Below, in pieces: positions 1 through 64,000 of a stretch of 64,000 nt of DNA. How positions within the stretch are numbered: the stretch's first letter is position 1; each line of letters starts with the position of its first letter. This stretch comes from an archaeon. GTDB taxonomy: Archaea; Iainarchaeota; Iainarchaeia; Iainarchaeales; Iainarchaeaceae. The position numbers were made by a program, and so were the translations under genes. The notes beneath the pieces are model-generated. The model was not told where the DNA came from. It searched no databases and worked only from the letters and a program-made list of their open reading frames with translations. Location of the stretch: positions 16,053-80,052 of the forward strand of contig DATDWP010000021.1 of assembly GCA_035289625.1 (NCBI GenBank), in the 5' to 3' direction.

Positions 1-1659
1 CTTCTAACATTCATCCTTCTTGGAAGATACCTCGAGGCCGTAGCCAAAGGGAAAACATCCGAGGCAATAAAGAGGCTCATAGGCCTTGCGCCAAAAACAG
101 CACTGATAATGCGGGAAGGAAAAGAAACAGAAATCCCGATCAAGCAGGTTGTTGTAGGGGACATAATAATTGTAAAGCCGGGAAACAAGATACCGGTTGA
201 CGGAACCATCGTTAACGGGGTTAGCAGCATTGATGAGTCAATGATAACTGGGGAGAGCATGCCGGTGCACAAAAGAAAAGGGGACACGGTAATTGGAGGA
301 ACAATAAACACTACCGGCTCATTTACTTTCCGCGCGACAAAAATAGGCAAGGACACCATGCTTGCGCAGATAATAAAACTGGTTGAGGAAGCGCAAGGCA
401 GTAAAGCCCCAATACAAAAGCTTGCCGACACCGTTGCCGGCTATTTTGTTCACGCAGTAATTGTGCTCTCCGTGCTCGCATTCCTCTACTGGTTCTTTGT
501 TGCAGGCCAGACATTCATATTCGCACTCACAATACTGGTTTCAGTACTGGTAATATCGTGCCCGTGCGCAATGGGCCTTGCAACCCCCACAGCAGTCATG
601 ATTGGGACAGGAAAAGGCGCAGAGAACGGTGTTCTCATAAAGAATGCCCAAAGCCTTGAGATGCTGCACAAAGTAAAGACCATAGTATTTGACAAGACCG
701 GAACAATAACAAGAGGGCAGGCATCGGTCACGGAAATCTTGCCAACCGCACTTAAAGAACAGGAATTAATCTCGCTAGCAGCATCTGCGGAAAAAAACTC
801 CGAACACCACTTAGCGCAGGCAATTGTAAAAAAAGCCAAGGAAATGAAGGCAAAAATAACCGAACCAAAAACATTCAAGGCAATCCCGGGGCACGGAGTT
901 GAAGCTACTATTGGGACAAAGAAAGTCCTGATAGGCACTCTTGTGCTCATGAAAAAAACCGGAATAAAAATAAGTGACAATAAGATTTTGGAGATGCAAA
1001 AGCTCGAAGAACAGGGAAAAAGCGTCGTCATCGTTGCATTGAACCGAAAATATAGCGGAATGATTGCAATTGCAGACACCATAAAAGAGCACTCACATCA
1101 AGCAATAGAACAACTGCAAAACATGGGCTATGAAACAATAATGATAACAGGCGACAATGAGCGCACCGCGAATGCGATTGCAAAGCAGGTCGGGATTTCA
1201 AAAGTCCTTGCCCACGTACTCCCGCAGGACAAGTCGGAAGAAGTGAAAAAACTCCAGCAAAGCGGCAAGGTAGCATTTGTTGGCGATGGGATAAATGATG
1301 CCCCCGCACTTGCCCAAGCAGATGTCGGCATTGCAATAGGGAGCGGGACAGATGTTGCAATAGAGAGCGGCGGAATAGTGCTGGTGAAAAGCGATCTGCG
1401 CGACATAGTAACCGCAATAAAACTCAGCAAATACACGCTTGACAAAATAAAGCAAAACCTATTCTGGGCGTTTGGGTACAATGCAGTAGGAATACCGATA
1501 GCAATGGGAATCCTCTACCCCTTCACGGGTTTTTTGCTAAGCCCGGTGATAGCTGGGGCCGCAATGGCATTTAGCTCGGTTAGCGTTGTCTCTAATTCTC
1601 TGCTGATGAGAGGGTTCAAACCAAATTCCAAAAATGCCCCAACCGCAAACCTAAAATGA
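1..1659 (+). CDS. copA: Heavy-metal (Cu+) P1B-type ATPase, C-terminal ~550 aa; 5' end lies upstream of the window
   Basis: Frame 1 is open from nt 1 ([26 protein letters not shown]...). It carries the CPC membrane metal site ([12 protein letters not shown]), the DKTGTIT phosphorylation motif and the GDGINDAP hinge motif. Ends with a stop at 1659. Confidence 0.85.
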
Positions 1660-1731
1660 CCCAGGCCTTGGCGATTGCCTATAACAAGAGATTTAAAGAA
1701 TTTGCCACTCAAAACATTTAGGTGAAAGAAC

Positions 1732-2808
1732 TTGACAACTAACCCGGGGCCGGAGTATTTTTTGGCACAGGAAAAATATGATCAAGCAAAAACCGCGCAG
1801 GCAAAAATCATCGCCCTCACAGAGATGATCAAATTCTGCCCGCGCCACAAGGCAAGCGAGAAACTGCTAGCTGAGCTTACATACAAACTATCCAAGCTAA
1901 AAAAGGAAGCCGAAACAGAGAAAATCCAACAAGCAGCGCGCGCAGGCGGCGGGCCATCCCTGAATGTCAAAAAAGACGGCGTAGGGCAGATTGCGATCCT
2001 AGGGGGGCCGAATTCGGGGAAGAGTTTTTTTCTAAAAGCCCTGACAGGAGTCAATGTTGAAATCGCGGATTACCCATTCACAACAACCAAGCCGGAAATC
2101 GGAATGATGAAATACAAAAATACCCTCGTCCAGGTTGTTGAAGTCCCGGCAATTGTTGAAGGGAGCTATGAGGGCAAGGCAAATGGCACACAGATGCTCA
2201 GCATTGCAAGGAATGCCGATGCACTCATAATAATGCACCGGGACGGGGCGGAAAAACAAATGATCCTAACTGAACTTTTAAAGAGCGGCATAATTGTTAC
2301 GCATAAAAAACCCAGGATAAAAATCGTGCAAAATTCAGATTACAATGGAATTACTATTGGCGGAAAGCAGTTTTTGAAAATACCCGAAAAAGACATCGAG
2401 GACACCCTCAAAGCGTGCGGGATACACAAGGCAAGCATTCTTTTAGAAGAAGACACCACAATGGAAAAGCTAACTGAAGCGCTTGATGAAACACTCGATT
2501 ACAAGAACGCCCTTTTCATACAAACAGCAGAGCCCCTCGGAAAGTTTGAAGATTTCAAGGCAAAAGTTTTCAGGCTGCTTGAAAAGATAATTGTGTACAC
2601 TAAAAAACCCGGCGAGGAAGCCGATCTAAACGACCCACTTGTCGTAAAAGACGGGTCGACAGTAAGTGATGTCGCAATGCTTGTGCACAAAGACATTGCA
2701 AGCAAACTGCAATTTGCAAAAGTATGGGGTTCGACAAAATTTGAAGGCCAAAGGGTCGGCAAAGATTACAAGCTAAAAGATGGCGATGTAGTGGAAATTG
2801 CCGCGTAA
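1732..2808 (+). CDS. DRG/Obg-family GTPase with C-terminal TGS-like domain
   Basis: P-loop GGPNSGKS, helical N-terminal region then the G domain, 358 aa. A TTG start was chosen by the ORF track, so the start is uncertain. Confidence 0.65.
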   Translation: MTTNPGPEYFLAQEKYDQAKTAQAKIIALTEMIKFCPRHKASEKLLAELTYKLSKLKKEAETEKIQQAARAGGGPSLNVKKDGVGQIAILGGPNSGKSFFLKALTGVNVEIADYPFTTTKPEIGMMKYKNTLVQVVEVPAIVEGSYEGKANGTQMLSIARNADALIIMHRDGAEKQMILTELLKSGIIVTHKKPRIKIVQNSDYNGITIGGKQFLKIPEKDIEDTLKACGIHKASILLEEDTTMEKLTEALDETLDYKNALFIQTAEPLGKFEDFKAKVFRLLEKIIVYTKKPGEEADLNDPLVVKDGSTVSDVAMLVHKDIASKLQFAKVWGSTKFEGQRVGKDYKLKDGDVVEIAA

Positions 2809-2864
2809 AACAGGCCTTTGGAAAGTTCGGTTTTGTTAGTATATTCACTCCCAAATCGTAAATT

Positions 2865-4442
2865 TTAGTGCTTGACCGCAACTTCCTCAATTGCCCCATC
2901 ACTAACATTTAGCATTCGCTGCGCTATTTTGTGAATAAAATACCTATCATGAGAGACAGCTAAAATCGCGCCATCATATCGCAGAAATGCATCCTCAATA
3001 ATTTCGCGCGCATCAACATCCAAATGGTTTGTTGGTTCATCTAGCAAGAGCAAATTCGGTTTGTCAATTAGAATTTTTAGCAAATTGAGCCTTGATTTTT
3101 CACCCATTGACAATTTTGAAATTGGTTTATAGACCTCATCGTCTGAAATAAACCCAACCATTGAAAGATGCTGGCGTGTCTTTGCTAAATCTTTTAAGAG
3201 CGCGTAAATTTCAGCATATAAAGTTACATCACTCGTCAGATCTTTTAACTCCTGATCAGCATACCCAACCTTAGCTTGGTGGTCAAAATTTATTGTACCC
3301 GAAAGCGGCTTTAATCTCCCTTCAATTGTTTTGAGAAAAGTACTCTTGCCAATCCCGTTCTCCCCCACTAAAATAATACGCTGGCCTGTTCCAATATTTA
3401 GGTTGATATCTGAAATAAGAGGTTTAGTGTAGCCAACATCAAGATGTTCAATTTCCAAAACAACACTTGAACGGATTGGAGATGCTTCAAAACGCGTATC
3501 GAATTTTGATTGGTCCATATCAGGCTTTTCAACAACCGCACGCTTTTCTAAAAGCCGCTCCCTGTATTTTCCCTGAGTAACTTTTTGCGGGCTTTTTCCG
3601 ATGCGCGCAATCTTATCCCTCTCATTTGCAAGGTATTCGTTTTCATTTTCGTATGCGGTTTTTTGCGCCTCAAAAGTAGCATTGCGCGCCTTCACATACG
3701 CTGAATAATTCCCATTGTACTTTATCCATTTCCCATTCTCCATTTTTATTATGGTGTCGCAGATCCTATCCAAAAAATAGCGGTCGTGCGTGACCATTAG
3801 AATAGTCCCTTTGAAGCCTTTCAAATATTTTTCCAAAATATCAAGCCGCTTAAAATCCAAATGGTTTGTTGGTTCATCCAGGAGCAAAAAGGCGGCATCA
3901 GAGCACAAAATCTGAGCAAGGGCAATAATTGCCCTCTGGCCGGTTGAGAGTTGCCCAACTTTTTGAGAAAGCCAGGAAGGCTCGATTTCAAGGGTTTGCA
4001 AAACCTCTTTTATTTTACTTGCCTTGCGCGGACTTTTAGGACTTGAAATCTTTGATTGCAGCTCAATAAAACGCTCAGTTAATTTAGTAACTAGGGCATT
4101 ATTTTGGTAAATAAGAGGGTCAGCTAGCTGCTTTTCAATATCTTTAAATTCATCTTCTAACGGCCCGTGGTGGTATGATGTTGCATTCTCCAAAAGGGTT
4201 TGCTCAACGGTTTTTTCTTTGCCCAGATCAATTTCTTGGGAAAAATAAGCAGCTTTACCATCATATTCTATTTCCCCCGTATAATCTGCCTTGCCTAAAA
4301 TTGCCTTGAGAAAAGTTGTTTTCCCCACTCCGTTGCGCCCAATTAACCCCACTTTTGAACCCGTTGCAACCCCAACACTTTGGTCTAGAAGTATCTCCCT
4401 TTTACCGATTGAAATTGAGATATTTTTAATGGAAAGTGCCAT
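2865..4442 (-). CDS. Soluble tandem-NBD ABC ATPase (ABC-F-like), no transmembrane domain
   Basis: Two Walker A motifs (GRNGVGKTT and GENGIGKST), two ABC signatures (LSTGQRAI and LSMGEKSRL) and two Walker B motifs (LLLDEPTNHLD). 525 aa. Confidence 0.75.
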   Translation of the reverse strand: MALSIKNISISIGKREILLDQSVGVATGSKVGLIGRNGVGKTTFLKAILGKADYTGEIEYDGKAAYFSQEIDLGKEKTVEQTLLENATSYHHGPLEDEFKDIEKQLADPLIYQNNALVTKLTERFIELQSKISSPKSPRKASKIKEVLQTLEIEPSWLSQKVGQLSTGQRAIIALAQILCSDAAFLLLDEPTNHLDFKRLDILEKYLKGFKGTILMVTHDRYFLDRICDTIIKMENGKWIKYNGNYSAYVKARNATFEAQKTAYENENEYLANERDKIARIGKSPQKVTQGKYRERLLEKRAVVEKPDMDQSKFDTRFEASPIRSSVVLEIEHLDVGYTKPLISDINLNIGTGQRIILVGENGIGKSTFLKTIEGRLKPLSGTINFDHQAKVGYADQELKDLTSDVTLYAEIYALLKDLAKTRQHLSMVGFISDDEVYKPISKLSMGEKSRLNLLKILIDKPNLLLLDEPTNHLDVDAREIIEDAFLRYDGAILAVSHDRYFIHKIAQRMLNVSDGAIEEVAVKH

Positions 4443-4572
4443 ATAGAAATAACCATCCCAATCATTTAAAATCCTGCCAATATGTTTGGAATTCCACTGC
4501 TCCAGAGGCTTTTGATTTGAACTGAAGGCTTTATAAAATAATTAAAAATCTACTATATTAAGAGGCATAAAA

Positions 4573-4926
4573 ATGAAAATCGTAGAAGAGTTCTCGGAAT
4601 TTTTGAAAAAATACCAAGTGCTAGGGCTTGCGGTTGCATTCATAATTGGCGCAGCCTCAACTAAACTTGTAACCGCGCTTGTAAATGACATTATAATGCC
4701 GCTTGTCGGAATTGCAATACCTAACGGAGACTGGAGAAGCCTAACACTGCCTGTAGGAAACGCGCAACTATTAGTAGGGGACTTTTTAGGGGCACTTGTT
4801 GATTTTGTAATAATTGCAATTGTGGTCTTTGGAGTCGTAAAATTTATAATGAAGGAACACTCTGCAGAGAAGCGCCGGGATACGAAATATTCTAGAAAGC
4901 CTAAAGGCCAAATAGCGTTACAATAA
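4573..4926 (+). CDS. mscL: Large-conductance mechanosensitive channel MscL
   Basis: 117 aa. The N-terminal amphipathic helix plus TM1 (LKKYQVLGLAVAFIIGAASTKLVTALVNDIIMPLVG) is typical of MscL, followed by a second TM and a charged tail. Confidence 0.7.
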   Translation: MKIVEEFSEFLKKYQVLGLAVAFIIGAASTKLVTALVNDIIMPLVGIAIPNGDWRSLTLPVGNAQLLVGDFLGALVDFVIIAIVVFGVVKFIMKEHSAEKRRDTKYSRKPKGQIALQ

Positions 4927-5107
4927 GCAAGTTGAGTTGCCTAACCCCAAAATGACGTCTTTTGTTTTGGATGCCTGAATGCAGGCCTCTAAAAGCCCAC
5001 AAATGGCAAAACCAGGACAGATCTTTTATTTGGCCTCCACAATTGTACAACACAGCGGCAAATTGAGGCCAAGCGGCATTTTTTGATTTGAACAAGGAAC
5101 GCTTATT

Positions 5108-7036
5108 TTACCCGCGCTTATAAATCGTAACTTGCGGGTTTTCAAAAACCTTTGCAAGGGAGGGGTCGGAATCGAGGGAATTGTTGCCAATTAGTTTTTC
5201 ATACTCCCCAACCCAAACAAAATCAATCCTTGCCGGAGGGTTTTGCGGGTCTGAATTTTCATATATTGAAATTATCCGCATGGCCGCTTCATGCGAGTAG
5301 AAGAAAATATTCCCCTCTTTTCCGTTTTCCCTAATTTCTTTCTGCACATCCTGCGGCCAGGAGGCAATCTGATCTTCAAACTTCTTTTCTGACCAGACAC
5401 CGGTTGCGTGATAGAGGAAATGGAACGGGAAATTTGCCGCAAGCGCTTTTTCATGCAATAGCAAATCCTGTTCACTTGCAACAGGCCCAGTTACAGAATG
5501 AATGCTAAGAGTATCTTTTTGCGGAGTAAACAGCCAATTGATTGTATCTTTTCTAACTCCAAAAAATTTGTAGGCAAAACCCACACGCTTCTCTATTTCA
5601 CCATTTTTTGCAGAAGTAAGAAAGCCATTTGGGTAGAATACATAAAGCCCGGTATCGGCACTTATCCGAGAATTTGTCTGGGCGCTAAGTGCGAGCACAA
5701 CATCTTCTTTTGAGGAATTTTCCTCAAGCCATTCAAGGGCCTGGCGCTGCTGCGGGGAAATTGTATATGCGGCGCAGCCGCTTTGAGCGCAACGAAGCTC
5801 AGTGTAGTGGAATTGCGTTACTAGCCCTAAGAAAAGTGCGGCAAGAAGCAAAATTGCCCACGCACTATTTTTGATTTGATCTGGAACTGTAATTTTTGGA
5901 AAGGCAACTTTCAGAGAACCGGCTTTCCATAGGGCAAAAAGGGAAACCAAGAAAATTAGCGACATTTGATCGGCAACCTGGTTTTGCCAGTGCAATACTG
6001 CAAGATTCACCCCGAAAACTACCTGCAAATTCATCCCGACAACTGACCCTAAAAGGATGCCGGCAAGCAAAACCCTTTGCATATCCCATTTTTTTATAAG
6101 AAAATATGCCCCCGCTAAAAGGGCAAGGTATTTGAGGGTGGGGACTGTATAATAGGGGCGGCTTACCTCCCCAAAACCTAAGCGAAGAACCAAATCACCG
6201 GAAAGACCTGAAAAAGCATTTAGGGCAAGATTTGCAAGGTATGGAAGGGCCACAATTGCTGCAGTTGCAAAAATAAGAATTGAGTGCAGTGGCAATGATT
6301 TTAGAATATTTCCAGCCCCCGCTTTTTTTGAATTCCATTCATATAAAAGCACAATAAATAGCCCTGCAAAAAATGCAACGTAGTAAAAGTAGACGTAAAC
6401 TAAAAGCCCTGCAAAAAAGCCCGCAACAACCGCATCTTTTGCCTTTTTTGTTTCAAATGACTTTAAGGTAAAATAAATCGCCAGCAAAAAGAACGGAAGT
6501 GTTGCTATCGGGGAATGGAACCTATCTATGAAAAGGTATGTCGAGGACAGAAGTTTTGAAATATTTACCAAAAGTTCTGGTATCCAGGGACTGAAGAGAT
6601 CAAAAATATTCGGAAAGAGGGTAAAGAGCGCGCTTATTGCAATGCGATTGCCATTGCCTTTTACCCACAGGCCAAACAATAACCATGACAGCAAAAAAAT
6701 CGCAACCGCCCCGGCAAATTTCATTATTATTATCCAATAATTGCCGACAAGCGAATATAGTGCCCCTGCAATAAGGAATGGAAGCCACTCACGCGAGGGA
6801 ATGGTTTTGGATAGTTCGAAGACCTGGGGCTCGGTTACCCAACCGTGCAAAGAAACATGCTTTACAATGGCCGAATACATTGTAAAATCAAGAGTGCGTA
6901 TTGTTGGGCTAAAATAGTGGAATGGGTAAAACTGCTCCCCAGCGAGCGCCATCACAAGAACATCCGAGAGAACTATTATCGCTGCAAGTGAAAATGCGCA
7001 AAGCACCAAAATTACTTTCCAGCCCCTACCTTTCAC
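5108..7036 (-). CDS. Polytopic membrane protein (about 12 predicted TM helices) with a ~200-aa C-terminal soluble domain; candidate GT-C-type glycosyltransferase or glycan-processing membrane enzyme
   Basis: 642 aa. Hydrophobic segments run through the first ~430 aa and are followed by a hydrophilic tail. It is the last gene of the minus-strand glyco-operon. The function is inferred from architecture only. Confidence 0.45.
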   Translation of the reverse strand: MKGRGWKVILVLCAFSLAAIIVLSDVLVMALAGEQFYPFHYFSPTIRTLDFTMYSAIVKHVSLHGWVTEPQVFELSKTIPSREWLPFLIAGALYSLVGNYWIIIMKFAGAVAIFLLSWLLFGLWVKGNGNRIAISALFTLFPNIFDLFSPWIPELLVNISKLLSSTYLFIDRFHSPIATLPFFLLAIYFTLKSFETKKAKDAVVAGFFAGLLVYVYFYYVAFFAGLFIVLLYEWNSKKAGAGNILKSLPLHSILIFATAAIVALPYLANLALNAFSGLSGDLVLRLGFGEVSRPYYTVPTLKYLALLAGAYFLIKKWDMQRVLLAGILLGSVVGMNLQVVFGVNLAVLHWQNQVADQMSLIFLVSLFALWKAGSLKVAFPKITVPDQIKNSAWAILLLAALFLGLVTQFHYTELRCAQSGCAAYTISPQQRQALEWLEENSSKEDVVLALSAQTNSRISADTGLYVFYPNGFLTSAKNGEIEKRVGFAYKFFGVRKDTINWLFTPQKDTLSIHSVTGPVASEQDLLLHEKALAANFPFHFLYHATGVWSEKKFEDQIASWPQDVQKEIRENGKEGNIFFYSHEAAMRIISIYENSDPQNPPARIDFVWVGEYEKLIGNNSLDSDPSLAKVFENPQVTIYKRG

Positions 7037-7053
7037 CTAAATTCACCTAATTT

Positions 7054-7710
7054 TCAAACTCCAATATTTTGCAAAATATTTCCCAAAGCCCTCTTATTTG
7101 CGCCAAAAACAAACTTTAAGCCTGATTTTTTTGCGCAGGCCCTATCATCCAAATCCCCCACAAAAACAACATCACCTCTTTTGCACCCAAGCCTTTTCAG
7201 GGCAAGTTTTATTATACGCCCATCCGGTTTTTCCCTTCCGGCCTCTTCTGAAGTTATCACAAAATCAACTAAATGCGCTATTCCTAAAGAAAGGCACTTT
7301 TCGAGCTGTATTTGGGTTGTGAGGTTGGTTACAATCGCAACTTTGAGGCCTGCGCGTTTGCAGCCCGATAGGAATTTTTTCATTTCTTTGGTTATTTTCA
7401 TTTTTGAAAAATAAGCCCTCCAGAATTGCCTTTCCAGACCCAAAGTAAATTTTACATTTGTTCGCCCTTCAAAAATTTCAACTGCCCTTTTAATATACAA
7501 CAGGCGCGAATGAGAAGCTGCCTGGCCTTTTGTATTTGCCTTTATTTGAGATCTTGCGGATTCATAAATTTTTTCCGCCCTCTTTTTCCCGACCCCGTAC
7601 TTTTTTGAAAGGGCAAAAATTACTTTTTTGGAAGCAAAATTATTGCACACGCGATAGCCATACAACGTATCATCAAGATCTAGCAGGATTGCGCGAATCA
7701 TCCGCTCCAC
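7054..7710 (-). CDS. HAD-superfamily hydrolase/phosphatase
   Basis: N-terminal HAD motif I ILLDLDDTLY and C-terminal VGDLDD (motif IV-like). 218 aa. Confidence 0.7.
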   Translation of the reverse strand: MERMIRAILLDLDDTLYGYRVCNNFASKKVIFALSKKYGVGKKRAEKIYESARSQIKANTKGQAASHSRLLYIKRAVEIFEGRTNVKFTLGLERQFWRAYFSKMKITKEMKKFLSGCKRAGLKVAIVTNLTTQIQLEKCLSLGIAHLVDFVITSEEAGREKPDGRIIKLALKRLGCKRGDVVFVGDLDDRACAKKSGLKFVFGANKRALGNILQNIGV

Positions 7711-8300
7711 CTATCTGTTAGCCCTTTCGAACACATTATAGCGTCAATGTGAATTTTATTTTTCTCCAGGTATTTTTTATATTTTTCAATTTTCTGCGGC
7801 TGGCCCCATCTCTCAGGGCTTACCAGGAAAATCTTAAACCCCGCGCGCCTTATTTTTTTATAGGCATTTTTTGTGAGGGGGAGCTTTGTAAAAGTATCAA
7901 CCCAAACCCAATTGACTTTCCCTTTTAACGCAAGCGAATTTTCAAGTGTCTCAAATTCCGAGAAACGCACCGCAATGTTTTTCTCCCCCTTGGCCAAAAG
8001 TTTTAAAATTGCCGGAAAAGTAATGTCCAAGAAAAAATAATCCCTTATCCCGTGCCTTTTAACAATATCAAGGACCTCGTTTTCAATCCCCTCGGTCTTT
8101 ACATTAAGAAGCATAAATTTGTGCTTATAATTTGCACAATAGTCCTCAAATAAATCCCCGTTTTCAAACGGGTCGTGGTGCAGAATTAATTTTTTGCCAT
8201 CGTTGCGTATATCTATTTCAACGCCCAACTCGTGCGGAATTGTAAGCAGCTCCCCTATGGTATTTACCGCATGCACAACCATTATTGGCTTTTTTTCCAT
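7698..8300 (-). CDS. Glycerophosphodiester phosphodiesterase (GDPD)/PI-PLC-like TIM-barrel protein (tentative)
   Basis: VVHAVNTIGEL...GVEIDIRNDGKKLILHHDPF resembles the GDPD H..N.. / E.D.. / HD motif series. 200 aa. The start may be the internal Met at 8282. Confidence 0.4.
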   Translation of the reverse strand: MEKKPIMVVHAVNTIGELLTIPHELGVEIDIRNDGKKLILHHDPFENGDLFEDYCANYKHKFMLLNVKTEGIENEVLDIVKRHGIRDYFFLDITFPAILKLLAKGEKNIAVRFSEFETLENSLALKGKVNWVWVDTFTKLPLTKNAYKKIRRAGFKIFLVSPERWGQPQKIEKYKKYLEKNKIHIDAIMCSKGLTDRWSG

Positions 8301-10531
8301 AAATGCGCCCTCAAGTTTAATGTAAAATCAATTGTCCTTTTAATGAATCGCATCCTTGACCCAAGCCCCAAATTCCAGCTCGATTTTCCGAACTTCCGAG
8401 CGCCAAATGCAACAGGGAAGCGAATTATTTTAAGGCCGGCCTCTTTTGCCTTATAGAGCGCATATAGATCAAAAGAGAAATCATCCGGGCCATCTAAAAT
8501 ATGTGGCAAAAAAGATGAGTGGAAAAGATTTGGCTGCGCATTAATATCCTCCAGCCATCTCCCAAGCACCATGCTGCAAAATACTGACATCCCAAAAGAG
8601 AAAAAAGAATCCGAAAAACCCCTCCCTAACCTTCTCCCTTTGACAAAAACATTTCCCCCTCTTGCTTTTGCGATTTCAAATGCCCTGAAAACATCTTGCG
8701 GATCTGCCTGCAAATCTGCATGTGTCCAGCACAAGAACTTTCCCCCCGCCTTGTCCAGCCCTTTTTTTACCCCATTTCCATACCCAATATTGGAAGCAAC
8801 ATCAACTTTTTTTATAAAATTGTATTTGCTGAAACAAAGCCGTTCGAGCACTTGTGCACTCTTATCGGTCGAACCGTTATTTACAAGTATTAATTCAAAA
8901 TTTCCCTTGTGAAACCGCGAGAATTTTTCCGCAAGCAGCGGCAAATTTTTTTCCTCATTATAGCACGGAATTACAACAGAAAGCCCCACTAGCCCAAAAT
9001 ACTTCTGCCAATACTCATATGTGTTCAGATCATCCGGTGTTCCCAAAACAACATATTTTTCAACTTCAAAAACCTTCACTTTTCCCCCCTTTTCAATTAA
9101 TTCATTTGGCACGGCATCTGCATAAAACTCATTATTTATGCTTCTTCCCTTTACAATCATTTCCTTAGCGCTATCAAAAAAATCCCCGGCTTTTTTGTAA
9201 TAAAATATCCCGCAAACAGCATGGTCTTGGGTTGGATTTTTGGATATTGGGATTTTGCAAAAAACCCATTCAACACCATTCCCTTTTGCCGTCTTTACCC
9301 ACCCATACGCTTCCGGTTTCCTTCTGACCGCAGCATTATTCCTGAATGTCCAAATAATAGAACCAACTCCCTTTTCCTTAACCGCGCTTAGGAGTTTTTT
9401 GCCGCTAAACAGCACTTTATTGTCGCACGCCGCAATAAGAAGCGCGGAATTTTTATCAATAAAATTTTGTGCAAGAAGGCAGGTTGACGCCTGCCCTGTT
9501 GTTGGCTTTTGAGCAACCACTATTTTTGCGCGGGGGAAATATTTTTTGATTTCTGAATCTACTGAAAATTTTTCCACATGCTCTTTTGAGCAGACAAAAA
9601 CATGCTCATCACATTGCGGCAACGATTCTAGCGCATGAACAAACATGGGTTTTCCAAAAATATCTATAAGCGGCTTTGCCTCTTTATATCCGGCATCGGC
9701 AAATCTCTTTCCGGCCCCTGCCATTGGAATCAGAAGAGTTGTTTTGGGCGGCATTTTTACAAGATTTGTTTTTTTGCTTTGCGCAAAATATTCCGACCAA
9801 TAAATGTACTCCTCAAGATCTGACGGTGTGCCCCACTGCAGAAAATGCCTGACATCATAAACAAAAATACGCTTTCTGTCCCGCAGCAAGAGCCCATAAA
9901 CCGAACTCACATAATACTCACCGTTAACAGAAAGCCCGCTTTCCATAAGTCCTGAAAAATATTTTTTCAAAAGGGCGCCTGATGAAAAGAAATATGTGCC
10001 CGCTGAATGGTAGGATTTTGTCAAATCCTGCGTAAATGAGTGCTTTTCACGAATTTCGAGCAACTGCTTATTCGCATCAACCCTCATTCCCGCATACTTG
10101 TTTGGCCAGGTTAGATGCGGATGAAATGAACTATATCCGGTAATGCCACCGTCCCATTTGCCTGAAATGGCCTTTTTTACAAACGCCGCATAATCCCATG
10201 TCGCAAAAAAATCGCAATAATTCACGAGTACCGGCTCGTCATCTTTTATATGCAAGGCCGCCTGCATAACCGCATACACCGGCCCGAATTTGTGCTTTTC
10301 AATCCCTACTATTTTCCCGCGGGGGGACGATGCCAAGAGCACTTTTTTTAGCGGGGTTTTTTCCAAATGCTCTTTATTGCATATGAAAATGAAATCCTCC
10401 TCTTTTGGGAACATCCCGATTACATGCTCAATGATCGGCTTTCCGTCAACCTCAATGAGGGGCTTTATTTCCCTATACCCCCCATCCCTGAACCTTTTCC
10501 CTTCCCCCGACATTGGAATTACGATCTGCAT
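8282..10531 (-). CDS. Fusion protein: two sugar-phosphate nucleotidyltransferase-like domains plus a C-terminal family-2 glycosyltransferase
   Basis: NT-domain 1 IVIPMSGEGKRF, NT-domain 2 LLIPMAGAGKRFADAGYKEAKPL, then GT2 LSVVIPCYNEEKNLPLLAEKF...ELILVNNGSTDKS. 749 aa. Confidence 0.65.
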   Translation of the reverse strand: MQIVIPMSGEGKRFRDGGYREIKPLIEVDGKPIIEHVIGMFPKEEDFIFICNKEHLEKTPLKKVLLASSPRGKIVGIEKHKFGPVYAVMQAALHIKDDEPVLVNYCDFFATWDYAAFVKKAISGKWDGGITGYSSFHPHLTWPNKYAGMRVDANKQLLEIREKHSFTQDLTKSYHSAGTYFFSSGALLKKYFSGLMESGLSVNGEYYVSSVYGLLLRDRKRIFVYDVRHFLQWGTPSDLEEYIYWSEYFAQSKKTNLVKMPPKTTLLIPMAGAGKRFADAGYKEAKPLIDIFGKPMFVHALESLPQCDEHVFVCSKEHVEKFSVDSEIKKYFPRAKIVVAQKPTTGQASTCLLAQNFIDKNSALLIAACDNKVLFSGKKLLSAVKEKGVGSIIWTFRNNAAVRRKPEAYGWVKTAKGNGVEWVFCKIPISKNPTQDHAVCGIFYYKKAGDFFDSAKEMIVKGRSINNEFYADAVPNELIEKGGKVKVFEVEKYVVLGTPDDLNTYEYWQKYFGLVGLSVVIPCYNEEKNLPLLAEKFSRFHKGNFELILVNNGSTDKSAQVLERLCFSKYNFIKKVDVASNIGYGNGVKKGLDKAGGKFLCWTHADLQADPQDVFRAFEIAKARGGNVFVKGRRLGRGFSDSFFSFGMSVFCSMVLGRWLEDINAQPNLFHSSFLPHILDGPDDFSFDLYALYKAKEAGLKIIRFPVAFGARKFGKSSWNLGLGSRMRFIKRTIDFTLNLRAHLWKKSQ

Positions 10532-10533
10532 CC

Positions 10534-11490
10534 CTAAACCCCTTTTCTAAAGCTTTCAGATTCCATGCCCCTTAATTCGTTTACATTGTTTTTTGTCAAA
10601 AACTTTGGCCTGCCGTACTGCTCGATATTTAGAAGAACGCATAAATGCGCCAGGAAAACTTCAAGGACTTTGTTTCTTTTTTCCCCTGATTTTTCCAGTA
10701 TTTTAATTTTTGAGTCATTTACAATTTCTATATTCTGATTTTCCCCCGAAAAATTGCAATACACTGCGCAATCCGGGAACATATAGTCGGAAAAACCGTT
10801 TTTTAGATTCGCCAGCCCCTCAATAAAATAAATTCCGCCTGTCTTGCCCTCAACTTTCAAATTCTGCGGCAAGTAGAGAGCCACTCCTCTTGATTGCAGG
10901 TATCGCCCTGCAATTCCATCAAGTTCAATGGTTTTTTGGACAGATTCACCCATTTTATTGCACGAAACTATCAGGCCATGATTTTCAAGAATAAAAACGC
11001 CGCTCTTTCTTTTCCGCTCTTTTTCAAAAACAGCCACCGAGAGTTCAACCCCTGGAGTTTTGTATCCAACCCATTCAAAATCCGCATTTCCTAATGCATC
11101 TTTTGCAATATTTTGTGAATTTTGCGCGCAGCTAACGGAATTTATCAAAACAGAATGCGTATGCACAACAGAATTCCCCAGAACGGAATGGAACCCGGTT
11201 TCCATTGAAGCCACCTCATTCCCCTTTGTGCTTTTGCCAATAATTTCCGTGTAATTTTTTTCATTTGCAATGGAACTGTTTTCTGAAGCGCTTTTTAGAA
11301 ATGCACTGACTTTATTAAAATCCACATCTGCAATTCCCCCCTTCTCTGAAACATCTGCAAGGGTTATCCCTGACGCTTTAATGAGCATCCTGGATTTGTC
11401 TTTTATGGAAATATTTCCCCCGCCGGCCTGGACAAGATCTGGCCTTGAGCCGATTTTGCCGCAAGCATCCACTAGCTCTTTAGTTTGCAT
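10534..11490 (-). CDS. Class II aldolase/adducin-family protein (fuculose-1-P aldolase / ribulose-5-P 4-epimerase-like) with a ~100-aa C-terminal extension
   Basis: GGGNISIK, a metal-ligand His cluster (GFHS...VVHTHS) and ILENHGLIV. 318 aa. Confidence 0.6.
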   Translation of the reverse strand: MQTKELVDACGKIGSRPDLVQAGGGNISIKDKSRMLIKASGITLADVSEKGGIADVDFNKVSAFLKSASENSSIANEKNYTEIIGKSTKGNEVASMETGFHSVLGNSVVHTHSVLINSVSCAQNSQNIAKDALGNADFEWVGYKTPGVELSVAVFEKERKRKSGVFILENHGLIVSCNKMGESVQKTIELDGIAGRYLQSRGVALYLPQNLKVEGKTGGIYFIEGLANLKNGFSDYMFPDCAVYCNFSGENQNIEIVNDSKIKILEKSGEKRNKVLEVFLAHLCVLLNIEQYGRPKFLTKNNVNELRGMESESFRKGV

Positions 11491-13957
11491 TCTCTTCCCC
11501 TTTCCTTGCCTTCAGGCTCTCTGAAATCACCCAAAGGATCACTAATTGCACTGCCCCGTCAAGATCCTTTCTCCATACAACAGACCTGTTTTCAAGCACC
11601 TCTTCAAGGTTGGGAACAAGCAAATACGCAATTTCTGCCGCCTGCTCACTAGCCATCTTTCCGCTAAGCGTAATGTTTATAGTCCTCAGATCGCTATTGT
11701 AGTCCATGCCGGCGTTCATTTCTGTGCGCACATTCAGCGCCTCGACAAGTGCAGAGACATCAAATTTATTGTCAAGTGACAAAACAAGCATGAGACCATT
11801 CCCTTTTGGAATATAGCTCACTACGATATCTGCAAATCTCTTTTGAGGAGCAAGGAATGCTTTTGCGTCTTTCCCCCTCTTTTTCATGGACGCAATTACA
11901 TTTGAGGCCGAATATCCCCTCTCGGTTACATCGCGCTGTATTTTCCAGCTCTTTCTAAGGGATGGATGGGGATCCATGAATATCTTAATATCAAGCAGTT
12001 GCCTCATTTTTGTCAGATAAAATGAATGAAGGCCTGAGGCTATTATGAATTTTTTTGGCCAGACATATTTTTCCTTTGTAAATTTTCCCGTTGAATGGTC
12101 ATATTCACGGCGCATCAGCTTTTTTGAACCCTCAAGCGCCTCTATGGATTCGATGTCTTTGTGGAGAAAATTCCCGACCGGATTTAGATGGGTCAGGGTT
12201 TGCCAGTTTTTACTGCCCCTTTCCCATTTGTGCAAATCGTCCCCTTCCAGGAAAGTGATGTTATCTTGCCCAACAAGATCTGCAATAATAGAATTAGTGT
12301 AGCTCTTGCCGCTGCCAGAATCCCCGGATATTCCAATCGCCACCATGGATTTTTTATAGCGCAAATTTGCAATTATCCCGAATTTATACACAAAGTAAAT
12401 ATTTACAATCATAATTCCAATTAGAAGTGTCAGCGCAAAATTTGAGATGAACTGCGCATTAAGGCCAAATGCCTCAAAGATCGAGTACAGGTTTGGGAGG
12501 GTTGAAAACCCGCTAAACAAGGGCTGCAAAGAACCAGGCAGGTCCGCATCTTTACCCAAAAATAGGAAATAGAGCAAAAATAGGGCATTTATGCCCCAAT
12601 AAATCTTTTTTGAAATATTGTCATCCTTTACAAAAAAGTATGCAAGGAAAGGAATTACCCAAAAAAACCACCCTGGCCTTGCAGGAACCAATGTTATAAG
12701 TATTGTAAACACACCCGCAAATGCCATCATAAGCGCGTCTTGGTTAATATTTCTAAAATATGCAAGGCGCAGGAAAAAGAGGAACAAAACAAGGGGCACA
12801 ACAAAAATCACAAGGCCTGTTTGCCCAAATGGTATTTGCAGCAAGAATGCCAGCCACTGTTCTTCCGCGCCCAAAACAAGCTTTTGGTACCCTTGGGAAA
12901 AAATGAACGGCAGGATCAAAACCGCATATGCCCCTATTGCTACTGCAAAGTAGCTGATTGTTTTGCCTGCCAATTCCCTATTGCGCCATAAATACAGGAA
13001 AATGAAAGGGGCCGCAACAAAAATATTTGCCTTCGCGCTAAGAGCAATGCCCAGAACAAGTGCAGACGGGAGATATTTTTTATTTAGGAGCAGGTATACT
13101 GAAAGCAGGAGGAGGAAAATTGGGATCGCGTCCAACTGGCCGTGAAAATAACTTATATATAGTATTATTGGAGAGCACCAATAATACAGAAGAACAAGAT
13201 GCTCCTTTGTTTTTAGCAGTTTGATGAGGATATAGAATATCCCAATATCGGCAAGAAGCAGCGGGGCTTTTGCAAAAAAGAGCTGCAAAAAGCCATTTGA
13301 AAATATCGAAGGCGGAAGAAATGAGAAAAGAAAAGCCGGAAATGATACGGCAAGCAGCATTGTTGTTGAGTACGGAAAAGCCTTGAGTTCGCCCAGTTCA
13401 AAAAAGTGCTGGTAGGGGTTGGAAAAACCGGAAGAGACAAAGTAGTCAATGAATGGGATTGTCCCTTTCAAAATAAAATCCGAGCCGAAGAGAAATGAAA
13501 AAATTATTTTGACCAAAAGCACGGCGATAAAGAGGCGGCTGTGAAAAACTGGCGGCAAACTGATCTTGCGGAAGACCAAAAACTTTGAACCCAAAAAATT
13601 TGTCACGGTGGTTATTGCAATGGCCATGGCGTTTGCGGCAACTGCAACTATTCCAAAAGATTCCACAAGCATTTTTAGAAGGCTGAGGCCAAAAAAAAGC
13701 GAGAAAGTGTAAACCAGGAAATACTTTACAAGCTCTGCAAACTTTTCACCATTTGAGCCAAAAGTAAATTTTTTGTTCAGGCTAAAACCAAAAAGAACCC
13801 CCGCAAAGTAACCAACAGAGGCTGAGAGCAAATAATCAAGACCTGCAAAGTAAAGAAGAAGTATAAAAAGCGAGTAATTCAATATGGTTGAACCTAGGCC
13901 AACAACCGCAAACCGGAGGAACTCTGAACTCACCCCGCCAGACATAAAAAAAACCAA
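11480..13957 (-). CDS. Three-part fusion: N-terminal GtrA-like segment, polytopic membrane domain (GT-C/DUF2029-like), C-terminal P-loop nucleoside/sugar kinase domain (uridine kinase / phosphoribulokinase family)
   Basis: The N-terminus LRFAVVGLGSTILNYSLFILLLYFAGLDYLLSASVGYFAGVLFGFSLNKKFTFGS is GtrA-like. About 10 further TM segments follow. The C-terminus has a Walker A GISGDSGSGKS and a kinase-like core. 825 aa. Confidence 0.55.
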   Translation of the reverse strand: MVFFMSGGVSSEFLRFAVVGLGSTILNYSLFILLLYFAGLDYLLSASVGYFAGVLFGFSLNKKFTFGSNGEKFAELVKYFLVYTFSLFFGLSLLKMLVESFGIVAVAANAMAIAITTVTNFLGSKFLVFRKISLPPVFHSRLFIAVLLVKIIFSFLFGSDFILKGTIPFIDYFVSSGFSNPYQHFFELGELKAFPYSTTMLLAVSFPAFLFSFLPPSIFSNGFLQLFFAKAPLLLADIGIFYILIKLLKTKEHLVLLYYWCSPIILYISYFHGQLDAIPIFLLLLSVYLLLNKKYLPSALVLGIALSAKANIFVAAPFIFLYLWRNRELAGKTISYFAVAIGAYAVLILPFIFSQGYQKLVLGAEEQWLAFLLQIPFGQTGLVIFVVPLVLFLFFLRLAYFRNINQDALMMAFAGVFTILITLVPARPGWFFWVIPFLAYFFVKDDNISKKIYWGINALFLLYFLFLGKDADLPGSLQPLFSGFSTLPNLYSIFEAFGLNAQFISNFALTLLIGIMIVNIYFVYKFGIIANLRYKKSMVAIGISGDSGSGKSYTNSIIADLVGQDNITFLEGDDLHKWERGSKNWQTLTHLNPVGNFLHKDIESIEALEGSKKLMRREYDHSTGKFTKEKYVWPKKFIIASGLHSFYLTKMRQLLDIKIFMDPHPSLRKSWKIQRDVTERGYSASNVIASMKKRGKDAKAFLAPQKRFADIVVSYIPKGNGLMLVLSLDNKFDVSALVEALNVRTEMNAGMDYNSDLRTINITLSGKMASEQAAEIAYLLVPNLEEVLENRSVVWRKDLDGAVQLVILWVISESLKARKGEENAN

Positions 13958-14229
13958 AAACCCTGTTTTTAGATATAGTGCTGGTTAAGGCTTATTAACC
14001 ATTCCAAAAATCGAATTTAAACCCCTTGACTTTGCAAAAAAAACAAGCCCCGGCTACCATTGAAGACGCCCCAAAGGCCATTTAGCCCCAAAATCCATTG
14101 ACTTGACAATATGCCTCATTTTCGGCTTCCCTAGGTTTGACTGACTAGAGGCGATTTGATAAATGTTGAAAATAATATTTTCAATCAGCCACAACCCAGC
14201 CCCAAACTTTTAATTACCTACCAAGCCAA

Positions 14230-15240
14230 TTGTACTATATGAAATTTGCCAAATCCGCCGATTCTTTCAGGGTTGAAGAACTGATGCACCCTAACCTTTT
14301 GGGCGGAAATTACTTCTATTACATTTTGGAAAAACACGGCATTGATTCAGCCAGCGCAATAAAGGCCCTTGAAAAGCAAAACAAAGCCCGCATCCACTAC
14401 TCTGGGCTAAAGGATGCAAACGCCGCCACATCACAGTGGATATGCTCACTAAAAGAGCTCAAAGAAACAGACGACAAGAGAGTACAATTAACATACGCCG
14501 GAAACGGGGAGAACAGGATACATGTGGGGATGCACAGCGCAAACAGGTTCATTGCAAAGCTTAGCGATCTTACGTTGGAAGAGAAAAAATTCCTCAAAAA
14601 GGGACTGCACAAAATCACCCTGCCGAATTATTTTGACGAGCAAAGATTTAATGAAAAAACCCTCCGGTTAGGAAGTGCCCTGCGTTCGGGACAATTCGAG
14701 ATGGCATTAAAAACTGCACTAACAGAAAAACTCGGCATGGAATCTGAAAAATCCCATAAAATAAAGGCAGAAATAAAAGAGAAGTGGGGCAAGTGGGACG
14801 AATTAATCAAATCGGAGACAATTCCTAGAAGCAAAAAAGCAATTTTTGAACATTTACAAAAAGGCGCAAACTTTCGGCAGGCAATAGAACTGCTTGAAAA
14901 AAAGACGGTTGCAATAGCATGCAGGGCAATACAGTCACTTGAATTCAACACTGAACTTTCCGCGCAGATATCAAAGCACAAAAACAGCCCTCAAAAATCC
15001 ATCCAAATAGCAAACAGCACCTACCCAATAGAATTCAGGAAAAGGGCGGTGAAAAGGCAAATTGAGATCAGCGAAGTGTACCCTTCAAAAGTAAAGCTTG
15101 TGAGAAAGACATTTTTTGAACTAAAAAAACCAATTGTAAAATTTTCAGGCAACGATTGCACCCTTGAATTTTTCCTAAAAAAAGGGTCCTACGGAACAAT
15201 TACAATAAAGTGCATCATCGCCCTATGTGAAAACAAATAG
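14230..15240 (+). CDS. truD: tRNA pseudouridine synthase, TruD/Pus7 family
   Basis: Catalytic motif IHYSGLKDANAATSQW (G.KD..A.T.Q) and downstream NYFDEQRF (N.FG.QRFG-like). 336 aa. Confidence 0.6.
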   Translation: MYYMKFAKSADSFRVEELMHPNLLGGNYFYYILEKHGIDSASAIKALEKQNKARIHYSGLKDANAATSQWICSLKELKETDDKRVQLTYAGNGENRIHVGMHSANRFIAKLSDLTLEEKKFLKKGLHKITLPNYFDEQRFNEKTLRLGSALRSGQFEMALKTALTEKLGMESEKSHKIKAEIKEKWGKWDELIKSETIPRSKKAIFEHLQKGANFRQAIELLEKKTVAIACRAIQSLEFNTELSAQISKHKNSPQKSIQIANSTYPIEFRKRAVKRQIEISEVYPSKVKLVRKTFFELKKPIVKFSGNDCTLEFFLKKGSYGTITIKCIIALCENK

Positions 15241-15302
15241 ACCCCACTTTTTAAAAAAATAGGGGTGAAGTGCCGGAGATATTACACCCCGGCAAATCAA
15301 AT

Positions 15303-15461
15303 TCAGTTATTTTTCTGCAGCTCCTTTATTCTCTCTGCAACGCCTTTTGCTTCCTGTTCAAGAGATTCCTGATACTCCTTTAGCATCTCTATTTTTTCCT
15401 CTTTTGTGAGAAAGCCCCTGTAGGCATCATATTTTCCTTCGCATCCGCACATCAAAAACAT
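15303..15461 (-). CDS. Small ORF (52 aa) with N-terminal MCGCEG motif and a coiled-coil tail; hypothetical
   Basis: Hand translation MFLMCGCEGKYDAYRGFLTKEEKIEMLKEYQESLEQEAKGVAERIKELQKNN. It is below the ORF-track cutoff and divergent from padR. Confidence 0.25.
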   Translation of the reverse strand: MFLMCGCEGKYDAYRGFLTKEEKIEMLKEYQESLEQEAKGVAERIKELQKNN

Positions 15462-15480
15462 CCCTCCGTTGCGGCTATAT

Positions 15481-15495
15481 GCCGAACATATCGGC
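15481..15495. promoter_or_regulatory. Palindrome GCCGA-ACATA-TCGGC in the padR / small-ORF divergent intergenic region; candidate operator
   Basis: Perfect 5-bp arms. Flanked by a direct repeat of CGGCTATA (15472-15479 and 15492-15499). Confidence 0.3.
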
Positions 15496-15658
15496 TATAC
15501 GATACAACACTACATGCTATTTTTATATGTATCGCATAACCAATATATCAGAGCGGCCAAAAGGCAATTTAACCCTAAAGATCGCAATATAGCCCACCAC
15601 ACATAGGCAAAAAGCGCGAATTAAAATATTACAATCTCTAATATGATAGCGGGAAAAC

Positions 15659-15967
15659 ATGAAACGAGATGACTATTACGAGGACTGCTGCGACATGCGC
15701 GGCATGCTTGGCTTTCTGATACTCTTTTTACTATCAAAAAAAAGCATGCACGGCCAGCAGATTGCAGATGAACTTGAAAAAAGGAAAGGATATCGGCCAA
15801 GCCCTGGAACAATTTACCCTGCACTAAAAACCCTCAATGAAGCCGGGCTAATAAAAGAGACAAAGAAAGGAAAGGAAATAACATACACCCTAACTGCAGA
15901 TGGAAAAATCGGATTAAAGGCACTAAAGGAGAAATTTTGCAGAATATTTATAGGAGTTATTGATTAG
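15659..15967 (+). CDS. PadR-family transcriptional regulator
   Basis: 102 aa with the winged-helix motif GQQIADELEKRKGYRPSPGTIYPALKTLNEAGLI. Confidence 0.7.
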   Translation: MKRDDYYEDCCDMRGMLGFLILFLLSKKSMHGQQIADELEKRKGYRPSPGTIYPALKTLNEAGLIKETKKGKEITYTLTADGKIGLKALKEKFCRIFIGVID

Positions 15968-16147
15968 AGTTCAAAATTAGGAAGTGGAAATTGAAAAGAT
16001 AAAGTGATGGTTTTCCCCGGAGTTTCAACCCTTTAGAGGCGTACTCTTCCAGGCCCCACCATCAAAATACCTTAGTCCCGGAAAGTATATTTAAATATAT
16101 CCAAAGCACTAATCCTTCCAAATCCCAAAACCAGCTTGTGAACAAAT

Positions 16148-17299
16148 ATGGATAAAGAAAAAATGCGCCAGTTTAGCATACTTGCAGGGAAAATAGGCAT
16201 AGTGCTTCTTGTGCTGCTCTTCCTCTACTTTTACGGAAACTTCATATTGCAGCACCTGCTCGAACAGGTTTTTGAACGCGGATCTGTACAGACAATTTTG
16301 CCGCTTATTTTAGACGTATTAATACTTGTAATCGGCACACAAATATTTTTGATGATTTCAAGGTTTGTAATAACGCGCTACCTTGAAAACCGCGGAAAGA
16401 AAAAGGAAATACGCGTAATACTCACACTCTACACCTACCTGGTGTGGGCATTTATGGGCATGTTTTTGCTATCAACTATTTTCAAAGATATCGGAGCGCT
16501 GCTAACTTCAATCGGGCTCATAGGGTTTGGAATAACATTTGCCCTTCAAAAACCAATACTCAATTTTGTAGGATGGCTAACAATTGTTCTCACAAAACCA
16601 TTTAACATTGGGGATCGAATCGAAGTCACAGGAATTCGCGGAGATGTACTTTCCATAAATACAATGTATACAAGAGTGCAAGGAACTCGCCCGATTGCGC
16701 AGACAAAATCGGAGCAGATAATTACAATTCCCAATGAACAGATACTGACAAACCCTGTAATGAACTACTCCCGCATGGGGGATTTGTATTCAGATGATGT
16801 GACAATTTCAATTACGCGCCAGAGCAACTGGAGAAAGGCAACCGAAATTATGGAAATTGCGACCTCAAATGCGATAAAAAAATTCATTAAAACCAACACG
16901 CCCGCAACATTTGCAGAAAAGAGGTCGTGGCAGGAAGCAATAGCTCTATTGCAGCAGGCATCAAATAGACTAAGAAGGGGATTTGTAAAAGAATCTGTGC
17001 AGGAGAAAATAGAAATGCTAAAAACCGCTGAAACTACCTCCCAGATTGAACCGCCAAAGCCCAGAATACTTACAACAATTGGGCAGTACTCAATCGACCT
17101 CAATGTGCTATACCAGACAGACCTCTACTCTGTGCGCAATACGAAAAACGAAGTGGTGAGAAGCATACTTGAGGCAATTGAAAAAAGGGACGATATAGAA
17201 TTGGCATACCCGCAAACGCAATTCACATACGAGGAAAAGCCCAAAAAATTCACAAAGCAGGAAAAATTATTCCAAAAACCCAAAAGCCCGCCACAATAA
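16148..17299 (+). CDS. mscS: MscS-family small-conductance mechanosensitive channel
   Basis: Three N-terminal TM helices, then the pore-lining TM3 and beta-domain signature LTKPFNIGDRIEVTGIRGDVLSINTMYTRV. 383 aa. Confidence 0.75.
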   Translation: MDKEKMRQFSILAGKIGIVLLVLLFLYFYGNFILQHLLEQVFERGSVQTILPLILDVLILVIGTQIFLMISRFVITRYLENRGKKKEIRVILTLYTYLVWAFMGMFLLSTIFKDIGALLTSIGLIGFGITFALQKPILNFVGWLTIVLTKPFNIGDRIEVTGIRGDVLSINTMYTRVQGTRPIAQTKSEQIITIPNEQILTNPVMNYSRMGDLYSDDVTISITRQSNWRKATEIMEIATSNAIKKFIKTNTPATFAEKRSWQEAIALLQQASNRLRRGFVKESVQEKIEMLKTAETTSQIEPPKPRILTTIGQYSIDLNVLYQTDLYSVRNTKNEVVRSILEAIEKRDDIELAYPQTQFTYEEKPKKFTKQEKLFQKPKSPPQ

Positions 17300-17506
17300 C
17301 TACTCTTTTGCCCCAAAATAAATAAGCAAACCAAACACAAAAATCAAAAATGAATAGAGAGGAAGAAAAACACCGGGTTCAGTTGGCGAGAGCGCAAAAA
17401 AGCACAAATCAGAATTTATTTCCCTGCAATAAGAAAAGAAGAGTTCGTATGCAAAAAGCGCCGCGCCGAAAATTGCAATAATATAACCTATTGATTTTAG
17501 CTTCAT
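17300..17506 (-). CDS. Small two-TM membrane protein, hypothetical
   Basis: 68 aa, two hydrophobic helices. Coding status is uncertain. Confidence 0.25.
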   Translation of the reverse strand: MKLKSIGYIIAIFGAALFAYELFFSYCREINSDLCFFALSPTEPGVFLPLYSFLIFVFGLLIYFGAKE

Positions 17507-17565
17507 TTAAGAAAAATTAGATGATTTGAAATATTAAGCTATGCGCTGCAAACCTATTCACAAAA

Positions 17566-18039
17566 TTAAGCAGACGACCTATAAATGAGCTTGTGCATTG
17601 CCTTGCTTGTGATCTTGCTTGAAGGGCCCTTACTCGCGCTCTTTGTTGCCTTTCCCTTTTTTGCGGCTTTTTTTTTAGAACCTTTCTGCAATTCCTCAAC
17701 AATCTCTTTTAGCGCAATTATTTCAGATTCGGCAGTGGACCTGAAATTATCGAGCTTTTCAACCTTTTTTTTAAGATAAGCGTCTGCTGCAGGAGTTGAA
17801 ACAACCGTTGCCCTGTTCTCTAGCATTTGAAGTCGGCGGTGCGCAAGATCCACTTTTTGTGCAAGCGGGAGAATATTTACAGAACCCCTTTCCGGCTCTT
17901 GCAAAGGTTCAGATATCCCGCTCTCACGCACTTCTTTTGAAAGATTTGGTTTAAGCGGCTTTTTTAAAAAAAACAGCATTACATTGCCAATTACAAGCGC
18001 AACTATCAGAACTACCAAAAATAATGTTACAGGCCCCAT
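17566..18039 (-). CDS. Membrane-anchored, coiled-coil, Lys-rich protein; hypothetical
   Basis: N-terminal TM (VTLFLVVLIVALVIGNVMLFF), charged helical region, KKKAAKKGKATK tail. 157 aa. Confidence 0.4.
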   Translation of the reverse strand: MGPVTLFLVVLIVALVIGNVMLFFLKKPLKPNLSKEVRESGISEPLQEPERGSVNILPLAQKVDLAHRRLQMLENRATVVSTPAADAYLKKKVEKLDNFRSTAESEIIALKEIVEELQKGSKKKAAKKGKATKSASKGPSSKITSKAMHKLIYRSSA

Positions 18040-18071
18040 AAACTACACCTCCACAAAAAATCATTTTAAAC

Positions 18072-18824
18072 CTATGGGCAATAGAGGGCACTAAAATTGG
18101 CCCATGTGGCCTCTTGCACCTCTTTTTTGCTACAGCCCTTTATTTGGGCAACCTTAGCTAGCACAAGCGGGATCCATGAAGGGTCAGAAGTCTTGCCCCC
18201 AAAACTAACGGGGGCATCGGTTTCGAGCAAGAGATTGCTTAGGGGAATATTTTGCACAACCTCACACGAACCCTGATCCGAAAACAAAATCGGCCCGCAG
18301 GAGATAAAATAGCCCAAATCAATAGCCCTGCTACTTGTCTTTTTGCTGTTGGTAAACCAATGCATGTGCACATTTTTGAGCCCGCTCTTTTCCAATATAT
18401 CAAGGCATCGTGTTTCGGCATAGCGTGCGTGCACAACAAGCGGCTTTTTGTATTTTTTTGCCAGATCAATGAATCTCAAAAAAGCATCTTCTTGCAGCTG
18501 CCTTTCCTGAGTGGTTTTAGCATACTTAAAATCGAGCCCGACTTCCCCCACCGCGCTTGCACTTGGAATATTTTCCTCTACAAGTTCAAACGAGCGCTCC
18601 AGCCCCTTATTTGACATTTTGAGCACATCCTCTGGATGGATACCTACTGCACATTTTATTTGAGGGAATTTTTCGGATAACGAGAGGGAGGCCTTGATAG
18701 ATTGAAGGCTTGTTGAATTCGTAACTGCAAAGCCAACCTTTTGCCTGCGCATTTTTTTGATTATATTTTGCGGGTTTTTAAAAAAATCCATATGGCAATG
18801 TGAATCGGCTAACAAAAAAACCAC
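18072..18824 (-). CDS. tatD: TatD-family metal-dependent hydrolase/DNase
   Basis: Motif series HCHMDF, GIHPE, GEVGLD, VVHAR and ETDAP. 250 aa. Confidence 0.8.
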   Translation of the reverse strand: MVFLLADSHCHMDFFKNPQNIIKKMRRQKVGFAVTNSTSLQSIKASLSLSEKFPQIKCAVGIHPEDVLKMSNKGLERSFELVEENIPSASAVGEVGLDFKYAKTTQERQLQEDAFLRFIDLAKKYKKPLVVHARYAETRCLDILEKSGLKNVHMHWFTNSKKTSSRAIDLGYFISCGPILFSDQGSCEVVQNIPLSNLLLETDAPVSFGGKTSDPSWIPLVLAKVAQIKGCSKKEVQEATWANFSALYCP

Positions 18825-18883
18825 CTTTTAAAAAATATGCGCATCTAACGACTATTATCGAAAACAATTATATGTGATTGTGA

Positions 18884-20008
18884 ATGACAGAAAAAGAGCA
18901 AAAAACGCCAAAAAAGAGCATCGAACAAAAAAAGGCCGAATTTTTACACCCGGCAGCTTCCCCGAAATCACAGCAGCAATTCCCAATCCATCTAATAGGA
19001 ATGCTCCTAATACTCGGATTATTGATAGGGGCAGCGCTCACCCTGATAGTTTTCAACCCTAAAAACGGAAACGGGGACGATACAAACAGCATAAACGATG
19101 TGGAGTACCGCACAGTGCCAATTACAATGCTCTACTCAGATCAATGCAATGGATGCTCACAAACAAACACTTTTGAAGAGCTCTTTTTGGTGAGAAATAT
19201 CCCCTACAAACTTGAAAAAGTAGAGGCAAGTTCAGAAGAGGGCAAAGAACTCATAGAAAAATACTCAATACAAACCGTGCCCACGGCAATAATTGATGCC
19301 AAAAAAATAGAATTCTACCCCACAACAAAAAACAATTTTGATAATGTTCTTGAAAAAATAAGCGGGGCATACATAGCCCCTGAACTAAACCTTGATGCAA
19401 AAACATACCACCCGGTCTACTATCTTGAAAAAATTCCTGGATACTGCGATGCAAACAAGCCCACAGTTCTGCAGTTTGATGATTACTATACTCCTCAAAA
19501 TAATTCTGCAAGGCCTCTGCTATACGAATTCATTGCAGATTTTAACACAAGCACTGAACTTAAATATGTATTTGCCCAGAGCATATCACAAGACGAGAAT
19601 GCGGTTTTAGGAAACCTCTTTTTAACCTGCGCTTCAAATCAACAAAAATACCCAGAACTCGAATACAAAATCACCGGGATCTACTGCAACAACCCTTTCA
19701 AGGGCGACCCTGAAGTTGCGACAAGCTCTGAAATTAAAGGGTGCAGGACAATTAGCGAACACTATTCAAAACCCCTCACACAAATAGAGCTAGACATTGC
19801 CGCTGCAAGGGCAAAACTTGACCTAAACAAGCTTGCAGCATGCATTGCAACAAAAGAGACCATTTACAACAATGCAAAAAAACTTATAGAAGAGATCGGG
19901 ATAAATCGCACAGGCACATTCCTGATAAATTGCCAGGAAACAGCAAGCATTGACACACTACGCGATTCATTTTGCAAAATAAACCCGCAAGCGTGCAAGC
20001 GATCTTGA
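18884..20008 (+). CDS. Membrane-anchored thioredoxin-fold protein with CxxC motif (DsbA-like, tentative)
   Basis: TM anchor LIGMLLILGLLIGAALTLIVF then LYSDQCNGCSQ (CxxC). Several further Cys in the C-terminal half. 374 aa. Confidence 0.4.
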   Translation: MTEKEQKTPKKSIEQKKAEFLHPAASPKSQQQFPIHLIGMLLILGLLIGAALTLIVFNPKNGNGDDTNSINDVEYRTVPITMLYSDQCNGCSQTNTFEELFLVRNIPYKLEKVEASSEEGKELIEKYSIQTVPTAIIDAKKIEFYPTTKNNFDNVLEKISGAYIAPELNLDAKTYHPVYYLEKIPGYCDANKPTVLQFDDYYTPQNNSARPLLYEFIADFNTSTELKYVFAQSISQDENAVLGNLFLTCASNQQKYPELEYKITGIYCNNPFKGDPEVATSSEIKGCRTISEHYSKPLTQIELDIAAARAKLDLNKLAACIATKETIYNNAKKLIEEIGINRTGTFLINCQETASIDTLRDSFCKINPQACKRS

Positions 20009-20596
20009 ATGAACGGAACATTTTTCTTTTCCGGAAAAGAATTCCCGTGCCCCCAGAACGTCTACTGCCCCTCAGACGACTCATACTTTCTTGCAGAGCA
20101 TGTAAAAGTAAAACCCGGACAGAGCGTAATTGATCTTGGATGCGGCAGCGGAATACAAACCCTAAATGCCCTCCTTGCGCAAAACGCTTCACACGTACTT
20201 GCACTTGATATCAATAAAGATGCACTTAGTGCAACTCTTCAAAACTGCAAAATAGCAGGAGTGGAAGCAAAAGTGCAAACGCGCGAATCTGATTTATTTT
20301 CAAACTGCGAGCAAAAAGCAGATGTGATAATATTCAATCCGCCATATGTTGCAACGGAGCAAGTGAAATACAAAGACCTCGACGGCGGGAAAAGAGGCAG
20401 GGAAGTTCTTGACAAATTCCTTGAGCAATTTCCATTGCACCTAAACAAAAACGGAAAGTGCTTCTTTTTGCAAACCGATATTAACGGATATAAAAAAACC
20501 GAAAAAATCCTAACGCAAAAAGGCATCAAATTTGAAATCCTTGCAAAAAAAAGAATTTTTTTCGAAGAACTTGCGATCTGTTGCTGCCGGATGTAA
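20009..20596 (+). CDS. HemK/PrmC-family (archaeal Mtq2-like) SAM-dependent methyltransferase
   Basis: Motif I VIDLGCGSGIQ and motif IV IIFNPPYV. 195 aa. The start ATG overlaps the upstream stop (TGAATG). Confidence 0.7.
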   Translation: MNGTFFFSGKEFPCPQNVYCPSDDSYFLAEHVKVKPGQSVIDLGCGSGIQTLNALLAQNASHVLALDINKDALSATLQNCKIAGVEAKVQTRESDLFSNCEQKADVIIFNPPYVATEQVKYKDLDGGKRGREVLDKFLEQFPLHLNKNGKCFFLQTDINGYKKTEKILTQKGIKFEILAKKRIFFEELAICCCRM

Positions 20597-20638
20597 AATA
20601 AAACTAACTACACGCCACAAAAATACTCGACAATCAAA

Positions 20639-21505
20639 CTAATGCGCCCACTTACCGGCGTGTGTTAAATCATCGTCCGAATCGTGCTCTGCGTCACCAT
20701 CTTCTTTTTCTACCCTTGATTTGTAGAAATAAACCAGCACGCAAAGAATTATCGCGCCAATAATCAAAAACACATACAAATCCTTATTGCCCACTTCAAC
20801 TTCAAACCCCTTCTCAATAACATGAGTCCCTTGCGCATCATCAAAAAATACCCTCAAAACAATTGGTGTCCTCCCAGTCTGCTCGCCAATAGTAAAAAAA
20901 ATGTTTCCAGAGACTTTTTCAGATGGAGCTAGTGAAGCTTTTTCAAATGCATCCCCCTGAACAATATAGCCTTGAGAAGAGAAGAGCTCTGCACTAATAT
21001 TTGAAATTTCTTGGCCTGAAATATTTGAAATATCAAAAGAAAAAGAACCCTCTTCTTCTGGCTTTAATGATTTATTTGAAAGATTTGCAGAAATTTCAAG
21101 CGGGCTTTTTTTGGAATGCAGAGGCAAAGAGAAATTCTGATCCTGCCCAAATTGTGCCCACACAGAGCCTGCATTTTGAGTTTCTGAAAGGGCTTTTATT
21201 TCAAAAACCCTCTCCTGCGCAAAATTTGGGGAGAGGACAAGGAAAGTGTAATAGAGTTCATCTCGGGGTTCACCTTTTAAAATCAGCGAAAACTCATCTG
21301 AAGATTTTACAACAATCTGCACATTATCCAAATCTGAAAGAGAGGAATTGAGCGCCCTTATCTTGTAATATCTCACCTCATCGACATAAAAAGGCGAATT
21401 TGAATCTTCAAGAGGGAATAGTGTAACGGAGAGATCTGCTAGCGCAAAACTTAAAAAAAGCAAAACAAAAGAGAGGGCCCAAATTAACCTAGGCATAAAG
21501 GTCAA
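20639..21505 (-). CDS. Type I membrane / surface protein with large extracellular domain; hypothetical
   Basis: N-terminal signal peptide, C-terminal TM (LYVFLIIGAIILCVLVYFY) and an acidic cytoplasmic tail EDGDAEHDSDDD. 288 aa. Confidence 0.5.
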   Translation of the reverse strand: MTFMPRLIWALSFVLLFLSFALADLSVTLFPLEDSNSPFYVDEVRYYKIRALNSSLSDLDNVQIVVKSSDEFSLILKGEPRDELYYTFLVLSPNFAQERVFEIKALSETQNAGSVWAQFGQDQNFSLPLHSKKSPLEISANLSNKSLKPEEEGSFSFDISNISGQEISNISAELFSSQGYIVQGDAFEKASLAPSEKVSGNIFFTIGEQTGRTPIVLRVFFDDAQGTHVIEKGFEVEVGNKDLYVFLIIGAIILCVLVYFYKSRVEKEDGDAEHDSDDDLTHAGKWAH

Positions 21506-22793
21506 CTTCCTGAGTAGGCTCTTTTGAAATAATCCCTTTTATTTTACCCCTGTTGTTGAAAATATAGAGGAGCACGAGAATTGCAACAAGCCCTGCCGCT
21601 ATTTGGAATAAAAGCTGCTGCGAAATGCCTTCAGATGGCGCTATCTGCTTTGCACCCTTCTTGTATACAGCAAGAGCATCATCTAGAGCCTGCGCCGCAA
21701 ACTTTTCAGATTGCCCAAAATTGCGCTCATCATAAAATTTAATTGCGCGAGCATAATTTTGCTCAAGTTCGCGCACCTTTGATTGGTCCTGCCAATCCCC
21801 GCGGTTCTCTTGAGATAAAATATAATTTTTTGCTTCCGTGAGGGTTAGAAAATCCGTGTCCTTTTTTATTTTCTCATTTTCAGAATAGATCAAATTATAT
21901 GCATCATTTTTTTGCACCCTATTGTCAAATTCAGAAAGAACAGCATCCATTCTAAGCGAACTTGCCTGCACTGTAGAAGTTAGAGAGCCTTGCAACTGGG
22001 TTGAATATAAATTATAGTTTCGCAAAGCCTGCAAGCCTTGCGGGATTTCTAGTATTGAAAAAAGCTGCGATTTTGTCTGGGTGTCAAGATCTGCTACTGA
22101 GATCTGCTGCTTCAATTTGTCAAGGTTGCTTTTATATAAAATTCCTTTTGAATTTAAAGAATCGATAGATTCAAAAATCGAATTAAATGATGAATCCATT
22201 TCCAAAAAAGCCTTGCCTGAAGGGGATGTTACAAATTCGCTTTCTGCAGCCCCTGCACCTGAAATTTTTGCTGCAATCGAAGAAGAATCAGATGACATAT
22301 CCCTTAGGGAATTTTTAAGAGATGCCATATCAACATCAATATCATTATCCTCTAAAGTGGATTGGACTGTATTTAGCTGGAAAATTTCATCACTAAGTTC
22401 AACCGAGAGTTCATTGAAAATTGCCTGGTATTTTTGGGTAAAAATCCAATCAGCCCCAGAATTTGAAGAAATAGAGGCCTTGAGAAGCTGGATCTCACGC
22501 AACTTGTCAGCGATTTCAAATAACTCCCTATTAACAGAGCGTGAAACTGAAAGCTCGCCGCTCTGCGCGTCAATTGCAAAATATGTAACAATTGTATTTC
22601 CTGCAGTAAGAGGTATTACCCAATACGAATTCTGCTCTTGAAGAATAGTTACATTTGGCGGAGTATATGTCTCGCCTTCGTAGAGGAAATGGTTTGAAGT
22701 TACAATATAATTTACAGCATCGCTTCCTGAAATTGCCACTACAAATAAAGATAGCGCAAGCGCAAAAAAGGCCACAAAAACCCAACTTTTCAT
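21489..22793 (-). CDS. Secreted / C-terminally anchored surface protein, coiled-coil rich; hypothetical
   Basis: Signal peptide MKSWVFVAFFALALSLFVVAISG and C-terminal TM LLFQIAAGLVAILVLLYIF. 434 aa. Overlaps the downstream gene by 17 nt. Confidence 0.5.
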   Translation of the reverse strand: MKSWVFVAFFALALSLFVVAISGSDAVNYIVTSNHFLYEGETYTPPNVTILQEQNSYWVIPLTAGNTIVTYFAIDAQSGELSVSRSVNRELFEIADKLREIQLLKASISSNSGADWIFTQKYQAIFNELSVELSDEIFQLNTVQSTLEDNDIDVDMASLKNSLRDMSSDSSSIAAKISGAGAAESEFVTSPSGKAFLEMDSSFNSIFESIDSLNSKGILYKSNLDKLKQQISVADLDTQTKSQLFSILEIPQGLQALRNYNLYSTQLQGSLTSTVQASSLRMDAVLSEFDNRVQKNDAYNLIYSENEKIKKDTDFLTLTEAKNYILSQENRGDWQDQSKVRELEQNYARAIKFYDERNFGQSEKFAAQALDDALAVYKKGAKQIAPSEGISQQLLFQIAAGLVAILVLLYIFNNRGKIKGIISKEPTQEVDLYA

Positions 22794-23073
22794 CTATTTA
22801 AAGAGGCTTTTTGAGAATAAAAAACTTGGCTCGGCCTTAAAAAGGCTACAAATTAAACAATCCCACCCCAATCCCCCGGCCCTTTGCCTGCTTAAACGCT
22901 GTTTGCCCAAAGGGGCGTACTATATGGGATTGTTTAAAAAGTATTTTCCAATAAACAAATGAACTAGATTGGGATATGCCCTTTTGAGTCGTCAAAGGGT
23001 AGGCCCCAGGGGTTTTTGAGCAGGGCCTCAGTTTTAGGGAGATATTAAATATTTCTACATATTCTAATTAGTA

Positions 23074-23622
23074 ATGGGATTTGATCTTCTAAAAGGGCTG
23101 CAAAACCTTCTTGATGCATTTGAAAAAGAAGACCCACCTGCCCTAAAAAGCCTTGGAAATGAACTCATAAGAAGGGCGTGCGCAAAAACTAATTATAACC
23201 TTGCAAATATTTCAGTAATAGCATACTCACTCTACAAAATCCTCTCAAAAGAGCATTTTGTAAAAAACCCAAAATGGCAAAAAGTTTCAGAGAGCATACG
23301 AACTGAAATAACAAGAGCAATAAAGGCGTGCCAAAAAGAAGACTATTCTGCGCTTAATATCCATCTTGGCCATGTAATACAAAATATTGAATCAATTGAT
23401 AGAGATCTTTCAAACTATGCACGCAACATTTTTGAAAAGGCCAAAATAAAACAAGCATCAACTGCCTATGCAATTGGACTTAGCTTAAATCAAGCCGCAT
23501 CAATAACAGGAGCCGATAGAAAAGAGCTGCAAAAATATATCGGAATAACAACAATCCATGATGAAATAAAGGAAACTGGAATTGAACAGCGCATGAAAAT
23601 TTTACGAGGAGTTCTCAAATGA
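23074..23622 (+). CDS. Hypothetical all-helical protein (182 aa), first gene of a coupled trio
   Basis: No recognisable motif. Its stop overlaps the next start (ATGA). Confidence 0.45.
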   Translation: MGFDLLKGLQNLLDAFEKEDPPALKSLGNELIRRACAKTNYNLANISVIAYSLYKILSKEHFVKNPKWQKVSESIRTEITRAIKACQKEDYSALNIHLGHVIQNIESIDRDLSNYARNIFEKAKIKQASTAYAIGLSLNQAASITGADRKELQKYIGITTIHDEIKETGIEQRMKILRGVLK

Positions 23623-24338
23623 AACAAGAGCCCTATAATGGAGCTGGAAATTCTCTGCCCACAAAAAAATTTATCCTAGACTCTAGCAGCATAATCACAA
23701 TATCCGATAACTGTTTTATAAAAGTCCTAAAACACCTTGCACAAAAGGAAAATATAACATTCATCATACCAGAATCGGTGTACAAAGAAAGCGTCCTAAC
23801 CCCGCTTAACATAAAAAGGTTTGAACTAAGCGCAATACGAATACAAGACGCTGTCACTGATGGATATATACAAGTTGCAAAAACAACAGAATCAGTAAAA
23901 GGAAAAATGCAACGAATCGAGGCAATAACCGACAGGCTGTGCAGCTTTGAAGGCAGCCCACTAAGAGTTGTGCACCGCGGGGAAACTGAAACCCTTGCAC
24001 TTCTAAAAGAATTGGGGGCCCAAATGCTTGTAATTGATGAAAGAACAACGCGCATGCTAATAGAAGAGCCGAGTAACATCATTAGGTTTTTACAAAAAAA
24101 ATACCCAGGCATAAATGTGAACAAACAAGCAATCAATGAATTTAGAAACGAATACGGGGACATAAAAGTTTGCCGCTCCGTTGAACTCATAGCACTAGCA
24201 CATGAAAACGGAACCCTTGAAAGGGAAATACACAAATCAAATAGATCGCTAGAAGCTTGCCTATATGCCGCAAAATTTGCAGGATGTGCTGTTTCATTTG
24301 ATGAAATTTCAAAATATATGAAAAGGGTGAAACAATGA
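23619..24338 (+). CDS. PIN-like nuclease-fold protein (tentative), 239 aa
   Basis: N-terminal acidic strand KFILDSSSIITISD, then IIPESVYKE, then GETETLALLKELGAQMLVIDERTTR, which resemble PIN motifs 1-3. 4-nt overlaps on both sides. Confidence 0.35.
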   Translation: MKQEPYNGAGNSLPTKKFILDSSSIITISDNCFIKVLKHLAQKENITFIIPESVYKESVLTPLNIKRFELSAIRIQDAVTDGYIQVAKTTESVKGKMQRIEAITDRLCSFEGSPLRVVHRGETETLALLKELGAQMLVIDERTTRMLIEEPSNIIRFLQKKYPGINVNKQAINEFRNEYGDIKVCRSVELIALAHENGTLEREIHKSNRSLEACLYAAKFAGCAVSFDEISKYMKRVKQ

Positions 24339-24787
24339 TAGAAAAGGCCCACTACAAGGACGCAACTGAAATTGCAAAAATAATTGCAAAAGAGTTCCCC
24401 TACAAAAACTATACCGAAAAAGGCCTTCTTGAAAGGCTCAATAGCGGCAAGGTTGCAATATTCAAAAAAACAATCGGAAACTCCATTGCCGGATTTGTCG
24501 AAGTTGAAATGAAAGGAAATTTTGGCATGATAAATGCAATTTCAGTAAAAGAAAAATACCGCAAAAAAGGATTTGGAAAAGAGCTGCTATCCCATGCAAT
24601 TTTTTTCCTCAAAGCAAGCGGAGTGCCTTTTGCTCGGCTTTTAGTAAAAGAGCAAAATAAAAACGCAAAAAACCTATACGTGCTACACGGCTTTTCCCTC
24701 TCAAAAATACACGATAGAAAAATAGAAGGATCAATTGTTGAAGTGTGGGAGAAGAATTTGCAAGAGGAAGAAGAGTACCTTAACTAA
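24335..24787 (+). CDS. GNAT-family N-acetyltransferase
   Basis: Acetyl-CoA binding motif NAISVKEKYRKKGFGKELLSHAI. 150 aa. Confidence 0.7.
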   Translation: MIEKAHYKDATEIAKIIAKEFPYKNYTEKGLLERLNSGKVAIFKKTIGNSIAGFVEVEMKGNFGMINAISVKEKYRKKGFGKELLSHAIFFLKASGVPFARLLVKEQNKNAKNLYVLHGFSLSKIHDRKIEGSIVEVWEKNLQEEEEYLN

Positions 24788-24907
24788 CGGAGCAGAGCAA
24801 AAACATCTTTAAAATATTGCAAACAACCCCTCGTTATGTGGCTAAAAACTACATAACCCTAACCTGGCCGAATCCCTCTTTTGAAAAATTAAAACCACGC
24901 AGCTCCG

Positions 24908-26416
24908 TCAGTACGCTTTTGCGAATAGTACGCGCCTTTTTGCATTTGTCCCCATGAAAATGCACTTTCCCGGAGATTGTTTTTGATCAAATGGGATGCA
25001 GCGCGAACTAACCCCATATTTTTCCTTTATTTTCATTTCATGGCCAGGGTCTTCGCAAAAATATGCAAGCACCATCTTTTTTTGTGAAATCCCTTTCTCA
25101 AATTCTTTGAGTGAATTTGCCTGCACAATATTTTCATCAAGGAACTTTTTTGCCTTTGAAAACATATCAGAGTGCATCTCTTCTAGGATTTGTGGAATCC
25201 TTTTCACAACATCTTTTTCTTTGACAAATTCCTTTTTCCCGCTATCCCTTCTAACAACTACAACATGCCCTTTTTCAATGTCCTTTGGCCCTATTTCGAT
25301 TCGCAAGGGAATCCCTTTCAATTCCCAATCATTGAATTTCCAACCAGTGCTATATTGCTCCCTATCATCTAAAATAGCCCTAAATTCTTGAAGTTTCTTT
25401 TCCATCTCTTTTGCCTTTTTGAGAACTTCTGTTTTTGTTTTTTCAAAAAGCACAGGAACAATTACCGCTTTATTTTTTGCAATGCGCGGCGGAAGAACTA
25501 ACCCTTTATCATCCCCGTGCACCATCACAATTGCGCCAAGCAACCTGGTGCTAAATCCCCAACTAGATTGCCAAGGCAGCTGCTCATTTTTTTTCTCATC
25601 CGTAAATTTTATACCAAAAGATTTTGCAAACCCCTGGCCCAAATTATGGGATGTTCCCATCTGCAAGGCCCTTCCATCCGGCATTAGCGCTTCAATTGTT
25701 GTAGTGTAAAGGGCACCTGCAAATTTTTCCGCTTCGGTTTTCTGCCCAGAAATTACAGGGATTGCAAGAAGCCCTTCAATCATCTTCTTGTACTCATCTA
25801 AAAACATCCGAACTTCCTTATCGCATTCCTCTTTAGTGGTGTATACACAATGGCCTTCCTGCCACAAAAACTCGCGCGTGCGCAAAAAAAGCTTTGTCTG
25901 CTTGACTTCCCACCTCAACACATTGCACCACTGATTTATGCGAAGCGGCAGATCGCGCCACGAGCGCACCCATTTTGAAAAAGAATCATAAATAATTGTT
26001 TCCGAGGTCGGGCGTATTGCCACTTTTTCTTCATCTTTATCATCGGAAGCAACCCAGGCAAGTTCGGGGGCAAATCCTTTTGCGTGCTCGGCTTCCTTTT
26101 CAAAAAAGCTCTTCGGGATAAGGAGCGGAAAGTAGGCATTCTGCACTCCGTGGCTTTCAATCACACGGTTAAAATAGCTCTGAATTGCTTCCCAAATTGC
26201 ATAACCGTTTGGCCGGATTACCATAAAGCCGCGCGTTGGGGCATAATCCGCTAGATTTGCCTTGAGCACTACCTGATTGTACCATTCGACAAAATCCGCG
26301 TCCTTTTTTACGGTAATTCCCAAAAGGTTCTCATCGGCCACAAAATCACTTAAATAGTAAAATATAGAGGAAATAAAAGGGTTTGGACTGATTTGCCTAT
26401 CGCTATTTCCTTGCAA
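24908..26416 (-). CDS. proS: Prolyl-tRNA synthetase, archaeal/eukaryotic-type class II
   Basis: 502 aa. Class II core motifs and a C-terminal Zn-binding-like domain with Cys/His. Architecture typical of archaeal ProRS. Confidence 0.8.
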   Translation of the reverse strand: MQGNSDRQISPNPFISSIFYYLSDFVADENLLGITVKKDADFVEWYNQVVLKANLADYAPTRGFMVIRPNGYAIWEAIQSYFNRVIESHGVQNAYFPLLIPKSFFEKEAEHAKGFAPELAWVASDDKDEEKVAIRPTSETIIYDSFSKWVRSWRDLPLRINQWCNVLRWEVKQTKLFLRTREFLWQEGHCVYTTKEECDKEVRMFLDEYKKMIEGLLAIPVISGQKTEAEKFAGALYTTTIEALMPDGRALQMGTSHNLGQGFAKSFGIKFTDEKKNEQLPWQSSWGFSTRLLGAIVMVHGDDKGLVLPPRIAKNKAVIVPVLFEKTKTEVLKKAKEMEKKLQEFRAILDDREQYSTGWKFNDWELKGIPLRIEIGPKDIEKGHVVVVRRDSGKKEFVKEKDVVKRIPQILEEMHSDMFSKAKKFLDENIVQANSLKEFEKGISQKKMVLAYFCEDPGHEMKIKEKYGVSSRCIPFDQKQSPGKCIFMGTNAKRRVLFAKAY

Positions 26417-27266
26417 AGTTAGCTAGTATCTTCTCCCTGTATGCACTTGCTGCCTGCGGGTTTTTCATACAAGTGAATTGTATGTCGCATTTTATATCCA
26501 TTATATCATTGAGTGATTTTAGTTCAGAACTGAGAAATGAATCGCGTTTTTTGAAAAAATCCCGTAGTTTTCTGACTATATTTTCAGGATAATTGACCTG
26601 TATTATGTGATCCCCGATAACATTGACATCGACATTGGATGGGTAAATGGCCGATTTTGCCTTCCCTACCTTTCCTCCAATTGAGCGGTAATTTGAAATG
26701 GCAACATCATTTATCGGAAAGCCTGCAGGACACACAAAAGTTGACTTGATGCCCTTGTTTATAATAGATTTCCAGAGCGTCATTTCATTCCCATAATTTA
26801 TCTGAAACCACCAATGAATATTATTGTAAGAAATGCATGATTTTGGCTCATCTTTGCCTATATTTTCTGCACAGTATAGCAGCATATCTGTCCAGAAATT
26901 ATCAAGTTCGAAAAGTGACTTTAACCTATATTGCCCATAATCACCTTCCAAAAATTCCCTTGCAAAAACTTTTGAATTTGCACGCGTATTATATGAGACC
27001 GAAAGAGAATCAAAAAATTTCTTAGAGTCAAAAATCCACTTCTTTGAAATTTCATACTCTTTGGATTCGTTCCTGAAAAGAACCCCTTCATCAACTAGCA
27101 TGGTTGCAGCTTTTCTTATCCCCTGAAACGAGACCCTTGAAGAAAATTTTTGGGCAATCTTCCTGTGCATATTTGCAAGCGAGAGCGGGTGCTCTTTTGA
27201 TAAAATCTGGACAAGCTGATTTTTCACAGTGTCTTTTTTTGAACTCTCCTGAAGATAATCCACCAT
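26403..27266 (-). CDS. Hypothetical protein, possible N-terminal winged-helix; overlaps proS start by 14 nt
   Basis: 287 aa. N-terminal LVQILSKEHPLSLANMHRKIAQKFSSRVSFQGIRKAATMLVDEGVL is wHTH-like. The remainder is unassigned. Confidence 0.35.
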   Translation of the reverse strand: MVDYLQESSKKDTVKNQLVQILSKEHPLSLANMHRKIAQKFSSRVSFQGIRKAATMLVDEGVLFRNESKEYEISKKWIFDSKKFFDSLSVSYNTRANSKVFAREFLEGDYGQYRLKSLFELDNFWTDMLLYCAENIGKDEPKSCISYNNIHWWFQINYGNEMTLWKSIINKGIKSTFVCPAGFPINDVAISNYRSIGGKVGKAKSAIYPSNVDVNVIGDHIIQVNYPENIVRKLRDFFKKRDSFLSSELKSLNDIMDIKCDIQFTCMKNPQAASAYREKILANFARK

Positions 27267-27379
27267 GCAACCAATTGGTTCAATTCATATTATTAAACCT
27301 TTTGGTTTAGTTACAGATCAACCAACTGCATAAATCCACCCAAAACCCCAAGTATTACATAAATAATAGGGGGAACAGG

Positions 27380-27715
27380 ATGGAAAATGAATTTGTCAAA
27401 GTACCGGGATGCAAAGAGACGGAAGTAAAAGAACTCTACCACGACAACCAAACGCAAATAAGTGTTGTACAAGTGGCAAGAGGGGGAGAAATACCGATGC
27501 ATTGCCATGATTGCGCCGCCACAATGATAATAACCAAAGGAAGCGCAAAAGCAATTGGAAAAGATTATAAGATTGTTAAAAATGGAGATATAGTTGTAAA
27601 AAAGCCCAAGGAAGCACACGGTTTTACTCAAATAAAAGAGCCATTTGAGTTCATTTCAGTTTCAGAGGGGAATGGAATAATGCACAATGGGGAATTTGAC
27701 ATAAAATACATTTAG
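27380..27715 (+). CDS. Cupin-domain protein
   Basis: 111 aa, His-containing cupin motifs (IPMHCHDCAATMII...EAHGF). Confidence 0.5.
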   Translation: MENEFVKVPGCKETEVKELYHDNQTQISVVQVARGGEIPMHCHDCAATMIITKGSAKAIGKDYKIVKNGDIVVKKPKEAHGFTQIKEPFEFISVSEGNGIMHNGEFDIKYI

Positions 27716-27746
27716 AGACACATGTCTCACTTTATGAGGCAAAAAC

Positions 27747-28115
27747 ATGATAATCGAAGCGCTCTACCAAGCACTAAACCTAAATATCGGCTGGTTCATA
27801 GAGCTCGCACTGGATAATTTGCTCTGGGTTTTCATATTCTTTGCAACCGCAAACATACTTGACGATAGCAAGACCCTAGTTGGCTCTATAATGTTGTTTT
27901 TGTTCTTTGTGTTTGATTTTTTTGCAGAACTTGGGTTTTCACAGGCAAGCGGATGGGTGTTTTTAGGGGCTGGATTTTTAGCGATTGTATATCTTTCAAG
28001 GATTGCAATTTCAATTTGGGTAGAATACACCCCTTCTTTGAAAAGACATATGCTAAAAATCCTCGCCGCCCACTGGCTTGCCGTCTATATTATCTACAAT
28101 CTATTCTTGGTGTGA
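27747..28115 (+). CDS. Small polytopic membrane protein, hypothetical
   Basis: 122 aa, 3-4 hydrophobic helices. Confidence 0.4.
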   Translation: MIIEALYQALNLNIGWFIELALDNLLWVFIFFATANILDDSKTLVGSIMLFLFFVFDFFAELGFSQASGWVFLGAGFLAIVYLSRIAISIWVEYTPSLKRHMLKILAAHWLAVYIIYNLFLV

Positions 28116-28117
28116 AA

Positions 28118-28297
28118 ATGGGAGCCGTCACAAGAGGAATGATTTCGATTGGAATTGGAGTATTTTTGTTTAGCATACTTCTTGTTCTGGCAGATAACGG
28201 AGTTAACTTTTTTGCGGCGGGGTTTTTTTCACTGGTCGGTTTTATTGCATTCACATTATGGATATTTGACTACATGACATACTTTCTTGCTACATGA
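28118..28297 (+). CDS. Small two-TM membrane protein, hypothetical
   Basis: 59 aa MGAVTRGMISIGIGVFLFSILLVLADNGVNFFAAGFFSLVGFIAFTLWIF... The start lies 3 nt after the upstream stop. Confidence 0.3.
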   Translation: MGAVTRGMISIGIGVFLFSILLVLADNGVNFFAAGFFSLVGFIAFTLWIFDYMTYFLAT

Positions 28298-28311
28298 ACA
28301 GAGGCGATTGA

Positions 28312-28680
28312 TTGAAAACTTGGAAAAATCTTGCACCTAATTTAGTTAGGCAGCGACTAATGATGGAAGGCACTACTGAAAAAATCGTAGAGCCAGAACA
28401 AATAAAATCGTACCTTGTAGAATTAGCTAAATTCACTAAAATGGAAATAATAAAAAGAGATTTACCAAATCCTATTGCCTACTCAGCACACGAATGTGGT
28501 TATGGCGGATGGATCCACTGGAAAACATCAGGAGCACACTTTTACAGCTACCCAACAAACCCCCCGCTTTTTACAGTAGACACTTACACTTGCAAACCCT
28601 TTTCCGTAAAAGCGGCAGTTGAATTTACAAAAAAATACTTCAATGCAATTGAACTTGTCTGGAAAGAAGTTGAAGTTTGA
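28312..28680 (+). CDS. Hypothetical protein (122 aa)
   Basis: No secure motif. A resemblance to pyruvoyl AdoMet decarboxylase was considered and rejected. Confidence 0.35.
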   Translation: MKTWKNLAPNLVRQRLMMEGTTEKIVEPEQIKSYLVELAKFTKMEIIKRDLPNPIAYSAHECGYGGWIHWKTSGAHFYSYPTNPPLFTVDTYTCKPFSVKAAVEFTKKYFNAIELVWKEVEV

Positions 28681-28696
28681 AGGAGACGATTGCGGG

Positions 28697-30304
28697 TCAA
28701 ATTTCTTTGAACTGCTCGCGCAGTTTCATCTCCCTTCTCTTGCGATTGTACCCCAGCGCGAATTTGTGCACAGCATCACGCACGGACCTGATAAATAACA
28801 TCATGCGGGAGTTCTTGTCAAATTGTTTAGGCTCATCAAAACCCGGCAGATAGATTTCCTCGTTCTTTTTTGCAAGCGCAATTATCGGGATTTTTAACCC
28901 CAGTTCTCTTAGAGCGTCAAGGCTAGCATTTAATTGGCCAGCTCCGCCATCAATAATTATGAGCGAAGGGAACTGCGCACTCTCTTGCCGGAGCCTTGAG
29001 TATCTTCTGCTAACAATTTCTTTCATTGATGCAAAATCATCGTTTTTGCCCTGAACTGTTTTGATCTTGAACTTGCGGTACTCTTTTTTATCAGGTTTTC
29101 CGTTTGTAAATCGCACCATTGCCCCAACCACGTGGTCATAGTTAAGGTTTGAAACATCAAAGCACTCGATAATTGAAGGTATATCAGGTAAATTCAGAGC
29201 ATCTTTTATAAGAGCAAGAACAGAACCTTCACCAATATTTAGCACTGCATTTTTTTGTGCCATATTAACAAGGCCGAGTTTTTCGCCCCTTTTAGGATAT
29301 ATCAATGAGACATATGTCCCTTTTATTTTTGAGAGGTATGCTTCAACTACTTCGCGCTCGCTCTCCTCTGCCCAGAATTTTTCACTTACAAGTATTTCAT
29401 TTGGAGGTGTGTGGGTTGAATAATAGCGCGTTATGAATTCTTCAAACAATCCTTCGTGGTAATCAAAGGTGAATTCCTTTTTTCCCGATATTACACCGCG
29501 CGAAATTGTAAACATTTCCACAATACACTTCGGTTCATTTTTAACAAGTGCCAAAACATCCTGGTCATATCGCTTTACAAGTTCAACTTTCTGGCGCTCA
29601 TCAAGATTCTCTATTGCCTCTATTTGGTGTTTTTTTTCAAGCGCGCGCTCAAACTTTAACTCTTTTGAAGCGATTTGCATTTCATCTTTTAATTTTTCAA
29701 TAACTCCGCTACGTTCCCCTTTCAAAAAATCATGAACGCCTTGCACCTGTTCTAAATATTGCTCTTGCGATACATTCCCAATGCAAGGAGCAGTACAGAG
29801 CCCAATGTGATAATTAAGGCACTCTTTTTTTGGCAAAATCCTGCAGGTCCTGATTTTGTATAGTTGCACTGCAAGATTTAGAAGCTGAACCCTAGCAAAT
29901 CCATCAACATATGGCCCAAAATACTTTCCATCAGGAGTAACTTTTCTAGTGGAGAGTATGCGCGGAAATTTTTCTGCAGTCAATTTGATGTATGCAAAAG
30001 TTTTGGAATCCTTTAGGTCAATATTGTATTTTGGGGAGTGCTTTTTTATCATATTATTTTCCAAAAGCAGCGCTTCCACCTCATTATCAACAGCAACAAA
30101 TTCTATATTTGCAATGCGCAAAACCATCAGGGCAATTCGCGGATAATGGTTTTTATTCGTAAAATAGCTAGATACCCGTTTTTTCAAATTTTTCGCTTTA
30201 CCAATATAAATTATTTCATTTTGCAAATCCCTAAAAAAATACACGCCCGGTTCTTGCGGAATTTTACTAAAATCAACTTCCCCCTTTTCCCCAACCTCTA
30301 TCAT
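28697..30304 (-). CDS. uvrC: Excinuclease ABC subunit C
   Basis: N-terminal GIY-YIG (GVYFFRDLQNEIIYIGKAKNLKKRVSSYF), UvrBC-interaction region, C-terminal RNase H-like and HhH regions. 535 aa. Overlaps the uvrA stop by 4 nt. Confidence 0.85.
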   Translation of the reverse strand: MIEVGEKGEVDFSKIPQEPGVYFFRDLQNEIIYIGKAKNLKKRVSSYFTNKNHYPRIALMVLRIANIEFVAVDNEVEALLLENNMIKKHSPKYNIDLKDSKTFAYIKLTAEKFPRILSTRKVTPDGKYFGPYVDGFARVQLLNLAVQLYKIRTCRILPKKECLNYHIGLCTAPCIGNVSQEQYLEQVQGVHDFLKGERSGVIEKLKDEMQIASKELKFERALEKKHQIEAIENLDERQKVELVKRYDQDVLALVKNEPKCIVEMFTISRGVISGKKEFTFDYHEGLFEEFITRYYSTHTPPNEILVSEKFWAEESEREVVEAYLSKIKGTYVSLIYPKRGEKLGLVNMAQKNAVLNIGEGSVLALIKDALNLPDIPSIIECFDVSNLNYDHVVGAMVRFTNGKPDKKEYRKFKIKTVQGKNDDFASMKEIVSRRYSRLRQESAQFPSLIIIDGGAGQLNASLDALRELGLKIPIIALAKKNEEIYLPGFDEPKQFDKNSRMMLFIRSVRDAVHKFALGYNRKRREMKLREQFKEI

Positions 30305-33183
30305 TCCATTACCTTTTTCAAAAACTGCCCGGTGTATGAGGAAGCTACCTGCAAAACTTGTTCGGGAGTCCCTTTTGCAATAAGCCTTCCCCCTCCGTCC
30401 CCGCCTTCTGGCCCAAGATCTATTATATAATCAGATGATTTTATCACATCAAGGTTGTGCTCTATTACATAAACGCTATTCCCCTTATCCACAAGCCGAT
30501 TTAGTACTGCAATCAATTTGCGCGTATCTTCAAAGTGCAACCCGGTGGTTGGTTCATCTAGCATGTAAACAGTATTGCCCTTCTTTTGCTTTGCTAATTC
30601 GCGCGTAATTTTTATTCGCTGCGATTCTCCCCCAGAAAGAGTAGTCGAACTCTGCCCAAGCTTAATATAGCCAAGCCCCACATCAACTAGTGTTTCAAGT
30701 TTTCTTCTAATCGATGAGTGGTTTTCAAAAAATGGTAATGCTTCCTCGGCGCTCATTTGCAAAACCTCTGCAATGTTTTTGCCTTTGTATAATATTTCAA
30801 GGGTTTGCTTGTTGTATCTTTTCCCCTTGCACTCCGAGCACTCAACATATACATCCGGCAAAAAATTCATTTCAATTTTAATTAGCCCGTCACCAAAGCA
30901 CGCTTCGCACCTGCCGCCCTTTACATTAAATGAAAATCTCCCTTCTTTATACCCCCGCGATTTTGATTCGCGTGTGAGCGCAAAAATTCCCCTCACATCA
31001 TCAAATATTTTGGTATAAGTAGCCGGGTTTGAGCGCGGGGTTCTTCCAATGGGGTCTTGGTCTATTACAATTATATTTTTCACATTATCAGGAACATGGA
31101 CAAAGCTATGCTTTCCCACCCTCTCTGACCCTTGGTCAAAATGCTTCTTTAGGTACGGAACAAGGGTTTGGTTCATTAAAGTGGATTTTCCGGAACCCGA
31201 AACCCCTGTAATTGTGCACAGAACTTCAGTTGGCAAATCTACTGTGAGCCCGCGCAAATTGTTTTGCGCAGCACCAATTATTCGTATATGGCTTGGGGCT
31301 TTTCTTCTTGTCTGCGGAACCTCTATTTTTTTCTCCCCGGATAAATACTGGCCGGTTAAGCTTTTTGGATTTTCAGCAATCTGCTCCGGTGTTCCTCTCG
31401 CGCACACATGGCCTCCGTGAATTCCGGCTCCGGGGCCCATATCAATTATATAATCAGCAGCGCGGATAGTGTCCTCATCGTGTTCAACTACAATTAAAGT
31501 ATTCCCCACATCTCGCAACCTGTGAAGGGTGTTGATTAATTTTTCATTATCCCTCTGGTGCAAACCAATTGACGGCTCATCTAGAATATAGAGAACACCC
31601 ATTAGGTTTGAACCAATTTGAGTTGCAAGCCTAATTCTTTGAGCTTCGCCACCGGAGAGTGTTCTTGCGCTTCGCGAAAGCGTAAGATATCCAAGGCCTA
31701 CATTTTTTAAAAACCCCAATCTCTCACGGATTTCCTTTAGCACCTGCGTTGCAATGAACTTCTCCTTTTCCCCCAATCTCTCATCTAGCTTTGCAAAAAA
31801 ATCAACTGAATGGAGTATACTCATATCAGTGACATCAATTATTGATTTGGAATCAATTTTTACAGCCAAGACATTTTCTTTAAGCCTTTTTCCTTTGCAC
31901 ACTTCGCAAGGTTCAGCTAGCATGAATTTTTCAATTTCCTCTTTCCTCCATTCAGATTCTGTTTGTTTATAGAGCCGCATTGCCTGCGGAATAACACCTT
32001 CAAATCCATGCTCCATTCGCATGTTCATTCCGACATGCCACTTTCCTGAAATTGGCTCTTTTGAACCATACAGAAGAACTTTTAGTTGTTTTTCGGAAAA
32101 CTTTTTTATCGGAGTAAAAACATCAAACCCATACTTTTTCCCAACAGCAGCTATTTGCTGTGACCTCCATGTAAGATCTGCTTTTGAATAAAGGGCAACT
32201 GCCCCGTCCATTATGCTCTTTGATTTATCCGCAATCACAAGTTCTGGTGAGAGCTGCATAATATCGCCAAGCCCGTGGCATGCACTGCACGCACCGAATG
32301 GGGAATTGAAAGAGAACATTCGAGGTTCAAGCGGCTCAAAGACAACTTCTGGATGGTTTGGGCATGCACCGAATGTAGAATAGAGGGTTTCGCCTTCAGC
32401 CCGCGAGAGTTCTTTTAAGGTCTTTTCTTCACTTGGGGCGTTACTTAACTTCTGCGCTTTTTTTGCATCAATTACAATCATTCTCCCGTTTCCCACATGA
32501 AGCGCTTGCTCAACTGCTTCTGAAACCCTCTGGCGCTCATCTTCATTAATTGTAATAGTATCTATTATTGCCTCAATCCAGTGCTTTTCATATCTTGTGA
32601 GTTTTATTTCTTCCTTAATATTTTCTGATTGATATATTTGTTCATCTACTCTGATTTTTGTAAACCCGTCCTTTTTCAAATCATCAAAAACCTGCTCATA
32701 TGTCCCCTTAGCACCCCTTACCACCGGCGCTAAAATCATCAGTGTCTTGCCATTTTCAGACATTACAAGATTTGTAATGTTCTCTGCCGTCTGAGGTTTT
32801 ATTTTGCTCTCACACTTCGGGCAGTGCAAAACACCAATTCTTGCAAAAAGCAGCCTCAAATAATCATAAATTTCAGTAACGGTGCCAACAGTTGATCTTG
32901 GGTTTTTTGAAGTTGTTTTTTGTTCAATTGAAATTGCAGGAGAGAGCCCGTCAATTGAATCAACATCAGGTTTATTCATAAGCCCCAAAAATTGCCGCGC
33001 GTAAGCTGAGAGGCTCTCAACATATCTTCTCTGCCCCTCCGCATAAATAGTATCAAATGCCAAAGTGGATTTTCCGGAGCCCGAGAGCCCGGTTATTACA
33101 ATGAGTTTATCGCGCGGAAGCTCTACATCAATATTTTTCAGATTGTGCTCTCGCGCGCCCTTTACAGCAATACGATCTTGCAT
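30301..33183 (-). CDS. uvrA: Excinuclease ABC subunit A
   Basis: 960 aa. Two ABC modules (GLSGSGKST and GVSGSGKST; LSGGEAQRI and LSGGESQRI) with Zn-finger Cys pairs (CPKC, CEVCKG, CEAC). Confidence 0.9.
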
Positions 33184-33233
33184 ACGTTCCCTCTATTCGC
33201 AACAATTAAAATTTGCTTCTATCACGAGGACTT

Positions 33234-33812
33234 TTACCTCGGTTTCTGGGCAATGATTTTTATAACTTTTTTCCCTTTTGCGTATTCTCTTTGTGCATAT
33301 TTCGAGCCGCTTGCCTCAATTTCAGTCGGCTTGAATTCCCTTGCAATCACTTTAAAACCGGCATTACGCAAAAGTGGGATTATTTCCCGATCAATGTAGC
33401 GGTGCTCAAATGTGGTTAGCAGGAACTTTCCGCCCGGCACGAGTATTCTTTTGACTTCATTTATATAGCCCGGCAATGTTCTTTGAATCTCTGAAAAAGT
33501 CTGACCTGCAATGGCCGCTCTTTTTCGAATATCAGCCAGATTTGTTACATCTTTGCCATACGGGACATGATGGATGAAAAAATCAGCAATCACTGCAGGA
33601 ACTGAGGCTGATTCTATCTTTTCCGTCTCAGCCAATACATTTCCTTTGACATAGCCCATATTACTTGGCAGTTTATATCTTGGCTTTTGCAAATCCACAA
33701 CTTTCACAGTACCCGGAAGATTTTTTTTCAAGAGCCTTTGTGCAAATTTAAAAGCCCTCCCCTTTGTCGGCCCTTCCCCGAACGATACCATTTTTATTTT
33801 AGGTTTTTTCAC
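33234..33812 (-). CDS. Class I SAM-methyltransferase-like protein with degenerate motif I, embedded between uvrB and uvrA
   Basis: 192 aa. [12 protein letters not shown] in place of the GxGxG motif, motif-II-like [10 protein letters not shown] and motif-III-like [12 protein letters not shown]. Its stop overlaps the uvrB stop region (ATGA coupling). Confidence 0.4.
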
Positions 33813-35788
33813 TTAGAATCCCCCTTTTTCGATTTTGACTGAGCATAAGCCTTTGAATCTTGCAAGAGCGCATACTCCTGTTTTAGGGCTTCGAGCTGGT
33901 CTCTGAATGCAATTGCGTTTTCAAAGTCAAGGTTCTCAGCACTTGTTCTCATTGCAGCGTCCAATTCAGCAATTCTTTTTTCAACATCCTGCCTGCCCAT
34001 GTGCTTTAACCCTTTTATTTCACTCTTCTTTTGTGCAAGCGCCTTTACAACCGGCATTGGAGTGATCCCATTTTCTTTGTTGAATTTCTCCTGATCCCCT
34101 CTTCTTTTTTTTGTAATTGCAACTGCGCCTACTATTGATTTTGTAATTACATCAGCATAGAGAATTACATGGCCATTTAGATTTCTTGCCGCTCGCCCAA
34201 TTGTTTGTATAAGGCTTCTCTCATCCCGCAAAAACCCTTCCTTGTCAGCATCCAAAATACAAATGAGGCTAACCTCAGGCAAATCAAGGCCTTCTCGCAA
34301 AAGATTTATCCCTACAAGAACATCAAATTCTCCAGCGCGAAGCTGCCTTATTAGTTCAATTCTCTGCAAGCTCTCAATTTCCGAGTGCATATACCTTACT
34401 TTGACATTTTCCTTTGCCAAATAATCAGTTAAGTCCTCAGCCATTCTTTTTGTTAGCGTTGTAATTAAAACGCGCTCCCCTCTTTGCACGGTTTTTCCGA
34501 TCTCTTCAAGCATGTCCTTGACCTGGTTTTTTATAGGACGAACTTCAACTTGCGGGTCAAGTAGCCCGGTTGGCCTTATGATCAGATTCACAATTTGCCC
34601 GGAACTTTTCATTTCATATTCAGCAGGGGTTGCAGAAACAAACACAACATGGTTGAAGTACTTTTCAAATTCATCAAATTTTAAAGGACGGTTATCAAAA
34701 GCGCACGGCAGCCTAAATCCAAAATCCACAAGATTTTTTTTGCGCGCAAAGTCCCCATTATACATTGCCCGTGATTGCGGAATTGTCTGGTGTGATTCAT
34801 CAACTATTAGCAAAAAATCATTCGGGAAATAATCCAAAAGAACATAAGGCGGTTTTCCTGGGGGCCTTCCGTCAAAATGGCGCGAATAATTCTCAATCCC
34901 GTTGCAATATCCCATTTCCTGAATCATTTCAAGATCATATTTAACCCTTTGTGAAAGCCTTTGCGCTTCTAGCGGCCCAAGAGTCGGAAGATGATCTTGC
35001 AGCTCCTGTTTTATTGCCCCCATTGCTCGCTGTTGCTTTTCAATTGGAACAACATATTGGCGTGCCGGAAAAACCCTTGCCTCATCAAGAGTGCTAATTG
35101 TAGTTGCAGAGAGCGGATCAATTTCTGAAATTTTACTAACAACACTTGAACCGAGTTCAATGCGAATGATATTTTTCTCAGAAGCAGGAATTATATCAAT
35201 TGTATCCCCTCTTACCCTAAACCTTCCGGGTTCTAATACCTGGTCATTTCTCTCATATTGCATTTCAATTAGGCTCTTTATGATATTTGAGCGCGTAACT
35301 TCTTTTCCCTTTTCAATTACAAGCGAGAGGTTGGAAAAATCATCAGGGTTCCCCAAACCATAAATGCACGAAATCGAGGCAACCACTATTACATCATCGC
35401 GCGACAGAAGGCTTGAAACTGCATGCAGGCGCATCTTTTCAATCTGCTCATTTACAGTTGCTTCCTTTTCAATGTAGAGATCAGAAGTTGGCATGTAACT
35501 CTCCGGCTGGTAATAGTCATAGTAGGAAATGAAATATTCCACCCTGTTTTTGGGAAATAATTCCTTTAGCTCCGTGTAGAGCTGCGCTGCAAGGGTTTTA
35601 TTGTGCGCTAGTACTAGGGTTGGCTTTTGCACCTTTTGTATTAAATTTGCCATTACAAAAGTCTTTCCACTTCCAGTAATTCCAAGCAATGTCTGGCACG
35701 GGTATTTGGAATAGCCTTCGTATAACTCTCTAATTGCCTCTGGCTGGCCGCCTGCTGGCTTAAAGGGAGAAACAAGTTCGAATCCCAT
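33809..35788 (-). CDS. uvrB: Excinuclease ABC subunit B
   Basis: 659 aa. Helicase motif I GITGSGKT, DEAD-like DESHQT, C-terminal UVR domain (coiled-coil tail). Confidence 0.9.
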   Translation of the reverse strand: MGFELVSPFKPAGGQPEAIRELYEGYSKYPCQTLLGITGSGKTFVMANLIQKVQKPTLVLAHNKTLAAQLYTELKELFPKNRVEYFISYYDYYQPESYMPTSDLYIEKEATVNEQIEKMRLHAVSSLLSRDDVIVVASISCIYGLGNPDDFSNLSLVIEKGKEVTRSNIIKSLIEMQYERNDQVLEPGRFRVRGDTIDIIPASEKNIIRIELGSSVVSKISEIDPLSATTISTLDEARVFPARQYVVPIEKQQRAMGAIKQELQDHLPTLGPLEAQRLSQRVKYDLEMIQEMGYCNGIENYSRHFDGRPPGKPPYVLLDYFPNDFLLIVDESHQTIPQSRAMYNGDFARKKNLVDFGFRLPCAFDNRPLKFDEFEKYFNHVVFVSATPAEYEMKSSGQIVNLIIRPTGLLDPQVEVRPIKNQVKDMLEEIGKTVQRGERVLITTLTKRMAEDLTDYLAKENVKVRYMHSEIESLQRIELIRQLRAGEFDVLVGINLLREGLDLPEVSLICILDADKEGFLRDERSLIQTIGRAARNLNGHVILYADVITKSIVGAVAITKKRRGDQEKFNKENGITPMPVVKALAQKKSEIKGLKHMGRQDVEKRIAELDAAMRTSAENLDFENAIAFRDQLEALKQEYALLQDSKAYAQSKSKKGDSK

Positions 35789-35957
35789 AACACTCCTCTA
35801 CACCGCGCGGCTTTTTAAATAATGGCAGGCCTTGTTGCCCGTGCGAACAAAAAAATAAAAATACTGTCCTTTTTTGTCTAAACCTTTCCTATTTTTTTAG
35901 ACTTGAATGAATTAGGGCTTCGCTGCGTTTATATACCACTTTATTGTTCATTATAGC

Positions 35958-36683
35958 ATGGCCTTTATAGAGAGAGTTCCAACCTATATTCCCGGTTTTG
36001 ACAATTTTTTAGAAGGGGGTTTTCCAAAAGGCTCCTTGATTTTAGTTTCAGGAACCCCCGGATCCGGAAAGAGCAATTTTTGCGCCCAACTATTATACTA
36101 CAATGCTCTCAAGGGCAAAAAATGCCTCTACCTAGACCTTGAGCAGGACATGGGAGACCTTGAACTTCAAATGAAAATGTTTGGTTGGGACACATCAGCG
36201 CTTGATAATCTCAAAATATATACAATAGAGAGCTCAAACCCCCAGATAGTTGAAAAAGTCATAAAAGAAATTGAAAGCAAGCGCTATGATATAATTGTTC
36301 TTGATTCAATTGATTCAATCACAACAAACCCGGCTTCAGTTGAAGAAATACAGCAACAATTTCGAGACCGCGTGCCGCTTATAACAATCCCTGCACTTTT
36401 GGACCAGGCAACACTAACACGCCTTAAAATAAAAAAAATATTCAATGCAATAAAGAGCGTAAAATCCACAGCAATAATTACAAGTGAAAGAGTTGAAGGC
36501 TCAATGGGGCTTAGCAGGGACACAGTTTCAGAATTTCTCTGTGACGGAGTAATACTTCTATCCTCAACTGCAATCGGCAAAAAAAGGGCACGCTCAATAG
36601 AAATCAGCAAAATGCGCCACACCGATACACCCGGCGGCAGATACGAACTTGAAATCACCAAAAAAGGCCTTAACGTATTGTGA
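35958..36683 (+). CDS. KaiC/RadA-like single-domain RecA-superfamily ATPase (COG0467-type)
   Basis: Walker A VSGTPGSGKSNFCAQ, Walker B IIVLDSI. 241 aa. Confidence 0.7.
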   Translation: MAFIERVPTYIPGFDNFLEGGFPKGSLILVSGTPGSGKSNFCAQLLYYNALKGKKCLYLDLEQDMGDLELQMKMFGWDTSALDNLKIYTIESSNPQIVEKVIKEIESKRYDIIVLDSIDSITTNPASVEEIQQQFRDRVPLITIPALLDQATLTRLKIKKIFNAIKSVKSTAIITSERVEGSMGLSRDTVSEFLCDGVILLSSTAIGKKRARSIEISKMRHTDTPGGRYELEITKKGLNVL

Positions 36684-36686
36684 TTT

Positions 36687-37835
36687 ATGCCTCGCAACCT
36701 TGGAATAAAAAACGATTTAGTAAATTGGTTTGTAAAAAATGTTGCAATCCCAAACCTCATGCGCCTTGACATACCCGGCTTTGTAATTGTCAAGCAAAAT
36801 TATGAAGGGCGGGAAATAGAGCAGCGCAACATTTTCTTTTCCGAGCTGCAGATAGCAGGTTTTGAGAGCGCGCTTGTGAAAAATTTCGGCGAGCGCGGCA
36901 AAAAAATCGCCTACACAATGCTCACAAATTCCACATATGCATATTGCCACTCATACGGAATCCCACAGCTAAAAGACGGAGAAAAGGCAATTGATGAATT
37001 CTTCTCATTCTACACAGCATTCATGGGGGTTACATGGGGAGAATTTTTGAACCTTGATTATGATCTCAAAACCAAAATACTCCAAGTTAATTTGGGCGAC
37101 CATATAGTGTGCCGCAAAAATGGGCTCGGGTATATGTTTAGCTCCGGAATATTTGCAGGCGGCTGGCAGCACTTAATGCAAGACCCTACAATACAGGCAA
37201 GCCAAATTGAATGCGTTGGAAAAGGAGATAAGAGCTGCAGAGTAATAGCCGGGCCAATTGAATATCTCAAAAAACAAAAATATGAAGTAATAGAGGCAAC
37301 AGGCACCAGAACATATTCAACAGACATTAGCTATTGGGAGATGAACAAATCAAGGCCCATGCAATACTCCAAAGCATCACTTCGAGAACTAATAGCCGCA
37401 GGATTTTTCAAATTCGAAAAAAACAAACTCACATTCCACGAGGATAGGTACTGCTTTACAGGAATTGAACTACTCTATGTATTTGAAGAGACCGCAGCAA
37501 AAGACCCAAAGGTTAGCAAACTTCTTTTTGAAACAACTTTTGAACAAGGCAAAAAAATCGCCCTTGCAGAAAAAACCAACGAATATTCAACCTTCATCCC
37601 CGATATTCTTTCAGCCTTCGGGTATGGCGACACGCTCATTTCACACAACAATTCAAAATTTATAATTGAAACAAACTATTTTCCATACCTTGAAACCTAC
37701 GACCAAATAAATTACCAATATTTCAAAGGGCTTGTCTCAGGACTTCTTAGCGGCTTTTTGGGAAAAGAAATAATTCTCAAAAACCATAGCACAAACGTAT
37801 CGAACGGGTATTTGCAGCTAGTGCTTTTGGAATAG
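36687..37835 (+). CDS. Hypothetical protein with V4R-like Cys motif region, 4 nt downstream of the KaiC-like gene
   Basis: 382 aa. GDHIVCRKNGLGYMFSSGIFAGGWQHLM...IECVGKGDKSCRVIAG resembles the V4R (4-vinyl reductase-type) small-molecule-binding signature. The C-terminal ~180 aa are unassigned. Confidence 0.35.
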   Translation: MPRNLGIKNDLVNWFVKNVAIPNLMRLDIPGFVIVKQNYEGREIEQRNIFFSELQIAGFESALVKNFGERGKKIAYTMLTNSTYAYCHSYGIPQLKDGEKAIDEFFSFYTAFMGVTWGEFLNLDYDLKTKILQVNLGDHIVCRKNGLGYMFSSGIFAGGWQHLMQDPTIQASQIECVGKGDKSCRVIAGPIEYLKKQKYEVIEATGTRTYSTDISYWEMNKSRPMQYSKASLRELIAAGFFKFEKNKLTFHEDRYCFTGIELLYVFEETAAKDPKVSKLLFETTFEQGKKIALAEKTNEYSTFIPDILSAFGYGDTLISHNNSKFIIETNYFPYLETYDQINYQYFKGLVSGLLSGFLGKEIILKNHSTNVSNGYLQLVLLE

Positions 37836-37882
37836 GAAATTTAATGATCGCCAGGCGATCAAAAGAGAGTTGTATATAGTAG

Positions 37883-38614
37883 TTGTTGTTTATTTATTTT
37901 ATGAGAAGCAAACCTTTGAATGGCCCATTCTCCAGATTTTTTTATGAAAGTTTAAGGAATGAAAGAATAAAGCCAAGAAGATTGAAAAACCCCAAAGGAA
38001 TTGAGAGGTTTACATTTTCAGTTTCTACGCCCAGGCAAAGATGGGCAAGAGATTTATACTATGACAAAAGAGCATTGGCAAATCTTGACCATGCAGTAGG
38101 TTTAGTGCCAAATGTAATGCCTGCAATGGTGCAAGCTTTTGGCTACACAATTGAGCATGAAAAAGTCCATGCAGGGGATTCAAAATACCAGGCTTTGCCC
38201 GTCAATGAAATAAAAAAAATTTCCAATTTGAATAACACAGGGCATAGGGCCCAAGCACTTGTTGAACAGGTTGCAAATAGGGGCGTTATTGCAAAAATGC
38301 TTACAGACAGTAAAATAAAATCCCTGCAACACCCATCAGCCAAAAAAGTAATTGCCGATAAGCTTTCGTGGTATATTATACAAAGCCTTATTCAAAGCGG
38401 CGAATTTCGAAGAATGGTAAAGAGCGGATTAAATGCATCTTTGCCAAAAACCAAACAAGAGGCCAGAGCAAGAATACAAATTATTTCACTATACCTAAAA
38501 AAACTTTTTCCGAACCTGGAAAATGAACACCTAGAGGAGATAATAAAAGTCACTAGTCGCAGGTTTGCTTCCCTAATTGAGGTTGGGGCCAAAAACAGCA
38601 GACAAGGCACTTGA
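37883..38614 (+). CDS. Hypothetical protein (243 aa); true start may be an internal Met
   Basis: Open frame with ordinary codon use. No motif recognised. Confidence 0.35.
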   Translation: MLFIYFMRSKPLNGPFSRFFYESLRNERIKPRRLKNPKGIERFTFSVSTPRQRWARDLYYDKRALANLDHAVGLVPNVMPAMVQAFGYTIEHEKVHAGDSKYQALPVNEIKKISNLNNTGHRAQALVEQVANRGVIAKMLTDSKIKSLQHPSAKKVIADKLSWYIIQSLIQSGEFRRMVKSGLNASLPKTKQEARARIQIISLYLKKLFPNLENEHLEEIIKVTSRRFASLIEVGAKNSRQGT

Positions 38615-38623
38615 TAATAAAAG

Positions 38624-38717
38624 TGGGAGAGCCCAGATTTGAACTGGGGTCGACACCAAATTGGAAGCGTTTACCTCTCCCCAAGGTGCCATACTAACCA
38701 AGCTATACTACTCCCCC
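38624..38717 (-). tRNA. Intron-containing tRNA, anticodon most likely UGG (Pro); ~20-nt intron 3' of the anticodon loop; no encoded CCA
   Basis: Reverse complement reads GGGGGAG-TA-GTAT...GGCAC-CTTGGG-[intron]-GTGTC-GA-CCCAG-TTCAAAT-CTGGG-CTCTCCC-A. Acceptor stem 7/7 (one G-U), canonical T-arm, 94 nt. T-rich tract follows on the minus strand. Confidence 0.6.
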
Positions 38718-38871
38718 CTTAAATTACTGAAATCTGGTCGGTTGAGTTTATAATTCAAACTCTCAGAAGCGAGCCTTTAGTTGATTTTGAATCCCAAAAG
38801 AAAATCACTCACCCATATCATTCGATGAATCTGCAAAAGCTTTTAATATTTTAACCCCAAATTTTTAATAG

Positions 38872-39264
38872 GTGATCCAAATGGACAGAGTTGTGCATTT
38901 TGAAGTCCCTGCAGATGATACTGCAAGGGCAAAAAAATTTTATGAAAGCATTTTTGAGTGGAAAATAGAGAGCTACCCGGGATTTGACTACCACGGGCTT
39001 ATTACCTCTCCAATAGATGAAAAAACAAGAATGCCAAAAGAAGCCGGCGCAATAAATGGCGGATTGCTAAAACGCCAAGCGGCAATACAAAAACCCATAA
39101 TTACAATCGGAGTAAAAGACATCAATGAATCTGAAAAGAAAATAAAAAAAGCCGGCGGAAAAATGGTAATGGAACAAAAAAAAGTCGGGGATGTTGGAAT
39201 TTCAAGCTACTTTGAAGACACTGAAGGAAACATTCTGGGACTTTGGCAGGAGCTGAAGAAGTAA
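38872..39264 (+). CDS. VOC/glyoxalase-family protein
   Basis: 130 aa. Paired beta-alpha-beta-beta-beta modules (HFEV..D...A..FY...F.W at the N-terminus, TEGNILGLW at the C-terminus). Confidence 0.55.
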   Translation: MIQMDRVVHFEVPADDTARAKKFYESIFEWKIESYPGFDYHGLITSPIDEKTRMPKEAGAINGGLLKRQAAIQKPIITIGVKDINESEKKIKKAGGKMVMEQKKVGDVGISSYFEDTEGNILGLWQELKK

Positions 39265-39352
39265 TTTGTGGCAAAACCTGCCCCTAATTCTAAAAAATGA
39301 TATCTTAAGATATCATTAAATATTAATTGCCATATAATAACTATGTGATTTT

Positions 39353-39589
39353 GTGATCAAGGGCAAGTACGAAATAATTTTTATGCGCCATGCAATATTG
39401 CGTGCAATTGAGCGCAATATCACCCCCGATGTTGTGGAAAATGCCGTAATGACAGGTTCATTCCACAGATTTGGAAAAAACAGGATGAAAATAATAAAAA
39501 AGCTCAGAAAAATGCAAATAGTTTGCATAGACGAAATAATTGGAAACACAATAAAAATTGTTTCAATTGCAAGGAGGGCAAGAAGATGA
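39353..39589 (+). CDS. DUF4258-like small toxin-type protein
   Basis: 78 aa. HAILRAIERNITPDVVENAVMTG...IVCIDEIIGNTIKIVSI matches the DUF4258 pattern. GTG start. Confidence 0.5.
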   Translation: MIKGKYEIIFMRHAILRAIERNITPDVVENAVMTGSFHRFGKNRMKIIKKLRKMQIVCIDEIIGNTIKIVSIARRARR

Positions 39590-39888
39590 AATGCACAAAA
39601 TGCTCAGGTAAAATGGCCGAAAAAAAAGACATAACAAATGACGGTGTTGAATACACATATTTTGAGTGTAAAAATTGTGGGGAGCAGATAGTCAACATGA
39701 AACAACTCCATGAAATGGCGGCAAGATATGGGGAAATGAAAAAATATACAGCAAAACTCTCTAAATGGGGGGAGAGCATAGGACTTAGGATCCCAAAAGA
39801 GCTAGCCAAAGAATATGGACTTGAAAAAGATACGGAAGTGTCTTTAATACCGGAAAAAAAAGCAATAAGGATAATAACAACAAAATAA
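39586..39888 (+). CDS. Zn-ribbon plus AbrB/SpoVT/MazE-type swapped-hairpin antitoxin-like protein
   Basis: MKCTKCSG...CKNCG (CxxC x2), then LSKWGESIGLRIPKELAKEYGL (SpoVT/AbrB motif). ATG preceded by AAGGAGGG. Overlaps the upstream stop by 4 nt. Confidence 0.55.
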   Translation: MKCTKCSGKMAEKKDITNDGVEYTYFECKNCGEQIVNMKQLHEMAARYGEMKKYTAKLSKWGESIGLRIPKELAKEYGLEKDTEVSLIPEKKAIRIITTK

Positions 39889-39889
39889 T

Positions 39890-40816
39890 TTACCTGCACT
39901 GCCCGCTGCCACTATCAGTAAAGCTCTGCCCCTGCACACTAATAAATTCCCATTCATAGCCGGAAGGTTTTAGCTCTAGGCGCAAAATTCCAAAAGAGCC
40001 AAATTCTTGCACCTCACTATTTTGTGAAATATTTCCAAATGGGCGCAGGCTCTTTCCACCAGCCCCTACAACAAAAGACCTCATGCCTTGTGAATTTATA
40101 TTTCCCAGTGAATCCATTGGGGCAAACCTTTCATAATCATGGTCATGGCCAGCTAACACAATATCTGTCCCGCCATTGTAAAGAGCCGCCCAAATATCTT
40201 GCATAAAAGTACTGTCCCCGTGCTCAGACCCAGAACTGTAGCGCGGATGGTGGAAATATGCAACAGTGCATTTTACATCTTTATTTAGTTCAAGATCATC
40301 TAAAAGCCACCTATACTGGGCAGACCCTTGCAAGCATCCGCCAACTGAAGCGCAATTGCTATTTAGTACAATTGCATGCCACTTGCCAATATCATAGCTA
40401 TAATACCCGCGCGAAGAATCTCCTGCAACGCTGCCAAAATAATCATAGTAGCCCTTTGCTCTTGAAGTATAATATTCATGATTTCCAACAGATGGCATTG
40501 TTCTCAATTTGTGCCTTCCCCAACTAGGCTCATAGCAATTTGAAAATTCGGATGCAGAACCCGCTTCATACACATTATCACCTAACGTAAAGACCGTGCC
40601 GTTCTGAACATCAAGAAGCTGCGCTATTTTCTCATCGCCAACACTTTCACACGAAGCAATATCCCCAGCTCCGCTAAAATTCACATCATTTGCCAAAGGC
40701 TCTATGTGCAAAATATTATGTCCTTCTTGCGAGAGTGGAGTTGGCACTAGAAATAAAACAACCACAATTAGTAAAGAGAGAAAAAATCCAATTAGCAATT
40801 TTATTTTTCCCACCAT
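39890..40816 (-). CDS. Calcineurin-like metallophosphoesterase (purple-acid-phosphatase-like), N-terminally membrane anchored
   Basis: GDNVYEAGS, GNHEY and GHDHDYERF metal-ligand motifs; N-terminal TM. 308 aa. Confidence 0.7.
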   Translation of the reverse strand: MVGKIKLLIGFFLSLLIVVVLFLVPTPLSQEGHNILHIEPLANDVNFSGAGDIASCESVGDEKIAQLLDVQNGTVFTLGDNVYEAGSASEFSNCYEPSWGRHKLRTMPSVGNHEYYTSRAKGYYDYFGSVAGDSSRGYYSYDIGKWHAIVLNSNCASVGGCLQGSAQYRWLLDDLELNKDVKCTVAYFHHPRYSSGSEHGDSTFMQDIWAALYNGGTDIVLAGHDHDYERFAPMDSLGNINSQGMRSFVVGAGGKSLRPFGNISQNSEVQEFGSFGILRLELKPSGYEWEFISVQGQSFTDSGSGQCR

Positions 40817-40858
40817 AAAAATATCTAACCCCTATTAAAATTTTTTATACTTCAAAAT

Positions 40859-42109
40859 TCATTTATCATGTACGCGCAAAAAAAGGCATTTCAAATACGA
40901 GCCAAAGCGCTTTGTGTAAGCCGGAACTAGGTGGTCTTTTGCTGAAAATCGCATTTCAATAATCTCAGCCCTCTTGCTGGCATGGTTTGCAGCATCTACA
41001 ATAACTGAAATGAATTCATCATAAGAAAGCCCTGCACTACAAGAACTTGTAACAAGAATCCCGCCACTTTTTAGAAGTTTCATGCAATTATAATTTATCT
41101 GATGGTATGCCTTTTTGCCTAGCCGAAGGTTCCCGGGTTTTTGTACAAAAGCCGGAGGGTCTAGGGAAATAACATCAAACCGCTCCGGGCGCGACATCAA
41201 TTTATTCGTCTCATCAAAAGCCTTCCCTTCAATAAAAGTGATCTTATCTTCAAGTCCGTTTAACTTTGCGTTTCTTTTGGCCTGCAAAATCGCCTCCGGC
41301 AGATCAATCATTGTAACATTTGCTCCAGCTCTTGCTGCATGCAAGCCAAATCCGCCCGTATAGGAGAACACATCAAGCATCTTTGTGCCATTATTGCAGT
41401 ACTTTTCAATCGCCGCCCTATTTTCCGATTGGTCTAAATAAAACCCGGTTTTGTGGCCGCGCAGCACGTCAACTTCAAATTTTACCCTCCCCTGCTCAAT
41501 TACTGTTTGCACCTTTGGTTTTCCTAGTAGAACCCCTTTTAGAGGATCAAGCCCCAAACTTTCCCGGTTCCTAAAATCATTTCGCTCTGCAATTGTGGAA
41601 ATCCCATCTAGGCCTAGAAGAATTTGTGCTATCTGCTGCTTGTACTTCTCAACGCCCATACAAGAGATCTGAAGCGAGCATATATTTTCAAACCGATCAA
41701 CAAGAAGCCCTGGGATTCCATCTGATTCTCCGTAAAATAAGCGATATGTATTTTTGTATCCGAGAATTTTTTGCCTAAATTCATTTGCTTCTACTATTTT
41801 TTTCTCAAAAAAAGATTCATTGATTATTTCTTTTTCATGAAGGCTAATTAGTTGCACCATTGCATGGCTTTTTGGATTTGCAAACCCCTTTGCAATAAAT
41901 TTACCCGTTGCATCAACAATCCATGCAATTTCCCCGGCGGAAATTTCCCCTTTGGATTTTTCAATTTGCTTTGGACCTAGCACACGCAATCCTTTGCGAA
42001 TTTCTAACTCTATTGCTTTTGAAACAAAAAACTTTGGCACCTGCAATTTATCTACCATAATCATCGCGCAAAAAATTCCTTCATCTTGCTCCAATAGTGC
42101 TCTATCCAA
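40859..42109 (-). CDS. PUA-domain SAM-dependent RNA methyltransferase (RlmI/COG1092-like)
   Basis: 416 aa. N-terminal PUA-like region, SAM motif VLDVFSYTGGFGLHAA, acidic post-I motif ID. 49-nt overlap with the downstream ORF track entry. Confidence 0.7.
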   Translation of the reverse strand: MDRALLEQDEGIFCAMIMVDKLQVPKFFVSKAIELEIRKGLRVLGPKQIEKSKGEISAGEIAWIVDATGKFIAKGFANPKSHAMVQLISLHEKEIINESFFEKKIVEANEFRQKILGYKNTYRLFYGESDGIPGLLVDRFENICSLQISCMGVEKYKQQIAQILLGLDGISTIAERNDFRNRESLGLDPLKGVLLGKPKVQTVIEQGRVKFEVDVLRGHKTGFYLDQSENRAAIEKYCNNGTKMLDVFSYTGGFGLHAARAGANVTMIDLPEAILQAKRNAKLNGLEDKITFIEGKAFDETNKLMSRPERFDVISLDPPAFVQKPGNLRLGKKAYHQINYNCMKLLKSGGILVTSSCSAGLSYDEFISVIVDAANHASKRAEIIEMRFSAKDHLVPAYTKRFGSYLKCLFLRVHDK

Positions 42110-42453
42110 CCAGCCTTTATTTCTTCAAAAAATTCTTCAGGGACATTGCTGTGCGTGAACTTGAGTTTTGTTTTCGATCCCTTTTGCTCAAATTCAAAAA
42201 TAACTTCTGAATAATGCCCCTTAGGCCAATCAGAAGCATGCCAGCTTTGCACAACTTTCTCGCCAGGAATTAATTCAATAGTCGTACCTTCAATATAACC
42301 ATCATATGCACTAAATGAGTCACCAGTATTTTTACCTATTTTACACTCACTTTGCGTAAAAGCCGAATGCTTTTTTGAATCCATAAGGCAATCATACACA
42401 TCCTTTGCAGATGCCTCAAATTTCACAACCTGCCTAATAGTTTTGGTTTTCAT
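42061..42453 (-). CDS. SRPBCC / AHSA1 (activator of Hsp90 ATPase homologue)-family protein
   Basis: 130 aa. SWHASDWPKGHYSEVIFEF...KLKFTHSNVPEE pattern typical of AHSA1-like domains. Confidence 0.5.
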   Translation of the reverse strand: MKTKTIRQVVKFEASAKDVYDCLMDSKKHSAFTQSECKIGKNTGDSFSAYDGYIEGTTIELIPGEKVVQSWHASDWPKGHYSEVIFEFEQKGSKTKLKFTHSNVPEEFFEEIKAGWIEHYWSKMKEFFAR

Positions 42454-42491
42454 ATTATCGCTTTAGTTCTTTTCTTTTTTCGCCAAGGTTT

Positions 42492-42517
42492 CCTGGCAGA
42501 ACGTCTGTTCTGTCAGG
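42492..42517. repeat. 11-bp inverted repeat / hairpin with 4-nt loop
   Basis: CCTGGCAGAAC-GTCT-GTTCTGTCAGG (one G-T). Sits between the tRNA and the SRPBCC gene. Confidence 0.3.
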
Positions 42518-42558
42518 CCCACAAAACCTTCAAGTTTTGCTTGCTTTCTCTTCTTTCC

Positions 42559-42578
42559 AAGAAAAGAAAAAAGGTTGT
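42559..42578 (-). terminator. Oligo-T tract immediately 3' of the tRNA (archaeal-type terminator)
   Basis: Minus strand reads CCTTTTTTCTTTTCTTGG directly after the tRNA discriminator base. Confidence 0.35.
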
Positions 42579-42580
42579 GA

Positions 42581-42700
42581 TGGGATTGCCCGGATTTGAA
42601 CCGGGGTCGTAAGCTCATTTGAAGGCATTCTTGCAAAAGCACGTTTTGCCGAAAAACCCTCCCAAAGCTTATATGCTAGACCAGGCTACACCACAATCCC
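42581..42700 (-). tRNA. Intron-containing tRNA (~42-nt intron), anticodon most likely GGG (Pro) if the intron sits at the canonical 37/38 position
   Basis: Reverse complement GGGATTG-TG-GTGT-AGCCTGGTCTAGC-ATAT-AAGCT-TTGGGA[intron]G-AGCTT-ACGA-CCCGG-TTCAAAT-CCGGG-CAATCCC-A. Perfect 7-bp acceptor stem and canonical T-arm. Oligo-T tract immediately 3' on the minus strand. Confidence 0.55.
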
Positions 42701-42724
42701 GCTGAAATAAAACGTACGGCAATG

Positions 42725-42735
42725 CTTTTTTAAAA
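42725..42735 (-). promoter_or_regulatory. TATA-box-like element about 25-35 nt upstream of the tRNA at 42700
   Basis: Minus strand reads CTTTTAAAAAAG centred about -29 relative to the tRNA 5' end, with a G/C-rich (BRE-like) GCCGCC just upstream. Confidence 0.3.
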
Positions 42736-42791
42736 GGCGGCAAAAGAGCGAAAAGAAGCTATTTTAAGATATAAAACCCCCTAATTTTAGC

Positions 42792-44657
42792 ATGCAATTT
42801 CTCGAACTTGCACTTTATTTTGAAAAAGTCGAAAAGGCCAGTTCGCGCATCGAAATGACTCAAATCCTCTCTGAACTTCTCGCAAAAGCCCCCCAGCAGG
42901 ACATAAAACAGATCATTTACCTCTCCCAAGGGGTTTTGGGCCCCCGCTATGAGGAGGCATTGGAAGCCGGACTTGGGGAAGGGCTTATAGTAGAAGGGAT
43001 AGCAAAGGCCCTAGGGTATAGTAATGAAGAAGTAAAGGCGCTTTATAAAAAAATAGGGGATTTAGGGGAAGTTGCCCAAAACCTTGGGGCAAAAAAGAAG
43101 CAAAAATCACTCTTTGCAAATGACCTAACAGTTGAAAAAGTGTTCAATAATTTCATAAAAATCTCGCAACTTTCAGGAAAAGGCAGCCAGGAGCACAAAC
43201 TCAAAATGTTTGCAGAGCTTCTAAACAGCGCCTCGGGAATTGAATCAAAATTCATCACAAGAATCCCCCTAGGAAATATGCGCCTTGGAATCGGGGACCC
43301 TACCATAATGGATGCGCTTGCACTAAATTACCGAGAAGAATTTTTGAAAGATAAAAAAATCAAAAAACAAATCGAATCAGAACTCAAGGAAAAAAAAGAA
43401 GAAGCGCGCGAAGAGGAATTTGCAAGAAAATCAAAACAGAGGCTGCGCGAAGTGATCGAATCCAAATACAACATCTTTTCAGATCTTGGGGAAATTGCAC
43501 GCAAATTAAAAGAATCCGGCCTTTCCGGGCTGTCTCAAATTTCAATAAAACCGGCAACACCAATTCGCCCCACTCTAGCAGAAAGATTATCCAGCGCAGA
43601 AGAAATTGTGGAAAAACTCGGAATGTGCGCTGTTGAAAAAAAATATGACGGCCTTAGGGTGCAGTGCCACAAATCAGGGGAGAAGGTTACAATATTTTCC
43701 CGCCAATCGGAAAACATCACCCACATGCTCCCGGATATTGTGCAAGCCGTAAAATCGCAAATTAGTGCAAAAGATGCAATATTTGAAGGTGAGGCGCTTG
43801 CCTTCAATGAAAAAACAAACCAATACCTTCCGTTCCAAGTTACAATCCAGCGCAAGAGAAAATATGATGTTGAGCAAATGGCACAGGATTTTCCGCTAAG
43901 GCTTTTTGCATTTGACATAATGTATGCTGACGGAGTAAATATGATGGCAAAACCATTTTCCGAGAGGCGAAAAATGCTCTCAAAATTAATTTCAAAAGGC
44001 CCAATAATCGAACTCACCGGGAGCATTCAAACGAATGATCCTAAAGAAATGGAAAAATTTTTCCTAGAAAGCATTGAAAATGGGCTTGAAGGAATAATTG
44101 CAAAAGACCTAAATGCCCCATATATTGCCGGCGCAAGAAAATACGCCTGGATTAAATTAAAACGCTCATATAAAGGCGAACTAACTGATTCGGTTGATGT
44201 TGCAATAATAGGATATTTCAAAGGCAGGGGAAAGCGGACACAATTTGGCCTTGGAGGTCTTCTTAGCGCAGTGTATGATGAGGATAGCGACACATTCAAA
44301 TCGGTTACAAAAATAGGCACGGGAATGAGCGAGGAAATGTTAGAAGAACTCGAATCAAAACTTAGCAAAATCTCCCAAAAGCAAAAACCCGCACGGGTTG
44401 AAAGTGAAATAGAACCAGATGTCTGGACGACCCCGCATTATGTAATAGAAGTTGTAGCTGATGAAATCACCAAAAGCCCCCTACATACAGCTGGCCGTGG
44501 AAAGGATGGCATTGGATATGCGCTACGTTTCCCTCGCATGATAAAATTTCGCGACAAAAAAGCAGAAGATAGCACCTCGGTATCTGAAATAATTGAAATG
44601 TATAAAAAGCAAGGAAAGGTGCAAATAGCTACTGAAGAGACAACTCCTGATACATAG
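42792..44657 (+). CDS. lig: ATP-dependent DNA ligase (archaeal LigB/Lig1 type)
   Basis: 621 aa. Adenylation motif I KYDGLRVQ (KxDG), N-terminal DNA-binding domain and C-terminal OB-fold. Confidence 0.85.
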   Translation: MQFLELALYFEKVEKASSRIEMTQILSELLAKAPQQDIKQIIYLSQGVLGPRYEEALEAGLGEGLIVEGIAKALGYSNEEVKALYKKIGDLGEVAQNLGAKKKQKSLFANDLTVEKVFNNFIKISQLSGKGSQEHKLKMFAELLNSASGIESKFITRIPLGNMRLGIGDPTIMDALALNYREEFLKDKKIKKQIESELKEKKEEAREEEFARKSKQRLREVIESKYNIFSDLGEIARKLKESGLSGLSQISIKPATPIRPTLAERLSSAEEIVEKLGMCAVEKKYDGLRVQCHKSGEKVTIFSRQSENITHMLPDIVQAVKSQISAKDAIFEGEALAFNEKTNQYLPFQVTIQRKRKYDVEQMAQDFPLRLFAFDIMYADGVNMMAKPFSERRKMLSKLISKGPIIELTGSIQTNDPKEMEKFFLESIENGLEGIIAKDLNAPYIAGARKYAWIKLKRSYKGELTDSVDVAIIGYFKGRGKRTQFGLGGLLSAVYDEDSDTFKSVTKIGTGMSEEMLEELESKLSKISQKQKPARVESEIEPDVWTTPHYVIEVVADEITKSPLHTAGRGKDGIGYALRFPRMIKFRDKKAEDSTSVSEIIEMYKKQGKVQIATEETTPDT

Positions 44658-44743
44658 CCAAGTGAGCGGGTATTTGTTAAAACCGCCTTTCAAATCTTGA
44701 GGCAAAAAAGTCACAATTCAAAAGACCAGAAAGGGCACATCAG

Positions 44744-45088
44744 ATGGCAGGCAAGGAATTTCGGCTTTTGAGGCAGAAAGATAAATATGGGTTAGCACAT
44801 CTATTAACCTATATGAAAAATTCCTTTTACTGGATTGAAAAAGCAATATATCTTGCAATAGGGTTTGCTGCAACAATATTTTTCCTCTACCTCTTCAAAA
44901 TATGGGGGGTTGAGAAGAACAGCTACTTTCTTTTCGTTGGCGATCTTGAGAGCGTAATAATTGTACTTGCAACCACTTTTGCAATAGGATTGATTTTGGA
45001 AAAACTCTGGAAATGGGAAGTGCGCTCCATATTCAAGCCGCGCCAGGCAAATTCTAGAGGTGATCGGAAATGGAGAATTCGCCACTAA
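44744..45088 (+). CDS. Small membrane protein, hypothetical
   Basis: 114 aa with two hydrophobic helices and a basic tail. Confidence 0.35.
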   Translation: MAGKEFRLLRQKDKYGLAHLLTYMKNSFYWIEKAIYLAIGFAATIFFLYLFKIWGVEKNSYFLFVGDLESVIIVLATTFAIGLILEKLWKWEVRSIFKPRQANSRGDRKWRIRH

Positions 45089-46002
45089 AACTGCTTGTAA
45101 CAATAATAGTTGCAGCGGCCCTAATCTATCTTGCAATCGGATATTTTGCCCCTCCAAATGATAAGAATTTAGATGAAGTGAAAAACGGCCTAGCTTATGC
45201 GCAGGCAAATGAGGGAGAATTGCATAAAATCGAACTCTTTTTGCAAAAAGATTTTGCCCTAAAAGGCTCGCTTCTAGATGATCCTTCACGCAGCGTGCGA
45301 TTTGAGTGCAGTAGCAGCCAAACATGCTCAGCTGACGGGATAGAAATTGACCCGCGACAAGTTTTTGTAACAGAGCAAGGACCCCATGAGATATATTTCA
45401 GATGCAAAAATGAAGGAGAGATAGATGATTGCGTGATCTATTTTGGGCAAGAGCCGGCCCAGCTTTTAATTGAAAGAGTGAATGTAACAAAGAGCGCAAA
45501 ACGCGGTGAAGTAGTTTCAATTTCATTTGAAATAAAAAATACCGGAAATCTCACCGCGCACGATCTAACTCATGAGGTAAAAATATACCTAAAAAATAAG
45601 GATGAAAACGGAAGGCAAATAGAGCTGCTTTCGCAAAACTTTACAGGCACAATTGAGACACTTCTAAGAAACGAATCAACAACTATTTTGCGCCAATTTT
45701 CACCAACCGGCCCCGGCAAATACTCGGTAAAAATAATTGCAGACGGGGAAATTTCCGGAAGATCAGTTGCAGAAGATGAATTTGAAGTAATTGAATCAAT
45801 TTCACAGAGCTGCACTGCAACTTCAATCGGAAAAACAACACTTGAAAACGGAGTGTGCAAAACAGAGCACCTTTGCAGCGGATGCGAATTTGGGTTTGAG
45901 TGCTCTACAAAATGGAAAGAGCGCGGAATTGAAAATATTTCAGAATCATTCCCAAACACAGCATACACCCAAAAAGAACCAATAGATGGACAGTGCCAAT
46001 AA
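45070..46002 (+). CDS. Membrane-anchored extracellular protein with CARDB-like beta-sandwich segment and Cys-rich C-terminus
   Basis: N-terminal anchor LLVTIIVAAALIYLAIGYF; VVSISFEIKNTGNLTAHDLTHEVKIYL resembles CARDB; 8 Cys in the last 70 aa. Confidence 0.4.
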   Translation: MENSPLKLLVTIIVAAALIYLAIGYFAPPNDKNLDEVKNGLAYAQANEGELHKIELFLQKDFALKGSLLDDPSRSVRFECSSSQTCSADGIEIDPRQVFVTEQGPHEIYFRCKNEGEIDDCVIYFGQEPAQLLIERVNVTKSAKRGEVVSISFEIKNTGNLTAHDLTHEVKIYLKNKDENGRQIELLSQNFTGTIETLLRNESTTILRQFSPTGPGKYSVKIIADGEISGRSVAEDEFEVIESISQSCTATSIGKTTLENGVCKTEHLCSGCEFGFECSTKWKERGIENISESFPNTAYTQKEPIDGQCQ

Positions 46003-46039
46003 TCTGCTCTACTCGCTCAATTGTTATATAATACTTATT

Positions 46040-47242
46040 ATGGAAGTAAAAATCATGCTCCTTAAGAATTGCAGATACATTGTAACGCAAAACAAAAACC
46101 GCACCATCCTGCAAAATTATGATGTTCTAATTGATGGAAATAGGATTTTAAAAGTAGGGAAAAACCTAAACGCAGGGGCAAAAATCGATTGCTCAAAAAA
46201 AATAGTAATGCCGGGGCTTGTAAATACCCACACACATCTCGGAATGCACTCGCTTCGCGGGATGAATGATGAGAGCGAACTATTCGAGTGGCTAAAATCT
46301 CTAAAAGAACAAGAACAAAAAATGGGTGCAAAAAAAGTAAAAGAGAACACTGCTGCCGGGCTTATTGAAGCTGTGCGATTTGGCACTACTACAATTTATG
46401 ATTCCTACAAATTCCCCAATGAGCGAACAGAAGAATTTGAAAAACTTGGGGTGCGCGGCGTAATATCTTCAACAGTAAAAGACAAAAAGAGCCTGCAACA
46501 ATCACAAGAATTTCTCAAATCAAATAAAGCAAAACTTGTAAAGGGCGCAATTGCTGCAAACTCTATTTATAGCTGCGAAGAGGAAATATTGCAAAAAGTA
46601 GTAGAATATAGTGATAAGCACTCAATTTTGCGCAGAATACACGTAGGGGAAACACGATCTGAGCGTTTTGATACTTTCAAAAAAACCGGAAAACTTGCAA
46701 TAGAATACCTCGATTCGTTAGGATTTCTTTCTTCTAATTCACTTCTTGTTCACTGCATTTGGATAACAAAAGGGGAAATCAAAAGGATTGCAAATGCAAA
46801 CGCTAAAGTTGCCCACAACCCTGTTTCGAATATGAAACTAGCATCAGGCGGAGTGATGCCGCTTGTTGAAATGCTGCGCGAACATATTAGCGTGGGGCTT
46901 GGAACAGACGGAGTTGCCAGCAACAATAACCTTGACATGTTTGAGGAGATGAAAATGTGCGCACTTTTGCACAAACACCACAAATGGGACCCAAAAGCAA
47001 TAAGCGCCCAGAAAGTTCTTGACATGGCAACAATTGACGGAGCGCAGTGTTTGGGCTTTGGGGAAATAGGTTCAATTGAACAAGGAAAACTAGCAGACAT
47101 TATCACGCTTGAAATCGGGGCAAATATGACACCTGTAAATGATGTTGTTTCTAATATAGTGTATGCTGCAAATGGGTTCAACACATCAGATGTTATAATT
47201 GACGGGAAAACCATTATGCAAAATCGGCAATTTACAAAATAA
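46040..47242 (+). CDS. Amidohydrolase of the TRZ/ATZ family (MTA/SAH deaminase MtaD-like)
   Basis: MPGLVNTHTHLGMHSLRG (HxH metal site) plus further His/Asp ligands. The start was moved to ATG 46040 to avoid overlap; the ORF track starts at 45986. Confidence 0.7.
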   Translation: MEVKIMLLKNCRYIVTQNKNRTILQNYDVLIDGNRILKVGKNLNAGAKIDCSKKIVMPGLVNTHTHLGMHSLRGMNDESELFEWLKSLKEQEQKMGAKKVKENTAAGLIEAVRFGTTTIYDSYKFPNERTEEFEKLGVRGVISSTVKDKKSLQQSQEFLKSNKAKLVKGAIAANSIYSCEEEILQKVVEYSDKHSILRRIHVGETRSERFDTFKKTGKLAIEYLDSLGFLSSNSLLVHCIWITKGEIKRIANANAKVAHNPVSNMKLASGGVMPLVEMLREHISVGLGTDGVASNNNLDMFEEMKMCALLHKHHKWDPKAISAQKVLDMATIDGAQCLGFGEIGSIEQGKLADIITLEIGANMTPVNDVVSNIVYAANGFNTSDVIIDGKTIMQNRQFTK

Positions 47243-47256
47243 CCCGCTTTGTAAAA

Positions 47257-47940
47257 TCATTTTGCAACAACTTTTGCCTCGATTATTTCAAGAATGCCGC
47301 TATTTTGAGAACCCATGACTTTTTTTGTTTTCACAAGTTCGATCCTCTTTTTAAAAATTGGGCCATCAACAACAAAGCTCTCATACTCTCCGCCTTCGCC
47401 GGCTATATGGAAGTCGTATTTTTTGTGCAGATCAGAAAATGACCCTATCATTTTTTCATCAATTTTTTTTCCTAAAAATTCCTCCCCCATCCCTTGAGAG
47501 GCAACACCTACAATGCGCGCATCAAACCCTAGAGAAACAATTTCTCGCAAAAGCCTCTCTTGCTCTTTGTGCCAGAGCGGAGCGTAGCACTTGAGGCCCA
47601 AAGAGTGGCAAATTCTATTCACGCGCTCGTGTTGATAATCCGATAGCAGCGCTCCCAGAGCAACCCCTGTTATTTTGAATTTTTTCTTTGCACGTAAAAG
47701 CGCCTTTTTCAAATCCAAAAGTTCGCTCTCTTTTTCACCCTTGGTTTTCTGGACAATTAATGGAATTGCAAGTGCCTCTGATTGCAGAGTTGTCAACTCT
47801 ATTGCAGGGGTGTGAAACATCCAACTCGACTTGTTTTCAGATTGCAAAGAGATGAGGCATTTTACATCCCACCCTTGCTCTAGGTAGTAATAAGTGGCGA
47901 AAACCGAATCCTTGCCTCCGGAAAAGAGAATTCCAAGCAT
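47257..47940 (-). CDS. PP-loop ATPase of the Dph6 / MJ0570 family (diphthine-ammonia ligase-like)
   Basis: N-terminal PP-loop MLGILFSGGKDSVFATYY. 227 aa. Confidence 0.6.
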   Translation of the reverse strand: MLGILFSGGKDSVFATYYYLEQGWDVKCLISLQSENKSSWMFHTPAIELTTLQSEALAIPLIVQKTKGEKESELLDLKKALLRAKKKFKITGVALGALLSDYQHERVNRICHSLGLKCYAPLWHKEQERLLREIVSLGFDARIVGVASQGMGEEFLGKKIDEKMIGSFSDLHKKYDFHIAGEGGEYESFVVDGPIFKKRIELVKTKKVMGSQNSGILEIIEAKVVAK

Positions 47941-48151
47941 TATGAATTTTACAAATCATGAAATTATAAAACAACATTACGAAGGCATTATGATTTGGCT
48001 TTTGTGCAAAATACCCTAAAGATGGAAATTATAACTGCCCTATAGGCCTCAACCCGGGTTTTTTGGTACCCTTCAAAAAAGATCTTTGGCCGGGCAATCA
48101 TTTAATAAAAATTATCTTCTTTTCAATATTAGCCGTTAAAGAGGGGAAAAA

Positions 48152-49054
48152 TTGGGATATGAAAAAGATCTACTGGTTCTGCCATTCGACCACAAAACAT
48201 CGCTTCTAAAAAAACTCTTTGGAATAGAGGGCAGGCCGCCAACAAAAGAAGAGGCAGAGCAGTACTCATCGCTAAAGGAAATGGTGTATGAGGGATTTTT
48301 GGAGAGCCTCAAACTTGGGGTACCCAAACAAACCGCCGCAGTTTTAGTTGATGAACAGTTTGGCGCAAAAATACTAAAGGATGCAAAATCAAAAGGGATA
48401 ATGACCTGCACCCCGATAGAGAAGAGTGGGCAGGACGAATTTAATTTTGAAGAAGAGAACTTCAAGGCGCAAATACAGCGAATCGACCCAACAATTGTAA
48501 AAGTGCTAGTACGCTACAACCCTGAAAATGACAAATCACTCAACACCCGCCAGCTTGAAAGGCTAAAGCAGGTTAGCGATTATGTAAAAGAAATCGGGAA
48601 AAAATTCATGTTTGAACTACTAGTACCAGCAACTGAAGGGCAGCTGAAAAATTCAGGAAATGATAAGGCAAAATATGATCTTGAAATTCGCCCCAAAGTA
48701 ATGGTTCGCGCCTTAAAAGAAATCCAGGATTTTGGAGTTGAACCGGATATTTGGAAACTTGAAGGAGTTGAGAGGATTGAAGATTCAAAAGCGCTTGTTG
48801 CACAGGCAAAATCCGGAAAAAGAAGCGCCGGAATAATTACACTTGGAAGAGGGGAAGACCCACAAAAAGTAAAAGATTGGCTAAAGGTTGGCGCAAAAGT
48901 AAAAGGGATAATAGGTTTTGCAGTTGGAAGGACGGTTTTTTGGGAGCCGATGAAAAACCTGCACGAGAAGAAGATCTCACGCAAAGAGGCCGTAGTGCAA
49001 GTTGCCCAAAATTACAAAACACTTGTTGATTTGTGGACTTCTGAGAGGAAGTGA
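48152..49054 (+). CDS. TIM-barrel class I aldolase-like protein (LacD/DUF2090-like), tentative
   Basis: 300 aa. DIWKLEG and GIIGFAVGRTVFW motifs resemble those families. Weak call. Confidence 0.3.
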   Translation: MGYEKDLLVLPFDHKTSLLKKLFGIEGRPPTKEEAEQYSSLKEMVYEGFLESLKLGVPKQTAAVLVDEQFGAKILKDAKSKGIMTCTPIEKSGQDEFNFEEENFKAQIQRIDPTIVKVLVRYNPENDKSLNTRQLERLKQVSDYVKEIGKKFMFELLVPATEGQLKNSGNDKAKYDLEIRPKVMVRALKEIQDFGVEPDIWKLEGVERIEDSKALVAQAKSGKRSAGIITLGRGEDPQKVKDWLKVGAKVKGIIGFAVGRTVFWEPMKNLHEKKISRKEAVVQVAQNYKTLVDLWTSERK

Positions 49055-49058
49055 TTGC

Positions 49059-49370
49059 ATGCCTAAAATACCGAAGCGAAGGGAAAATGTTACAATAGGA
49101 CTCAAAAATACAAAAACTGGACAGGTATTGGTTGGCTCACGGAATTTACCGCCAGAAAGAGCCCAGAATTTTGAAAGAGGGGCAATAGTCGCAACTGAGT
49201 TTATCACCAATAAAAATCCAAATGTTGTTGGTACAGTAATAAGACAATCAGTTGGAACTTCTGCTGGATATAATTCTGCGTTCGCCAAGGGTTATGGGGA
49301 AATAAAAGGATTTAGCAAAAATACCAACCCACAACAGAAAAAGAAAAAGCGTAGACCAGGGAAGAAATAA
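49059..49370 (+). CDS. Small basic protein with Lys/Arg-rich tail, hypothetical
   Basis: 103 aa ending QQKKKKRRPGKK. A possible nucleic-acid binder by composition only. Confidence 0.3.
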   Translation: MPKIPKRRENVTIGLKNTKTGQVLVGSRNLPPERAQNFERGAIVATEFITNKNPNVVGTVIRQSVGTSAGYNSAFAKGYGEIKGFSKNTNPQQKKKKRRPGKK

Positions 49371-49406
49371 AACACGGTTTAATAATAAAATGCAAGTAAA
49401 GTATAA

Positions 49407-50069
49407 GTGTTAGCAATGAAAGAACTACTAGCAGAACTTATCGGAACATTCATACTCGTTTTTGCAATCACTTCAACAATTGCAGGCACGCTTTCTATTT
49501 CAGCAACTTTTGGCCTACTTAACATTATTGCAATCGCCCTAACTGCAGGTCTTGCCCTTGCAGCAATTGCATACTCATTTGGCCAATTCTCCGGCGGCCA
49601 CTTTAACCCCGCAGTAACAATAGGCCTTTGCGCTGCCGGGAAATTCCCGGCAAAAAGTGTCCCATCATACCTGATTTTCCAATTTTTAGGAGCAATGCTA
49701 GCAAGTATTGCCCTCTTGCTACTAGCTGGGCCCGGGCAGCTTGGGGCAACAACTGCAGGAAACTTTGGACTTGGAGCTGCGCTTGCAGTTGAAACAGTTG
49801 CAACAGCACTTTTTGTAATAATTATTCTCTCGGTTACAAAAAATAAAGAAAACGCAAACCACGCTCCGCTTGCAATCGGATTCTATTTGCTTGTTGCGCA
49901 CCTTTATGCAATCCCATTTTCAGGTGCCTCACTAAACCCCGCGCGCTCATTAGGGCCCGCGCTACTAACTGGCGGGGCTGCACTTTCTGAACTGTGGATT
50001 TATTTTGCAGGGCCAATACTCGGAGCAATAATAGGCGCTTTGATATTCAAGCATCTGCTTGAGAAGTAA
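49407..50069 (+). CDS. aqpM: MIP-family aquaporin/aquaglyceroporin
   Basis: Two NPA boxes (SGGHFNPAVT and SLNPARSLGP), six TM helices, 220 aa. Confidence 0.85.
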   Translation: MLAMKELLAELIGTFILVFAITSTIAGTLSISATFGLLNIIAIALTAGLALAAIAYSFGQFSGGHFNPAVTIGLCAAGKFPAKSVPSYLIFQFLGAMLASIALLLLAGPGQLGATTAGNFGLGAALAVETVATALFVIIILSVTKNKENANHAPLAIGFYLLVAHLYAIPFSGASLNPARSLGPALLTGGAALSELWIYFAGPILGAIIGALIFKHLLEK

Positions 50070-50071
50070 AT

Positions 50072-50974
50072 TCATATTTTTGCGATCCATTTAGGGTTTG
50101 ATTTTCTTTCAAGCTTGTGATAAAAAACTGAATTTAGGAAAATACCTAAAAAAATTAATGCAATAAACACTGTACTCTGCGAAGTAATTGCCGATATCAT
50201 AGAGAGACTAAAAAAACTTGTCTTGTGGATTGAGAGCTGATGCAAAATATACCCATTATTGTAAAAGAAGAGCAAAATTGCAAAAAGAATGACAGGAATA
50301 GATGCAATATAGAAATTAAAAAATACTATCTGCAAACTCGCAGTTGCAATTAATACCACCGAACAGAGCAAAACTGATTTTTTCTCCCCAAGTAAAATTG
50401 GAAGAGTGGAATTTCCAGCACGCTTATCATGAATTATATCTCTTAAATCCCCAATTATTGCCCTTACTGTGTAGAGCATTAATATCATAAGAGAGAGTGC
50501 AACAACTTCAAATACAAATATTTCATTTGAAAAAAAGGTTAATACGTAAAGAAAATAAAATATCTGTATGATTCCTCTTACTAAAGAACTTGCAAGCCCT
50601 AGTAGAGGATTGAACTTCTTTTCCAGATAAATAAAGCAAAAAACTATAGATAGAATTGCAAACAGTGCAGGTAGGACTCCGTTTACTGCGCCTATAATAA
50701 TTCCTATTAGCATGAAAGGCAGTGATGCAAGAAAAGTTATGTTGCCTCTATACGCATATTTCTTCTTTGCCTCAAGTGCAATGTTAAAAAAACACCAAAG
50801 GCTCAAAAGTCCGGAAATGAAAAACAAATCATTTAATTCAAATACGAGATTTTTTGTAACCATGAATTTAGCAAGATAGCCAAGCAGAACTAAATCTACC
50901 CATGAGTAAGGGCGGACATTGAAAAGTAAATGCCGCAGGCTTTTGCCCAAAGAACTGAACTGAAATACCCCCAT
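50072..50974 (-). CDS. UbiA-family prenyltransferase (DGGGP-synthase-like)
   Basis: Polytopic, 300 aa. Asp-rich motif GDLRDIIHDKRAG characteristic of the UbiA superfamily. Confidence 0.55.
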   Translation of the reverse strand: MGVFQFSSLGKSLRHLLFNVRPYSWVDLVLLGYLAKFMVTKNLVFELNDLFFISGLLSLWCFFNIALEAKKKYAYRGNITFLASLPFMLIGIIIGAVNGVLPALFAILSIVFCFIYLEKKFNPLLGLASSLVRGIIQIFYFLYVLTFFSNEIFVFEVVALSLMILMLYTVRAIIGDLRDIIHDKRAGNSTLPILLGEKKSVLLCSVVLIATASLQIVFFNFYIASIPVILFAILLFFYNNGYILHQLSIHKTSFFSLSMISAITSQSTVFIALIFLGIFLNSVFYHKLERKSNPKWIAKI

Positions 50975-51043
50975 AATATCACCAATTAAGGTTTCCTAGT
51001 TAATTTAGGGCATTTTAAAATAATAAAAGTTTTTTACTAAATT

Positions 51044-52147
51044 TTGCTCAAAATGCAAATATTTATATTATTATTTTCATATATTCTAACTATGGCAATT
51101 GAAGACCTCGACTTACAAGACCGCAAGATTCTATTTGAGCTTGACAAAAACAGTAGAATTACATTCAAAGAACTCGGAAAAAAACTTCACATTTCAAAAG
51201 AAACCGCATCTTTTAGGGTAAAGAGGCTTGCAAATGAAGGATACATCAAGAACTTCATCACAACAATTAATGTATCAAAACTCAACAGGTTCTACTACAA
51301 AATGTTCTACAAGTTCCACAAAACAACACCTGCAATAGATTTGGAAATAATAACATTCGTGCAAAACTACCGAGCAGTTGCCTACTTTGCAGGCCTTGAA
51401 GGAAGGTATGACATCACTTTTCTTCTCCTCTCAAAAAATTTCAGTGACCTCTATAAATTCCTTGTCCCATTCCGGGAAAGGTTTGGGGAATATATCTTAG
51501 AACAGGAAATTCTCACGCTCACCTCTACCCATAGATTCAACTTCAGGTTCTTTTTTGAACGGGAAACAGAACTAGTGCATACAAAATATCCAGAAGAGCT
51601 AAAAGAACCAGATATTGATCAAATAGATTACCAGATCCTTGCAAACCTTGCGAAAAACTCCCGCATCCCATTAATAGAACTTGCAAAAATCACAAAAACC
51701 GAGACAAATGTAGTAAAATACAGAATCAAAAAACTGCTCAAGGAAGGGATTATAGGCACGAATGTCCTTGACGTGAATTTTGAAAAATTCAAAATCCAGC
51801 AAATACAAGTGGATTTTACGCTAAAGGATCATTCAGTCACCAGCAAACTCATTGATTTTGTCGCCCAAAACCCAAAATCAACATTTGCGACAATCACTTT
51901 GGGAAAATACGATCTTGCAGTTGAATTTGTTGTCCAGGGCACTAAAGAGCTGCGCAAAATACTAAGTGAAATAAAGGAAAAATTTTCCCAAGACATCATT
52001 AACCATGACATTTTCATAATGGAAGAGCACATTGTCAACTGGTTCCCATATAAGCCGGAAAAAAGCTTCTTCGACCTCAAGCCATTTAAAGGGAAGGACA
52101 AAGATGCAAGCTCTACAGTAGATGAAATAGTATATGGCGGAAAATAA
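51044..52147 (+). CDS. Transcriptional regulator with two tandem Lrp/AsnC-type HTH-RAM modules
   Basis: DLDLQDRKILFELDKNSRITFKELGKKLHISKETASFRVKRLANEGYI and IDQIDYQILANLAKNSRIPLIELAKITKTETNVVKYRIKKLLKEGII. 367 aa. Confidence 0.6.
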   Translation: MLKMQIFILLFSYILTMAIEDLDLQDRKILFELDKNSRITFKELGKKLHISKETASFRVKRLANEGYIKNFITTINVSKLNRFYYKMFYKFHKTTPAIDLEIITFVQNYRAVAYFAGLEGRYDITFLLLSKNFSDLYKFLVPFRERFGEYILEQEILTLTSTHRFNFRFFFERETELVHTKYPEELKEPDIDQIDYQILANLAKNSRIPLIELAKITKTETNVVKYRIKKLLKEGIIGTNVLDVNFEKFKIQQIQVDFTLKDHSVTSKLIDFVAQNPKSTFATITLGKYDLAVEFVVQGTKELRKILSEIKEKFSQDIINHDIFIMEEHIVNWFPYKPEKSFFDLKPFKGKDKDASSTVDEIVYGGK

Positions 52148-52167
52148 CCAGCCGACAGATATCTATC

Positions 52168-53070
52168 TTAAACTGACAAGTGCTTCCTTGCAAGTTCAAT
52201 CTCTTTCTTCCCGCCTAAATACAGAGGAGTTCTTTGCGCGAGCGATTGCGGTTTTATATCATGCAGAGCAATAGCTCCGTTTGAACCGGCACCCCCTGCT
52301 TCTTTTGCAATGAGTGCCATTGGGTTTGCTTCAAAAATAAGCCGCAGTTTTCCCTCTGCAGAAGATTTTAGAGCAGGATAGCAAAATATTCCGCCATAGG
52401 AGAGGATTTGCGAAAAATCCGGAACAAACCCACCGGAAAATCTTAACTTATAATTTTGCGATTCCAAATCTTCAATAAATTTTTTATGCCCCTCGATCCA
52501 ATCGCTGCGAATCCCGCCGGGACAATAAATTTTTCCTTGCGGAATTTGGATATTTTCTTTTTTTAGAACAAAATTCCCGGCAGAATTCATAACAAATTCA
52601 TGTACTCCGCTCTTTGCAGTGTAGACTAGCGAAGTAAGAGGCCCATATACAATATACATTGCCCCGTCCATTTTTGAGCCCTTCTCCATTACATCCCCTT
52701 CATTAAAAAAGCCCGCAATTGTGCCCACTGCAAGATTGGTTTTTATAAGAGAACTGCCATCAAGCGGATCGAGGGTAACTCCAAAAGAGCCCTTTGCTTT
52801 TACAATTTCAATTATATCATCCTGCTCTTCAGAAGCAACAGTTCTAACAAGCCCAGATTTTTCCATAGCAGTTAGAAAGGTAGAGTCGGCAAACTTGTCA
52901 AGTTCCATTTGCTGCTCACCATGGATATTTTTGGTTGAGGCAACCCCGCTATGAGTAAAAAATGCCTTCTGCACGTTCCTACTCTTTTTTGCAATAAGCA
53001 GCATTATTTTTGCAAGCCCCCTATCTACCCCATTTTGCTTCAAATGCTGTTCAAAACGCATAAAACCCAA
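52168..53070 (-). CDS. fbp: Fructose-1,6-bisphosphatase class I
   Basis: GEQQMELDKFA, DPLDGSS and GKLRLIFEANPMALIAKEAGG correspond to the GEVQQKLDLFA, DPLDGSS and [21 protein letters not shown] motifs of class I FBPases. Confidence 0.75.
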   Translation of the reverse strand: MGFMRFEQHLKQNGVDRGLAKIMLLIAKKSRNVQKAFFTHSGVASTKNIHGEQQMELDKFADSTFLTAMEKSGLVRTVASEEQDDIIEIVKAKGSFGVTLDPLDGSSLIKTNLAVGTIAGFFNEGDVMEKGSKMDGAMYIVYGPLTSLVYTAKSGVHEFVMNSAGNFVLKKENIQIPQGKIYCPGGIRSDWIEGHKKFIEDLESQNYKLRFSGGFVPDFSQILSYGGIFCYPALKSSAEGKLRLIFEANPMALIAKEAGGAGSNGAIALHDIKPQSLAQRTPLYLGGKKEIELARKHLSV

Positions 53071-53122
53071 ATATTAGGAGCACCATAAACTAATAAAAAA
53101 AGAGGCTTGTTTCTATTCTCCT

Positions 53123-54157
53123 ATGGCCAAGCGAAAACCAAAGGTACTTATTATAGGGACTGGCGGAGCAATAAGTGCCAAAAAGGTCGATGGGAGATGG
53201 AAATATGGGGAAATTAGCGCAGAAGAGCTCATAAAAAACATACCCCAAATCCAAAAAGAATACGAACTAGAAATCACCCACCTCTTCCGAATGGATAGCT
53301 CAGATATCCAGCCCGAGCAGTGGCTAACCCTTGCAAACTTCATATACTACCGCCTGAAAAACTACGATGGAGTTGTTGTCACAATGGGCACTGATACCCT
53401 CGCTTATGCTGCAACTGCAATATCATTTCTCATACAAAACCTCCCAAAACCAATAGTATTCACAGGTTCAAAAACCGACCCACTAGAACTTAACACAGAT
53501 TCTTATGCAAATTTGCGCCAGGCAATAATGGTTGCAGCACAGGCTAATATTGCAGAAACAGTGATTGTATTTGACGGGAAAATAATGCTTGCAACAAGGG
53601 CAAAAAAAATTAACGCATCCGAATACGGGACATTTGCAAGCTTTGGGGCGCCTGAAATCGGCAAAATACAGCAGCTGATTAGCCTTAGCGGGAAATACAA
53701 AAAAAGATCAAAAGTTTCACCACAGCTCCACCAGAGCCTTGAAACAAAAGTTGCGATATTAAAAGTCTATCCGGGGTTTGATGGGAACCGCATAAAACAT
53801 CTTGTCGATTACGGCGCGCGCGGCATAATTCTTGAAGGCTATGGCCTTGGAAACCTCCCTCTACTTAACAGTAAAGTACAGGAAGGACTCGAATATGCAA
53901 ATGAAAAAAAAGTGCCTGTTGCAATAGCAAGCGACTGCTCCCTTGGAGAGTATTGGAATTCTATTTATGAAACCGAAATAGGGAAAAGGCTAACCGGCCT
54001 TCATGTAATACCACTCTATGACATGATCACGGAAACAGCATATGTGAAAATGATGTGGGTAATGGGACAAACAGAGGATATGAAAAAAGTGCGTGAGATG
54101 ATGCAAAAGAACTACTCACACGAAATCACTGTCCCTAAAAAAAATGGCGGCAAATAA
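53123..54157 (+). CDS. L-asparaginase type I-fold protein (AnsA-like paralogue immediately upstream of gatD)
   Basis: KVLIIGTGGAIS (TGGTIA-type), GVVVTMGTDTLAYAA. 344 aa, lacks the GatD N-terminal domain. Confidence 0.65.
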   Translation: MAKRKPKVLIIGTGGAISAKKVDGRWKYGEISAEELIKNIPQIQKEYELEITHLFRMDSSDIQPEQWLTLANFIYYRLKNYDGVVVTMGTDTLAYAATAISFLIQNLPKPIVFTGSKTDPLELNTDSYANLRQAIMVAAQANIAETVIVFDGKIMLATRAKKINASEYGTFASFGAPEIGKIQQLISLSGKYKKRSKVSPQLHQSLETKVAILKVYPGFDGNRIKHLVDYGARGIILEGYGLGNLPLLNSKVQEGLEYANEKKVPVAIASDCSLGEYWNSIYETEIGKRLTGLHVIPLYDMITETAYVKMMWVMGQTEDMKKVREMMQKNYSHEITVPKKNGGK

Positions 54158-55478
54158 AATGGACGCAGAAAAATTCACCAAAAAAAACAAGCTCTTAGCC
54201 GGCCGGGGAATAAAAGTAACAAAAAACAATGAGCATTATAGCGGAATACTGCTTCCTTCCCCGGAAAACTCGGAAAATTTACACCTAAAGCTCTCTTCAG
54301 GATATAATATTGGCGTAAAAATTGAGGGGAAAATAAAAATCGAAAAATTACCGGAAAGCAAAAAAATCGGAAAAGCGCAAAAAAAAGAAATTTCGCAAAA
54401 TAACTCTCTTCCAAAAATTTCAATACTTCACACCGGCGGCACAATTGCAACGCGCGTTGACTACCGCACAGGAGCAGCATTTTCCTCATTTGACCCGCAG
54501 GATCTTCTTTCAATGTTTCCGGAACTCTCCCAAATAGGGAATTTTTCTTCAAAACTCCTTGCCAATATGTGGAGTGATGACCTGCGCTTTGAGCACATAG
54601 CCCTAATTGCAAAGGAAGTCAAGAACGCACATGAAAAAGGAGCAAGTGGAATAATTATCGGAATGGGAACTGACAATTTAGCAGTAGGATCAGCTGCTCT
54701 TGCATTTACGCTAGAAGAGTGCCCAATACCTGTAATATTTGTAGGAGCACAAAGAAGTTCAGATAGGCCAAGTTCAGATGCTGGAATGAACCTAATATGC
54801 GCAGCCAAATTCATTGCAAAAACCGATTTTGCAGGGGTTGCAATCTGCATGCACAATTCAAGTTCAGATGATAAATGCGCAATACTGCCCGCTTGCAAAA
54901 CCCGCAAGATGCACTCTTCGGAGCGCGGCGCGTTCAAGGCAATAAATGACATCCCCATTGCACTTGTTGACTTTTCGGTCGAGAAAATTGAATTTTTGAA
55001 AAAGGATTATTCGCGCAGAAGCGAGCAGAAAATTATTCTAAAGCCAAAATTTGAAAATAAAGTGGCACTTTTCAAAATCCATATCAATATGCACCCCGAC
55101 CAATTTGAATTCTATTCAAAAAACAAATACAAAGGGGTGGTAATTGAAGGCACAGGGCTTGGCCACACTCCCGGGCATAACCCAAACCAATTTACAAAAA
55201 TACACGAAAAGTTCTTCCCGGCGCTAAAAAAACTCATTTCTTCAGGATGCACTGTTGTAATGACTACAAATACAATCCACGGAAGAGTGCAGATGCATGT
55301 ATATGATAAGGGAGCCGACTTAACAAAATTAGGGGTAATCTCAGGCGAGGATATGCTCCCAGAAACTGCATTTGTAAAACTTTCATGGCTTTTAGGAAAT
55401 TACAAACCTGCAGAGGCCAAAGAACTTATCGGGAAGAATTTGCGCGGGGAAATAAGCGAATTTACCAAGTATACCTAG
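54144..55478 (+). CDS. gatD: Glutamyl-tRNA(Gln) amidotransferase subunit D
   Basis: GatD-specific N-terminal domain (YSGILLPSPE...LKLSSGYNIGVKI) plus asparaginase core (ILHTGGTIATRVDY, GMGTDNLA). 444 aa. Overlaps the upstream gene by 14 nt. Confidence 0.75.
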   Translation: MAANKMDAEKFTKKNKLLAGRGIKVTKNNEHYSGILLPSPENSENLHLKLSSGYNIGVKIEGKIKIEKLPESKKIGKAQKKEISQNNSLPKISILHTGGTIATRVDYRTGAAFSSFDPQDLLSMFPELSQIGNFSSKLLANMWSDDLRFEHIALIAKEVKNAHEKGASGIIIGMGTDNLAVGSAALAFTLEECPIPVIFVGAQRSSDRPSSDAGMNLICAAKFIAKTDFAGVAICMHNSSSDDKCAILPACKTRKMHSSERGAFKAINDIPIALVDFSVEKIEFLKKDYSRRSEQKIILKPKFENKVALFKIHINMHPDQFEFYSKNKYKGVVIEGTGLGHTPGHNPNQFTKIHEKFFPALKKLISSGCTVVMTTNTIHGRVQMHVYDKGADLTKLGVISGEDMLPETAFVKLSWLLGNYKPAEAKELIGKNLRGEISEFTKYT

Positions 55479-55530
55479 CAACTCTGAAACTGACAGATCA
55501 GTTTTTATACCTCAAAAACACACTTGATTC

Positions 55531-55977
55531 ATGCCTCATACCTGGGAAGAAGTTTACAACCCAAGCAAAGAAACCATCGAAAGAATATTAGCAAGAGCTG
55601 AAAAACTCGGGATACCAAAAAGAAAATTTCCGCAAGTCAGAAGATTTATTGAATTGAGTTTGGGAAGGGAAGAGATTGCAGAATCAGGATATGGAAAACA
55701 CACTGACAAAAGAGCGGCAGTTTATGAAACGTTGCGTAAAATTACACATGGCGAAATGAGAAAAATTGCCGTTTTGAATAAGCTTTCAAGAGCGCTTCAA
55801 CTGCCTATAATGGAGCAAGGCAAAACTTACAAAATAACAGGACTTTTGGTAACCAACGGATGGATAGGCGATTATAGAGGGTTACTCAGATATGCCAGCG
55901 GGGAAATGGAAAGGCGCGCTAGAAAATACAAAAAAAGCCCATCTCTGTTTGTAATGAAGAAAAAATTTACCCGATGA
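55531..55977 (+). CDS. Hypothetical protein (148 aa)
   Basis: Open frame downstream of gatD. No motif recognised. Confidence 0.35.
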   Translation: MPHTWEEVYNPSKETIERILARAEKLGIPKRKFPQVRRFIELSLGREEIAESGYGKHTDKRAAVYETLRKITHGEMRKIAVLNKLSRALQLPIMEQGKTYKITGLLVTNGWIGDYRGLLRYASGEMERRARKYKKSPSLFVMKKKFTR

Positions 55978-55985
55978 AAATAAAT

Positions 55986-57074
55986 TTACCTCTGCTCTGT
56001 CACTTCCCCGGCATAGTTTGTGCTCATTGCTTTTCTGAAATCCTCAATTGTTGAACAAATACCATTTCCGATAAGCCAACGCACTTTCACATCCACTGCA
56101 ACATCAGTGTGGTCATAGCAGGGAATCGCGCCTGCTTTTACAGCTTCAAACCCTGTTTCATAATGCATAGCCAGTGCATTGCCACCGGTAAATTTTGTTG
56201 TGATAAAGAGCGGAGTCATATATTCATGCGCAGCTTGTTTTATTGTAGGGATAAGACTGAATTCGCCTTCATTGCATACATTTCCCTCTCCAAGTGATTT
56301 GAGTATCATTGCTGAAACGCCGCCGCCAGTAATAAACCCGAGCAACAAACTCGGCTCAATCCCTGGAGATAATTCAAAGCTCACAACTCCCCTTCCAAAT
56401 TTTGGCGCAATGGAAACACCGCCAGATTGGCTCTTCTTTTTCAAAAGCAACATATTAAGGTGCACACCGGATGCATCAATTACACCCACATTTGGAAAAG
56501 CCGGAGAATGAAATGCATCAAAATCTTTCTCGCTTCTTTTTAAGGCTCGGCATCCCAACATCACCCTATCCCAGAAATTAATCATTACATCTGCAACCTC
56601 GTTTTTTATCCCGGATTCGAGCGTTCTGAAAAGATTCTCAAGATTAAACCGCCCATCTCCACCCTCCTGATAAATCGGGGTTTGAGAACCGGTTATACAA
56701 ACAGGTATTTTGAGCCAACTCTTTTTTAGTTCGCGACCATTTAACGAATATGCAAGAGCAGTTGCAGTGTATGCCATTGTATCGGTTCCGTGGGCAATTC
56801 CTACCCCATCAAACCCTTCGTCATCCTGGGCTTTTTTGATGCGGAAAATCAATTTTTCCCAATCATTAGGAGTCATATTAGTACTATCTTTAGCAGTGAC
56901 TATTTCGAACTTCACATCAAGCCTATTTGAAAATTTCTCTAAAATTGGATTGCATGCCTCCTCAAAAACTTTTGAATCTTTAGGAGGTATTAGTACAATT
57001 TCTTCGCCCCTTTTTTCAGGTATTTGACCAATAGTGCCACCGTTGTATAGGAATAGCACTTTTTTCTTTGCCAT
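55986..57074 (-). CDS. Third L-asparaginase-fold paralogue
   Basis: KKVLFLYNGGTIGQ and GIAHGTDTMAYTA. The start is taken at MAKKK (57074); the ORF track extends to 57119. Confidence 0.6.
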   Translation of the reverse strand: MAKKKVLFLYNGGTIGQIPEKRGEEIVLIPPKDSKVFEEACNPILEKFSNRLDVKFEIVTAKDSTNMTPNDWEKLIFRIKKAQDDEGFDGVGIAHGTDTMAYTATALAYSLNGRELKKSWLKIPVCITGSQTPIYQEGGDGRFNLENLFRTLESGIKNEVADVMINFWDRVMLGCRALKRSEKDFDAFHSPAFPNVGVIDASGVHLNMLLLKKKSQSGGVSIAPKFGRGVVSFELSPGIEPSLLLGFITGGGVSAMILKSLGEGNVCNEGEFSLIPTIKQAAHEYMTPLFITTKFTGGNALAMHYETGFEAVKAGAIPCYDHTDVAVDVKVRWLIGNGICSTIEDFRKAMSTNYAGEVTEQR

Positions 57075-57254
57075 AACAAAACCACAAAACTCTTCTCTGT
57101 CCCCTAAATTGAAAAGCATAATATAGTGGCCAGTTGATCAATATAACCTTATTCCATTTTTAACCGTAAATAATTCAATATAATTATAAAAATACTCTAA
57201 AAATGGAATATTTCCCCATATTATTTAATAAATGATGAATATTATAAGGCGTAC

Positions 57255-57707
57255 ATGGACCAACCTAAAATAGATCCAAAAGACAGAGAAATAATCAATC
57301 AACTTATTAGCAACAGCAGGCAAACAGTTGGCCAGCTTGGCAAAAAAATCGGCATGCCGCCCACTACAATCCACAACAGGATAAAAAAGCTCGAACACGA
57401 AGGGATAATTCGCAACTACACAGCAGATATTGACTACAAAAAACTCGGAAGGCCGGTGATGGCATTTGTGGGAATTACTGTAAACTATAATGTTGAGGGC
57501 AAGAAAATCAAGCAGCAGGAAATTGCGCGGCAAATAAAAAAACTCGAAGGCGTGCGCGAAGTGACCATACTAACAGGCGGGCTTGACATAATCGTAAAAG
57601 TTATGGCAATCGACATTGACGATCTAAATGAACTTGTCACAGAAAAACTGCGCGACATCGATGGCGTTGACAAAACGCAGACAATGATTGTACTCACGCA
57701 GGTATGA
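57255..57707 (+). CDS. lrp: Lrp/AsnC-family transcriptional regulator
   Basis: DREIINQLISNSRQTVGQLGKKIGMPPTTIHNRIKKLEHEGII plus a RAM domain. 150 aa. Confidence 0.75.
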   Translation: MDQPKIDPKDREIINQLISNSRQTVGQLGKKIGMPPTTIHNRIKKLEHEGIIRNYTADIDYKKLGRPVMAFVGITVNYNVEGKKIKQQEIARQIKKLEGVREVTILTGGLDIIVKVMAIDIDDLNELVTEKLRDIDGVDKTQTMIVLTQV

Positions 57708-57743
57708 GAAAACTTTAAATAAGACAAATGTCTCATTAGTGCA

Positions 57744-57947
57744 ATGGCCCTCAAAGCTGACAAACAAGAAAAAGTAATACAAGCCCTCAAAAGCGCCCCG
57801 CATGGAATGTGGGTTCGCGAAATTGCAAGAAAAAGCGGCATTGATAAGAGCACATGCTCGCGCTATCTTGAGAAGATGGGTAGTGAAGTAGAATTTGAGT
57901 TCTGGGGCCGCAACAAAATCTTCCGGCTAAAAAACCTAAACAGCTAA
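57744..57947 (+). CDS. Small winged-helix DNA-binding protein (67 aa), hypothetical
   Basis: VIQALKSAPHGMWVREIARKSGIDKSTCSRYLEKM is HTH-like. Confidence 0.4.
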   Translation: MALKADKQEKVIQALKSAPHGMWVREIARKSGIDKSTCSRYLEKMGSEVEFEFWGRNKIFRLKNLNS

Positions 57948-57989
57948 GTTTTAAATCAGTTCAATTATGCACTATTAGAGTGATAGTAA

Positions 57990-59876
57990 ATGGATTACGA
58001 TTACAAATCCCTTGGGCTAAAATGCGGGCTTGAAGTGCACCAACAGCTCGATACCGGAAAATTATTCAGTAGGTCCCCTTCAATATTGCGCGAAGACAAG
58101 ACGGATTTTACAATCAAAAGGTTTTTGCGCCCAGTTGCCTCTGAAACAGGAGAATATGATAGGGCGGCACTAGAAGCCCATTCAAAAGGACTCTTTTACA
58201 ACTACGAAGGCTATCGTGATACTATTTCCCTAGTCGAACTTGACGAAGAGCCCACACAGCCAATTGATGAAGAGGCATTTAGAACCGTTCTTGAAATTGC
58301 ACTCCTCACAAACAGCAACATTGTGGATGAAATGTTTGCCATGAGAAAAATGGTAATCGATGGCTCTAACACATCCGGCTTTCAGCGCACAATGCTTGTT
58401 GCAACAGGCGGACAAATAAAACTAAAAGAAGCTGAACTTGGAGTTCAAACAATTGTAATTGAAGAAGATTCAGCCCGCCCAATTGAAAAAACAGACAAGC
58501 ATATAACCTACAGGCTTGATAGACTTGGAATTCCACTAATCGAACTGGCAACAGCCCCGGATATCAAAACCCCGCAACAGGCAAAAGAAGCGGCACGCGC
58601 CATTGGAAATTTATTCAGAAGAACAGGCAGAGTAAAGCGTGGACTTGGGACAATCCGCCAGGACCTTAACGTCTCAATTTCTGGGGGAGCTCGAGTTGAA
58701 ATTAAAGGAGTGCAAGAACTTGAAATAATCGATGAATATGTAAAAAGGGAAGTGCAGCGCCAGAAATCGCTTCTTGAAATAAAAGAAGAACTTGCAAAAA
58801 GGGGAGCAAAAAAAGAAATTTTAAAATCAACTGCAAAAGACATTACACCACTTTTTAGTTCAACTGAAGCAAAAATAATAAAAAATTCAATTTTACGCAA
58901 CGATAAAATTCTTGCTCTAAAACTTGAAAAATTTGCAGGAATTATAGGAAGGGAAGTGCAGCCAAATAGAAGGCTTGGAACCGAATTTGCCGACCATGTG
59001 AAAACCAAAACCGGGCTAAAGGGCCTATTCCACAGCGATGAACTGCCAAATTATGGAATATCTCAAGAAGAAGTTGGAAAAATAAAATTAGAGCTAGGAT
59101 GCTCATCCGAGGATGCATTTGTAATGGTTGCCGGCGAGCAGCAAAAATGCCAAAACGCCTTGGCAGCGGTTTTGCAAAGGGCAGCCCAGTGCTTTATTGG
59201 TGTTCCGGAAGAAACCCGCGGGGCAATTGATGCAGGAAACTCCGAATACCTAAGGCCACTTCCGGGAGCTGCGCGAATGTATCCTGAAACCGACCTTGAA
59301 ACAATCTGCGTTGAGCAAAAAACACTAAAACAAATAAAATCCTCTCTTCCTCTAACAGAAGACCAAAGATCACAGCTCTACTCAAAATGGGGACTTAACG
59401 AAAACCATATTGAGCAAATGAAACTGAGTAACTTTGCAAGGCTATTTGAGCGCGAAGTAAAGAATGGGGCAGACGCAAAAAAAACAGCGGTATTTTTGCT
59501 AGAAGCTTTAATAGAGGCGCGAAGGGACGGAGCACAAATTGATAATTTGCACGAAAAAGAGCTCTCCGAATTTATTGATGGAATTAAGAGCGGGAAAATA
59601 ACAAAAGAAATACAAAAAGAACTAATAATTGAAAAGAGCGCAAACCATTCACTTGCCATAACGCAATTGCTAAAATCAAAAGGAACCCAGGCAAATTCAA
59701 ATGAGCTGCAAAAAGTAATTGAAAAAATTGTCAATAGCAATATTGCGCTTATAAAAGAGAAGAAAATGGGATCCCTTGCAGCGCTGATGGGGGACTCGAT
59801 GAAAGAATTAAAAGGAAGGGCATCCGGAAAAGAGGTAAGCGAAGAATTAAAGAGGCAAATAGGCAAAATGGTATAA
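57990..59876 (+). CDS. gatE: Glutamyl-tRNA(Gln) amidotransferase subunit E
   Basis: 628 aa. N-terminal LGLKCGLEVHQQL (GatB/E signature), an insertion domain, a C-terminal YqeY-like tail. Archaeal-specific enzyme. Confidence 0.85.
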   Translation: MDYDYKSLGLKCGLEVHQQLDTGKLFSRSPSILREDKTDFTIKRFLRPVASETGEYDRAALEAHSKGLFYNYEGYRDTISLVELDEEPTQPIDEEAFRTVLEIALLTNSNIVDEMFAMRKMVIDGSNTSGFQRTMLVATGGQIKLKEAELGVQTIVIEEDSARPIEKTDKHITYRLDRLGIPLIELATAPDIKTPQQAKEAARAIGNLFRRTGRVKRGLGTIRQDLNVSISGGARVEIKGVQELEIIDEYVKREVQRQKSLLEIKEELAKRGAKKEILKSTAKDITPLFSSTEAKIIKNSILRNDKILALKLEKFAGIIGREVQPNRRLGTEFADHVKTKTGLKGLFHSDELPNYGISQEEVGKIKLELGCSSEDAFVMVAGEQQKCQNALAAVLQRAAQCFIGVPEETRGAIDAGNSEYLRPLPGAARMYPETDLETICVEQKTLKQIKSSLPLTEDQRSQLYSKWGLNENHIEQMKLSNFARLFEREVKNGADAKKTAVFLLEALIEARRDGAQIDNLHEKELSEFIDGIKSGKITKEIQKELIIEKSANHSLAITQLLKSKGTQANSNELQKVIEKIVNSNIALIKEKKMGSLAALMGDSMKELKGRASGKEVSEELKRQIGKMV

Positions 59877-59877
59877 G

Positions 59878-60735
59878 ATGCCAAAAACAATTACCCTAAA
59901 ATCAGTAAAAAAATCCCTACCAAGACGCAATCCACTCTCGCACAAAGGCCAAAATGGCAGGGTTCTTTTAATTGGCGGCTCGCAAGATCTAGTAGGCGCC
60001 CCAGCACTATCTGCCCTAGCAGCGCTTGCAACACTTAGAATTGGTTCAGATCTTTGCACCCTTGCAGCCCCGCAAAAGGTTGGATGGGCAATACACAAAT
60101 ACTCCCCAGATCTTATTGTTAGAAAATTTAGCGGAAAAATATTTACCAAAAAACACCTAAAAGATCTTCTTGCGCTTGAAAAAAACTCTAATGTGACACT
60201 AATCGGCCCAGGAATTGGGAAAAATCGCAAAACCCTCTTTCTTGCACGCAAATTTTGCGAAAAAGCAAAAAACCCGCTTGTAATTGATGCCGATGCAATA
60301 GGCGCGTGCCGCAAAATCCGCTTCAAAACAAAAGCGCTTATCACCCCGCACGCAAAAGAATTTGAACAATTCAGCGGAATTGATATATCAAAAATGAGCT
60401 TAAAAGAAAAAATAAGTTCTGCTAAAAAAGTTGCGGCAAAATCCAATTGTACAATTTTACTAAAAGGGCCAACAGACATTATAACCGACGGAAAAACAAC
60501 CTATTTGAATACAACAGGAAATGCTGCAATGACTATTGGAGGAACCGGGGACATACTTGCAGGAATTTGTGCAGGCCTTATTTCCCAGCGCGCAGATCCA
60601 ATTAGTGCAGCAGGAGCGGGAGCATATGTTAACGGAAAAATCGGAGAAGAGCTTTTTTCAAAATCAGGATATGGCCTAATAGCTTCGGATTTTCTAGCAC
60701 TAATTCCCAAGTGGACAAAAAGAATACTGAAGTGA
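59878..60735 (+). CDS. nnr: ADP-dependent NAD(P)H-hydrate dehydratase (YjeF C-terminal / Nnr family)
   Basis: GGSQDLVGAPALSALAALATLRIGSDL, LIGPGIG, GGTGDILAGI. 285 aa. The start lies 1 nt after the gatE stop. Confidence 0.75.
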   Translation: MPKTITLKSVKKSLPRRNPLSHKGQNGRVLLIGGSQDLVGAPALSALAALATLRIGSDLCTLAAPQKVGWAIHKYSPDLIVRKFSGKIFTKKHLKDLLALEKNSNVTLIGPGIGKNRKTLFLARKFCEKAKNPLVIDADAIGACRKIRFKTKALITPHAKEFEQFSGIDISKMSLKEKISSAKKVAAKSNCTILLKGPTDIITDGKTTYLNTTGNAAMTIGGTGDILAGICAGLISQRADPISAAGAGAYVNGKIGEELFSKSGYGLIASDFLALIPKWTKRILK

Positions 60736-60833
60736 ATTCAGACCAAAACTACAATCCTTCTGCAGAAACCGGCAAAAAGCCCTAAACCCGCAGGACACAT
60801 TAACAGGCCGGGAAATTTTAGTATTGTGAACTC

Positions 60834-61445
60834 TCAGATTTTTGTCCCGAGCACTATAAATGAAATAACCAAAGTAAACACCAATATAACCCCGAGCACA
60901 ATATTTAGCGGAACAAGAACAACTATTAGCCCCTGTGCATCAGTTAGGTTAAATCTTGCCTTCACAAACCTAAACATCAGAACAACCCCATAGAACTGCA
61001 CAAGCACAGATACAATCCATCCAAGCACCGGAACAAGCGCAACAACACCTCGCACAAGAGTAATTGAGCCAAATAGAGAAAGGAGAGCCCCGTTGAAATT
61101 ATTGAGAGAATCCGGCTTATTGCTAAAAAATTTTGCAATAAAAAAATGCAGCGCGCCCCATACATAGCTAATAAGCAAATTCAGAACAAAACCGACCGGA
61201 ATTAGTATCAATGACCCCAAAATTGCCGCCCCTATCAAAAGAAAGGAGCTAAGAAGGCTCTGTGGCGAGAGAACAATCCCCACAATGAGAAATAAAATCA
61301 CTTCAAAAAGAATAAGCGCGGCAACAACAAAAAATGCAAGCGCGTTTGTCTTGATCCCTTCAGCTATCGAAATGTTCTGCCCGGCAAAAGAGTCCATATG
61401 GGTCTTGCCTAAAAAAAGGTCGATCATTTCACGGATGTGCATCAT
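60834..61445 (-). CDS. Polytopic membrane protein (Yip1-like topology), hypothetical
   Basis: 203 aa with 5 hydrophobic helices. Confidence 0.4.
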   Translation of the reverse strand: MMHIREMIDLFLGKTHMDSFAGQNISIAEGIKTNALAFFVVAALILFEVILFLIVGIVLSPQSLLSSFLLIGAAILGSLILIPVGFVLNLLISYVWGALHFFIAKFFSNKPDSLNNFNGALLSLFGSITLVRGVVALVPVLGWIVSVLVQFYGVVLMFRFVKARFNLTDAQGLIVVLVPLNIVLGVILVFTLVISFIVLGTKI

Positions 61446-61564
61446 AACAATCTAAATGACTAAACTGGGAGGTATTTAAATGCTTTACTAAACCCGGCAG
61501 TTCGGATCTTGCGACCAGTGTTTCATAAAAATTATAAACAACCTACCCGCTAAATGTAGCTAGC

Positions 61565-61912
61565 ATGGAAAAAACAAAACTTGTAAAAAAACCTTGGGGA
61601 AAATTCGAAGAATACGCCACCAATAAAAAAGTCACGGTAAAAATCATTACTGTAAAAAAAGCAGGGATACTCTCGCTCCAATCCCACAAGCACCGCGACG
61701 AACTCTGGATAGCACTAGATAGCGGCCTTATTGCAATTGTAAATGGAAGGGAAAAAAAACTAAAAATCGGGCAAACAATACTAATCCCACGCAGATCAAA
61801 ACACCGCGTGAAGGCAACCCGCAACGCGCGCTTTCTTGAAATCTCCTCAGGAAAATTTGATGAAAATGACATTATACGCTACGAGGATGTGTACGGCAGG
61901 GCTAGTAGATAA
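61565..61912 (+). CDS. Cupin of the mannose-6-phosphate isomerase type II C-terminal domain family
   Basis: KPWGKFEEY...VKIITVKKAGILSLQSHKHRDELWIALDSG. 115 aa. Confidence 0.55.
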   Translation: MEKTKLVKKPWGKFEEYATNKKVTVKIITVKKAGILSLQSHKHRDELWIALDSGLIAIVNGREKKLKIGQTILIPRRSKHRVKATRNARFLEISSGKFDENDIIRYEDVYGRASR

Positions 61913-62411
61913 ATATAGCCATATAATCAGTAACCGGCCCTAGAAGAATTATCCTAGAAGGCATACTAAAGGTTGTACTGAAAATTAAAAACCGCAGACC
62001 GCGTGCAAATGATTTTACGCGATAGATTCTTCTAAATAGCAAATAATACCCGATTAGAAGCAAAACCACCCAATGTTCATAGAAAGAAAAATATACCCCT
62101 AAAAATAAAAGCAAGGCAAATTTTGAAAGTGTGAAAAAGAACGCCCTATGAATGCTTGCATGCTTATTACCCGCTAGATGAGTAAGTGATGCATTAATTG
62201 CGGTCCCAATTAAAATCGTTGCAATCACGGCCACAAAATAATAAATCGCCATTAAGATTAGGCGCTCTTTTAGAAAAATAAGCACTAGTTGTGGCCTAGG
62301 ACAACAACAATTAAATAAATACCCCACTCCAAAATGAGTATGATTGCAGATGCTCTTGCATATTTGGGGTTTAGCCCTTCTGAAATAAAGGTATACCTTT
62401 TCCTTGTGCAA
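61902..62411 (-). CDS. Small polytopic membrane protein, hypothetical
   Basis: 169 aa with 4 hydrophobic helices. Overlaps neighbouring ORFs at both ends, so the start is uncertain. Confidence 0.3.
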   Translation of the reverse strand: MHKEKVYLYFRRAKPQICKSICNHTHFGVGYLFNCCCPRPQLVLIFLKERLILMAIYYFVAVIATILIGTAINASLTHLAGNKHASIHRAFFFTLSKFALLLFLGVYFSFYEHWVVLLLIGYYLLFRRIYRVKSFARGLRFLIFSTTFSMPSRIILLGPVTDYMAIFIY

Positions 62412-63074
62412 AAGGGAAGCAGCTATCCAAATGAAATAAGCGCAAATACGTCAGTTAACAGGACAAATGTATATGAAGCTCTAAGCAGGCTTGTTTCAAA
62501 AGGCGTGATATCCTATATAACCCGCAATAAAGTAAAAGTTTTTGAAGCAAAATCCCCGGGCACTCTAAAAATGCTAATAGATGAAAAAAAGAAAGAAGAT
62601 GAAAAAAATACCAAATTAGCACTCAAAGACATTGAAAGATTATCAAAATCACCCCCACATGCAAAAACCAAACTTGACGCAGGAATTTTTATAGGAAGAA
62701 GAGGGATAAAATCACTTTTTGAAGAAATGCTAACTGCAGGAAAACCACTACATTTTTTTGCAGCAGATCTGCAATTCCGCTACTTTTTTGGACCCTATTT
62801 TTCCCAATGGCACAAAAAAAGATCAGAACTAGGAATAGAGCAAAGAACAATTTTCCCAGAAACCGTGAGAAAGAAAACCTGGGCAATGCCTCTTTGGAAA
62901 AGAAAATTCATCCCAAAAGAATACGCAAACCCCACAACAACCATAATCTATGGAGATACCTGCATTTTTGTGCAATGGCTCGGAGAGCCTTTAGCAATAA
63001 AAATAGAAAATCCCGGAATTGCAAAATCGCATTTGAACTACTTTAACCTTTTGTGGAAAATTGCAAAGAACTAG
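62340..63074 (+). CDS. TrmB-like winged-helix transcriptional regulator
   Basis: N-terminal LGFSPSEIKVYLFLVQKGSSYPNEISANTSVNRTNVYEALSRLVSKGVI. 244 aa from ATG 62340. Confidence 0.5.
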   Translation: MIADALAYLGFSPSEIKVYLFLVQKGSSYPNEISANTSVNRTNVYEALSRLVSKGVISYITRNKVKVFEAKSPGTLKMLIDEKKKEDEKNTKLALKDIERLSKSPPHAKTKLDAGIFIGRRGIKSLFEEMLTAGKPLHFFAADLQFRYFFGPYFSQWHKKRSELGIEQRTIFPETVRKKTWAMPLWKRKFIPKEYANPTTTIIYGDTCIFVQWLGEPLAIKIENPGIAKSHLNYFNLLWKIAKN

Positions 63075-63094
63075 AACCTAAATCATTCACCCTA

Positions 63095-64000
63095 CTAAAG
63101 TAAAATTTCTCGTTCATCATAATAAAGTGGTTTAGATCCGTAATGTAACCAACTATTTATTTTATAGAAATAGTTTTTTGTCAAATTTAATTTTTTAAAA
63201 ATCCTTCGCCTTCCAAGACCACTCTCATGCATTTTTATTACCAGATCATATATCTCCCATTCTTTTTTCAGATTTGATATATTATTGGAAAAATAATATG
63301 CTGAAGAAGTAAACTTCTGCTGTTTTTGATCGGCATATATGAATGGAATTTCCTTGAATAAACGCATAATATTTGGACTATGAGAATTAATTGAAAAATA
63401 AAGTTTTTTTGAAAAAGAACCGTCTTTTCTTATTGTTTTGTAACTATTATCCACGGTAACATTTGAAGTGCATATTCCAAACGCCCAAAGTAAATTTTTA
63501 ATTTGTTCTAAGAATTGTTTCAAAGAAGATTCTTCACTCTCAATTTTATGCAATCCGAAGCTAGAAGCGTCAAATGCATTTTTAGCCCTTAATTTTGAAT
63601 ACTTCAATTCATTACCTAACAACACCCCAAGAAAAGTACGCTTTATTTCTTCGTCACCTTCCATTATCCAATTTGGAACTTTCATCGCAGTAGCAACTTT
63701 ATCCCCACATGGAACTCCAGCCAAGTGTAATAACCGTGAAAGAGGACTATTACTTACCTCTAATCTCCAACATGACCCCTTCACTACCTGGGAGTAAACT
63801 TTGTCTTTTTTAACTTTCTTTATTATACCCTCGCTGTGATGATGTTTAATTTTTGTGGAAATCCCATAAAGATTAAATATTTTTGACCTAATTTTTTCTA
63901 AATCGTGCTTTTGACCAAATAAAGTAAATCCACCTAAATGTTTCATTAAATGCCCATCGCCAAATAAAAAAGCCACAAGTTCAGTAAAAAGAATAAACTC
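63095..64000 (-). CDS. LAGLIDADG-like endonuclease candidate; the frame stays open to the window edge, so the N-terminus may lie beyond it
   Basis: First motif (E)LVAFLFGDGHL, second motif-like FLGVLLGNELKYS about 105 aa later, basic/aromatic C-terminal part. The ORF-track M at 63976 is a GTG. Confidence 0.35.
   Translation of the reverse strand, partial: EFILFTELVAFLFGDGHLMKHLGGFTLFGQKHDLEKIRSKIFNLYGISTKIKHHHSEGIIKKVKKDKVYSQVVKGSCWRLEVSNSPLSRLLHLAGVPCGDKVATAMKVPNWIMEGDEEIKRTFLGVLLGNELKYSKLRAKNAFDASSFGLHKIESEESSLKQFLEQIKNLLWAFGICTSNVTVDNSYKTIRKDGSFSKKLYFSINSHSPNIMRLFKEIPFIYADQKQQKFTSSAYYFSNNISNLKKEWEIYDLVIKMHESGLGRRRIFKKLNLTKNYFYKINSWLHYGSKPLYYDEREILL

What the first reader, a model, noticed from the sequence alone, without database searches (positions are those of the whole stretch)
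5108..13957. Nine-kb minus-strand operon of glycoconjugate-type enzymes with three atypical domain fusions: candidate undescribed envelope glycosylation / polyol-phosphate pathway
Six consecutive, overlapping or near-abutting minus-strand genes encode, in transcription order: (1) a GtrA-like segment fused to a ~10-TM membrane domain and a C-terminal P-loop kinase (uridine kinase/PRK-like, GISGDSGSGKS); (2) a class II aldolase / ribulose-5-P-epimerase-like protein with an extra C-terminal domain; (3) two sugar-phosphate nucleotidyltransferase-like domains plus a GT2 glycosyltransferase; (4) a GDPD-like phosphodiesterase; (5) a HAD phosphatase; (6) a 642-aa GT-C-like polytopic protein with an extracytoplasmic C-terminal domain. 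Read together these suggest a self-contained route: phosphorylate and isomerise a sugar or polyol, nucleotide-activate it, transfer it to a lipid carrier (GT2), flip it (GtrA), then transfer or process it outside the membrane (GT-C-like, GDPD, HAD). That route resembles the GtrABC and CDP-ribitol/CDP-glycerol (TarI/TarJ, LicC) modules, but the three fusions (GtrA+membrane+kinase, NT+NT+GT2, aldolase+extension) are not standard architectures.
Basis: partly seen in the sequence, partly recalled or inferred. Interest (0 to 1): 0.75.

Follow-up and report, generated by a model that had tools for sequence, protein, structure and literature searches.

The report
Kinase-fused membrane sugar-transfer gene cassette
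This six-gene archaeal operon is one copy of a widespread but undescribed gene cassette, also found in many bacteria and on an E. coli plasmid, that appears to turn the Calvin-cycle-type intermediate ribulose bisphosphate into a lipid-linked five-carbon sugar for decorating the cell surface.

Summary

The GT2 / GtrA / GT-C lipid-carrier logic holds, but three points need correcting:
- The kinase is a phosphoribulokinase, not a uridine kinase.
- The HAD protein's nearest characterised relative is ribulose-1,5-bisphosphate 5-phosphatase.
- The GDPD and HAD proteins are cytoplasmic, and no reductase is present, so a polyol-phosphate route is unlikely.

The operon is one copy of a conserved cassette: GT-C fused to PRK, HAD, a GDPD-type enzyme, two nucleotidyltransferases, GT2, GtrA, and usually a class II aldolase-like enzyme. 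It occurs in at least 509 species-level genomes of archaea and bacteria, including cultured strains and an E. coli IncR plasmid. I found no published description.

Best model (inferred): Ru5P -> RuBP -> ribulose-1-phosphate -> nucleotide-activated pentose or pentulose -> polyprenyl-phosphate sugar -> flipped -> transferred outside by GT-C. The identity of the sugar and the roles of the GDPD step and second nucleotidyltransferase are unresolved. I class it as a new variant of a known kind.

The parts
13571..13915 (-). GtrA-family flippase segment (residues 15-129 of the 825-aa protein)
   Evidence: Pfam PF04138 E 4.6e-22. It is a separate gene in many homologous loci, e.g. L003, L028, L060, L080 and the E. 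coli plasmid.
12368..13552 (-). GT-C-type polytopic glycosyltransferase domain (residues 136-530), roughly 11-13 hydrophobic segments
   Evidence: Weak ALG6/8 hit for the window protein (E 1.6e-4). Across the family: GT87 in 5 of 21 members (4e-7), ALG6/8 in 2, ALG3 in 1. Conserved FPY..M, AD and HGQ.D..P motifs. The exhaustive search finds 1,035 representative clusters, nearly all fused to PRK.
11483..12355 (-). Phosphoribulokinase-type P-loop kinase domain (residues 535-825), predicted cytoplasmic
   Evidence: NCBIfam PRK07429 phosphoribulokinase E 2.2e-54, against uridine kinase 8e-21. PDB: cyanobacterial and archaeal PRKs 1e-35 for the single sequence and 1.6e-60 for the family profile covering 2-257 of 311. 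Invariant D573, R580, Y619, H621, R675, D676 and R680 map onto the PRK catalytic dyad Asp57/His105 (PMC9978339).
10534..11490 (-). Class II aldolase/epimerase-like protein (domain residues 5-194) with a poorly conserved C-terminal extension of about 110 aa
   Evidence: Pfam PF00596 E 6.9e-17. Best NCBIfam hits are the aldolase domain of bifunctional rhamnulose-1-P aldolase/SDR proteins. E97, H110, H112 and H171 (Glu plus three His) are conserved in 68 homologues. Present in 69 of 83 loci, absent from the Bacteroidota variant. Fused to PRK in three CPR loci.
9767..10531 (-). Nucleotidyltransferase domain 1 (residues 1-255 of the 749-aa protein)
   Evidence: NTP_transferase and GlmU-type hits. 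The PMxGxGxRF...KP signature is at least 95% conserved in 72 homologues. It is the most conserved component (about 45-52% identity between archaea and bacteria). Present in 75 of 83 loci.
9023..9742 (-). Nucleotidyltransferase domain 2 (residues 264-503)
   Evidence: PF00483 E 4e-21; PDB 4evw E 3.8e-8. The catalytic signature is conserved. Present in 75 of 83 loci. It always lies between NT1 and GT2 when the domains are fused.
8285..8983 (-). GT2 polyprenyl-phosphate glycosyltransferase-like domain (residues 517-749), no TM segment
   Evidence: PF00535 E 2.9e-19; NCBIfam ArnC E 2.2e-13. Best PDB matches are GtrB sll0501, ArnC and DPMS. Present in 67 of 83 loci. It is a separate gene in the closest relatives.
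7698..8300 (-). p200: compact cytoplasmic enzyme of the GDPD/PLC-like phosphodiesterase superfamily
7054..7710 (-). HAD-IA phosphatase closest to ribulose-1,5-bisphosphate 5-phosphatase
   Evidence: NF053830 RUBPPhHalo E 2.3e-51 (175 bits, below the 330-bit equivalog cut-off), ahead of CTE7 at 106 bits. The same best hit is found for cassette HADs from Paenibacillus, Virgibacillus, Eudoraea, Kazan and Megaera (146-188 bits). The DxDxT motif is conserved. No TM segment or signal peptide.
5108..7036 (-). p642: second, lineage-specific GT-C-fold membrane glycosyltransferase with a soluble C-terminal domain of about 230 aa
   Evidence: No family hit. Only 8 homologue clusters, all DPANN/Diapherotrites-type. 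The top 25 Foldseek hits of the AF2 model are all GT-C (STT3 3.7e-9, PglB, DPY19, AftA, AglB, ArnT, Emb). Other lineages carry different polytopic proteins of 500-690 aa in the same place.
13958..14229 (.). Intergenic region shared with the divergent TruD gene; presumed promoter region of the operon
   Evidence: Read directly; A/T-rich stretches lie upstream of the start codon. Not tested further, because the tools do not cover archaeal promoters.

Best explanation
The operon is the archaeal form of a conserved, horizontally mobile cassette for decorating a cell-surface acceptor outside the membrane. It combines a three-component lipid-carrier system with its own sugar-supply branch that starts from ribulose 5-phosphate.

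Proposed steps:
1. The PRK domain, fused to the cytoplasmic end of the GT-C membrane protein, phosphorylates Ru5P to ribulose 1,5-bisphosphate.
2. The HAD phosphatase removes the 5-phosphate to give ribulose 1-phosphate. This moves the phosphate from C5 to C1 and frees O5 so that a furanose ring can close.
3. Where present, the class II aldolase-like enzyme epimerises the pentulose 1-phosphate as an optional tailoring step.
4. The two nucleotidyltransferases and the GDPD-type enzyme together produce a nucleotide-activated glycosyl donor. My preferred chemistry is: NT1 activates the 1-phosphate; the GDPD/PLC-like enzyme cyclises it to a 1,2-cyclic phosphate that opens to the anomeric 2-phosphate; NT2 then makes NDP-pentulofuranose.
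5. GT2 transfers the sugar to polyprenyl phosphate.
6. GtrA flips it across the membrane.
7. The fused GT-C, together with a second lineage-specific GT-C (p642 here), transfers it to a surface glycan, lipid or protein.

Status of the evidence: family assignments, intact catalytic motifs and co-conservation are shown. Every enzymatic step, the order of the steps in step 4, the identity of the sugar and the acceptor are inferred.
For: - **PRK identity:**, with catalytic residues invariant (PMC9978339).
- **HAD:** nearest to the experimentally characterised RuBP 5-phosphatase (Sato 2022, PMC9700705) in archaeal and bacterial cassettes alike.
- **GT2:** nearest to GtrB, ArnC and DPMS. GtrA is found by Pfam.
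- **GT-C:** family hits across the fusion family and a GT-C fold for p642.
- **Co-occurrence in 83 loci:** NT1 75, NT2 75, aldolase 69, GT2 67, p200 62, HAD 56. 59 loci carry at least 7 of 8 core domains and 46 of those have them all on one strand.
- **Fusions in varying combinations:** GT-C-PRK 80 of 82, NT1-NT2 34 of 75, GtrA-GT-C 11, NT2-GT2 4, PRK-aldolase 3.
- **Both NT domains keep catalytic signatures**, and NT2 is always the one next to GT2.
- **A GDPD-type enzyme is kept even when p200 is replaced**, whereas the aldolase is dispensable.
- **Self-contained module:** the whole unit sits as about 9 kb on an E. coli IncR plasmid.
- **Polysaccharide context:** it lies inside a polysaccharide locus with wzm/wzt-like genes, gmd and fcl in Azospirillum and next to two STT3/AglB genes in a Woesearchaeote.
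- **Tailoring enzymes:** TylF-type O-methyltransferases and a carbamoyltransferase occur inside some cassettes.
- **Chemical precedent (from my own knowledge):** fructose 1,6-bisphosphate activated at the 1-phosphate cyclises to the 1,2-cyclic phosphate, which opens to fructose 2,6-bisphosphate. Enzymes of the GDPD/PLC/SMase D superfamily form and open cyclic phosphodiesters.
Against: - No enzyme activity was tested.
- The PRK and HAD scores are below NCBIfam's equivalog cut-offs (185 vs 236 bits; 175 vs 330 bits), so substrate specificity may differ.
- HAD was found in only 56 of 83 loci, though many loci are truncated.
- A ketose 1-phosphate is not an anomeric phosphate, so a GT2-type transfer needs an extra activation step that has no enzymatic precedent.
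- The two NT domains could instead form a heterodimer that catalyses a single step.
- No complete E. coli genome other than the two plasmid carriers shows DNA similarity. There is therefore no link so far to the xylulose-containing O95/O97 antigens, although those searches would miss divergent homologues.
- The number and parity of TM segments in the fusion were not established.
Confidence: 0.55

Rival explanations
1. The donor is an aldopentofuranose (ribofuranose or arabinofuranose). RuBP or Ru1P is isomerised to an aldopentose 1-phosphate or 1,5-bisphosphate by the aldolase-like or GDPD-like TIM-barrel enzyme. HAD removes the 5-phosphate, following the logic of GmhB in GDP-heptose synthesis. 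One NT pair makes NDP-pentofuranose, and GT2/GtrA/GT-C deliver it. This would be a nucleotide-sugar alternative to the PRPP-based routes to lipid-linked Ribf/Araf.
For: It uses the same PRK, HAD, NT, GT2, GtrA and GT-C evidence. Extracytoplasmic pentofuranose addition by three-component systems is established (PMC11127046). p642's structural neighbours include the arabinofuranosyltransferase AftA. Ribulose-phosphate 3-epimerase and HisA-type TIM barrels are secondary structural neighbours of p200.
Confidence: 0.15
2. The modification is a phosphodiester-linked pentulose phosphate, teichoic-acid-like. One NT makes a common NDP-hexose for GT2 to load onto polyprenyl phosphate. The other NT makes CDP-1-pentulose from Ru1P. 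The GDPD-like enzyme acts as a phosphotransferase that attaches pentulose phosphate to the lipid-linked hexose before it is flipped and transferred by GT-C.
For: It explains two active NTs together with an enzyme of the phosphodiesterase superfamily. NT2 shows weak similarity to cytidylyltransferases of polyol and inositol phosphates (IspD, IPCT). GDPD/PLD-type enzymes can catalyse transphosphatidylation (general knowledge).
Against: I know of no GDPD-fold enzyme that builds glycan phosphodiesters; known transferases for that are of the LicD, TagF or LtaS types, and none is in the cassette. NT1 and NT2 are paralogues closer to each other than to known hexose-1-P enzymes.
Confidence: 0.15
3. 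One reading: a polyol-phosphate or generic sugar pathway resembling CDP-ribitol/CDP-glycerol (TarI/TarJ, LicC), with GDPD and HAD processing the product outside the membrane.
Against: No cassette variant examined has a reductase or dehydrogenase. GDPD and HAD lack signal peptides and TM segments. The kinase is PRK-type, not a polyol or choline kinase. No TagF, LicD or CDP-alcohol transferase is present.
Confidence: 0.1
4. Two unrelated modules sit side by side by chance: a soluble catabolic bypass like the haloarchaeal non-carboxylating pentose bisphosphate pathway (PRK, RuBP phosphatase and Ru1P aldolase giving DHAP plus glycolaldehyde), and an ordinary GtrABC-like glucosylation system.
For: A HAD RuBP phosphatase paired with a class II aldolase is exactly the operon pair described in haloarchaea (PMC9700705). 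The window aldolase gives a weak hit to the Ru1P aldolase model (E 4e-7).
Against: PRK is covalently fused to the GT-C in 80 of 82 loci, and in three loci also to the aldolase. All parts travel together across phyla and on plasmids. The aldolase scores far below the Ru1P aldolase cut-off (30 vs 300 bits) and is missing from variants that keep PRK and HAD. This model leaves the two NTs and the GDPD without a substrate.
Confidence: 0.05

Closest known systems
Three-component extracytoplasmic glycosylation systems: GtrA/GtrB/GtrC of Shigella/Salmonella, CsbB/GtcA/YfhO of Gram-positives, ArnC/ArnEF/ArnT
   Same: A GT2 polyprenyl-phosphate glycosyltransferase, a GtrA-type flippase and a GT-C transferase encoded together. 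The GT2's nearest structures are GtrB, ArnC and DPMS.
   Different: Known systems draw on a housekeeping UDP-sugar, or on the Arn pathway. This cassette carries its own five-enzyme supply branch (PRK, HAD, GDPD-type, two NTs, with or without the aldolase-like enzyme). The GT-C is fused to a kinase, and the GT2 has no TM anchor.
PRPP-based pentofuranose three-component systems: mycobacterial DPA/arabinan pathway and Citrobacter GT136 system (Kelly et al. 2024, PMC11127046)
   Same: A lipid-phosphate-linked C5 sugar is made in the cytoplasm from a bisphosphorylated pentose, with a phosphatase removing the 5-phosphate. It is then flipped and used by GT-C enzymes. Optional epimerases diversify the sugar.
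   Different: This cassette has no UbiA-like phosphoribosyltransferase, no MATE flippase and no DprE-type epimerase. Entry is through Ru5P/RuBP and nucleotidyltransferases plus GT2, not through PRPP.
Non-carboxylating pentose bisphosphate pathway of haloarchaea (Sato et al. 2022, PMC9700705)
   Same: A HAD-family RuBP 5-phosphatase-like enzyme and a class II aldolase-family enzyme are encoded together, with RuBP and Ru1P as intermediates.
   Different: There, RuBP comes from nucleosides through R15P isomerase and ends as DHAP plus glycolaldehyde (catabolism). Here, RuBP would come from PRK, the aldolase-like protein is not an orthologue of Ru1P aldolase, and the products feed NT/GT2/GT-C enzymes (biosynthesis).
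[quoted passage not shown]
   Same: The same logic: a sugar phosphate is converted to a 1,n-bisphosphate by a kinase, a HAD phosphatase removes the distal phosphate, and a nucleotidyltransferase activates the product.
   Different: The kinase family differs (GHMP versus P-loop PRK), the substrate is a ketopentose rather than an aldoheptose, and this cassette adds a GDPD-type enzyme and a second NT.
Phosphoribulokinase of the Calvin cycle and of methanogens (PDB 6kev, 6hzk, 9qko, 5b3f)
   Same: About 35-40% identity over the catalytic core, with the P-loop, the catalytic Asp/His dyad and the Arg residues conserved.
   Different: It is fused to a membrane glycosyltransferase, it occurs in heterotrophs and on a plasmid without Rubisco in the cassette, its C-terminal 100 residues have diverged, and it scores below the equivalog cut-off.

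Membership tests
Three-component (GtrABC-type) extracytoplasmic glycosylation system | GT2-family polyprenyl-phosphate glycosyltransferase (GtrB/ArnC/DPMS type) | tested here: met
   PF00535 E 2.9e-19; NCBIfam ArnC 2.2e-13; best PDB hits are GtrB 5ekp, ArnC 9hwj and DPMS 5mlz. This is sequence-level evidence only.
Three-component (GtrABC-type) extracytoplasmic glycosylation system | GtrA-family small membrane flippase | tested here: met
   PF04138 E 4.6e-22, residues 15-129.
Three-component (GtrABC-type) extracytoplasmic glycosylation system | GT-C-fold transferase acting outside the membrane | tested here: met
   p642: the top 25 Foldseek hits are all GT-C. Fusion domain: GT87, ALG6/8 and ALG3 Pfam hits in 8 of 21 family members, with the window copy below the cut-off. 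No structure was predicted for this domain.
Three-component (GtrABC-type) extracytoplasmic glycosylation system | Use of a polyprenyl-phosphate-linked monosaccharide donor to modify a surface polymer | not testable with these tools
   This needs lipid and glycan analysis.
Phosphoribulokinase (plant/cyanobacterial/archaeal type) | P-loop, catalytic Asp/His dyad and Ru5P-phosphate-binding Arg residues | tested here: met
   G542-K551, D573, R580, Y619, H621, R675, D676 and R680 are invariant in 21 family members and at least 95% conserved in 80. The dyad is defined in PMC9978339.
Phosphoribulokinase (plant/cyanobacterial/archaeal type) | Score above the curated family cut-off | tested here: not met
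   NF005655: 184.8 bits against a cut-off of 236, with only 5-188 of 326 model positions aligned for the single sequence. The family profile covers 2-257 of 311 residues of 9qko at 1.6e-60.
Phosphoribulokinase (plant/cyanobacterial/archaeal type) | ATP-dependent phosphorylation of Ru5P at C1 | not testable with these tools
   An enzyme assay is required.
Ribulose-1,5-bisphosphate 5-phosphatase (NF053830, haloarchaeal HAD) | HAD-IA fold with DxDxT and the downstream motifs | tested here: met
   PF13419 and PF00702 hits; the motifs are conserved in 55 homologues.
Ribulose-1,5-bisphosphate 5-phosphatase (NF053830, haloarchaeal HAD) | Equivalog-level similarity | tested here: not met
   175 bits (window) and 146-188 bits (five bacterial cassettes), against a cut-off of 330. 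It is nevertheless always the top hit, by 50-70 bits.
Class II aldolase/epimerase superfamily | Three-His metal site plus catalytic Glu | tested here: met
   PF00596: 62.4 bits against a cut-off of 22.2. E97, H110, H112 and H171 are conserved in 68 homologues. The specific reaction (aldolase, epimerase or dehydratase) is undetermined.
Ru1P aldolase (NF053831) | Equivalog-level similarity | tested here: not met
   29.6 bits against a cut-off of 300. The bacterial cassette homologues do not list this model at E <= 1e-6.
GDPD / PLC-like phosphodiesterase superfamily | TIM-barrel fold of the GDPD type | tested here: met
GDPD / PLC-like phosphodiesterase superfamily | Catalytic His-Arg, Glu-x-Asp and His-Asp motifs | tested here: inconclusive
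   H10-R11, E28/D30 and H42-D43 are invariant in 34 sequences and lie in the expected order on strands beta1 and beta2. A residue-by-residue superposition was not available.
GDPD / PLC-like phosphodiesterase superfamily | Match to the Pfam GDPD model PF03009 | tested here: not met
   p200 has no Pfam hit even at E <= 10. The replacement gene X in Bacteroidota cassettes does match, at 1e-26 to 1e-28.
PRPP-based pentofuranose three-component system (GT136 / DPA type) | UbiA-like polyprenyl-phosphate phosphoribosyltransferase | tested here: not met
   None of the six operon proteins has a UbiA hit. The only UbiA gene in the window is 36 kb away, at 50072-50974.
CDP-ribitol / CDP-glycerol polyol-phosphate modules (TarI/TarJ, LicC) | NAD(P)H-dependent reductase paired with a cytidylyltransferase, plus a TagF/LicD-type transferase | tested here: not met
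   Neither the operon nor any compact bacterial cassette examined has a reductase, TagF or LicD domain.

The most novel reading that the evidence does not exclude
The cassette is the first pathway for a nucleotide-activated ketopentofuranose (ribulo- or xylulofuranose) glycosyl donor. PRK and a RuBP 5-phosphatase move the phosphate from C5 to C1. A GDPD-type enzyme, working between two nucleotidyl transfers, then moves it to the anomeric C2 through a 1,2-cyclic phosphate. This would give phosphoribulokinase and RuBP a biosynthetic role outside carbon fixation and nucleotide salvage. It would also answer how pentuloses such as the Xulf of E. coli O95/O97, Yersinia, Campylobacter and Devosia glycans are activated.
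Probability: 0.2. Interest if true: 0.9.

Novelty: new variant of a known kind. Interest (0 to 1): 0.7.

Why it matters
- **A new role for PRK:** if the model holds, phosphoribulokinase and RuBP, textbook markers of the Calvin cycle, have a second and widespread role as entry points to a cell-surface sugar in heterotrophic bacteria and archaea. This affects how PRK genes in metagenomes are read; they are often taken as evidence of autotrophy.
- **An unexplained donor pathway:** the cassette defines a large, uncharacterised glycan-modification system of about 1,000 protein clusters and at least 509 species. Its donor pathway includes a GDPD-type enzyme and two nucleotidyltransferases, a combination with no described precedent.
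- **A possible link to pentulose activation:** how pentuloses in bacterial polysaccharides are activated is an open question, and this may bear on it.
- **Possible relevance to cell-cell contact:** the cassette occurs in many small-genome episymbionts and intracellular bacteria (DPANN, CPR, Rickettsiales, Dependentiae, Bdellovibrionales), where surface glycans probably mediate contact with hosts. Whether it is enriched in them was not measured against genome sampling.
- **Directly testable:** it is present on an E. coli plasmid and in cultured strains (Hirschia baltica ATCC 49814, Azospirillum brasilense, Eudoraea adriatica, Virgibacillus salarius).

Tried and rejected
- **Uridine kinase reading of the kinase:** rejected. 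PRK models score 30-40 orders of magnitude better.
- **Profile search of p200 against PDB sequences:** only noise.
- **Profile search of the fusion family against PDB sequences:** found PRKs but no GT-C, because the membrane domain is too divergent.
- **Phage search with p200:** no match.
- **Link to the E. coli Xulf serogroups:** megablast and blastn of the plasmid cassette against 5,426 complete E. coli genomes found only the two plasmid carriers. These DNA searches cannot see divergent homologues, so the question stays open.
- **Hirschia 753-aa 'GT2 family protein' as an NT-NT-GT2 fusion:** it is not. The NT-NT protein there is the 588-aa 'hypothetical'.
- **Common ancestry of the second membrane proteins in different lineages:** phmmer finds almost no similarity between them, so p642 is lineage-specific.
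- **Literature searches** for PRK-GT-C fusions, the gene combination, and activated pentuloses found no prior description.
- **Topology from family-averaged hydropathy:** too fragmented to fix the number of TM segments.

Full report
**1.

Gene junctions are -11, +2, -19, -13 and +17 nt. The flanking genes are unrelated: a divergent TruD upstream and a convergent MscL downstream. This is a discrete operon-like unit on an archaeal chromosome. The window has intron-length tRNAs, GatD/E, an ATP-dependent DNA ligase and an archaeal-type ProRS. The closest named relative of the large fusion protein is a Candidatus Iainarchaeum MAG, at 60-65% identity.

Pfam and NCBIfam confirm most of the domain calls:
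- GtrA and a PRK-family kinase in the 825-aa protein
- Aldolase_II in the 318-aa protein
- two nucleotidyltransferase domains plus GT2 in the 749-aa protein
- HAD in the 218-aa protein

**2. The two unsupported calls were right**

Gene 4 (p200):
- It belongs to a family of more than 1,164 clusters that are about 50% identical between archaea and bacteria and are almost always labelled hypothetical.
- H10-R11, E28-x-D30-x-R32 and H42-D43 are invariant.
- The AlphaFold model is very confident (pLDDT 96.7).
- Foldseek puts GDPDs first.
- PGAP independently names the bacterial orthologues "PI-PLC/GDPD family".

Gene 6 (p642):
- It has only eight homologue clusters, all DPANN-type.
- The top 25 structural matches of its model (pLDDT 78.9, pTM 0.83) are all GT-C glycosyltransferases: STT3, PglB, AglB, DPY19, AftA, ArnT, Emb and ALG3.
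- It is hydrophobic up to about residue 412, followed by a soluble C-terminal domain of about 230 residues.

**3. The kinase is a phosphoribulokinase, and the HAD protein points the same way**

Kinase:
- The domain scores E 2.2e-54 against an NCBIfam phosphoribulokinase model, versus 8e-21 for uridine kinase.
- Against PDB sequences, cyanobacterial, plant and archaeal PRKs score about 1e-35, versus 1e-10 for uridine kinases.
- With the family profile the gap is 1.6e-60 versus 1e-22, and the match covers nearly the whole PRK fold.
- The PRK catalytic dyad is Asp57/His105 in Chlamydomonas numbering (PMC9978339). It corresponds to D573 and H621.
- These two residues, with R580, Y619, R675, D676 and R680, are invariant in the family.

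HAD:
- Its best match is the model for ribulose-1,5-bisphosphate 5-phosphatase, at 175 bits versus 106 for the next family.
- That enzyme was characterised in haloarchaea, where it converts RuBP specifically to ribulose 1-phosphate (PMC9700705).
- The match does not come from shared archaeal ancestry. Cassette HADs from Paenibacillus, Virgibacillus, Eudoraea, a Kazan-group bacterium and a Rickettsiales symbiont all give the same best hit, at 146-188 bits.

Both scores are below the curated equivalog cut-offs. The claim is therefore "nearest characterised relative", not orthology.

The aldolase-like protein keeps the Glu plus three-His metal site. It is closest to the rhamnulose-1-phosphate aldolase domain of bifunctional aldolase/SDR proteins, which belong to a ketose-1-phosphate-binding family.

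**4. The operon is one instance of a large conserved cassette**

A scan of one genome per species found at least 509 loci that encode the GT-C+PRK protein. They include:
- DPANN archaea
- many CPR phyla
- Bacteroidota, including Eudoraea adriatica DSM 19308 and Zeaxanthinibacter enoshimensis DSM 18435
- Rickettsiales, Dependentiae, Omnitrophota, Bdellovibrionales and Myxococcales
- Paenibacillus and Virgibacillus salarius

In 83 loci, many of them truncated, the domains co-occur with the fusion as follows:

| Domain | Loci (of 83) |
|---|---|
| NT1 | 75 |
| NT2 | 75 |
| Aldolase | 69 |
| GT2 | 67 |
| p200 | 62 |
| HAD | 56 |
| GtrA | at least 35 |
| p642 | 6 |

Fifty-nine loci carry at least seven of the eight core domains.

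The parts are fused in changing combinations:

| Fusion | Fused / loci with both |
|---|---|
| GT-C-PRK | 80 / 82 |
| NT1-NT2 | 34 / 75 |
| GtrA-GT-C | 11 / 35 |
| NT2-GT2 | 4 / 67 |
| PRK-aldolase | 3 / 69 |

In the window's closest relatives, NT-NT and GT2 are separate overlapping genes. The 749-aa triple fusion is therefore recent and lineage-specific.

An exhaustive search with the GT-C domain alone finds 1,035 representative clusters. About 120 of the best 150 have the length expected for a kinase fusion.

The GT-C nature of this domain rests on Pfam hits in family members: GT87 (4e-7), ALG6/8 and ALG3. The window copy itself scores below the cut-off.

**5. Annotated and experimentally accessible copies**

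- **E. coli:** a p200 search of plasmids found the complete cassette on a 33-kb IncR plasmid (NZ_CP145712.1), next to IS26. The gene order is NT-NT, GtrA, GT2, PI-PLC/GDPD, "uridine kinase" (GT-C+PRK), HAD, class II aldolase and a 586-aa membrane protein. Only two of 5,426 complete E. coli genomes carry it, both on plasmids.
- **Azospirillum brasilense:** the cassette lies in a polysaccharide locus with ABC-transporter genes, gmd, fcl and GT1/GT4 genes.
- **Hirschia baltica ATCC 49814:** it is on plasmid pHbal01.
- **A Woesearchaeote:** it abuts two STT3/AglB genes.

**6. A variant shows which parts are core**

Five Bacteroidota loci lack both p200 and the aldolase. In the aldolase's position they carry a canonical Pfam GDPD protein (E about 1e-27). 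From this I draw two conclusions:
- A GDPD-type step is core. 67 of 83 loci have one form or the other, and most of the remaining loci are truncated.
- The aldolase-like enzyme is dispensable, as expected for a tailoring enzyme such as an epimerase.

TylF-type O-methyltransferases and a carbamoyltransferase inside some cassettes also look like sugar tailoring. Most cassettes have a second large polytopic protein, but these differ between lineages. The window's p642 is the DPANN version.

**7. Mechanism**

What is shown: the family assignments, the intact catalytic motifs in every domain, the cytoplasmic nature of the soluble enzymes, and the co-conservation. What follows is inferred.
1. PRK converts Ru5P to RuBP.
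2. HAD converts RuBP to Ru1P.
3. Activation yields an NDP-sugar.
4. GT2 loads the sugar onto polyprenyl phosphate.
5. GtrA flips it.
6. GT-C transfers it outside the membrane.

The PRK/HAD pair would move the phosphate from C5 to C1 and free O5, so that a 2-pentulose can close a furanose ring.

The puzzle is that a ketose 1-phosphate is not an anomeric phosphate, yet GT2 enzymes need an anomeric donor. The cassette's unusual extras may solve exactly this: two catalytically intact NTs and a phosphodiesterase from a superfamily that forms and opens cyclic phosphodiesters. My preferred sequence is:
- NT1 activates the 1-phosphate.
- The GDPD-type enzyme forms a 1,2-cyclic phosphate, releasing NMP.
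- The ring opens to the 2-phosphate.
- NT2 makes NDP-pentulofuranose.

The chemical precedent, recalled from my own knowledge, is the classical synthesis of fructose 2,6-bisphosphate from fructose 1,6-bisphosphate through the 1,2-cyclic phosphate. The domain order NT1-NT2-GT2 in the fused proteins fits this sequence of steps. This sub-model is speculative.

**8. Comparison with known systems, and novelty**

- The lipid-carrier half works like GtrABC, CsbB-GtcA-YfhO and Arn systems.
- The overall idea, a bisphosphorylated pentose leading to a lipid-linked C5 sugar used by GT-C enzymes, parallels the PRPP-based systems of mycobacteria and Citrobacter (PMC11127046). That paper does not mention ketoses or nucleotidyltransferases, and its defining UbiA-type synthase is absent here.
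- The PRK/HAD/aldolase trio echoes the haloarchaeal catabolic pathway, but is wired into biosynthesis.
- Reviews state that the precursor genes for xylulofuranose in E. coli O95/O97 are unknown (PMC7685785). Xylulose is also reported in Yersinia, Campylobacter, Eubacterium and Devosia glycans (PMC8707391).
- I found no paper describing this cassette or a PRK-GT-C fusion. The library does not include most subscription journals.

I class the finding as a new variant of a known kind: a three-component glycosylation system with an undescribed donor-supply branch.

**9. Verdict**

- **Observation:** confirmed.
- **Interpretation:** partly supported, and sharpened.
- **Interest:** 0.7. A kinase-fused GT-C that draws on RuBP is unexpected, the family is large and unstudied, and cultured or plasmid-borne copies make it directly testable.
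- **Main uncertainties:** the identity of the sugar, the chemistry of the GDPD and second NT steps, and the acceptor.

Noticed in passing
L084 (E. coli plasmid NZ_CP145712.1) 6022-14984; also NZ_JCAPUP010000005.1: The complete cassette sits on a 33-kb IncR plasmid next to IS26, in a human-stool E. coli from Bern. A 100% identical copy is on a plasmid of a bullfrog isolate. Only 2 of 5,426 complete E. coli genomes carry it.
   Followed up: partly
L041, L059, L061, L068, L076 (Bacteroidota loci), e.g. L061 12165-12881: A variant cassette lacks both p200 and the aldolase. It has a canonical Pfam GDPD gene between GT-C-PRK and NT1, and an unannotated membrane protein of about 530 aa after GT2.
   Followed up: partly
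L018 15425-16180, L027 7875-8588, L058 12147-13886: TylF-type O-methyltransferases and a NodU/CmcH-type carbamoyltransferase are inserted inside some cassettes. This suggests that the sugar is methylated or carbamoylated in those lineages.
   Followed up: no
L001 17369-22520 (Woesearchaeota GCA_016211245.1): Two large STT3/AglB oligosaccharyltransferase genes follow the cassette directly. This hints that the modified acceptor could be an N-glycan or its lipid-linked precursor in some archaea.
   Followed up: no
L086 (Hirschia baltica pHbal01) 9652-12185: A second glycosyltransferase + GtrA pair, together with a UDP-glucuronate decarboxylase (UDP-xylose synthase), lies beside the cassette. This looks like a parallel lipid-linked xylose system.
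   Followed up: no
L057, L063, L064 (Kaiserbacteria, Paceibacteria, Saccharibacteria); P0221 (1058 aa): In three CPR loci the aldolase-like protein is fused in frame to the GT-C-PRK protein. A 1,058-aa representative may be the same architecture.
   Followed up: partly
window 38623-38717 and 42581-42700: Two unusually long tRNA genes (95 nt tRNA-Pro by ARAGORN; 120 nt by Rfam only), consistent with archaeal introns. Each tool found only one of them.
   Followed up: no
window 53123-57119 and 57990-59876: Three asparaginase-family paralogues lie close together (one is GatD with its N-terminal domain), followed by GatE. One or two of the copies are surplus to the GatDE amidotransferase.
   Followed up: no
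window 28697-35788: A complete bacterial-type UvrA/UvrB/UvrC set on the archaeal chromosome, interrupted by a 192-aa ORF (33234-33812) that I did not annotate.
   Followed up: no
window 50001-52000 and 62001-64000: Two stretches with GC of about 0.34, against about 0.41 elsewhere. The first overlaps a UbiA-family prenyltransferase and an AsnC/MarR-type regulator.
   Followed up: no
P0087: A p200 homologue (51% identity) comes from a eukaryotic transcriptome assembly (EukProt TRINITY contig). It may derive from a bacterial symbiont or contaminant.
   Followed up: no
L017, L019, L025 ('uncultured Gammaproteobacteria'), L047 ('Peregrinibacteria'), L010 ('Pseudomonadales'): Several MAG labels look inconsistent with the content of the locus. 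L047 is nearly identical in layout and scores to an archaeal locus (L026). L017, L019 and L025 share the gene order of CPR loci. Binning or taxonomy errors are likely.
   Followed up: no

Follow-up and report, generated by a model that had tools for sequence, protein, structure and literature searches.

The window analyzed here, a 64,000-nt stretch of contig DATDWP010000021.1 from an archaeon of the Iainarchaeaceae, carries a six-gene operon on the minus strand (5108..13957) with a gene at its center coding for a 749-aa fusion of two nucleotidyltransferase domains (NT1 and NT2) and a GT2 glycosyltransferase domain. The open reading frame (8282..10531, minus strand) is unbroken from its ATG start, and the plus-strand translation of the same interval has many stops; a preliminary description had placed the frame at exactly these coordinates but missed the strand. 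The motifs it quoted are present (IPMSGEGKRF at residues 5 to 14, IPMAGAGKRF at 268 to 277, and VIPCYNEE...LVNNGSTDKS from 519), and its domain order is correct, with Pfam NTP_transferase (PF00483; E=4e-21, 76.2 bits against a cut-off of 21.2) matching in two stretches followed by Glycos_transf_2 (PF00535; E=2.9e-19, residues 518 to 629). The AlphaFold2 model (pLDDT 93.6, pTM 0.82) has three alpha/beta domains, and the protein is predicted to be soluble, with no hydrophobic segment (maximum 19-residue Kyte-Doolittle mean of 1.27). The identical protein is called on contigs of independent ENA, JGI, and NCBI assemblies, and the fusion is thus not an assembly artifact.

The other operon genes code for a large membrane protein, three soluble enzymes, and a second membrane protein, all on the minus strand. 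Pfam, NCBIfam, PDB, and hydropathy comparisons divide the 825-aa membrane protein (11480..13957) into a GtrA domain (residues 15 to 129, nt 13571-13915; PF04138, 78.9 bits), a polytopic GT-C-like domain (residues ~135 to 530, nt 12368-13555), and a cytoplasmic phosphoribulokinase (PRK)-type kinase (residues 535 to 718, nt 11804-12355; Pfam PRK, 108.9 bits) followed by a conserved C-terminal extension, with transmembrane (TM) segments reaching no further than residue 529. The GT-C-like domain scores below threshold against Pfam ALG6/8 (21.9 bits; cut-off, 25), and the homologue P0362 matches GT87 at 39 bits, above the 25-bit cut-off. The kinase matches NCBIfam PRK07429 (2e-54) and NF005655 (184.8 bits; cut-off, 236), has much stronger PDB matches among PRKs (~1e-35) than among uridine kinases (~1e-11), and aligns gaplessly over 180 residues with cyanobacterial PRKs, with the catalytic Asp/His dyad, the ribulose 5-phosphate (Ru5P)-region motifs, and a WKIQRD..ERG motif conserved.

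The adjacent gene (10534..11490) codes for a 318-aa class II aldolase-fold metalloenzyme (PF00596, 6.9e-17), and alignment with FucA and 3m4r shows that the Zn-binding His-x-His (HTH), the third His (ENH), and the Glu (SME) are kept. Its best NCBIfam match is to the aldolase domain of bifunctional aldolase/SDR proteins (5e-19), and it is only weakly similar to the ribulose 1-phosphate (Ru1P) aldolase model (29.6 bits against a 300-bit cut-off). The HAD-IA phosphatase (7054..7710; 218 aa, or 215 aa by gene callers) matches the ribulose-1,5-bisphosphate (RuBP) 5-phosphatase model NF053830 at 2.3e-51 and 174.7 bits, under the 330-bit cut-off, and the same model is the best match of the HAD from each of the four lineages compared (archaeal, Bacillota, plasmid, and viral). 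By sequence, it is a relative of the haloarchaeal RuBP 5-phosphatase, not a demonstrated equivalog; the characterized enzyme is strictly RuBP specific and yields Ru1P (PMC9700705). We note that the PRK, RuBP-phosphatase, and Ru1P-aldolase scores all fall below the NCBIfam equivalog cut-offs, and the substrates may therefore differ.

Overlapping the stop of the fusion gene by 19 nt is the start of the gene for a 200-aa compact TIM barrel, UNK200 (7698..8300), which has no Pfam or NCBIfam match. Its structure model (pLDDT 96.9) has the GDPD/PI-PLC phosphodiesterase fold, with the GDPDs 3ks5, 7e0v, and 1zcc as top Foldseek matches (TMq 0.70 to 0.75), and the H-R, E-x-D, and H catalytic/metal motif of that family is present among the invariant residues H10, R11, E28, D30, R32, H42, E115, and E117. 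PGAP names the Escherichia coli and Azospirillum orthologues 'PI-PLC/GDPD family protein.' The last gene (5108..7036) codes for a 642-aa polytopic membrane protein, which by hydropathy has at least eight TM segments in its first ~410 residues and then a soluble C-terminal part of ~230 residues. It has no significant Pfam match, and its homologues are confined to the archaeal loci L005, L006, L011, and L022; it occupies the place of the DUF6798 proteins in bacterial cassettes, with which hhalign finds a weak 28-column match (probability 14%).

NT1 (residues 1 to 256, 9764..10531) and NT2 (residues 262 to 512, 8996..9748) are 27% identical over 248 residues (E=3e-36) and are ancient paralogues. 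The preliminary description had likened them to IspD, TarI, and LicC more than to RmlA, but over the whole domain both sequence and fold match GlmU, RmlA, GalU (PF00483), and the uncharacterized Vibrio cholerae protein 4evw (Foldseek E down to 6e-16; TMt 0.78 to 4evw), and both are by family RmlA/GlmU-type sugar-1-phosphate nucleotidyltransferases, with activity predicted. No IspD structure is among the top 50 fold matches, all of which are of GlmU, RmlA, or GalU type. IspD itself was rejected as an identity, with PF01128 reaching 24.2 bits (cut-off, 27) over residues 266 to 323 alone, about the first 60 of the domain, and TIGR00453 reaching 29 bits against 181. Mapped on GlmU and RmlA, both copies have the G-x-G-x-R loop with its Arg, the Lys, the Mg-binding Asp, the sugar-phosphate Lys/Glu, and a GlmU-like GE(Y/F)Y, giving catalytic sets of R13, K23, D107, and E162/K163 in NT1 and R276, K286, D370, and K426 in NT2.

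The two copies differ from RmlA, GlmU, and GalU in being a diverged tandem pair that is always kept together and in having no trimeric LbH or other C-terminal domain. They also differ from each other. Invariant in 401 unique NT1 sequences are R13, K23, D107, E162, K163, E205, Y207, and Q232, together with a private set of H137-P-H139, Y133, and Y146, and Q232 stands at the second metal-ligand position (RmlA D226/GlmU N227). NT2, the 404 unique sequences of which span the three domains of life and viruses, has fewer invariant residues (G272, G274, R276, K286, D370, K426, E468, and Y470, with D472 in 401 of 404) and has no conserved polar residue at that second position, which is V495 here, Cys in most members, and otherwise Gly, Ser, or Val. 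A clean NT1 profile scores ~460 bits on NT1 against ~190 bits for the NT2 profile.

The GT2 domain (residues 516 to 749, 8285..8986) was called correctly in the preliminary description, which missed its likely acceptor. Its best PDB sequence matches are GtrB (5ekp, 9e-11), ArnC (9hwj, 4.5e-10), and DPMS (5mlz, 9e-10), and its best NCBIfam glycosyltransferase match is ArnC (2.2e-13); by these matches it is a member of the GtrB/ArnC/DPMS class, and its acceptor is probably polyprenyl phosphate. The D-A-D-L-Q motif of GtrB is H-A-D-L-Q here, and hydropathy shows none of the C-terminal TM helices seen in GtrB, ArnC, and DPMS, the C terminus being instead a basic amphipathic helix in the AlphaFold2 secondary structure. 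Polyprenyl-phosphate GT2s without TM helices exist, as in the eukaryotic DPM1 type, and the missing helices thus do not exclude transfer to polyprenyl phosphate.

The preliminary description did not see that the fusion gene is part of a conserved multigene cassette whose other members are of PRK, RuBP-phosphatase, aldolase, and phosphodiesterase type; at least 573 species genomes carry the parts of this cassette together. Among ~220 related loci (86 prokaryotic and 137 viral), one NT1-type and one NT2-type domain occur in the same order in all 86 prokaryotic loci, even when split into two genes, and in 133 of the 137 viral loci. Within 10 kb of the prokaryotic tandem NT there are GT2 in 80 loci, the aldolase-fold protein in 75, the membrane domain and UNK200 in 72 each, PRK in 70, and HAD in 61, and GtrA is detected in 43; wherever a kinase is detected in the 86 loci, it is fused to the membrane domain. 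NT1, NT2, and GT2 are the tightest conserved unit and stand alone in locus L031, and some loci that otherwise seem complete lack HAD and the aldolase-fold gene; the precursor branch is thus not obligatory in cis. Dozens of phyla keep the linkage, as do a plasmid and giant viruses. An E. coli IncR plasmid has the block next to IS26, in Azospirillum the block is embedded in an O-antigen/EPS locus, and by this distribution the cassette is horizontally mobile.

Fusions connect these parts. Fusion of the tandem NT with GT2 occurs in this archaeon and, as a separate case, in bacteria; the viral protein P0501 has it joined to GT61, and P0032 to GtrA. UNK200 adjoins GT2 in nearly all prokaryotic loci and is in some proteins fused to GT2, GT87-PRK, GT61, or a 2H cyclic phosphodiesterase, and its most frequent partners in viruses are the NT domains. 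Giant-virus contigs code for HAD-aldolase and UNK200-NT1-NT2 fusions, and the viruses keep the soluble enzymes (PRK, HAD-aldolase, UNK200, NT1, and NT2) paired with GT61, with no GtrA or GT-C domain; the viral group L172-L227 is missing UNK200 and PRK. The earlier proposal that the donor is made and immediately handed on is plausible, with NT1-NT2-GT2 as the tightest unit and its repeated fusion to transferases. Two variants suggest, independently and by gene content, that the substrates are pentulose phosphates: in locus L089, PRK and HAD are replaced by a ribulose-phosphate 3-epimerase plus His-phosphatase/mutase fusion on GtrA, and L184 carries a split transketolase.

We lean, with moderate confidence, toward the reading that a self-contained glycosylation cassette of the Gtr type, with its own pathway from Ru5P to an unusual activated sugar, has the 749-aa protein as its cytoplasmic core. 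With the domain identities, catalytic-residue conservation, gene linkage, fusions, and modular swap of the transfer half as observed, we infer all substrates and products, the order of the third and fourth steps, and the final acceptor as follows. The PRK-type kinase, tethered to the GT-C/GtrA membrane protein, would convert Ru5P to RuBP, and HAD would remove the 5-phosphate to give Ru1P, a net phosphate shift from C5 to C1. The aldolase-fold enzyme would then remodel the ketose 1-phosphate, for which our guess is epimerization by retro-aldol/aldol chemistry, and NT1 and NT2, catalyzing different nucleotidyl transfers, would act with the GDPD-fold phosphodiesterase to give an NDP-activated glycosyl donor. 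The fused GT2 would place the sugar on polyprenyl phosphate at the membrane face; once flipped by GtrA, the lipid-linked sugar would be transferred by the GT-C-like domain(s) onto a polymer or protein at the surface. The phosphate of Ru1P is on a non-anomeric carbon, so a simple nucleotidyl transfer would give no donor that a GT2 can use, and extra chemistry is assumed.

That same non-anomeric phosphate suits NDP-alcohol chemistry, and an alternative that we regard as unlikely is that there are two donors and two transfers: one NT would make an ordinary NDP-hexose, loaded by GT2 onto polyprenyl phosphate, and the other would make a non-glycosidic NDP-alcohol from the ketose 1-phosphate (akin to CDP-ribitol, CDP-xylulose, or CDP-6-fructose), with the GDPD/PI-PLC-fold protein passing on the phospho-sugar by transesterification to leave a phosphodiester-linked decoration. 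This is close to the earlier suggestion of two different activated donors. The private invariant residues of NT1 and NT2 argue for different substrates, UNK200 sits beside GT2 or is fused to GT2 or GT61 as cooperating transferases might be, and in L089, NT1 is lost along with PRK, HAD, and the aldolase while NT2, GT2, and UNK200 are retained. However, both NTs resemble sugar-1-phosphate enzymes and not the alcohol-phosphate enzymes IspD and TarI, the mostly NT-fused viral UNK200 better suits a biosynthetic than a transfer step, and 100% co-occurrence with the second NT is not what one would expect of a generic NDP-hexose NT. Known NDP-alcohol phosphotransferases are LicD, TagF-like, CDP-alcohol phosphatidyltransferases, and Stealth proteins, and we know of no GDPD-fold member.

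It is considerably less probable that one NT is a noncatalytic regulatory or scaffolding paralogue and that a single NDP-sugar is made. Such pairs are well known, as in GMPPA with GMPPB (whose structure, 7d74, is among the fold matches of the NT part) and the large subunit of ADP-glucose pyrophosphorylase, and the smaller invariant set of NT2 and its second metal-ligand position are consistent with such a role. However, regulatory paralogues typically lose at least one of the catalytic residues, and the P-loop Arg, the Lys, the Mg-binding Asp, and the sugar-phosphate Lys of NT2 are 100% conserved in 404 unique sequences. The catalytic Arg and Lys that the preliminary description singled out are kept in each copy (R13/K23 and R276/K286, in 401 and 404 sequences), and its regulatory pseudo-domain is not borne out: neither domain varies at the RmlA/GlmU catalytic positions in ~400 unique sequences, which argues that neither NT is a pseudo-domain. 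Scarcely credible is a catabolic or salvage route in which PRK, HAD, and the aldolase, mere neighbors of NT-NT-GT2, form a PRK-fed haloarchaeal-type pathway to DHAP and glycolaldehyde, for although HAD and a FucA-type aldolase make up such an operon in haloarchaea and HAD is most similar to that RuBP phosphatase, the linkage with the tandem NT spans phyla, plasmid, and giant viruses, the kinase is fused to a GtrA/GT-C-type membrane protein, the NT-fused UNK200 is also found fused to GT87-PRK, and the similarity to Ru1P aldolase is weak.

Several known systems resemble parts of the cassette. Gtr-type three-component systems include Shigella and Salmonella phage O-antigen glucosylation, CsbB/GtcA/YfhO in Bacillota, and ArnC/ArnT, and they use the housekeeping donors UDP-Glc and UDP-GlcNAc, or UDP-Ara4FN for Arn. 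Like these, the cassette has a GtrB/ArnC/DPMS-class GT2, a GtrA-family domain, and large polytopic GT-C-like protein(s) (sub-threshold here), and is compact and mobile; unlike them, it adds six soluble activities (PRK, HAD, aldolase-fold, GDPD-fold, NT1, and NT2), its GT2 is TM-less and NT fused, and its GT-C-like domain is kinase fused. The mycobacterial decaprenyl-phospho-arabinose route (PRPP to DPPR, DPR, and DPA, then GT-C arabinosyltransferases) shares its logic, in which a C1-activated pentose phosphate is placed on polyprenyl phosphate, dephosphorylated or epimerized, and used by GT-C enzymes outside the membrane, but the cassette has no UbiA-type phosphoribosyltransferase or DprE1/E2 and would activate by nucleotidyl transfer and load by GT2. 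Precedents for activating a ketose phosphate by nucleotidyl transfer to a phosphate on a non-anomeric carbon are the pneumococcal conversion of CDP-xylulose to CDP-arabinitol and, as reported for Campylobacter jejuni HS:5, that of CDP-6-fructose to CDP-6-glucitol (PMC10918830). Those pathways use one NT and a reductase, with transfer by a phosphotransferase, whereas the cassette has two NTs, no reductase, and a glycosyltransferase partner. The haloarchaeal non-carboxylating pentose bisphosphate pathway pairs RuBP 5-phosphatase with Ru1P aldolase (Sato et al. 2022, PMC9700705), and here likewise the RuBP-phosphatase-like HAD adjoins, or in viruses is fused to, a class II aldolase-fold enzyme. 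In contrast to that pathway, RuBP would come from PRK and not from R15P isomerase, the context is glycan synthesis and not nucleoside catabolism, the scores are below equivalog cut-offs, and the aldolase is closer to that of the bifunctional aldolase/SDR proteins.

A bolder reading, which we consider rather improbable, is that the cassette encodes a nucleotide-sugar pathway, hitherto undescribed, to a ketopentofuranosyl (ribulo- or xylulofuranosyl) donor. PRK and HAD would shift the phosphate of Ru5P to C1, freeing O5 so that the furanose ring can close, and NT1 would nucleotidylate the 1-phosphate. The GDPD/PI-PLC-fold enzyme would use the anomeric 2-OH to form a 1,2-cyclic phosphate and open it to the 2-phosphate, cyclic-phosphate chemistry like that of PI-PLC and RNA 3'-phosphate cyclase; NT2 would turn the anomeric phosphate into a true NDP-ketofuranose, for transfer by GT2 in prokaryotes or GT61 in giant viruses. 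The UNK200-NT1-NT2 and 2H cyclic phosphodiesterase-UNK200 fusions fit this scheme, and against it are the NT1-NT2 loci with no nearby UNK200 (L031 and L172-L227) and a Foldseek search of the BFVD viral structure library, which found no chlorovirus orthologue.

The preliminary description had allowed for a common annotated architecture of known function, and the tandem-NT architecture is indeed widespread, in at least 573 species genomes, yet is named only generically; a full-text literature search found no description of this system. The cassette apparently encodes a surface-glycosylation pathway that is so far uncharacterized and for which ribulose phosphate seems to be the starting point. 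If the product is a ketopentofuranosyl donor, this would account for the joint occurrence of two NTs with a phosphodiesterase and would point to how ketopentoses are made biosynthetically, among them the xylulofuranose reported from certain glycans of viruses and bacteria.

The 749-codon ORF (ATG start) runs on the minus strand from exactly 10531 to 8282 of the window; read on the plus strand, 8282..10531 gives a translation interrupted by many stops. Pfam finds two nucleotidyltransferase stretches (NT1 and NT2) and one glycosyltransferase family 2 (GT2) domain, which bears out the preliminary description of three domains in one polypeptide, and the identical protein is called in independent assemblies. 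An AlphaFold2 model with 120 homologues as input is confident throughout (pLDDT 93.6, pTM 0.82), and a hydropathy scan of the full protein reveals no hydrophobic segment. The two NT halves share 27% identity (E=3e-36), and fold and sequence searches group both with the sugar-1-phosphate nucleotidyltransferases GlmU, RmlA, GalU, and GMPPB; the nearest structure is Vibrio cholerae 4evw, itself uncharacterised. The suggestion that they resemble IspD, TarI, and LicC more than RmlA does not hold, as the IspD match is confined to the glycine loop and falls under the Pfam cut-off, and the fold matches GlmU/RmlA/GalU.

Alignment onto GlmU and RmlA locates the P-loop Arg (R13 in NT1, R276 in NT2), a Lys (K23, K286), the Mg-binding Asp (D107, D370), the sugar-phosphate Lys/Glu (E162/K163 in NT1, K426 in NT2), and the GE(Y/F)Y motif (E205 and Y207, E468 and Y470) in each domain. 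The position of RmlA D226 / GlmU N227 is Q232 in NT1 and has no conserved residue in NT2. These mapped catalytic positions do not vary in ∼400 unique archaeal, bacterial, and viral sequences, which places both domains under catalytic-site selection and makes it unlikely that either is the regulatory pseudo-domain suggested as an option. In the same sequences each domain has private invariant residues, such as H137-P-H139 in NT1 and Q347, Y409, W411, and N466 in NT2, together with the nearly invariant D472 (401/404). Iterated HMMs of either half drew in both paralogues and did not discriminate, but NT1 and NT2 profiles cut from a single alignment (A1) separate cleanly (∼460 versus 190 bits). 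All 86 prokaryotic loci pair a single NT1-type with a single NT2-type domain, NT1 first, including those with separate genes. The fixed pairing and the clean separation argue that the duplication is ancient, and the two domains most likely catalyse different reactions.

The NT1-NT2-GT2 gene is third in a run of six minus-strand genes (13957 to 5108) that overlap or lie close together. The first product (825 aa) joins a GtrA domain, a ∼400-aa polytopic domain with a weak ALG6/8 match, and a cytoplasmic phosphoribulokinase-type kinase (PRK), whose alignment to cyanobacterial phosphoribulokinases is gap-free and in which the Asp/His dyad is conserved. Its closest solved relatives, PDB 9qko and 9qkn, are recent depositions titled as paralogues of 'cyanobacteria-specific phosphoribulokinase', one of them labelled uridine kinase; we found no paper on either. 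The second product (318 aa) has a class II aldolase fold with intact Zn ligands. The GT2 domain of the third is nearest in sequence to GtrB, ArnC, and DPMS, enzymes that place a sugar on polyprenyl phosphate, but differs from them in having H-A-D-L-Q in place of D-A-D-L-Q and in lacking transmembrane helices. The fourth (200 aa, UNK200) has no profile match and no match in a sequence search of the PDB; it was identified by fold comparison only, its model (pLDDT 96.9) being a compact TIM barrel nearest to glycerophosphodiester phosphodiesterases, whose H-R / E-x-D / H motif it keeps. The fifth (218 aa) is a HAD phosphatase for which the best model by far is the haloarchaeal ribulose 1,5-bisphosphate (RuBP) 5-phosphatase (2e-51, under the equivalog cut-off).

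The last gene of the operon (5108-7036, minus strand) codes for a 642-aa membrane protein with no family match and with homologues in archaeal cassettes only. Its slot in bacterial cassettes is taken by DUF6798 proteins, with a weak profile link of 28 columns. No significant relationship was detected by hhalign among the membrane-protein groups MEMa, MEMb, and DUF6798, and MEMb is therefore not called GT-C. Recent horizontal import of the operon into its Iainarchaeota host was rejected, as its GC content (41-42.5%) is that of the flanks. Elsewhere in the window, a heavy-metal P-type ATPase (109-1659, plus strand) is truncated by the window start, leaving its C-terminal part; the longer contig L005 has the full gene of 811 aa. 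The sole tRNA is tRNA-Pro(GGG) (38623-38717, minus strand). Its predicted 95 nt are unusually long and it probably contains an intron, in agreement with an archaeal genome.

The tandem-NT core (∼548 aa) defines a large family, with relatives in at least 573 species-representative genomes, and the host protein is 45-50% identical to members from Bacillota, Bacteroidota, Campylobacterota, Melainabacteria, Omnitrophota, and others. The tandem NT and its partners occur in many bacterial phyla, DPANN-type archaea, an E. coli plasmid, and many giant-virus genomes, where the only labels they carry are 'NTP transferase domain-containing protein', 'uridine kinase', and 'hypothetical protein'. Clustered at 50% identity, the UNK200 family alone amounts to 345 clusters (E<1e-30); one 199-aa homologue (P0168, 52% identity) comes from a EukProt transcriptome entry and may belong to a eukaryote, to a virus, or to a contaminant. 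Within 10 kb of the tandem NT in the 86 loci are GT2 (80), the aldolase-fold protein (75), the membrane domain (72), UNK200 (72), PRK (70), and HAD (61), in a strongly conserved gene order. Wherever it is detected in a prokaryotic locus, the PRK-type kinase is fused to the membrane domain, with no free-standing copy. The NT-NT-GT2 fusion is a minority form that probably arose more than once, since the nearest archaeal relatives (55-61% identity) are encoded by separate genes and identity to the fused bacterial versions is only 41-44%. In Cytophagaceae, the NT1, NT2, and GT2 trio stands on its own amid unrelated genes, so that the three domains fused in this window are the most tightly bound part of the system.

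The complete eight-gene cassette (9 kb) is also present in E. coli, on the 33-kb IncR plasmid NZ_CP145712.1 (6022-14984), where it adjoins IS26. A second E. coli carrier is the ∼33-kb plasmid NZ_JCAPUP010000005.1 of strain ES3 (the IncR typing applies to NZ_CP145712.1 only). Only two of 5,426 complete E. coli genomes have the cassette, plasmid-borne both times and absent from all chromosomes in this set. It also lies within the O-antigen/EPS locus of an Azospirillum brasilense plasmid, where PGAP has independently named the UNK200 orthologue 'PI-PLC/GDPD family'. Other plasmid matches (H4-H15; Rhizobium, Sinorhizobium, Pseudomonas, and Acetobacter) form a second tandem-NT-like family further removed from the query, to which they are 26-30% identical across ∼98% of its length; their annotation reads 'glycosyltransferase family 2 protein | HAD family phosphatase'.

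In IMG/VR, the tandem NT is found on 138 contigs and UNK200 on 64, many of them giant-virus MAGs (GVMAG; L091-L227). The viral contigs carry soluble enzymes only: PRK lacks the membrane domain, HAD and aldolase are fused, and phosphodiesterase, NT1, and NT2 very often form one polypeptide in that order. GtrA and GT-C domains are absent from the viral contigs with tandem NT, and a GT61 glycosyltransferase adjoins the module or is fused to its proteins (as in P0501); methyltransferases also accompany it. The best match among predicted viral protein structures (BFVD) is a 716-aa Bodo saltans virus protein annotated 'Glycosyltransferase/phospholipase' (A0A2H4UUJ1, E=1e-62), and a protein search with the viral family returned only environmental sequences without names. 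A link to chlorovirus xylulofuranose glycans is unsupported, a chlorovirus orthologue being absent among the best 50 BFVD structure matches. Glycans that contain xylulose are known from chloroviruses MT325 and TN603 and from the bacteria Yersinia enterocolitica O:5,27 and C. jejuni RM1221. The HAD and kinase assignments hold for bacterial, plasmid, and viral members alike. The viral pattern splits the system into two parts, a predicted module for donor synthesis, made up of PRK, HAD, the aldolase-fold and phosphodiesterase-fold enzymes, NT1, and NT2, and an exchangeable putative transfer module, with GT2, GtrA, and GT-C in prokaryotes and GT61 in viruses.

UNK200 is fused elsewhere to GT2, to inositol-monophosphatase-family and 2H cyclic-phosphodiesterase-superfamily domains, and to GT87-PRK, the last giving an above-threshold GT-C assignment for the cassette membrane domain. 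In one variant (L089, 6120-11385), PRK, HAD, aldolase, and NT1 are all absent and replaced by a single fusion of GtrA, ribulose-phosphate 3-epimerase, and a His-phosphatase/mutase and by a 2H domain. The fusion with GtrA is followed by a 2H-phosphoesterase-UNK200 fusion, an NT2-type NT alone, and the cassette GT2. A Pol-beta-type nucleotidyltransferase motif (GS...DIDVIV) was spotted, by eye only, between the epimerase and phosphatase of the GtrA fusion, and an RNA 3'-phosphate cyclase gene ∼2 kb upstream is probably unrelated. In a third viral group (L172-L227), NT1-NT2 and GT61 accompany an aldolase-fold gene that is shorter and falls in another subfamily (L-ribulose-5-P 4-epimerase being its best model), with no PRK, HAD, or UNK200 found within 10 kb; one member (L184, 7018-13290) encodes a split transketolase and a UDP-glucose dehydrogenase as well.

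From the domains identified, the conservation of their residues, and the linkage, fusions, and modularity observed, we infer the substrates, step order, and acceptor of a pathway that most likely leads in six steps from ribulose 5-phosphate (Ru5P) to a surface-attached sugar. The kinase would convert Ru5P to RuBP, and the HAD enzyme would remove the C5 phosphate to give ribulose 1-phosphate (Ru1P); the characterised haloarchaeal HAD is strictly RuBP-specific with Ru1P as product (PMC9700705). The aldolase-fold enzyme may then remodel Ru1P, an optional step, and NT1, NT2, and the phosphodiesterase-fold enzyme would together form an NDP-sugar. The fused GT2 would transfer the sugar to polyprenyl phosphate, GtrA would flip the lipid-linked sugar, and the GT-C-type domains would join it to a surface acceptor. 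The gene replacement in L089 lends independent support to pentulose phosphates as the starting material.

A real chemical difficulty is that the phosphate of Ru1P is not anomeric, so that either it is relocated or the NDP-ketose formed by one NT is non-glycosidic and is passed on as a phospho-sugar. Relocation by a cyclic-phosphate route is speculative. HAD, the aldolase-fold gene, and the UNK200 gene are each absent from some loci, which leaves every one of these models insecure.

The cassette works like Gtr/Arn-type three-component glycosylation and its enzyme folds are known, but it adds a six-enzyme donor branch, an obligatory pair of distinct NTs, and a kinase-GT-C fusion. In open-access and bioRxiv full text neither the cassette nor the tandem NT turned out to be described, and the same holds for these additions and for the reach of the system over up to three domains of life and giant viruses. 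There is a substantial chance that the system hides a new nucleotide sugar. Cultured carriers (Halobacillus halophilus, Paenibacillus and Virgibacillus species, A. brasilense, the two E. coli plasmids, and Bodo saltans virus) make it directly testable. If our reading is right, this is a widespread surface-glycan modification whose sugar would have its precursor drawn from RuBP, a metabolite otherwise tied to CO2 fixation and archaeal nucleoside salvage. It would provide a new nucleotide-sugar pathway, a function for several large 'hypothetical' families, UNK200 among them, and a reason why, oddly, a kinase of Calvin-cycle type is universally fused to a membrane glycosyltransferase, as well as a mobile trait that may alter the antigenicity or the phage/host recognition of cells and giant-virus particles.

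What the first reader, a model, noticed from the sequence alone, without database searches (positions are those of the whole stretch)
11480..13957. 825-aa GtrA-like + polytopic + P-loop kinase fusion protein
A GtrA-type segment (normally a ~120-aa stand-alone protein) forms the N-terminus of a protein that continues through about 10 more TM helices and ends in a soluble kinase domain with Walker A GISGDSGSGKS and a PRK/uridine-kinase-like core. A lipid-linked-sugar handling module physically coupled to a nucleotide or sugar kinase is unusual. It could couple cytoplasmic substrate phosphorylation to membrane translocation.
Basis: seen in the sequence. Interest (0 to 1): 0.6.

Follow-up and report, generated by a model that had tools for sequence, protein, structure and literature searches.

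The report
Glycosyltransferase fused to a phosphoribulokinase
This real and widely conserved membrane protein joins a lipid-sugar "flippase-like" module, a surface glycosyltransferase and a Calvin-cycle-type phosphoribulokinase in one chain, and it sits in a conserved gene cassette that probably builds an unknown pentose-derived cell-surface sugar in many uncultured archaea and bacteria.

The parts
11480..13957 (-). 825-aa GtrA + GT-C + PRK fusion gene (probable true start is the ATG at 13945, giving 821 aa; stop codon 11480-11482)
   Evidence: ORF; domains; AF2 model pLDDT 91.4, pTM 0.88; NCBI HLC79742.1
13562..13957 (-). GtrA-type four-helix module (aa 1-132)
12353..13552 (-). GT-C glycosyltransferase module (aa 136-535). 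Family-invariant residues: P168, F169, F194-P195, D237, H272-G273, D276, K309, E366, G429-W430, W433, P436
11483..12352 (-). Complete class-II phosphoribulokinase-fold domain (aa 536-825), predicted cytoplasmic
12302..12334 (-). Walker A / P-loop GISGDSGSGKS (aa 542-552)
   Evidence: Sequence; G545, S547, G550 and K551 invariant in 39/39 sequences
10534..11490 (-). Class-II (FucA-type) ketose-1-phosphate aldolase-like gene, 318 aa; its start overlaps the end of the fusion gene by 11 nt
   Evidence: Pfam Aldolase_II E 6.9e-17. Profile against PDB: 3m4r 3.6e-24, FucA-type 7e-14. Invariant E97, H110, H112, H171. Present next to the fusion in 47/49 loci, and fused to PRK in L062 and P0093
8282..10531 (-). 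749-aa protein with two sugar-phosphate nucleotidyltransferase domains plus a GT2 polyprenyl-phosphate glycosyltransferase-type domain
   Evidence: Pfam and NCBIfam. The GT2 part is nearest to ArnC (9.9e-11), GtrB sll0501 (1.2e-10) and PfDPMS (5.2e-10). NTP domains. NTP-transferases in 48/49 and a GT2 in 44/49 loci
7698..8300 (-). u200: unannotated 200-aa TIM-barrel protein, GDPD/PLC-like by fold
   Evidence: No Pfam or NCBIfam hit. 1,164 homologues, all named 'hypothetical'. AF2 pLDDT 95.8. Foldseek: P. furiosus GDPD 7e0v E 3.1e-6, TM on query 0.72. Present in 45/49 loci
7054..7710 (-). HAD-family phosphatase closest to ribulose-1,5-bisphosphate 5-phosphatase
   Evidence: NCBIfam NF053830 E 2.3e-51, 174.7 bits, below the 330-bit cut-off. 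The same model is the best hit for six orthologues from distant taxa, 146-200 bits. Present in 40/49 loci
5108..7036 (-). u642: polytopic membrane protein with a C-terminal soluble domain; last gene of the operon; a lineage-specific accessory
   Evidence: Same synteny in L001/L002. Detected only in the closest relatives. No family hit. Unrelated to the large membrane proteins in the L041 and L031 cassettes

Best explanation
The protein is the membrane hub of a Gtr-type (GtrA / GT2 / GT-C) lipid-linked glycosylation system that carries its own sugar-supply pathway. Shown: the N-terminal four-helix GtrA module, the central GT-C fold of the Dol-P-sugar-using ALG6/PIG-M/PimE class, and a complete PRK-fold kinase with conserved catalytic and sugar-phosphate-cleft residues. 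Also shown: the obligate GT-C-PRK fusion, and its tight, cross-domain linkage to a FucA-type aldolase-fold enzyme, two nucleotidyltransferases, an ArnC/GtrB/DPMS-type GT2, a GDPD-like barrel and a RuBP-5-phosphatase-like HAD. Inferred: on the cytoplasmic face the kinase phosphorylates C1 of ribulose-5-phosphate or a close pentulose-5-phosphate to give a 1,5-bisphosphate. The HAD then removes the 5-phosphate to give a pentulose-1-phosphate. The aldolase-fold enzyme and the TIM barrel remodel this intermediate, and the nucleotidyltransferases activate it. The GT2 loads the sugar onto polyprenyl or dolichyl phosphate, and the GtrA module flips the lipid-linked sugar or docks the GT2. The GT-C module finally transfers the sugar to a cell-surface acceptor outside. 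Fusing the first and last enzymes would keep the pathway at the membrane and in fixed stoichiometry. The identities of the sugar and the acceptor are not known.
For: Domains and fold. The fusion is conserved: 39 full-length homologues; 270 loci in species-level genomes; a GT-C-only search gives 205 representative clusters at E<=1e-30; and of the 184 family proteins collected carry PRK, while nearly all of the other 25 are truncated fragments. PRK is fused in 49/49 loci with full flanks. Kinase competence: 60 of 180 gapless positions are identical to the cyanobacterial PRK 9qko, including 19 of the 20 family-invariant kinase residues. The residues equivalent to T. elongatus PRK Arg50, Lys142, Asp146 and Arg164 (named as active-site residues in PMC6800369) are R580, K672, D676 and R694, invariant or 38/39. 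Pathway context in 49 well-flanked loci: AldII 47, NTP-transferases 48, GT2 44, u200 45, HAD 40, almost all on the same strand. Genes in the window overlap or abut. AldII is fused to the PRK C-terminus in P0093 and L062. The HAD is closest to the biochemically characterised, RuBP-specific 5-phosphatase family in the window and in six distant orthologues (enzyme described in PMC9700705). AldII is closest to ketose-1-phosphate aldolases, with an intact Zn/Glu site. The GT2 is closest to the three solved polyprenyl-phosphate sugar synthases. A stand-alone GtrA gene abuts or overlaps the GT-C-PRK gene in 16 bacterial loci. The three-component model and the flippase or anchor roles of GtrA come from PMC7389260. 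Positive-inside analysis places both ends of the GT-C module and the kinase in the cytoplasm, and H272/D276, E366 and W430/W433 outside (inference).
Against: No biochemical data exist for any member. The HAD (146-200 bits against a 330-bit cut-off) and the aldolase (29.6 bits against 300 for the Ru1P-aldolase model) are relatives, not equivalogs, of the haloarchaeal enzymes. A ketose-1-phosphate is not an anomeric phosphate, so the step from pentulose-1-P to a GT2-competent NDP-sugar is unexplained. The need for two nucleotidyltransferases and for the GDPD-like barrel has no established precedent. In the query's own clade the Glu of the 'EGL' motif is Ser (17/39); I recall this Glu as a Mg-binding residue in the PRK/uridine-kinase fold, so the change could reduce activity. 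The usual GT-C catalytic Asp in the first outer loop is not conserved (D160 in 19/39). GtrA was not detected within 8 kb in 26/49 loci. Model coordinates and PAE were not available, so domain contacts and active-site geometry were not inspected.
Confidence: 0.5

Rival explanations
1. The kinase, HAD and aldolase form a catabolic-type shunt (Ru5P to RuBP to Ru1P to DHAP + glycolaldehyde, as in haloarchaea). Its C3 or C2 product is activated by one nucleotidyltransferase as a CDP-alcohol-phosphate and attached as a phosphodiester decoration, with the GDPD-like barrel handling that phosphodiester. The second nucleotidyltransferase, GT2, GtrA and GT-C would glycosylate with an ordinary sugar.
For: The HAD is closest to RuBP 5-phosphatase. 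AldII is closest to true aldolases of the FucA type, and no epimerase- or dehydratase-named entry was found. Two apparently intact nucleotidyltransferase domains imply two activation steps. u200 is closest in fold to glycerophosphodiester phosphodiesterases. The pathway precedent is PMC9700705.
Against: DHAP is a ubiquitous metabolite, so organisms such as Flavobacteriaceae should not need a dedicated ATP-consuming route to it. The cassette contains no reductase to make glycerol phosphate. This reading does not explain why the kinase is always fused to the GT-C.
Confidence: 0.15
2. The kinase acts on a membrane-bound substrate. It would phosphorylate the polyprenol carrier or a hydroxyl of the lipid-linked sugar on the cytoplasmic face, which would explain why it is always tethered to the membrane enzyme.
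For: The fusion to GT-C is obligate (82 of 83 loci, the exception being truncated; 49/49 well-flanked) while all other pathway enzymes are separate or variably fused. The pTM of 0.88 suggests a fixed orientation of the kinase on the membrane domain.
Against: The sugar-phosphate cleft residues of soluble PRKs are retained almost completely. I know of no PRK/uridine-kinase family member with a lipid substrate (own knowledge). The co-conserved RuBP-phosphatase-like HAD, the aldolase and the AldII-PRK fusions point to a soluble pentulose phosphate.
Confidence: 0.12
3. The PRK domain is mainly a regulatory nucleotide or sugar-phosphate sensor, or a dimerisation module, that gates or dimerises the GT-C enzyme rather than a pathway enzyme. 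This would apply especially to the Ser-641 clade that includes the query.
For: Glu is replaced by Ser, Cys or Thr at aa 641 in 20/39 sequences. Class-II PRKs dimerise through their C-terminal sheet (PMC6800369), and that lobe is retained.
Against: All other catalytic and substrate-cleft residues remain invariant, including in the Ser clade. That conservation is hard to explain without catalysis.
Confidence: 0.1
4. It is a bona fide phosphoribulokinase that supplies RuBP to a form-III RuBisCO (CBB-like or nucleotide-salvage carbon metabolism) and merely happens to be membrane-anchored.
For: The sequence and fold are closest to authentic PRKs, including the archaeal M. hungatei enzyme. DPANN surveys list PRK as a CBB enzyme (PMC8091004).
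Against: The domain is always fused to a glycosyltransferase and embedded in a glycan cassette. It is found in Flavobacteriaceae, Rickettsiales and many CPR lineages, groups I do not associate with RuBisCO-based metabolism (own knowledge). None of the cassette genes examined in the window operon, L001-L004 or L041 is a RuBisCO. The co-conserved HAD would destroy RuBP.
Confidence: 0.07
5. It is a sequencing or assembly artefact that joins separate genes.
For: In some bacteria GtrA is a separate, overlapping ORF, so a one-base error could in principle fuse the two.
Against: The identical three-module architecture occurs in 24 proteins from independent assemblies at 37-66% identity. The model is confident across the junctions. 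The same contig was recovered in several sources.
Confidence: 0.01

Closest known systems
Three-component Gtr-type glycosylation systems (GtrA/GtrB/GtrC of Shigella phages; GtcA/CsbB/YfhO of Firmicutes; ArnC/ArnEF/ArnT)
   Same: A GtrA-family four-helix protein, a cytoplasmic GT2 that makes a polyprenyl-phosphate sugar, and a polytopic GT-C enzyme that transfers it outside are all encoded together (model from PMC7389260).
   Different: GtrA and GT-C are covalently fused here. The GT-C always carries a C-terminal PRK domain. Five further soluble enzymes co-travel with it. The system is not phage-borne. The GT-C is of the ALG6/PIG-M/PimE structural class rather than close to ArnT or PMT-type enzymes.
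Class-II phosphoribulokinase (cyanobacterial, plant and archaeal; PDB 9qko, 6hzk, 6gve, 5b3f)
   Different: The domain is membrane-tethered to a glycosyltransferase. It scores below the NCBIfam PRK07429 cut-off (184.8 against 236). It has no redox cysteine (Cys19 corresponds to S549). The NH of 'YNH' is DH, and Glu641 is Ser in this clade. The context is glycan biosynthesis, not carbon fixation.
Non-carboxylating pentose bisphosphate pathway of haloarchaea (RuBP 5-phosphatase + Ru1P aldolase; PMC9700705)
   Same: A HAD enzyme closest to the RuBP-specific 5-phosphatase and a FucA-family enzyme are encoded side by side with an enzyme able to make RuBP.
   Different: RuBP would come from a PRK rather than from R1P kinase plus R15P isomerase. 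Both enzymes score well below the equivalog cut-offs. The aldolase has an extra conserved C-terminal domain of about 120 aa. The context is biosynthetic and membrane-linked, not nucleoside catabolism.
Archaeal dolichyl-phosphate mannose synthase (P. furiosus DPMS, 5mlz)
   Same: A GtrA-like four-helix bundle is covalently attached to an enzyme of lipid-linked sugar metabolism. The bundle superposes at 1.6 A rmsd, and the cassette GT2 is related to the DPMS catalytic domain.
   Different: In DPMS the bundle is fused to the GT2 synthase. Here it is fused to the consuming GT-C transferase, and the GT2 is fused to two nucleotidyltransferases.
Mycobacterial Rv3789 (GtrA) with AftA and the decaprenyl-phospho-arabinose pathway
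   Same: A GtrA protein is proposed to recruit a GT-C pentofuranosyltransferase (PMC7389260). From my own knowledge, that donor sugar originates from a phosphorylated pentose.
   Different: From my own knowledge, DPA is made from PRPP by a UbiA-type transferase and an epimerase. None of those enzymes was found among the cassette genes examined here, and no PRK is involved there.

Membership tests
GtrA family (Pfam PF04138) | Match to the family HMM above the gathering score | tested here: met
   78.9 bits against a 26.1 cut-off, aa 15-129 covering profile positions 1-117 of 117
GtrA family (Pfam PF04138) | Compact four-transmembrane-helix bundle | tested here: met
GtrA family (Pfam PF04138) | Translocation of polyprenyl-phosphate sugars (proposed function) | not testable with these tools
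   Still only proposed even for characterised members (PMC7389260)
GT-C glycosyltransferases, ALG6/PIG-M/ALG3/PimE structural class | Polytopic GT-C fold | tested here: met
GT-C glycosyltransferases, ALG6/PIG-M/ALG3/PimE structural class | Membership of an existing sequence family (GT87, GT57, GT50 or similar) | tested here: inconclusive
   The query has no Pfam hit in aa 130-540. Relatives reach GT87 at 26-29 bits (cut-off 25) or fall below the cut-offs for Alg6_Alg8 and PMT_2. This is probably a separate GT-C family.
GT-C glycosyltransferases, ALG6/PIG-M/ALG3/PimE structural class | Conserved acidic catalytic residue in the first extracytoplasmic loop | tested here: not met
   D160 is present in only 19/39 sequences and D171 in 10/39. 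The invariant acids are D237, D276 and E366 elsewhere. Geometry could not be checked without coordinates.
GT-C glycosyltransferases, ALG6/PIG-M/ALG3/PimE structural class | Uses a polyprenyl-monophosphate sugar donor | not testable with these tools
   Supported only by context: an ArnC/GtrB/DPMS-type GT2 and GtrA in the same operon
Class-II phosphoribulokinase | Full-length PRK fold including the C-terminal lobe | tested here: met
Class-II phosphoribulokinase | P-loop and active-site cleft residues (TePRK Arg50, Lys142, Asp146, Arg164) | tested here: met
   These map to R580, K672, D676 and R694, invariant or 38/39. 19 of the 20 family-invariant kinase residues are identical in 9qko.
Class-II phosphoribulokinase | Score above the curated NCBIfam PRK07429 cut-off | tested here: not met
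   184.8 bits against 236; only model positions 5-188 of 326 align
Class-II phosphoribulokinase | Glu of the 'EGL' motif after the central strand (recalled as Mg-binding) | tested here: not met
   Ser641 in the query and in 17/39 sequences; Glu in 19/39
Class-II phosphoribulokinase | Ru5P to RuBP activity | not testable with these tools
   Requires an enzyme assay
Uridine/cytidine kinase | Closest similarity to, and equivalog score for, Udk | tested here: not met
   Udk models score 66-74.5 bits against cut-offs of 180-220. PDB UCKs reach about E 1e-11 against 1e-36 for PRKs. Only about 185 columns align.
Gtr-type three-component glycosylation system | GtrA + polyprenyl-phosphate GT2 + GT-C encoded together | tested here: met
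   All three lie in one operon in the window. A GT2 is present in 44/49 loci; GtrA is fused or nearby in 23/49.
Haloarchaeal non-carboxylating pentose bisphosphate pathway | RuBP 5-phosphatase equivalog | tested here: inconclusive
   It is the best NCBIfam hit in 7 of 7 cassette HADs (146-200 bits) but below the 330-bit cut-off
Haloarchaeal non-carboxylating pentose bisphosphate pathway | Ru1P aldolase equivalog | tested here: not met
   29.6 bits against a 300-bit cut-off. The protein belongs to the FucA-type fold with an intact metal site.
Haloarchaeal non-carboxylating pentose bisphosphate pathway | R1P kinase and R15P isomerase as the source of RuBP | tested here: not met
   No such genes occur among the operon genes annotated. 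A PRK domain takes that place.

The most novel reading that the evidence does not exclude
Ribulose-1,5-bisphosphate would be an intermediate of a previously unknown nucleotide-sugar pathway. A PRK and a RuBP 5-phosphatase move the phosphate from C5 to C1 of a pentulose. A first nucleotidyltransferase makes an NMP-phospho-1-pentulose. The GDPD/PLC-like barrel uses the neighbouring anomeric 2-OH to form a 1,2-cyclic phosphate and opens it to the anomeric 2-phosphate. The second nucleotidyltransferase then makes a true NDP-ketopentose. The GT2 loads this onto polyprenyl phosphate, and a new GT-C family transfers a ribulo- or xylulo-furanosyl residue to the cell surface of CPR bacteria, DPANN archaea, flavobacteria and Rickettsiales. 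This reading would account for every conserved cassette member, including the two nucleotidyltransferases and the phosphodiesterase-like barrel. No direct evidence supports it.
Probability: 0.1. Interest if true: 0.9.

Novelty: new variant of a known kind. Interest (0 to 1): 0.7.

Why it matters
A Calvin-cycle signature enzyme turns out to be a fixed part of a membrane glycosyltransferase in at least 270 species-level genomes. Many of these are CPR bacteria and DPANN archaea, whose cell surfaces and host interactions are poorly understood. Three consequences would follow if the reading is right.

- It predicts a new sugar-activation route through RuBP and Ru1P, and a new GT-C family. Both are directly testable because cultured flavobacteria (Eudoraea, Zeaxanthinibacter, Geojedonia) carry the cassette.
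- It assigns a working context to a 1,164-member family of "hypothetical" TIM-barrel proteins.
- It warns that PRK hits in metagenome surveys, which are used as markers of CBB or RuBisCO metabolism (for example PMC8091004), may instead be these glycosylation fusions.

Tried and rejected
- **Frameshift or assembly artefact:** rejected because of conserved full-length homologues and a confident model across the junctions.
- **Uridine kinase (the JGI name):** rejected on E-values, cut-offs and the length of the structural alignment.
- **Phage-borne Gtr cassette:** tblastn against 50,697 phage records found only a 19% P-loop fragment.
- **Literature:** seven full-text searches found no description of the fusion, the cassette or any ketopentose-glycan pathway that uses such enzymes.
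- **Sequence-level link of u200 to GDPD:** the profile search of PDB gave only chance hits, and Pfam at E<=10 found nothing. The link therefore rests on Foldseek plus an H/R, E-x-D, H pattern that I recognised from memory.
- **Large unannotated membrane proteins in three cassettes (window u642, L041 690 aa, L031 650 aa):** they show no detectable similarity to each other and are not core components.
- **Simple 19-residue hydropathy scan:** it mis-segmented the helices, so topology was derived from the model's helices plus the positive-inside rule. The stretch at aa 198-221 cannot be assigned as a full crossing without coordinates.
- **Fused versus separate NTP1/NTP2 counts:** unreliable because the two paralogous domains cross-hit, so they were not used.
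- **Exact look-up with the TTG start:** failed; it succeeded with the ATG start.

Full report
**1.

An uninterrupted ORF runs from 13957 to 11480 on the minus strand, 825 codons from a TTG. Public annotation starts it four codons later, at the ATG at 13945. The exact 821-aa product is NCBI HLC79742.1, "MAG TPA: GtrA family protein [archaeon]", seen on contigs up to 273,784 bp.

Pfam places GtrA_DPMS_TM at aa 15-129 (E 4.6e-22) and the PRK/uridine-kinase family at aa 541-718 (E 3.7e-31). It finds nothing in between. The Walker A motif GISGDSGSGKS is at aa 542-552.

The window comes from an archaeon. It has intron-containing tRNAs, TruD, GatE, an archaeal-type ProRS and an ATP-dependent DNA ligase. 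The nearest relatives of the fusion are labelled Woesearchaeota or "archaeon".

**2. The fusion is not an artefact**

A search of 5.8 billion proteins returned 39 homologues. About 22 of them carry GtrA + polytopic region + PRK at 37-66% identity over 97-99% of the query. The rest are roughly 700-aa proteins with the polytopic region and PRK only.

A one-genome-per-species scan found 270 loci. They come from DPANN archaea (Woese-, Aenigm-, Iain- and Micrarchaeia) and many CPR/Patescibacteria lineages. They also come from Flavobacteriaceae, including cultured Eudoraea adriatica, Geojedonia litorea and Zeaxanthinibacter enoshimensis. Rickettsiales, gammaproteobacterial MAGs, a spirochaete symbiont, Melainabacteria and Omnitrophota are represented as well.

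**3. What the three parts are**

Foldseek aligns 304-320 columns with PRKs but only about 185 with uridine-cytidine kinases. The last 110 residues are therefore the PRK-specific C-terminal lobe, not an extra domain.

At sequence level PRKs score about E 1e-36 and uridine kinases about 1e-11. The Udk equivalog models are far below their cut-offs. The "uridine kinase" label that JGI gives to relatives is therefore not supported.

The middle region is a GT-C glycosyltransferase of the structural class whose solved members use polyprenyl-monophosphate sugars. At sequence level it only grazes GT87, Alg6_Alg8 and PMT_2, plus a precomputed MptA_B family hit in a relative. It is probably a GT-C family of its own.

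**4. Is the kinase competent?**

The alignment to 9qko is gapless over 180 residues with 60 identities. Of the 20 kinase positions invariant in the family, 19 are identical in that authentic PRK.

PMC6800369 names T. elongatus PRK Arg50, Lys142, Asp146 and Arg164 as active-site residues. Through the equal-length alignment they map to R580, K672, D676 and R694. These are invariant or present in 38/39 sequences.

The three loops that paper describes as forming the cleft correspond to aa 573-593, 617-628 and 667-694. Most of the family's invariant kinase residues lie there.

There are two departures. The redox cysteine of plant-type PRK is a serine (S549). The Glu of the "EGL" motif, which I recall as Mg-binding in this fold, is Ser in the query and in its whole clade. 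Across the alignment that position is Ser in 17, Glu in 19, Cys in 2 and Thr in 1 of 39 sequences. Everything else stays invariant in that clade, so I consider the domain catalytic, with this caveat.

**5. The conserved unit is GT-C + PRK**

I searched 1.84 billion representative proteins with the polytopic region alone. That gave 1,036 hits, 205 of them at E<=1e-30. Of the 184 family proteins then in hand:

| Architecture | Count |
|---|---|
| GT-C + PRK | 134 |
| GtrA + GT-C + PRK | 24 |
| GT-C + PRK + class-II aldolase (P0093, 1,058 aa) | 1 |
| No detectable PRK | 25 |

Nearly all of the 25 without PRK are fragments ending inside the GT-C module. Two may be real exceptions: P0070 (423 aa) and P0162 (685 aa, with a different C-terminus).

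Across 83 genomic loci, GT-C and PRK share one ORF in 82; the exception is truncated by a contig end. GtrA is more variable. It is fused in 15 loci and is a separate ORF abutting or overlapping the GT-C-PRK ORF (-58 to +4 nt) in 16. In 10 loci it lies further away, and in 42 it was not detected within the flank.

**6. The gene heads a conserved cassette**

In the window six genes on the minus strand overlap or abut from 13957 to 5108:

- the fusion gene;
- a 318-aa class-II aldolase-fold protein;
- a 749-aa protein with two nucleotidyltransferase domains and a GT2 domain;
- an unannotated 200-aa protein (u200);
- a HAD hydrolase;
- a 642-aa polytopic protein.

The same order is found at 59% and 37% identity. 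A bacterial 3-Mb contig has stand-alone GtrA, GT-C-PRK and GT2 genes.

Counts in the 49 loci with at least 5 kb on both sides:

| Cassette gene | Loci (of 49) |
|---|---|
| Aldolase-fold gene | 47 |
| Nucleotidyltransferases | 48 |
| GT2 | 44 |
| u200 | 45 |
| HAD | 40 |

Almost all of these lie on the same strand as the fusion gene. The 642-aa protein occurs only in the closest relatives. It is unrelated to the large membrane proteins in other cassettes.

**7. What the partners say about chemistry**

- **GT2.** Its nearest solved relatives are ArnC, GtrB (sll0501) and archaeal Dol-P-Man synthase (E about 1e-10 to 5e-10). These are the enzymes that load a sugar onto a polyprenyl phosphate. With GtrA and GT-C this makes a three-component system of the kind summarised in PMC7389260. 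That paper also notes the proposal that mycobacterial GtrA Rv3789 recruits the GT-C enzyme AftA, which parallels the covalent link seen here.
- **HAD.** Its best NCBIfam hit is the haloarchaeal ribulose-1,5-bisphosphate 5-phosphatase (E 2.3e-51, 174.7 bits). The same is true of six orthologues from Rickettsiales, a gammaproteobacterial MAG, Eudoraea, a Kazan-group bacterium, a Chitinophaga-labelled MAG and another archaeon (146-200 bits, 32-82 bits above the next family). All are below the 330-bit equivalog cut-off. The haloarchaeal enzyme is strictly specific for RuBP and yields Ru1P, which a FucA-like enzyme then cleaves (PMC9700705).
- **Aldolase-fold protein.** It keeps the Glu and three His residues of the FucA metal site (E97, H110, H112, H171) and has glycine-rich motifs that resemble the FucA phosphate site (by eye). 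A family profile ranks an uncharacterised Thermoplasma domain first (3.6e-24), then fuculose-1-phosphate-type aldolases. No AraD-, RhaD- or MtnB-named entry appears. It has a conserved extra C-terminal region ending in "SEKYRQK".
- **u200.** It belongs to a 1,164-member family with no Pfam or NCBIfam model, and every member is named "hypothetical". Its model (pLDDT 95.8) is a TIM barrel. The closest solved folds are glycerophosphodiester phosphodiesterases (E 3.1e-6, TM 0.72), followed by ribulose-phosphate-binding barrels. A profile search found no sequence-level link.

**8. Mechanism proposed**

Shown: the three modules, the obligate GT-C-PRK fusion, the cassette, and the family affinities of each partner.

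Inferred from the model's helices and the positive-inside rule:
- The GtrA module ends in the cytoplasm.
- The GT-C module crosses the membrane an even number of times.
- The kinase is cytoplasmic.
- The invariant H272-G-Q-L-D276, E366 and G429-W-x-x-W433 lie on the outer face.

Inferred pathway:
1. Ru5P (or a close pentulose-5-phosphate) is converted by the PRK domain to the 1,5-bisphosphate.
2. The HAD converts this to the pentulose-1-phosphate.
3. The aldolase-fold enzyme and the barrel remodel it.
4. The nucleotidyltransferases activate it.
5. The GT2 transfers the sugar to polyprenyl phosphate.
6. GtrA flips the lipid-linked sugar or docks the GT2.
7. The GT-C module transfers the sugar to a surface acceptor.

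The chemistry between pentulose-1-phosphate and a GT2-competent donor is unexplained, because a ketose C1 phosphate is not anomeric. So is the need for two nucleotidyltransferases. I give this general reading about 0.5.

**9. Rival explanations and comparison with known systems**

The rivals I considered are:
- a catabolic shunt supplying a C3 or C2 phospho-alcohol decoration (0.15);
- a lipid-directed kinase (0.12);
- a regulatory or dimerisation role (0.10);
- a true PRK feeding RuBisCO (0.07);
- an assembly artefact (0.01).

Compared with known systems, it works like a Gtr/Arn-type three-component system. It adds a fused PRK and a pentulose-bisphosphate branch that resembles the haloarchaeal non-carboxylating pathway. 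The kinase does not reach the curated cut-off for PRK equivalogs. The GT-C lacks a conserved first-loop Asp.

**10. Novelty**

Seven full-text searches found no description of the fusion or the cassette. No phage carries it. Database names cover only single domains. I rate it a new variant of a known kind, with appreciable interest. It places a PRK and probably RuBP in glycan biosynthesis. It defines a probable new GT-C family and gives a large family of hypothetical proteins a context. It is also relevant to the use of PRK as a carbon-fixation marker in DPANN and CPR metagenomics (PMC8091004).

Noticed in passing
window 7698-8300 (-): u200 belongs to a family of at least 1,164 proteins, all named 'hypothetical', with no Pfam or NCBIfam model and about 50% identity between archaea and bacteria. 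Its model is a confident TIM barrel nearest to GDPD. H10, E28, D30, R32 and H42 are invariant.
   Followed up: partly
window 7054-7710 (-); L043, L028, L041, L031, L065, L012: The cassette HAD proteins all have the haloarchaeal RuBP 5-phosphatase model as best NCBIfam hit (146-200 bits, below the 330-bit cut-off). A broad bacterial and archaeal sister group of that recently described enzyme may exist.
   Followed up: partly
window 8282-10531 (-): Two nucleotidyltransferase domains and a GT2 domain are fused in one 749-aa chain here. In relatives they are split into 517 + 236 aa (L001) or three genes (L031).
   Followed up: partly
P0093 (1,058 aa); L062 7929-...: A further fusion places GT-C + PRK + class-II aldolase in one ORF, linking the kinase and aldolase functionally.
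   Followed up: partly
window aa 641 of the fusion (nt 12035-12033, - strand): The Glu of the 'EGL' motif, which I recall as Mg-binding in PRK and uridine kinases, is Ser throughout the Woesearchaeota-type clade (17/39) and Glu in most others (19/39).
   Followed up: partly
window 28697-35788 (-): A bacterial-type nucleotide-excision-repair cluster lies in this archaeal window: UvrC 28697-30304, UvrA 30301-33183 and UvrB 33809-35788, with a 192-aa ORF between UvrA and UvrB.
   Followed up: no
window 38623-38717 (-) and 42581-42700 (-): Two long, apparently intron-containing tRNA genes: tRNA-Pro(GGG) of 95 nt found by ARAGORN, and a 120-nt tRNA found only by Rfam.
   Followed up: no
window 5108-7036 (-): A 642-aa polytopic protein with a C-terminal soluble domain of about 240 aa closes the operon. 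It has no family hit and occurs only in the closest relatives. It could be a second, acceptor-specific membrane enzyme.
   Followed up: partly
window 21489-22793 (-) and 18884-20008 (+): Two sizeable ORFs (434 and 374 aa) have no Pfam hit at E<=1e-5.
   Followed up: no
L041 (Eudoraea adriatica) 1-14292: The flavobacterial cassette additionally holds a 560-aa unknown, a TylF-like O-methyltransferase, a 690-aa unknown membrane protein, a second GT2 and a Bac_transf initiating transferase. This is a surface-polysaccharide locus in a cultured, tractable organism.
   Followed up: partly
L008, L017-L019, L022, L033 (record titles): Several loci whose fusion protein closely resembles the archaeal type (up to 63% identity, GtrA fused) are labelled Peregrinibacteria, Saccharibacteria or Pseudomonadales MAGs. 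This could reflect horizontal transfer or mis-binning.
   Followed up: no
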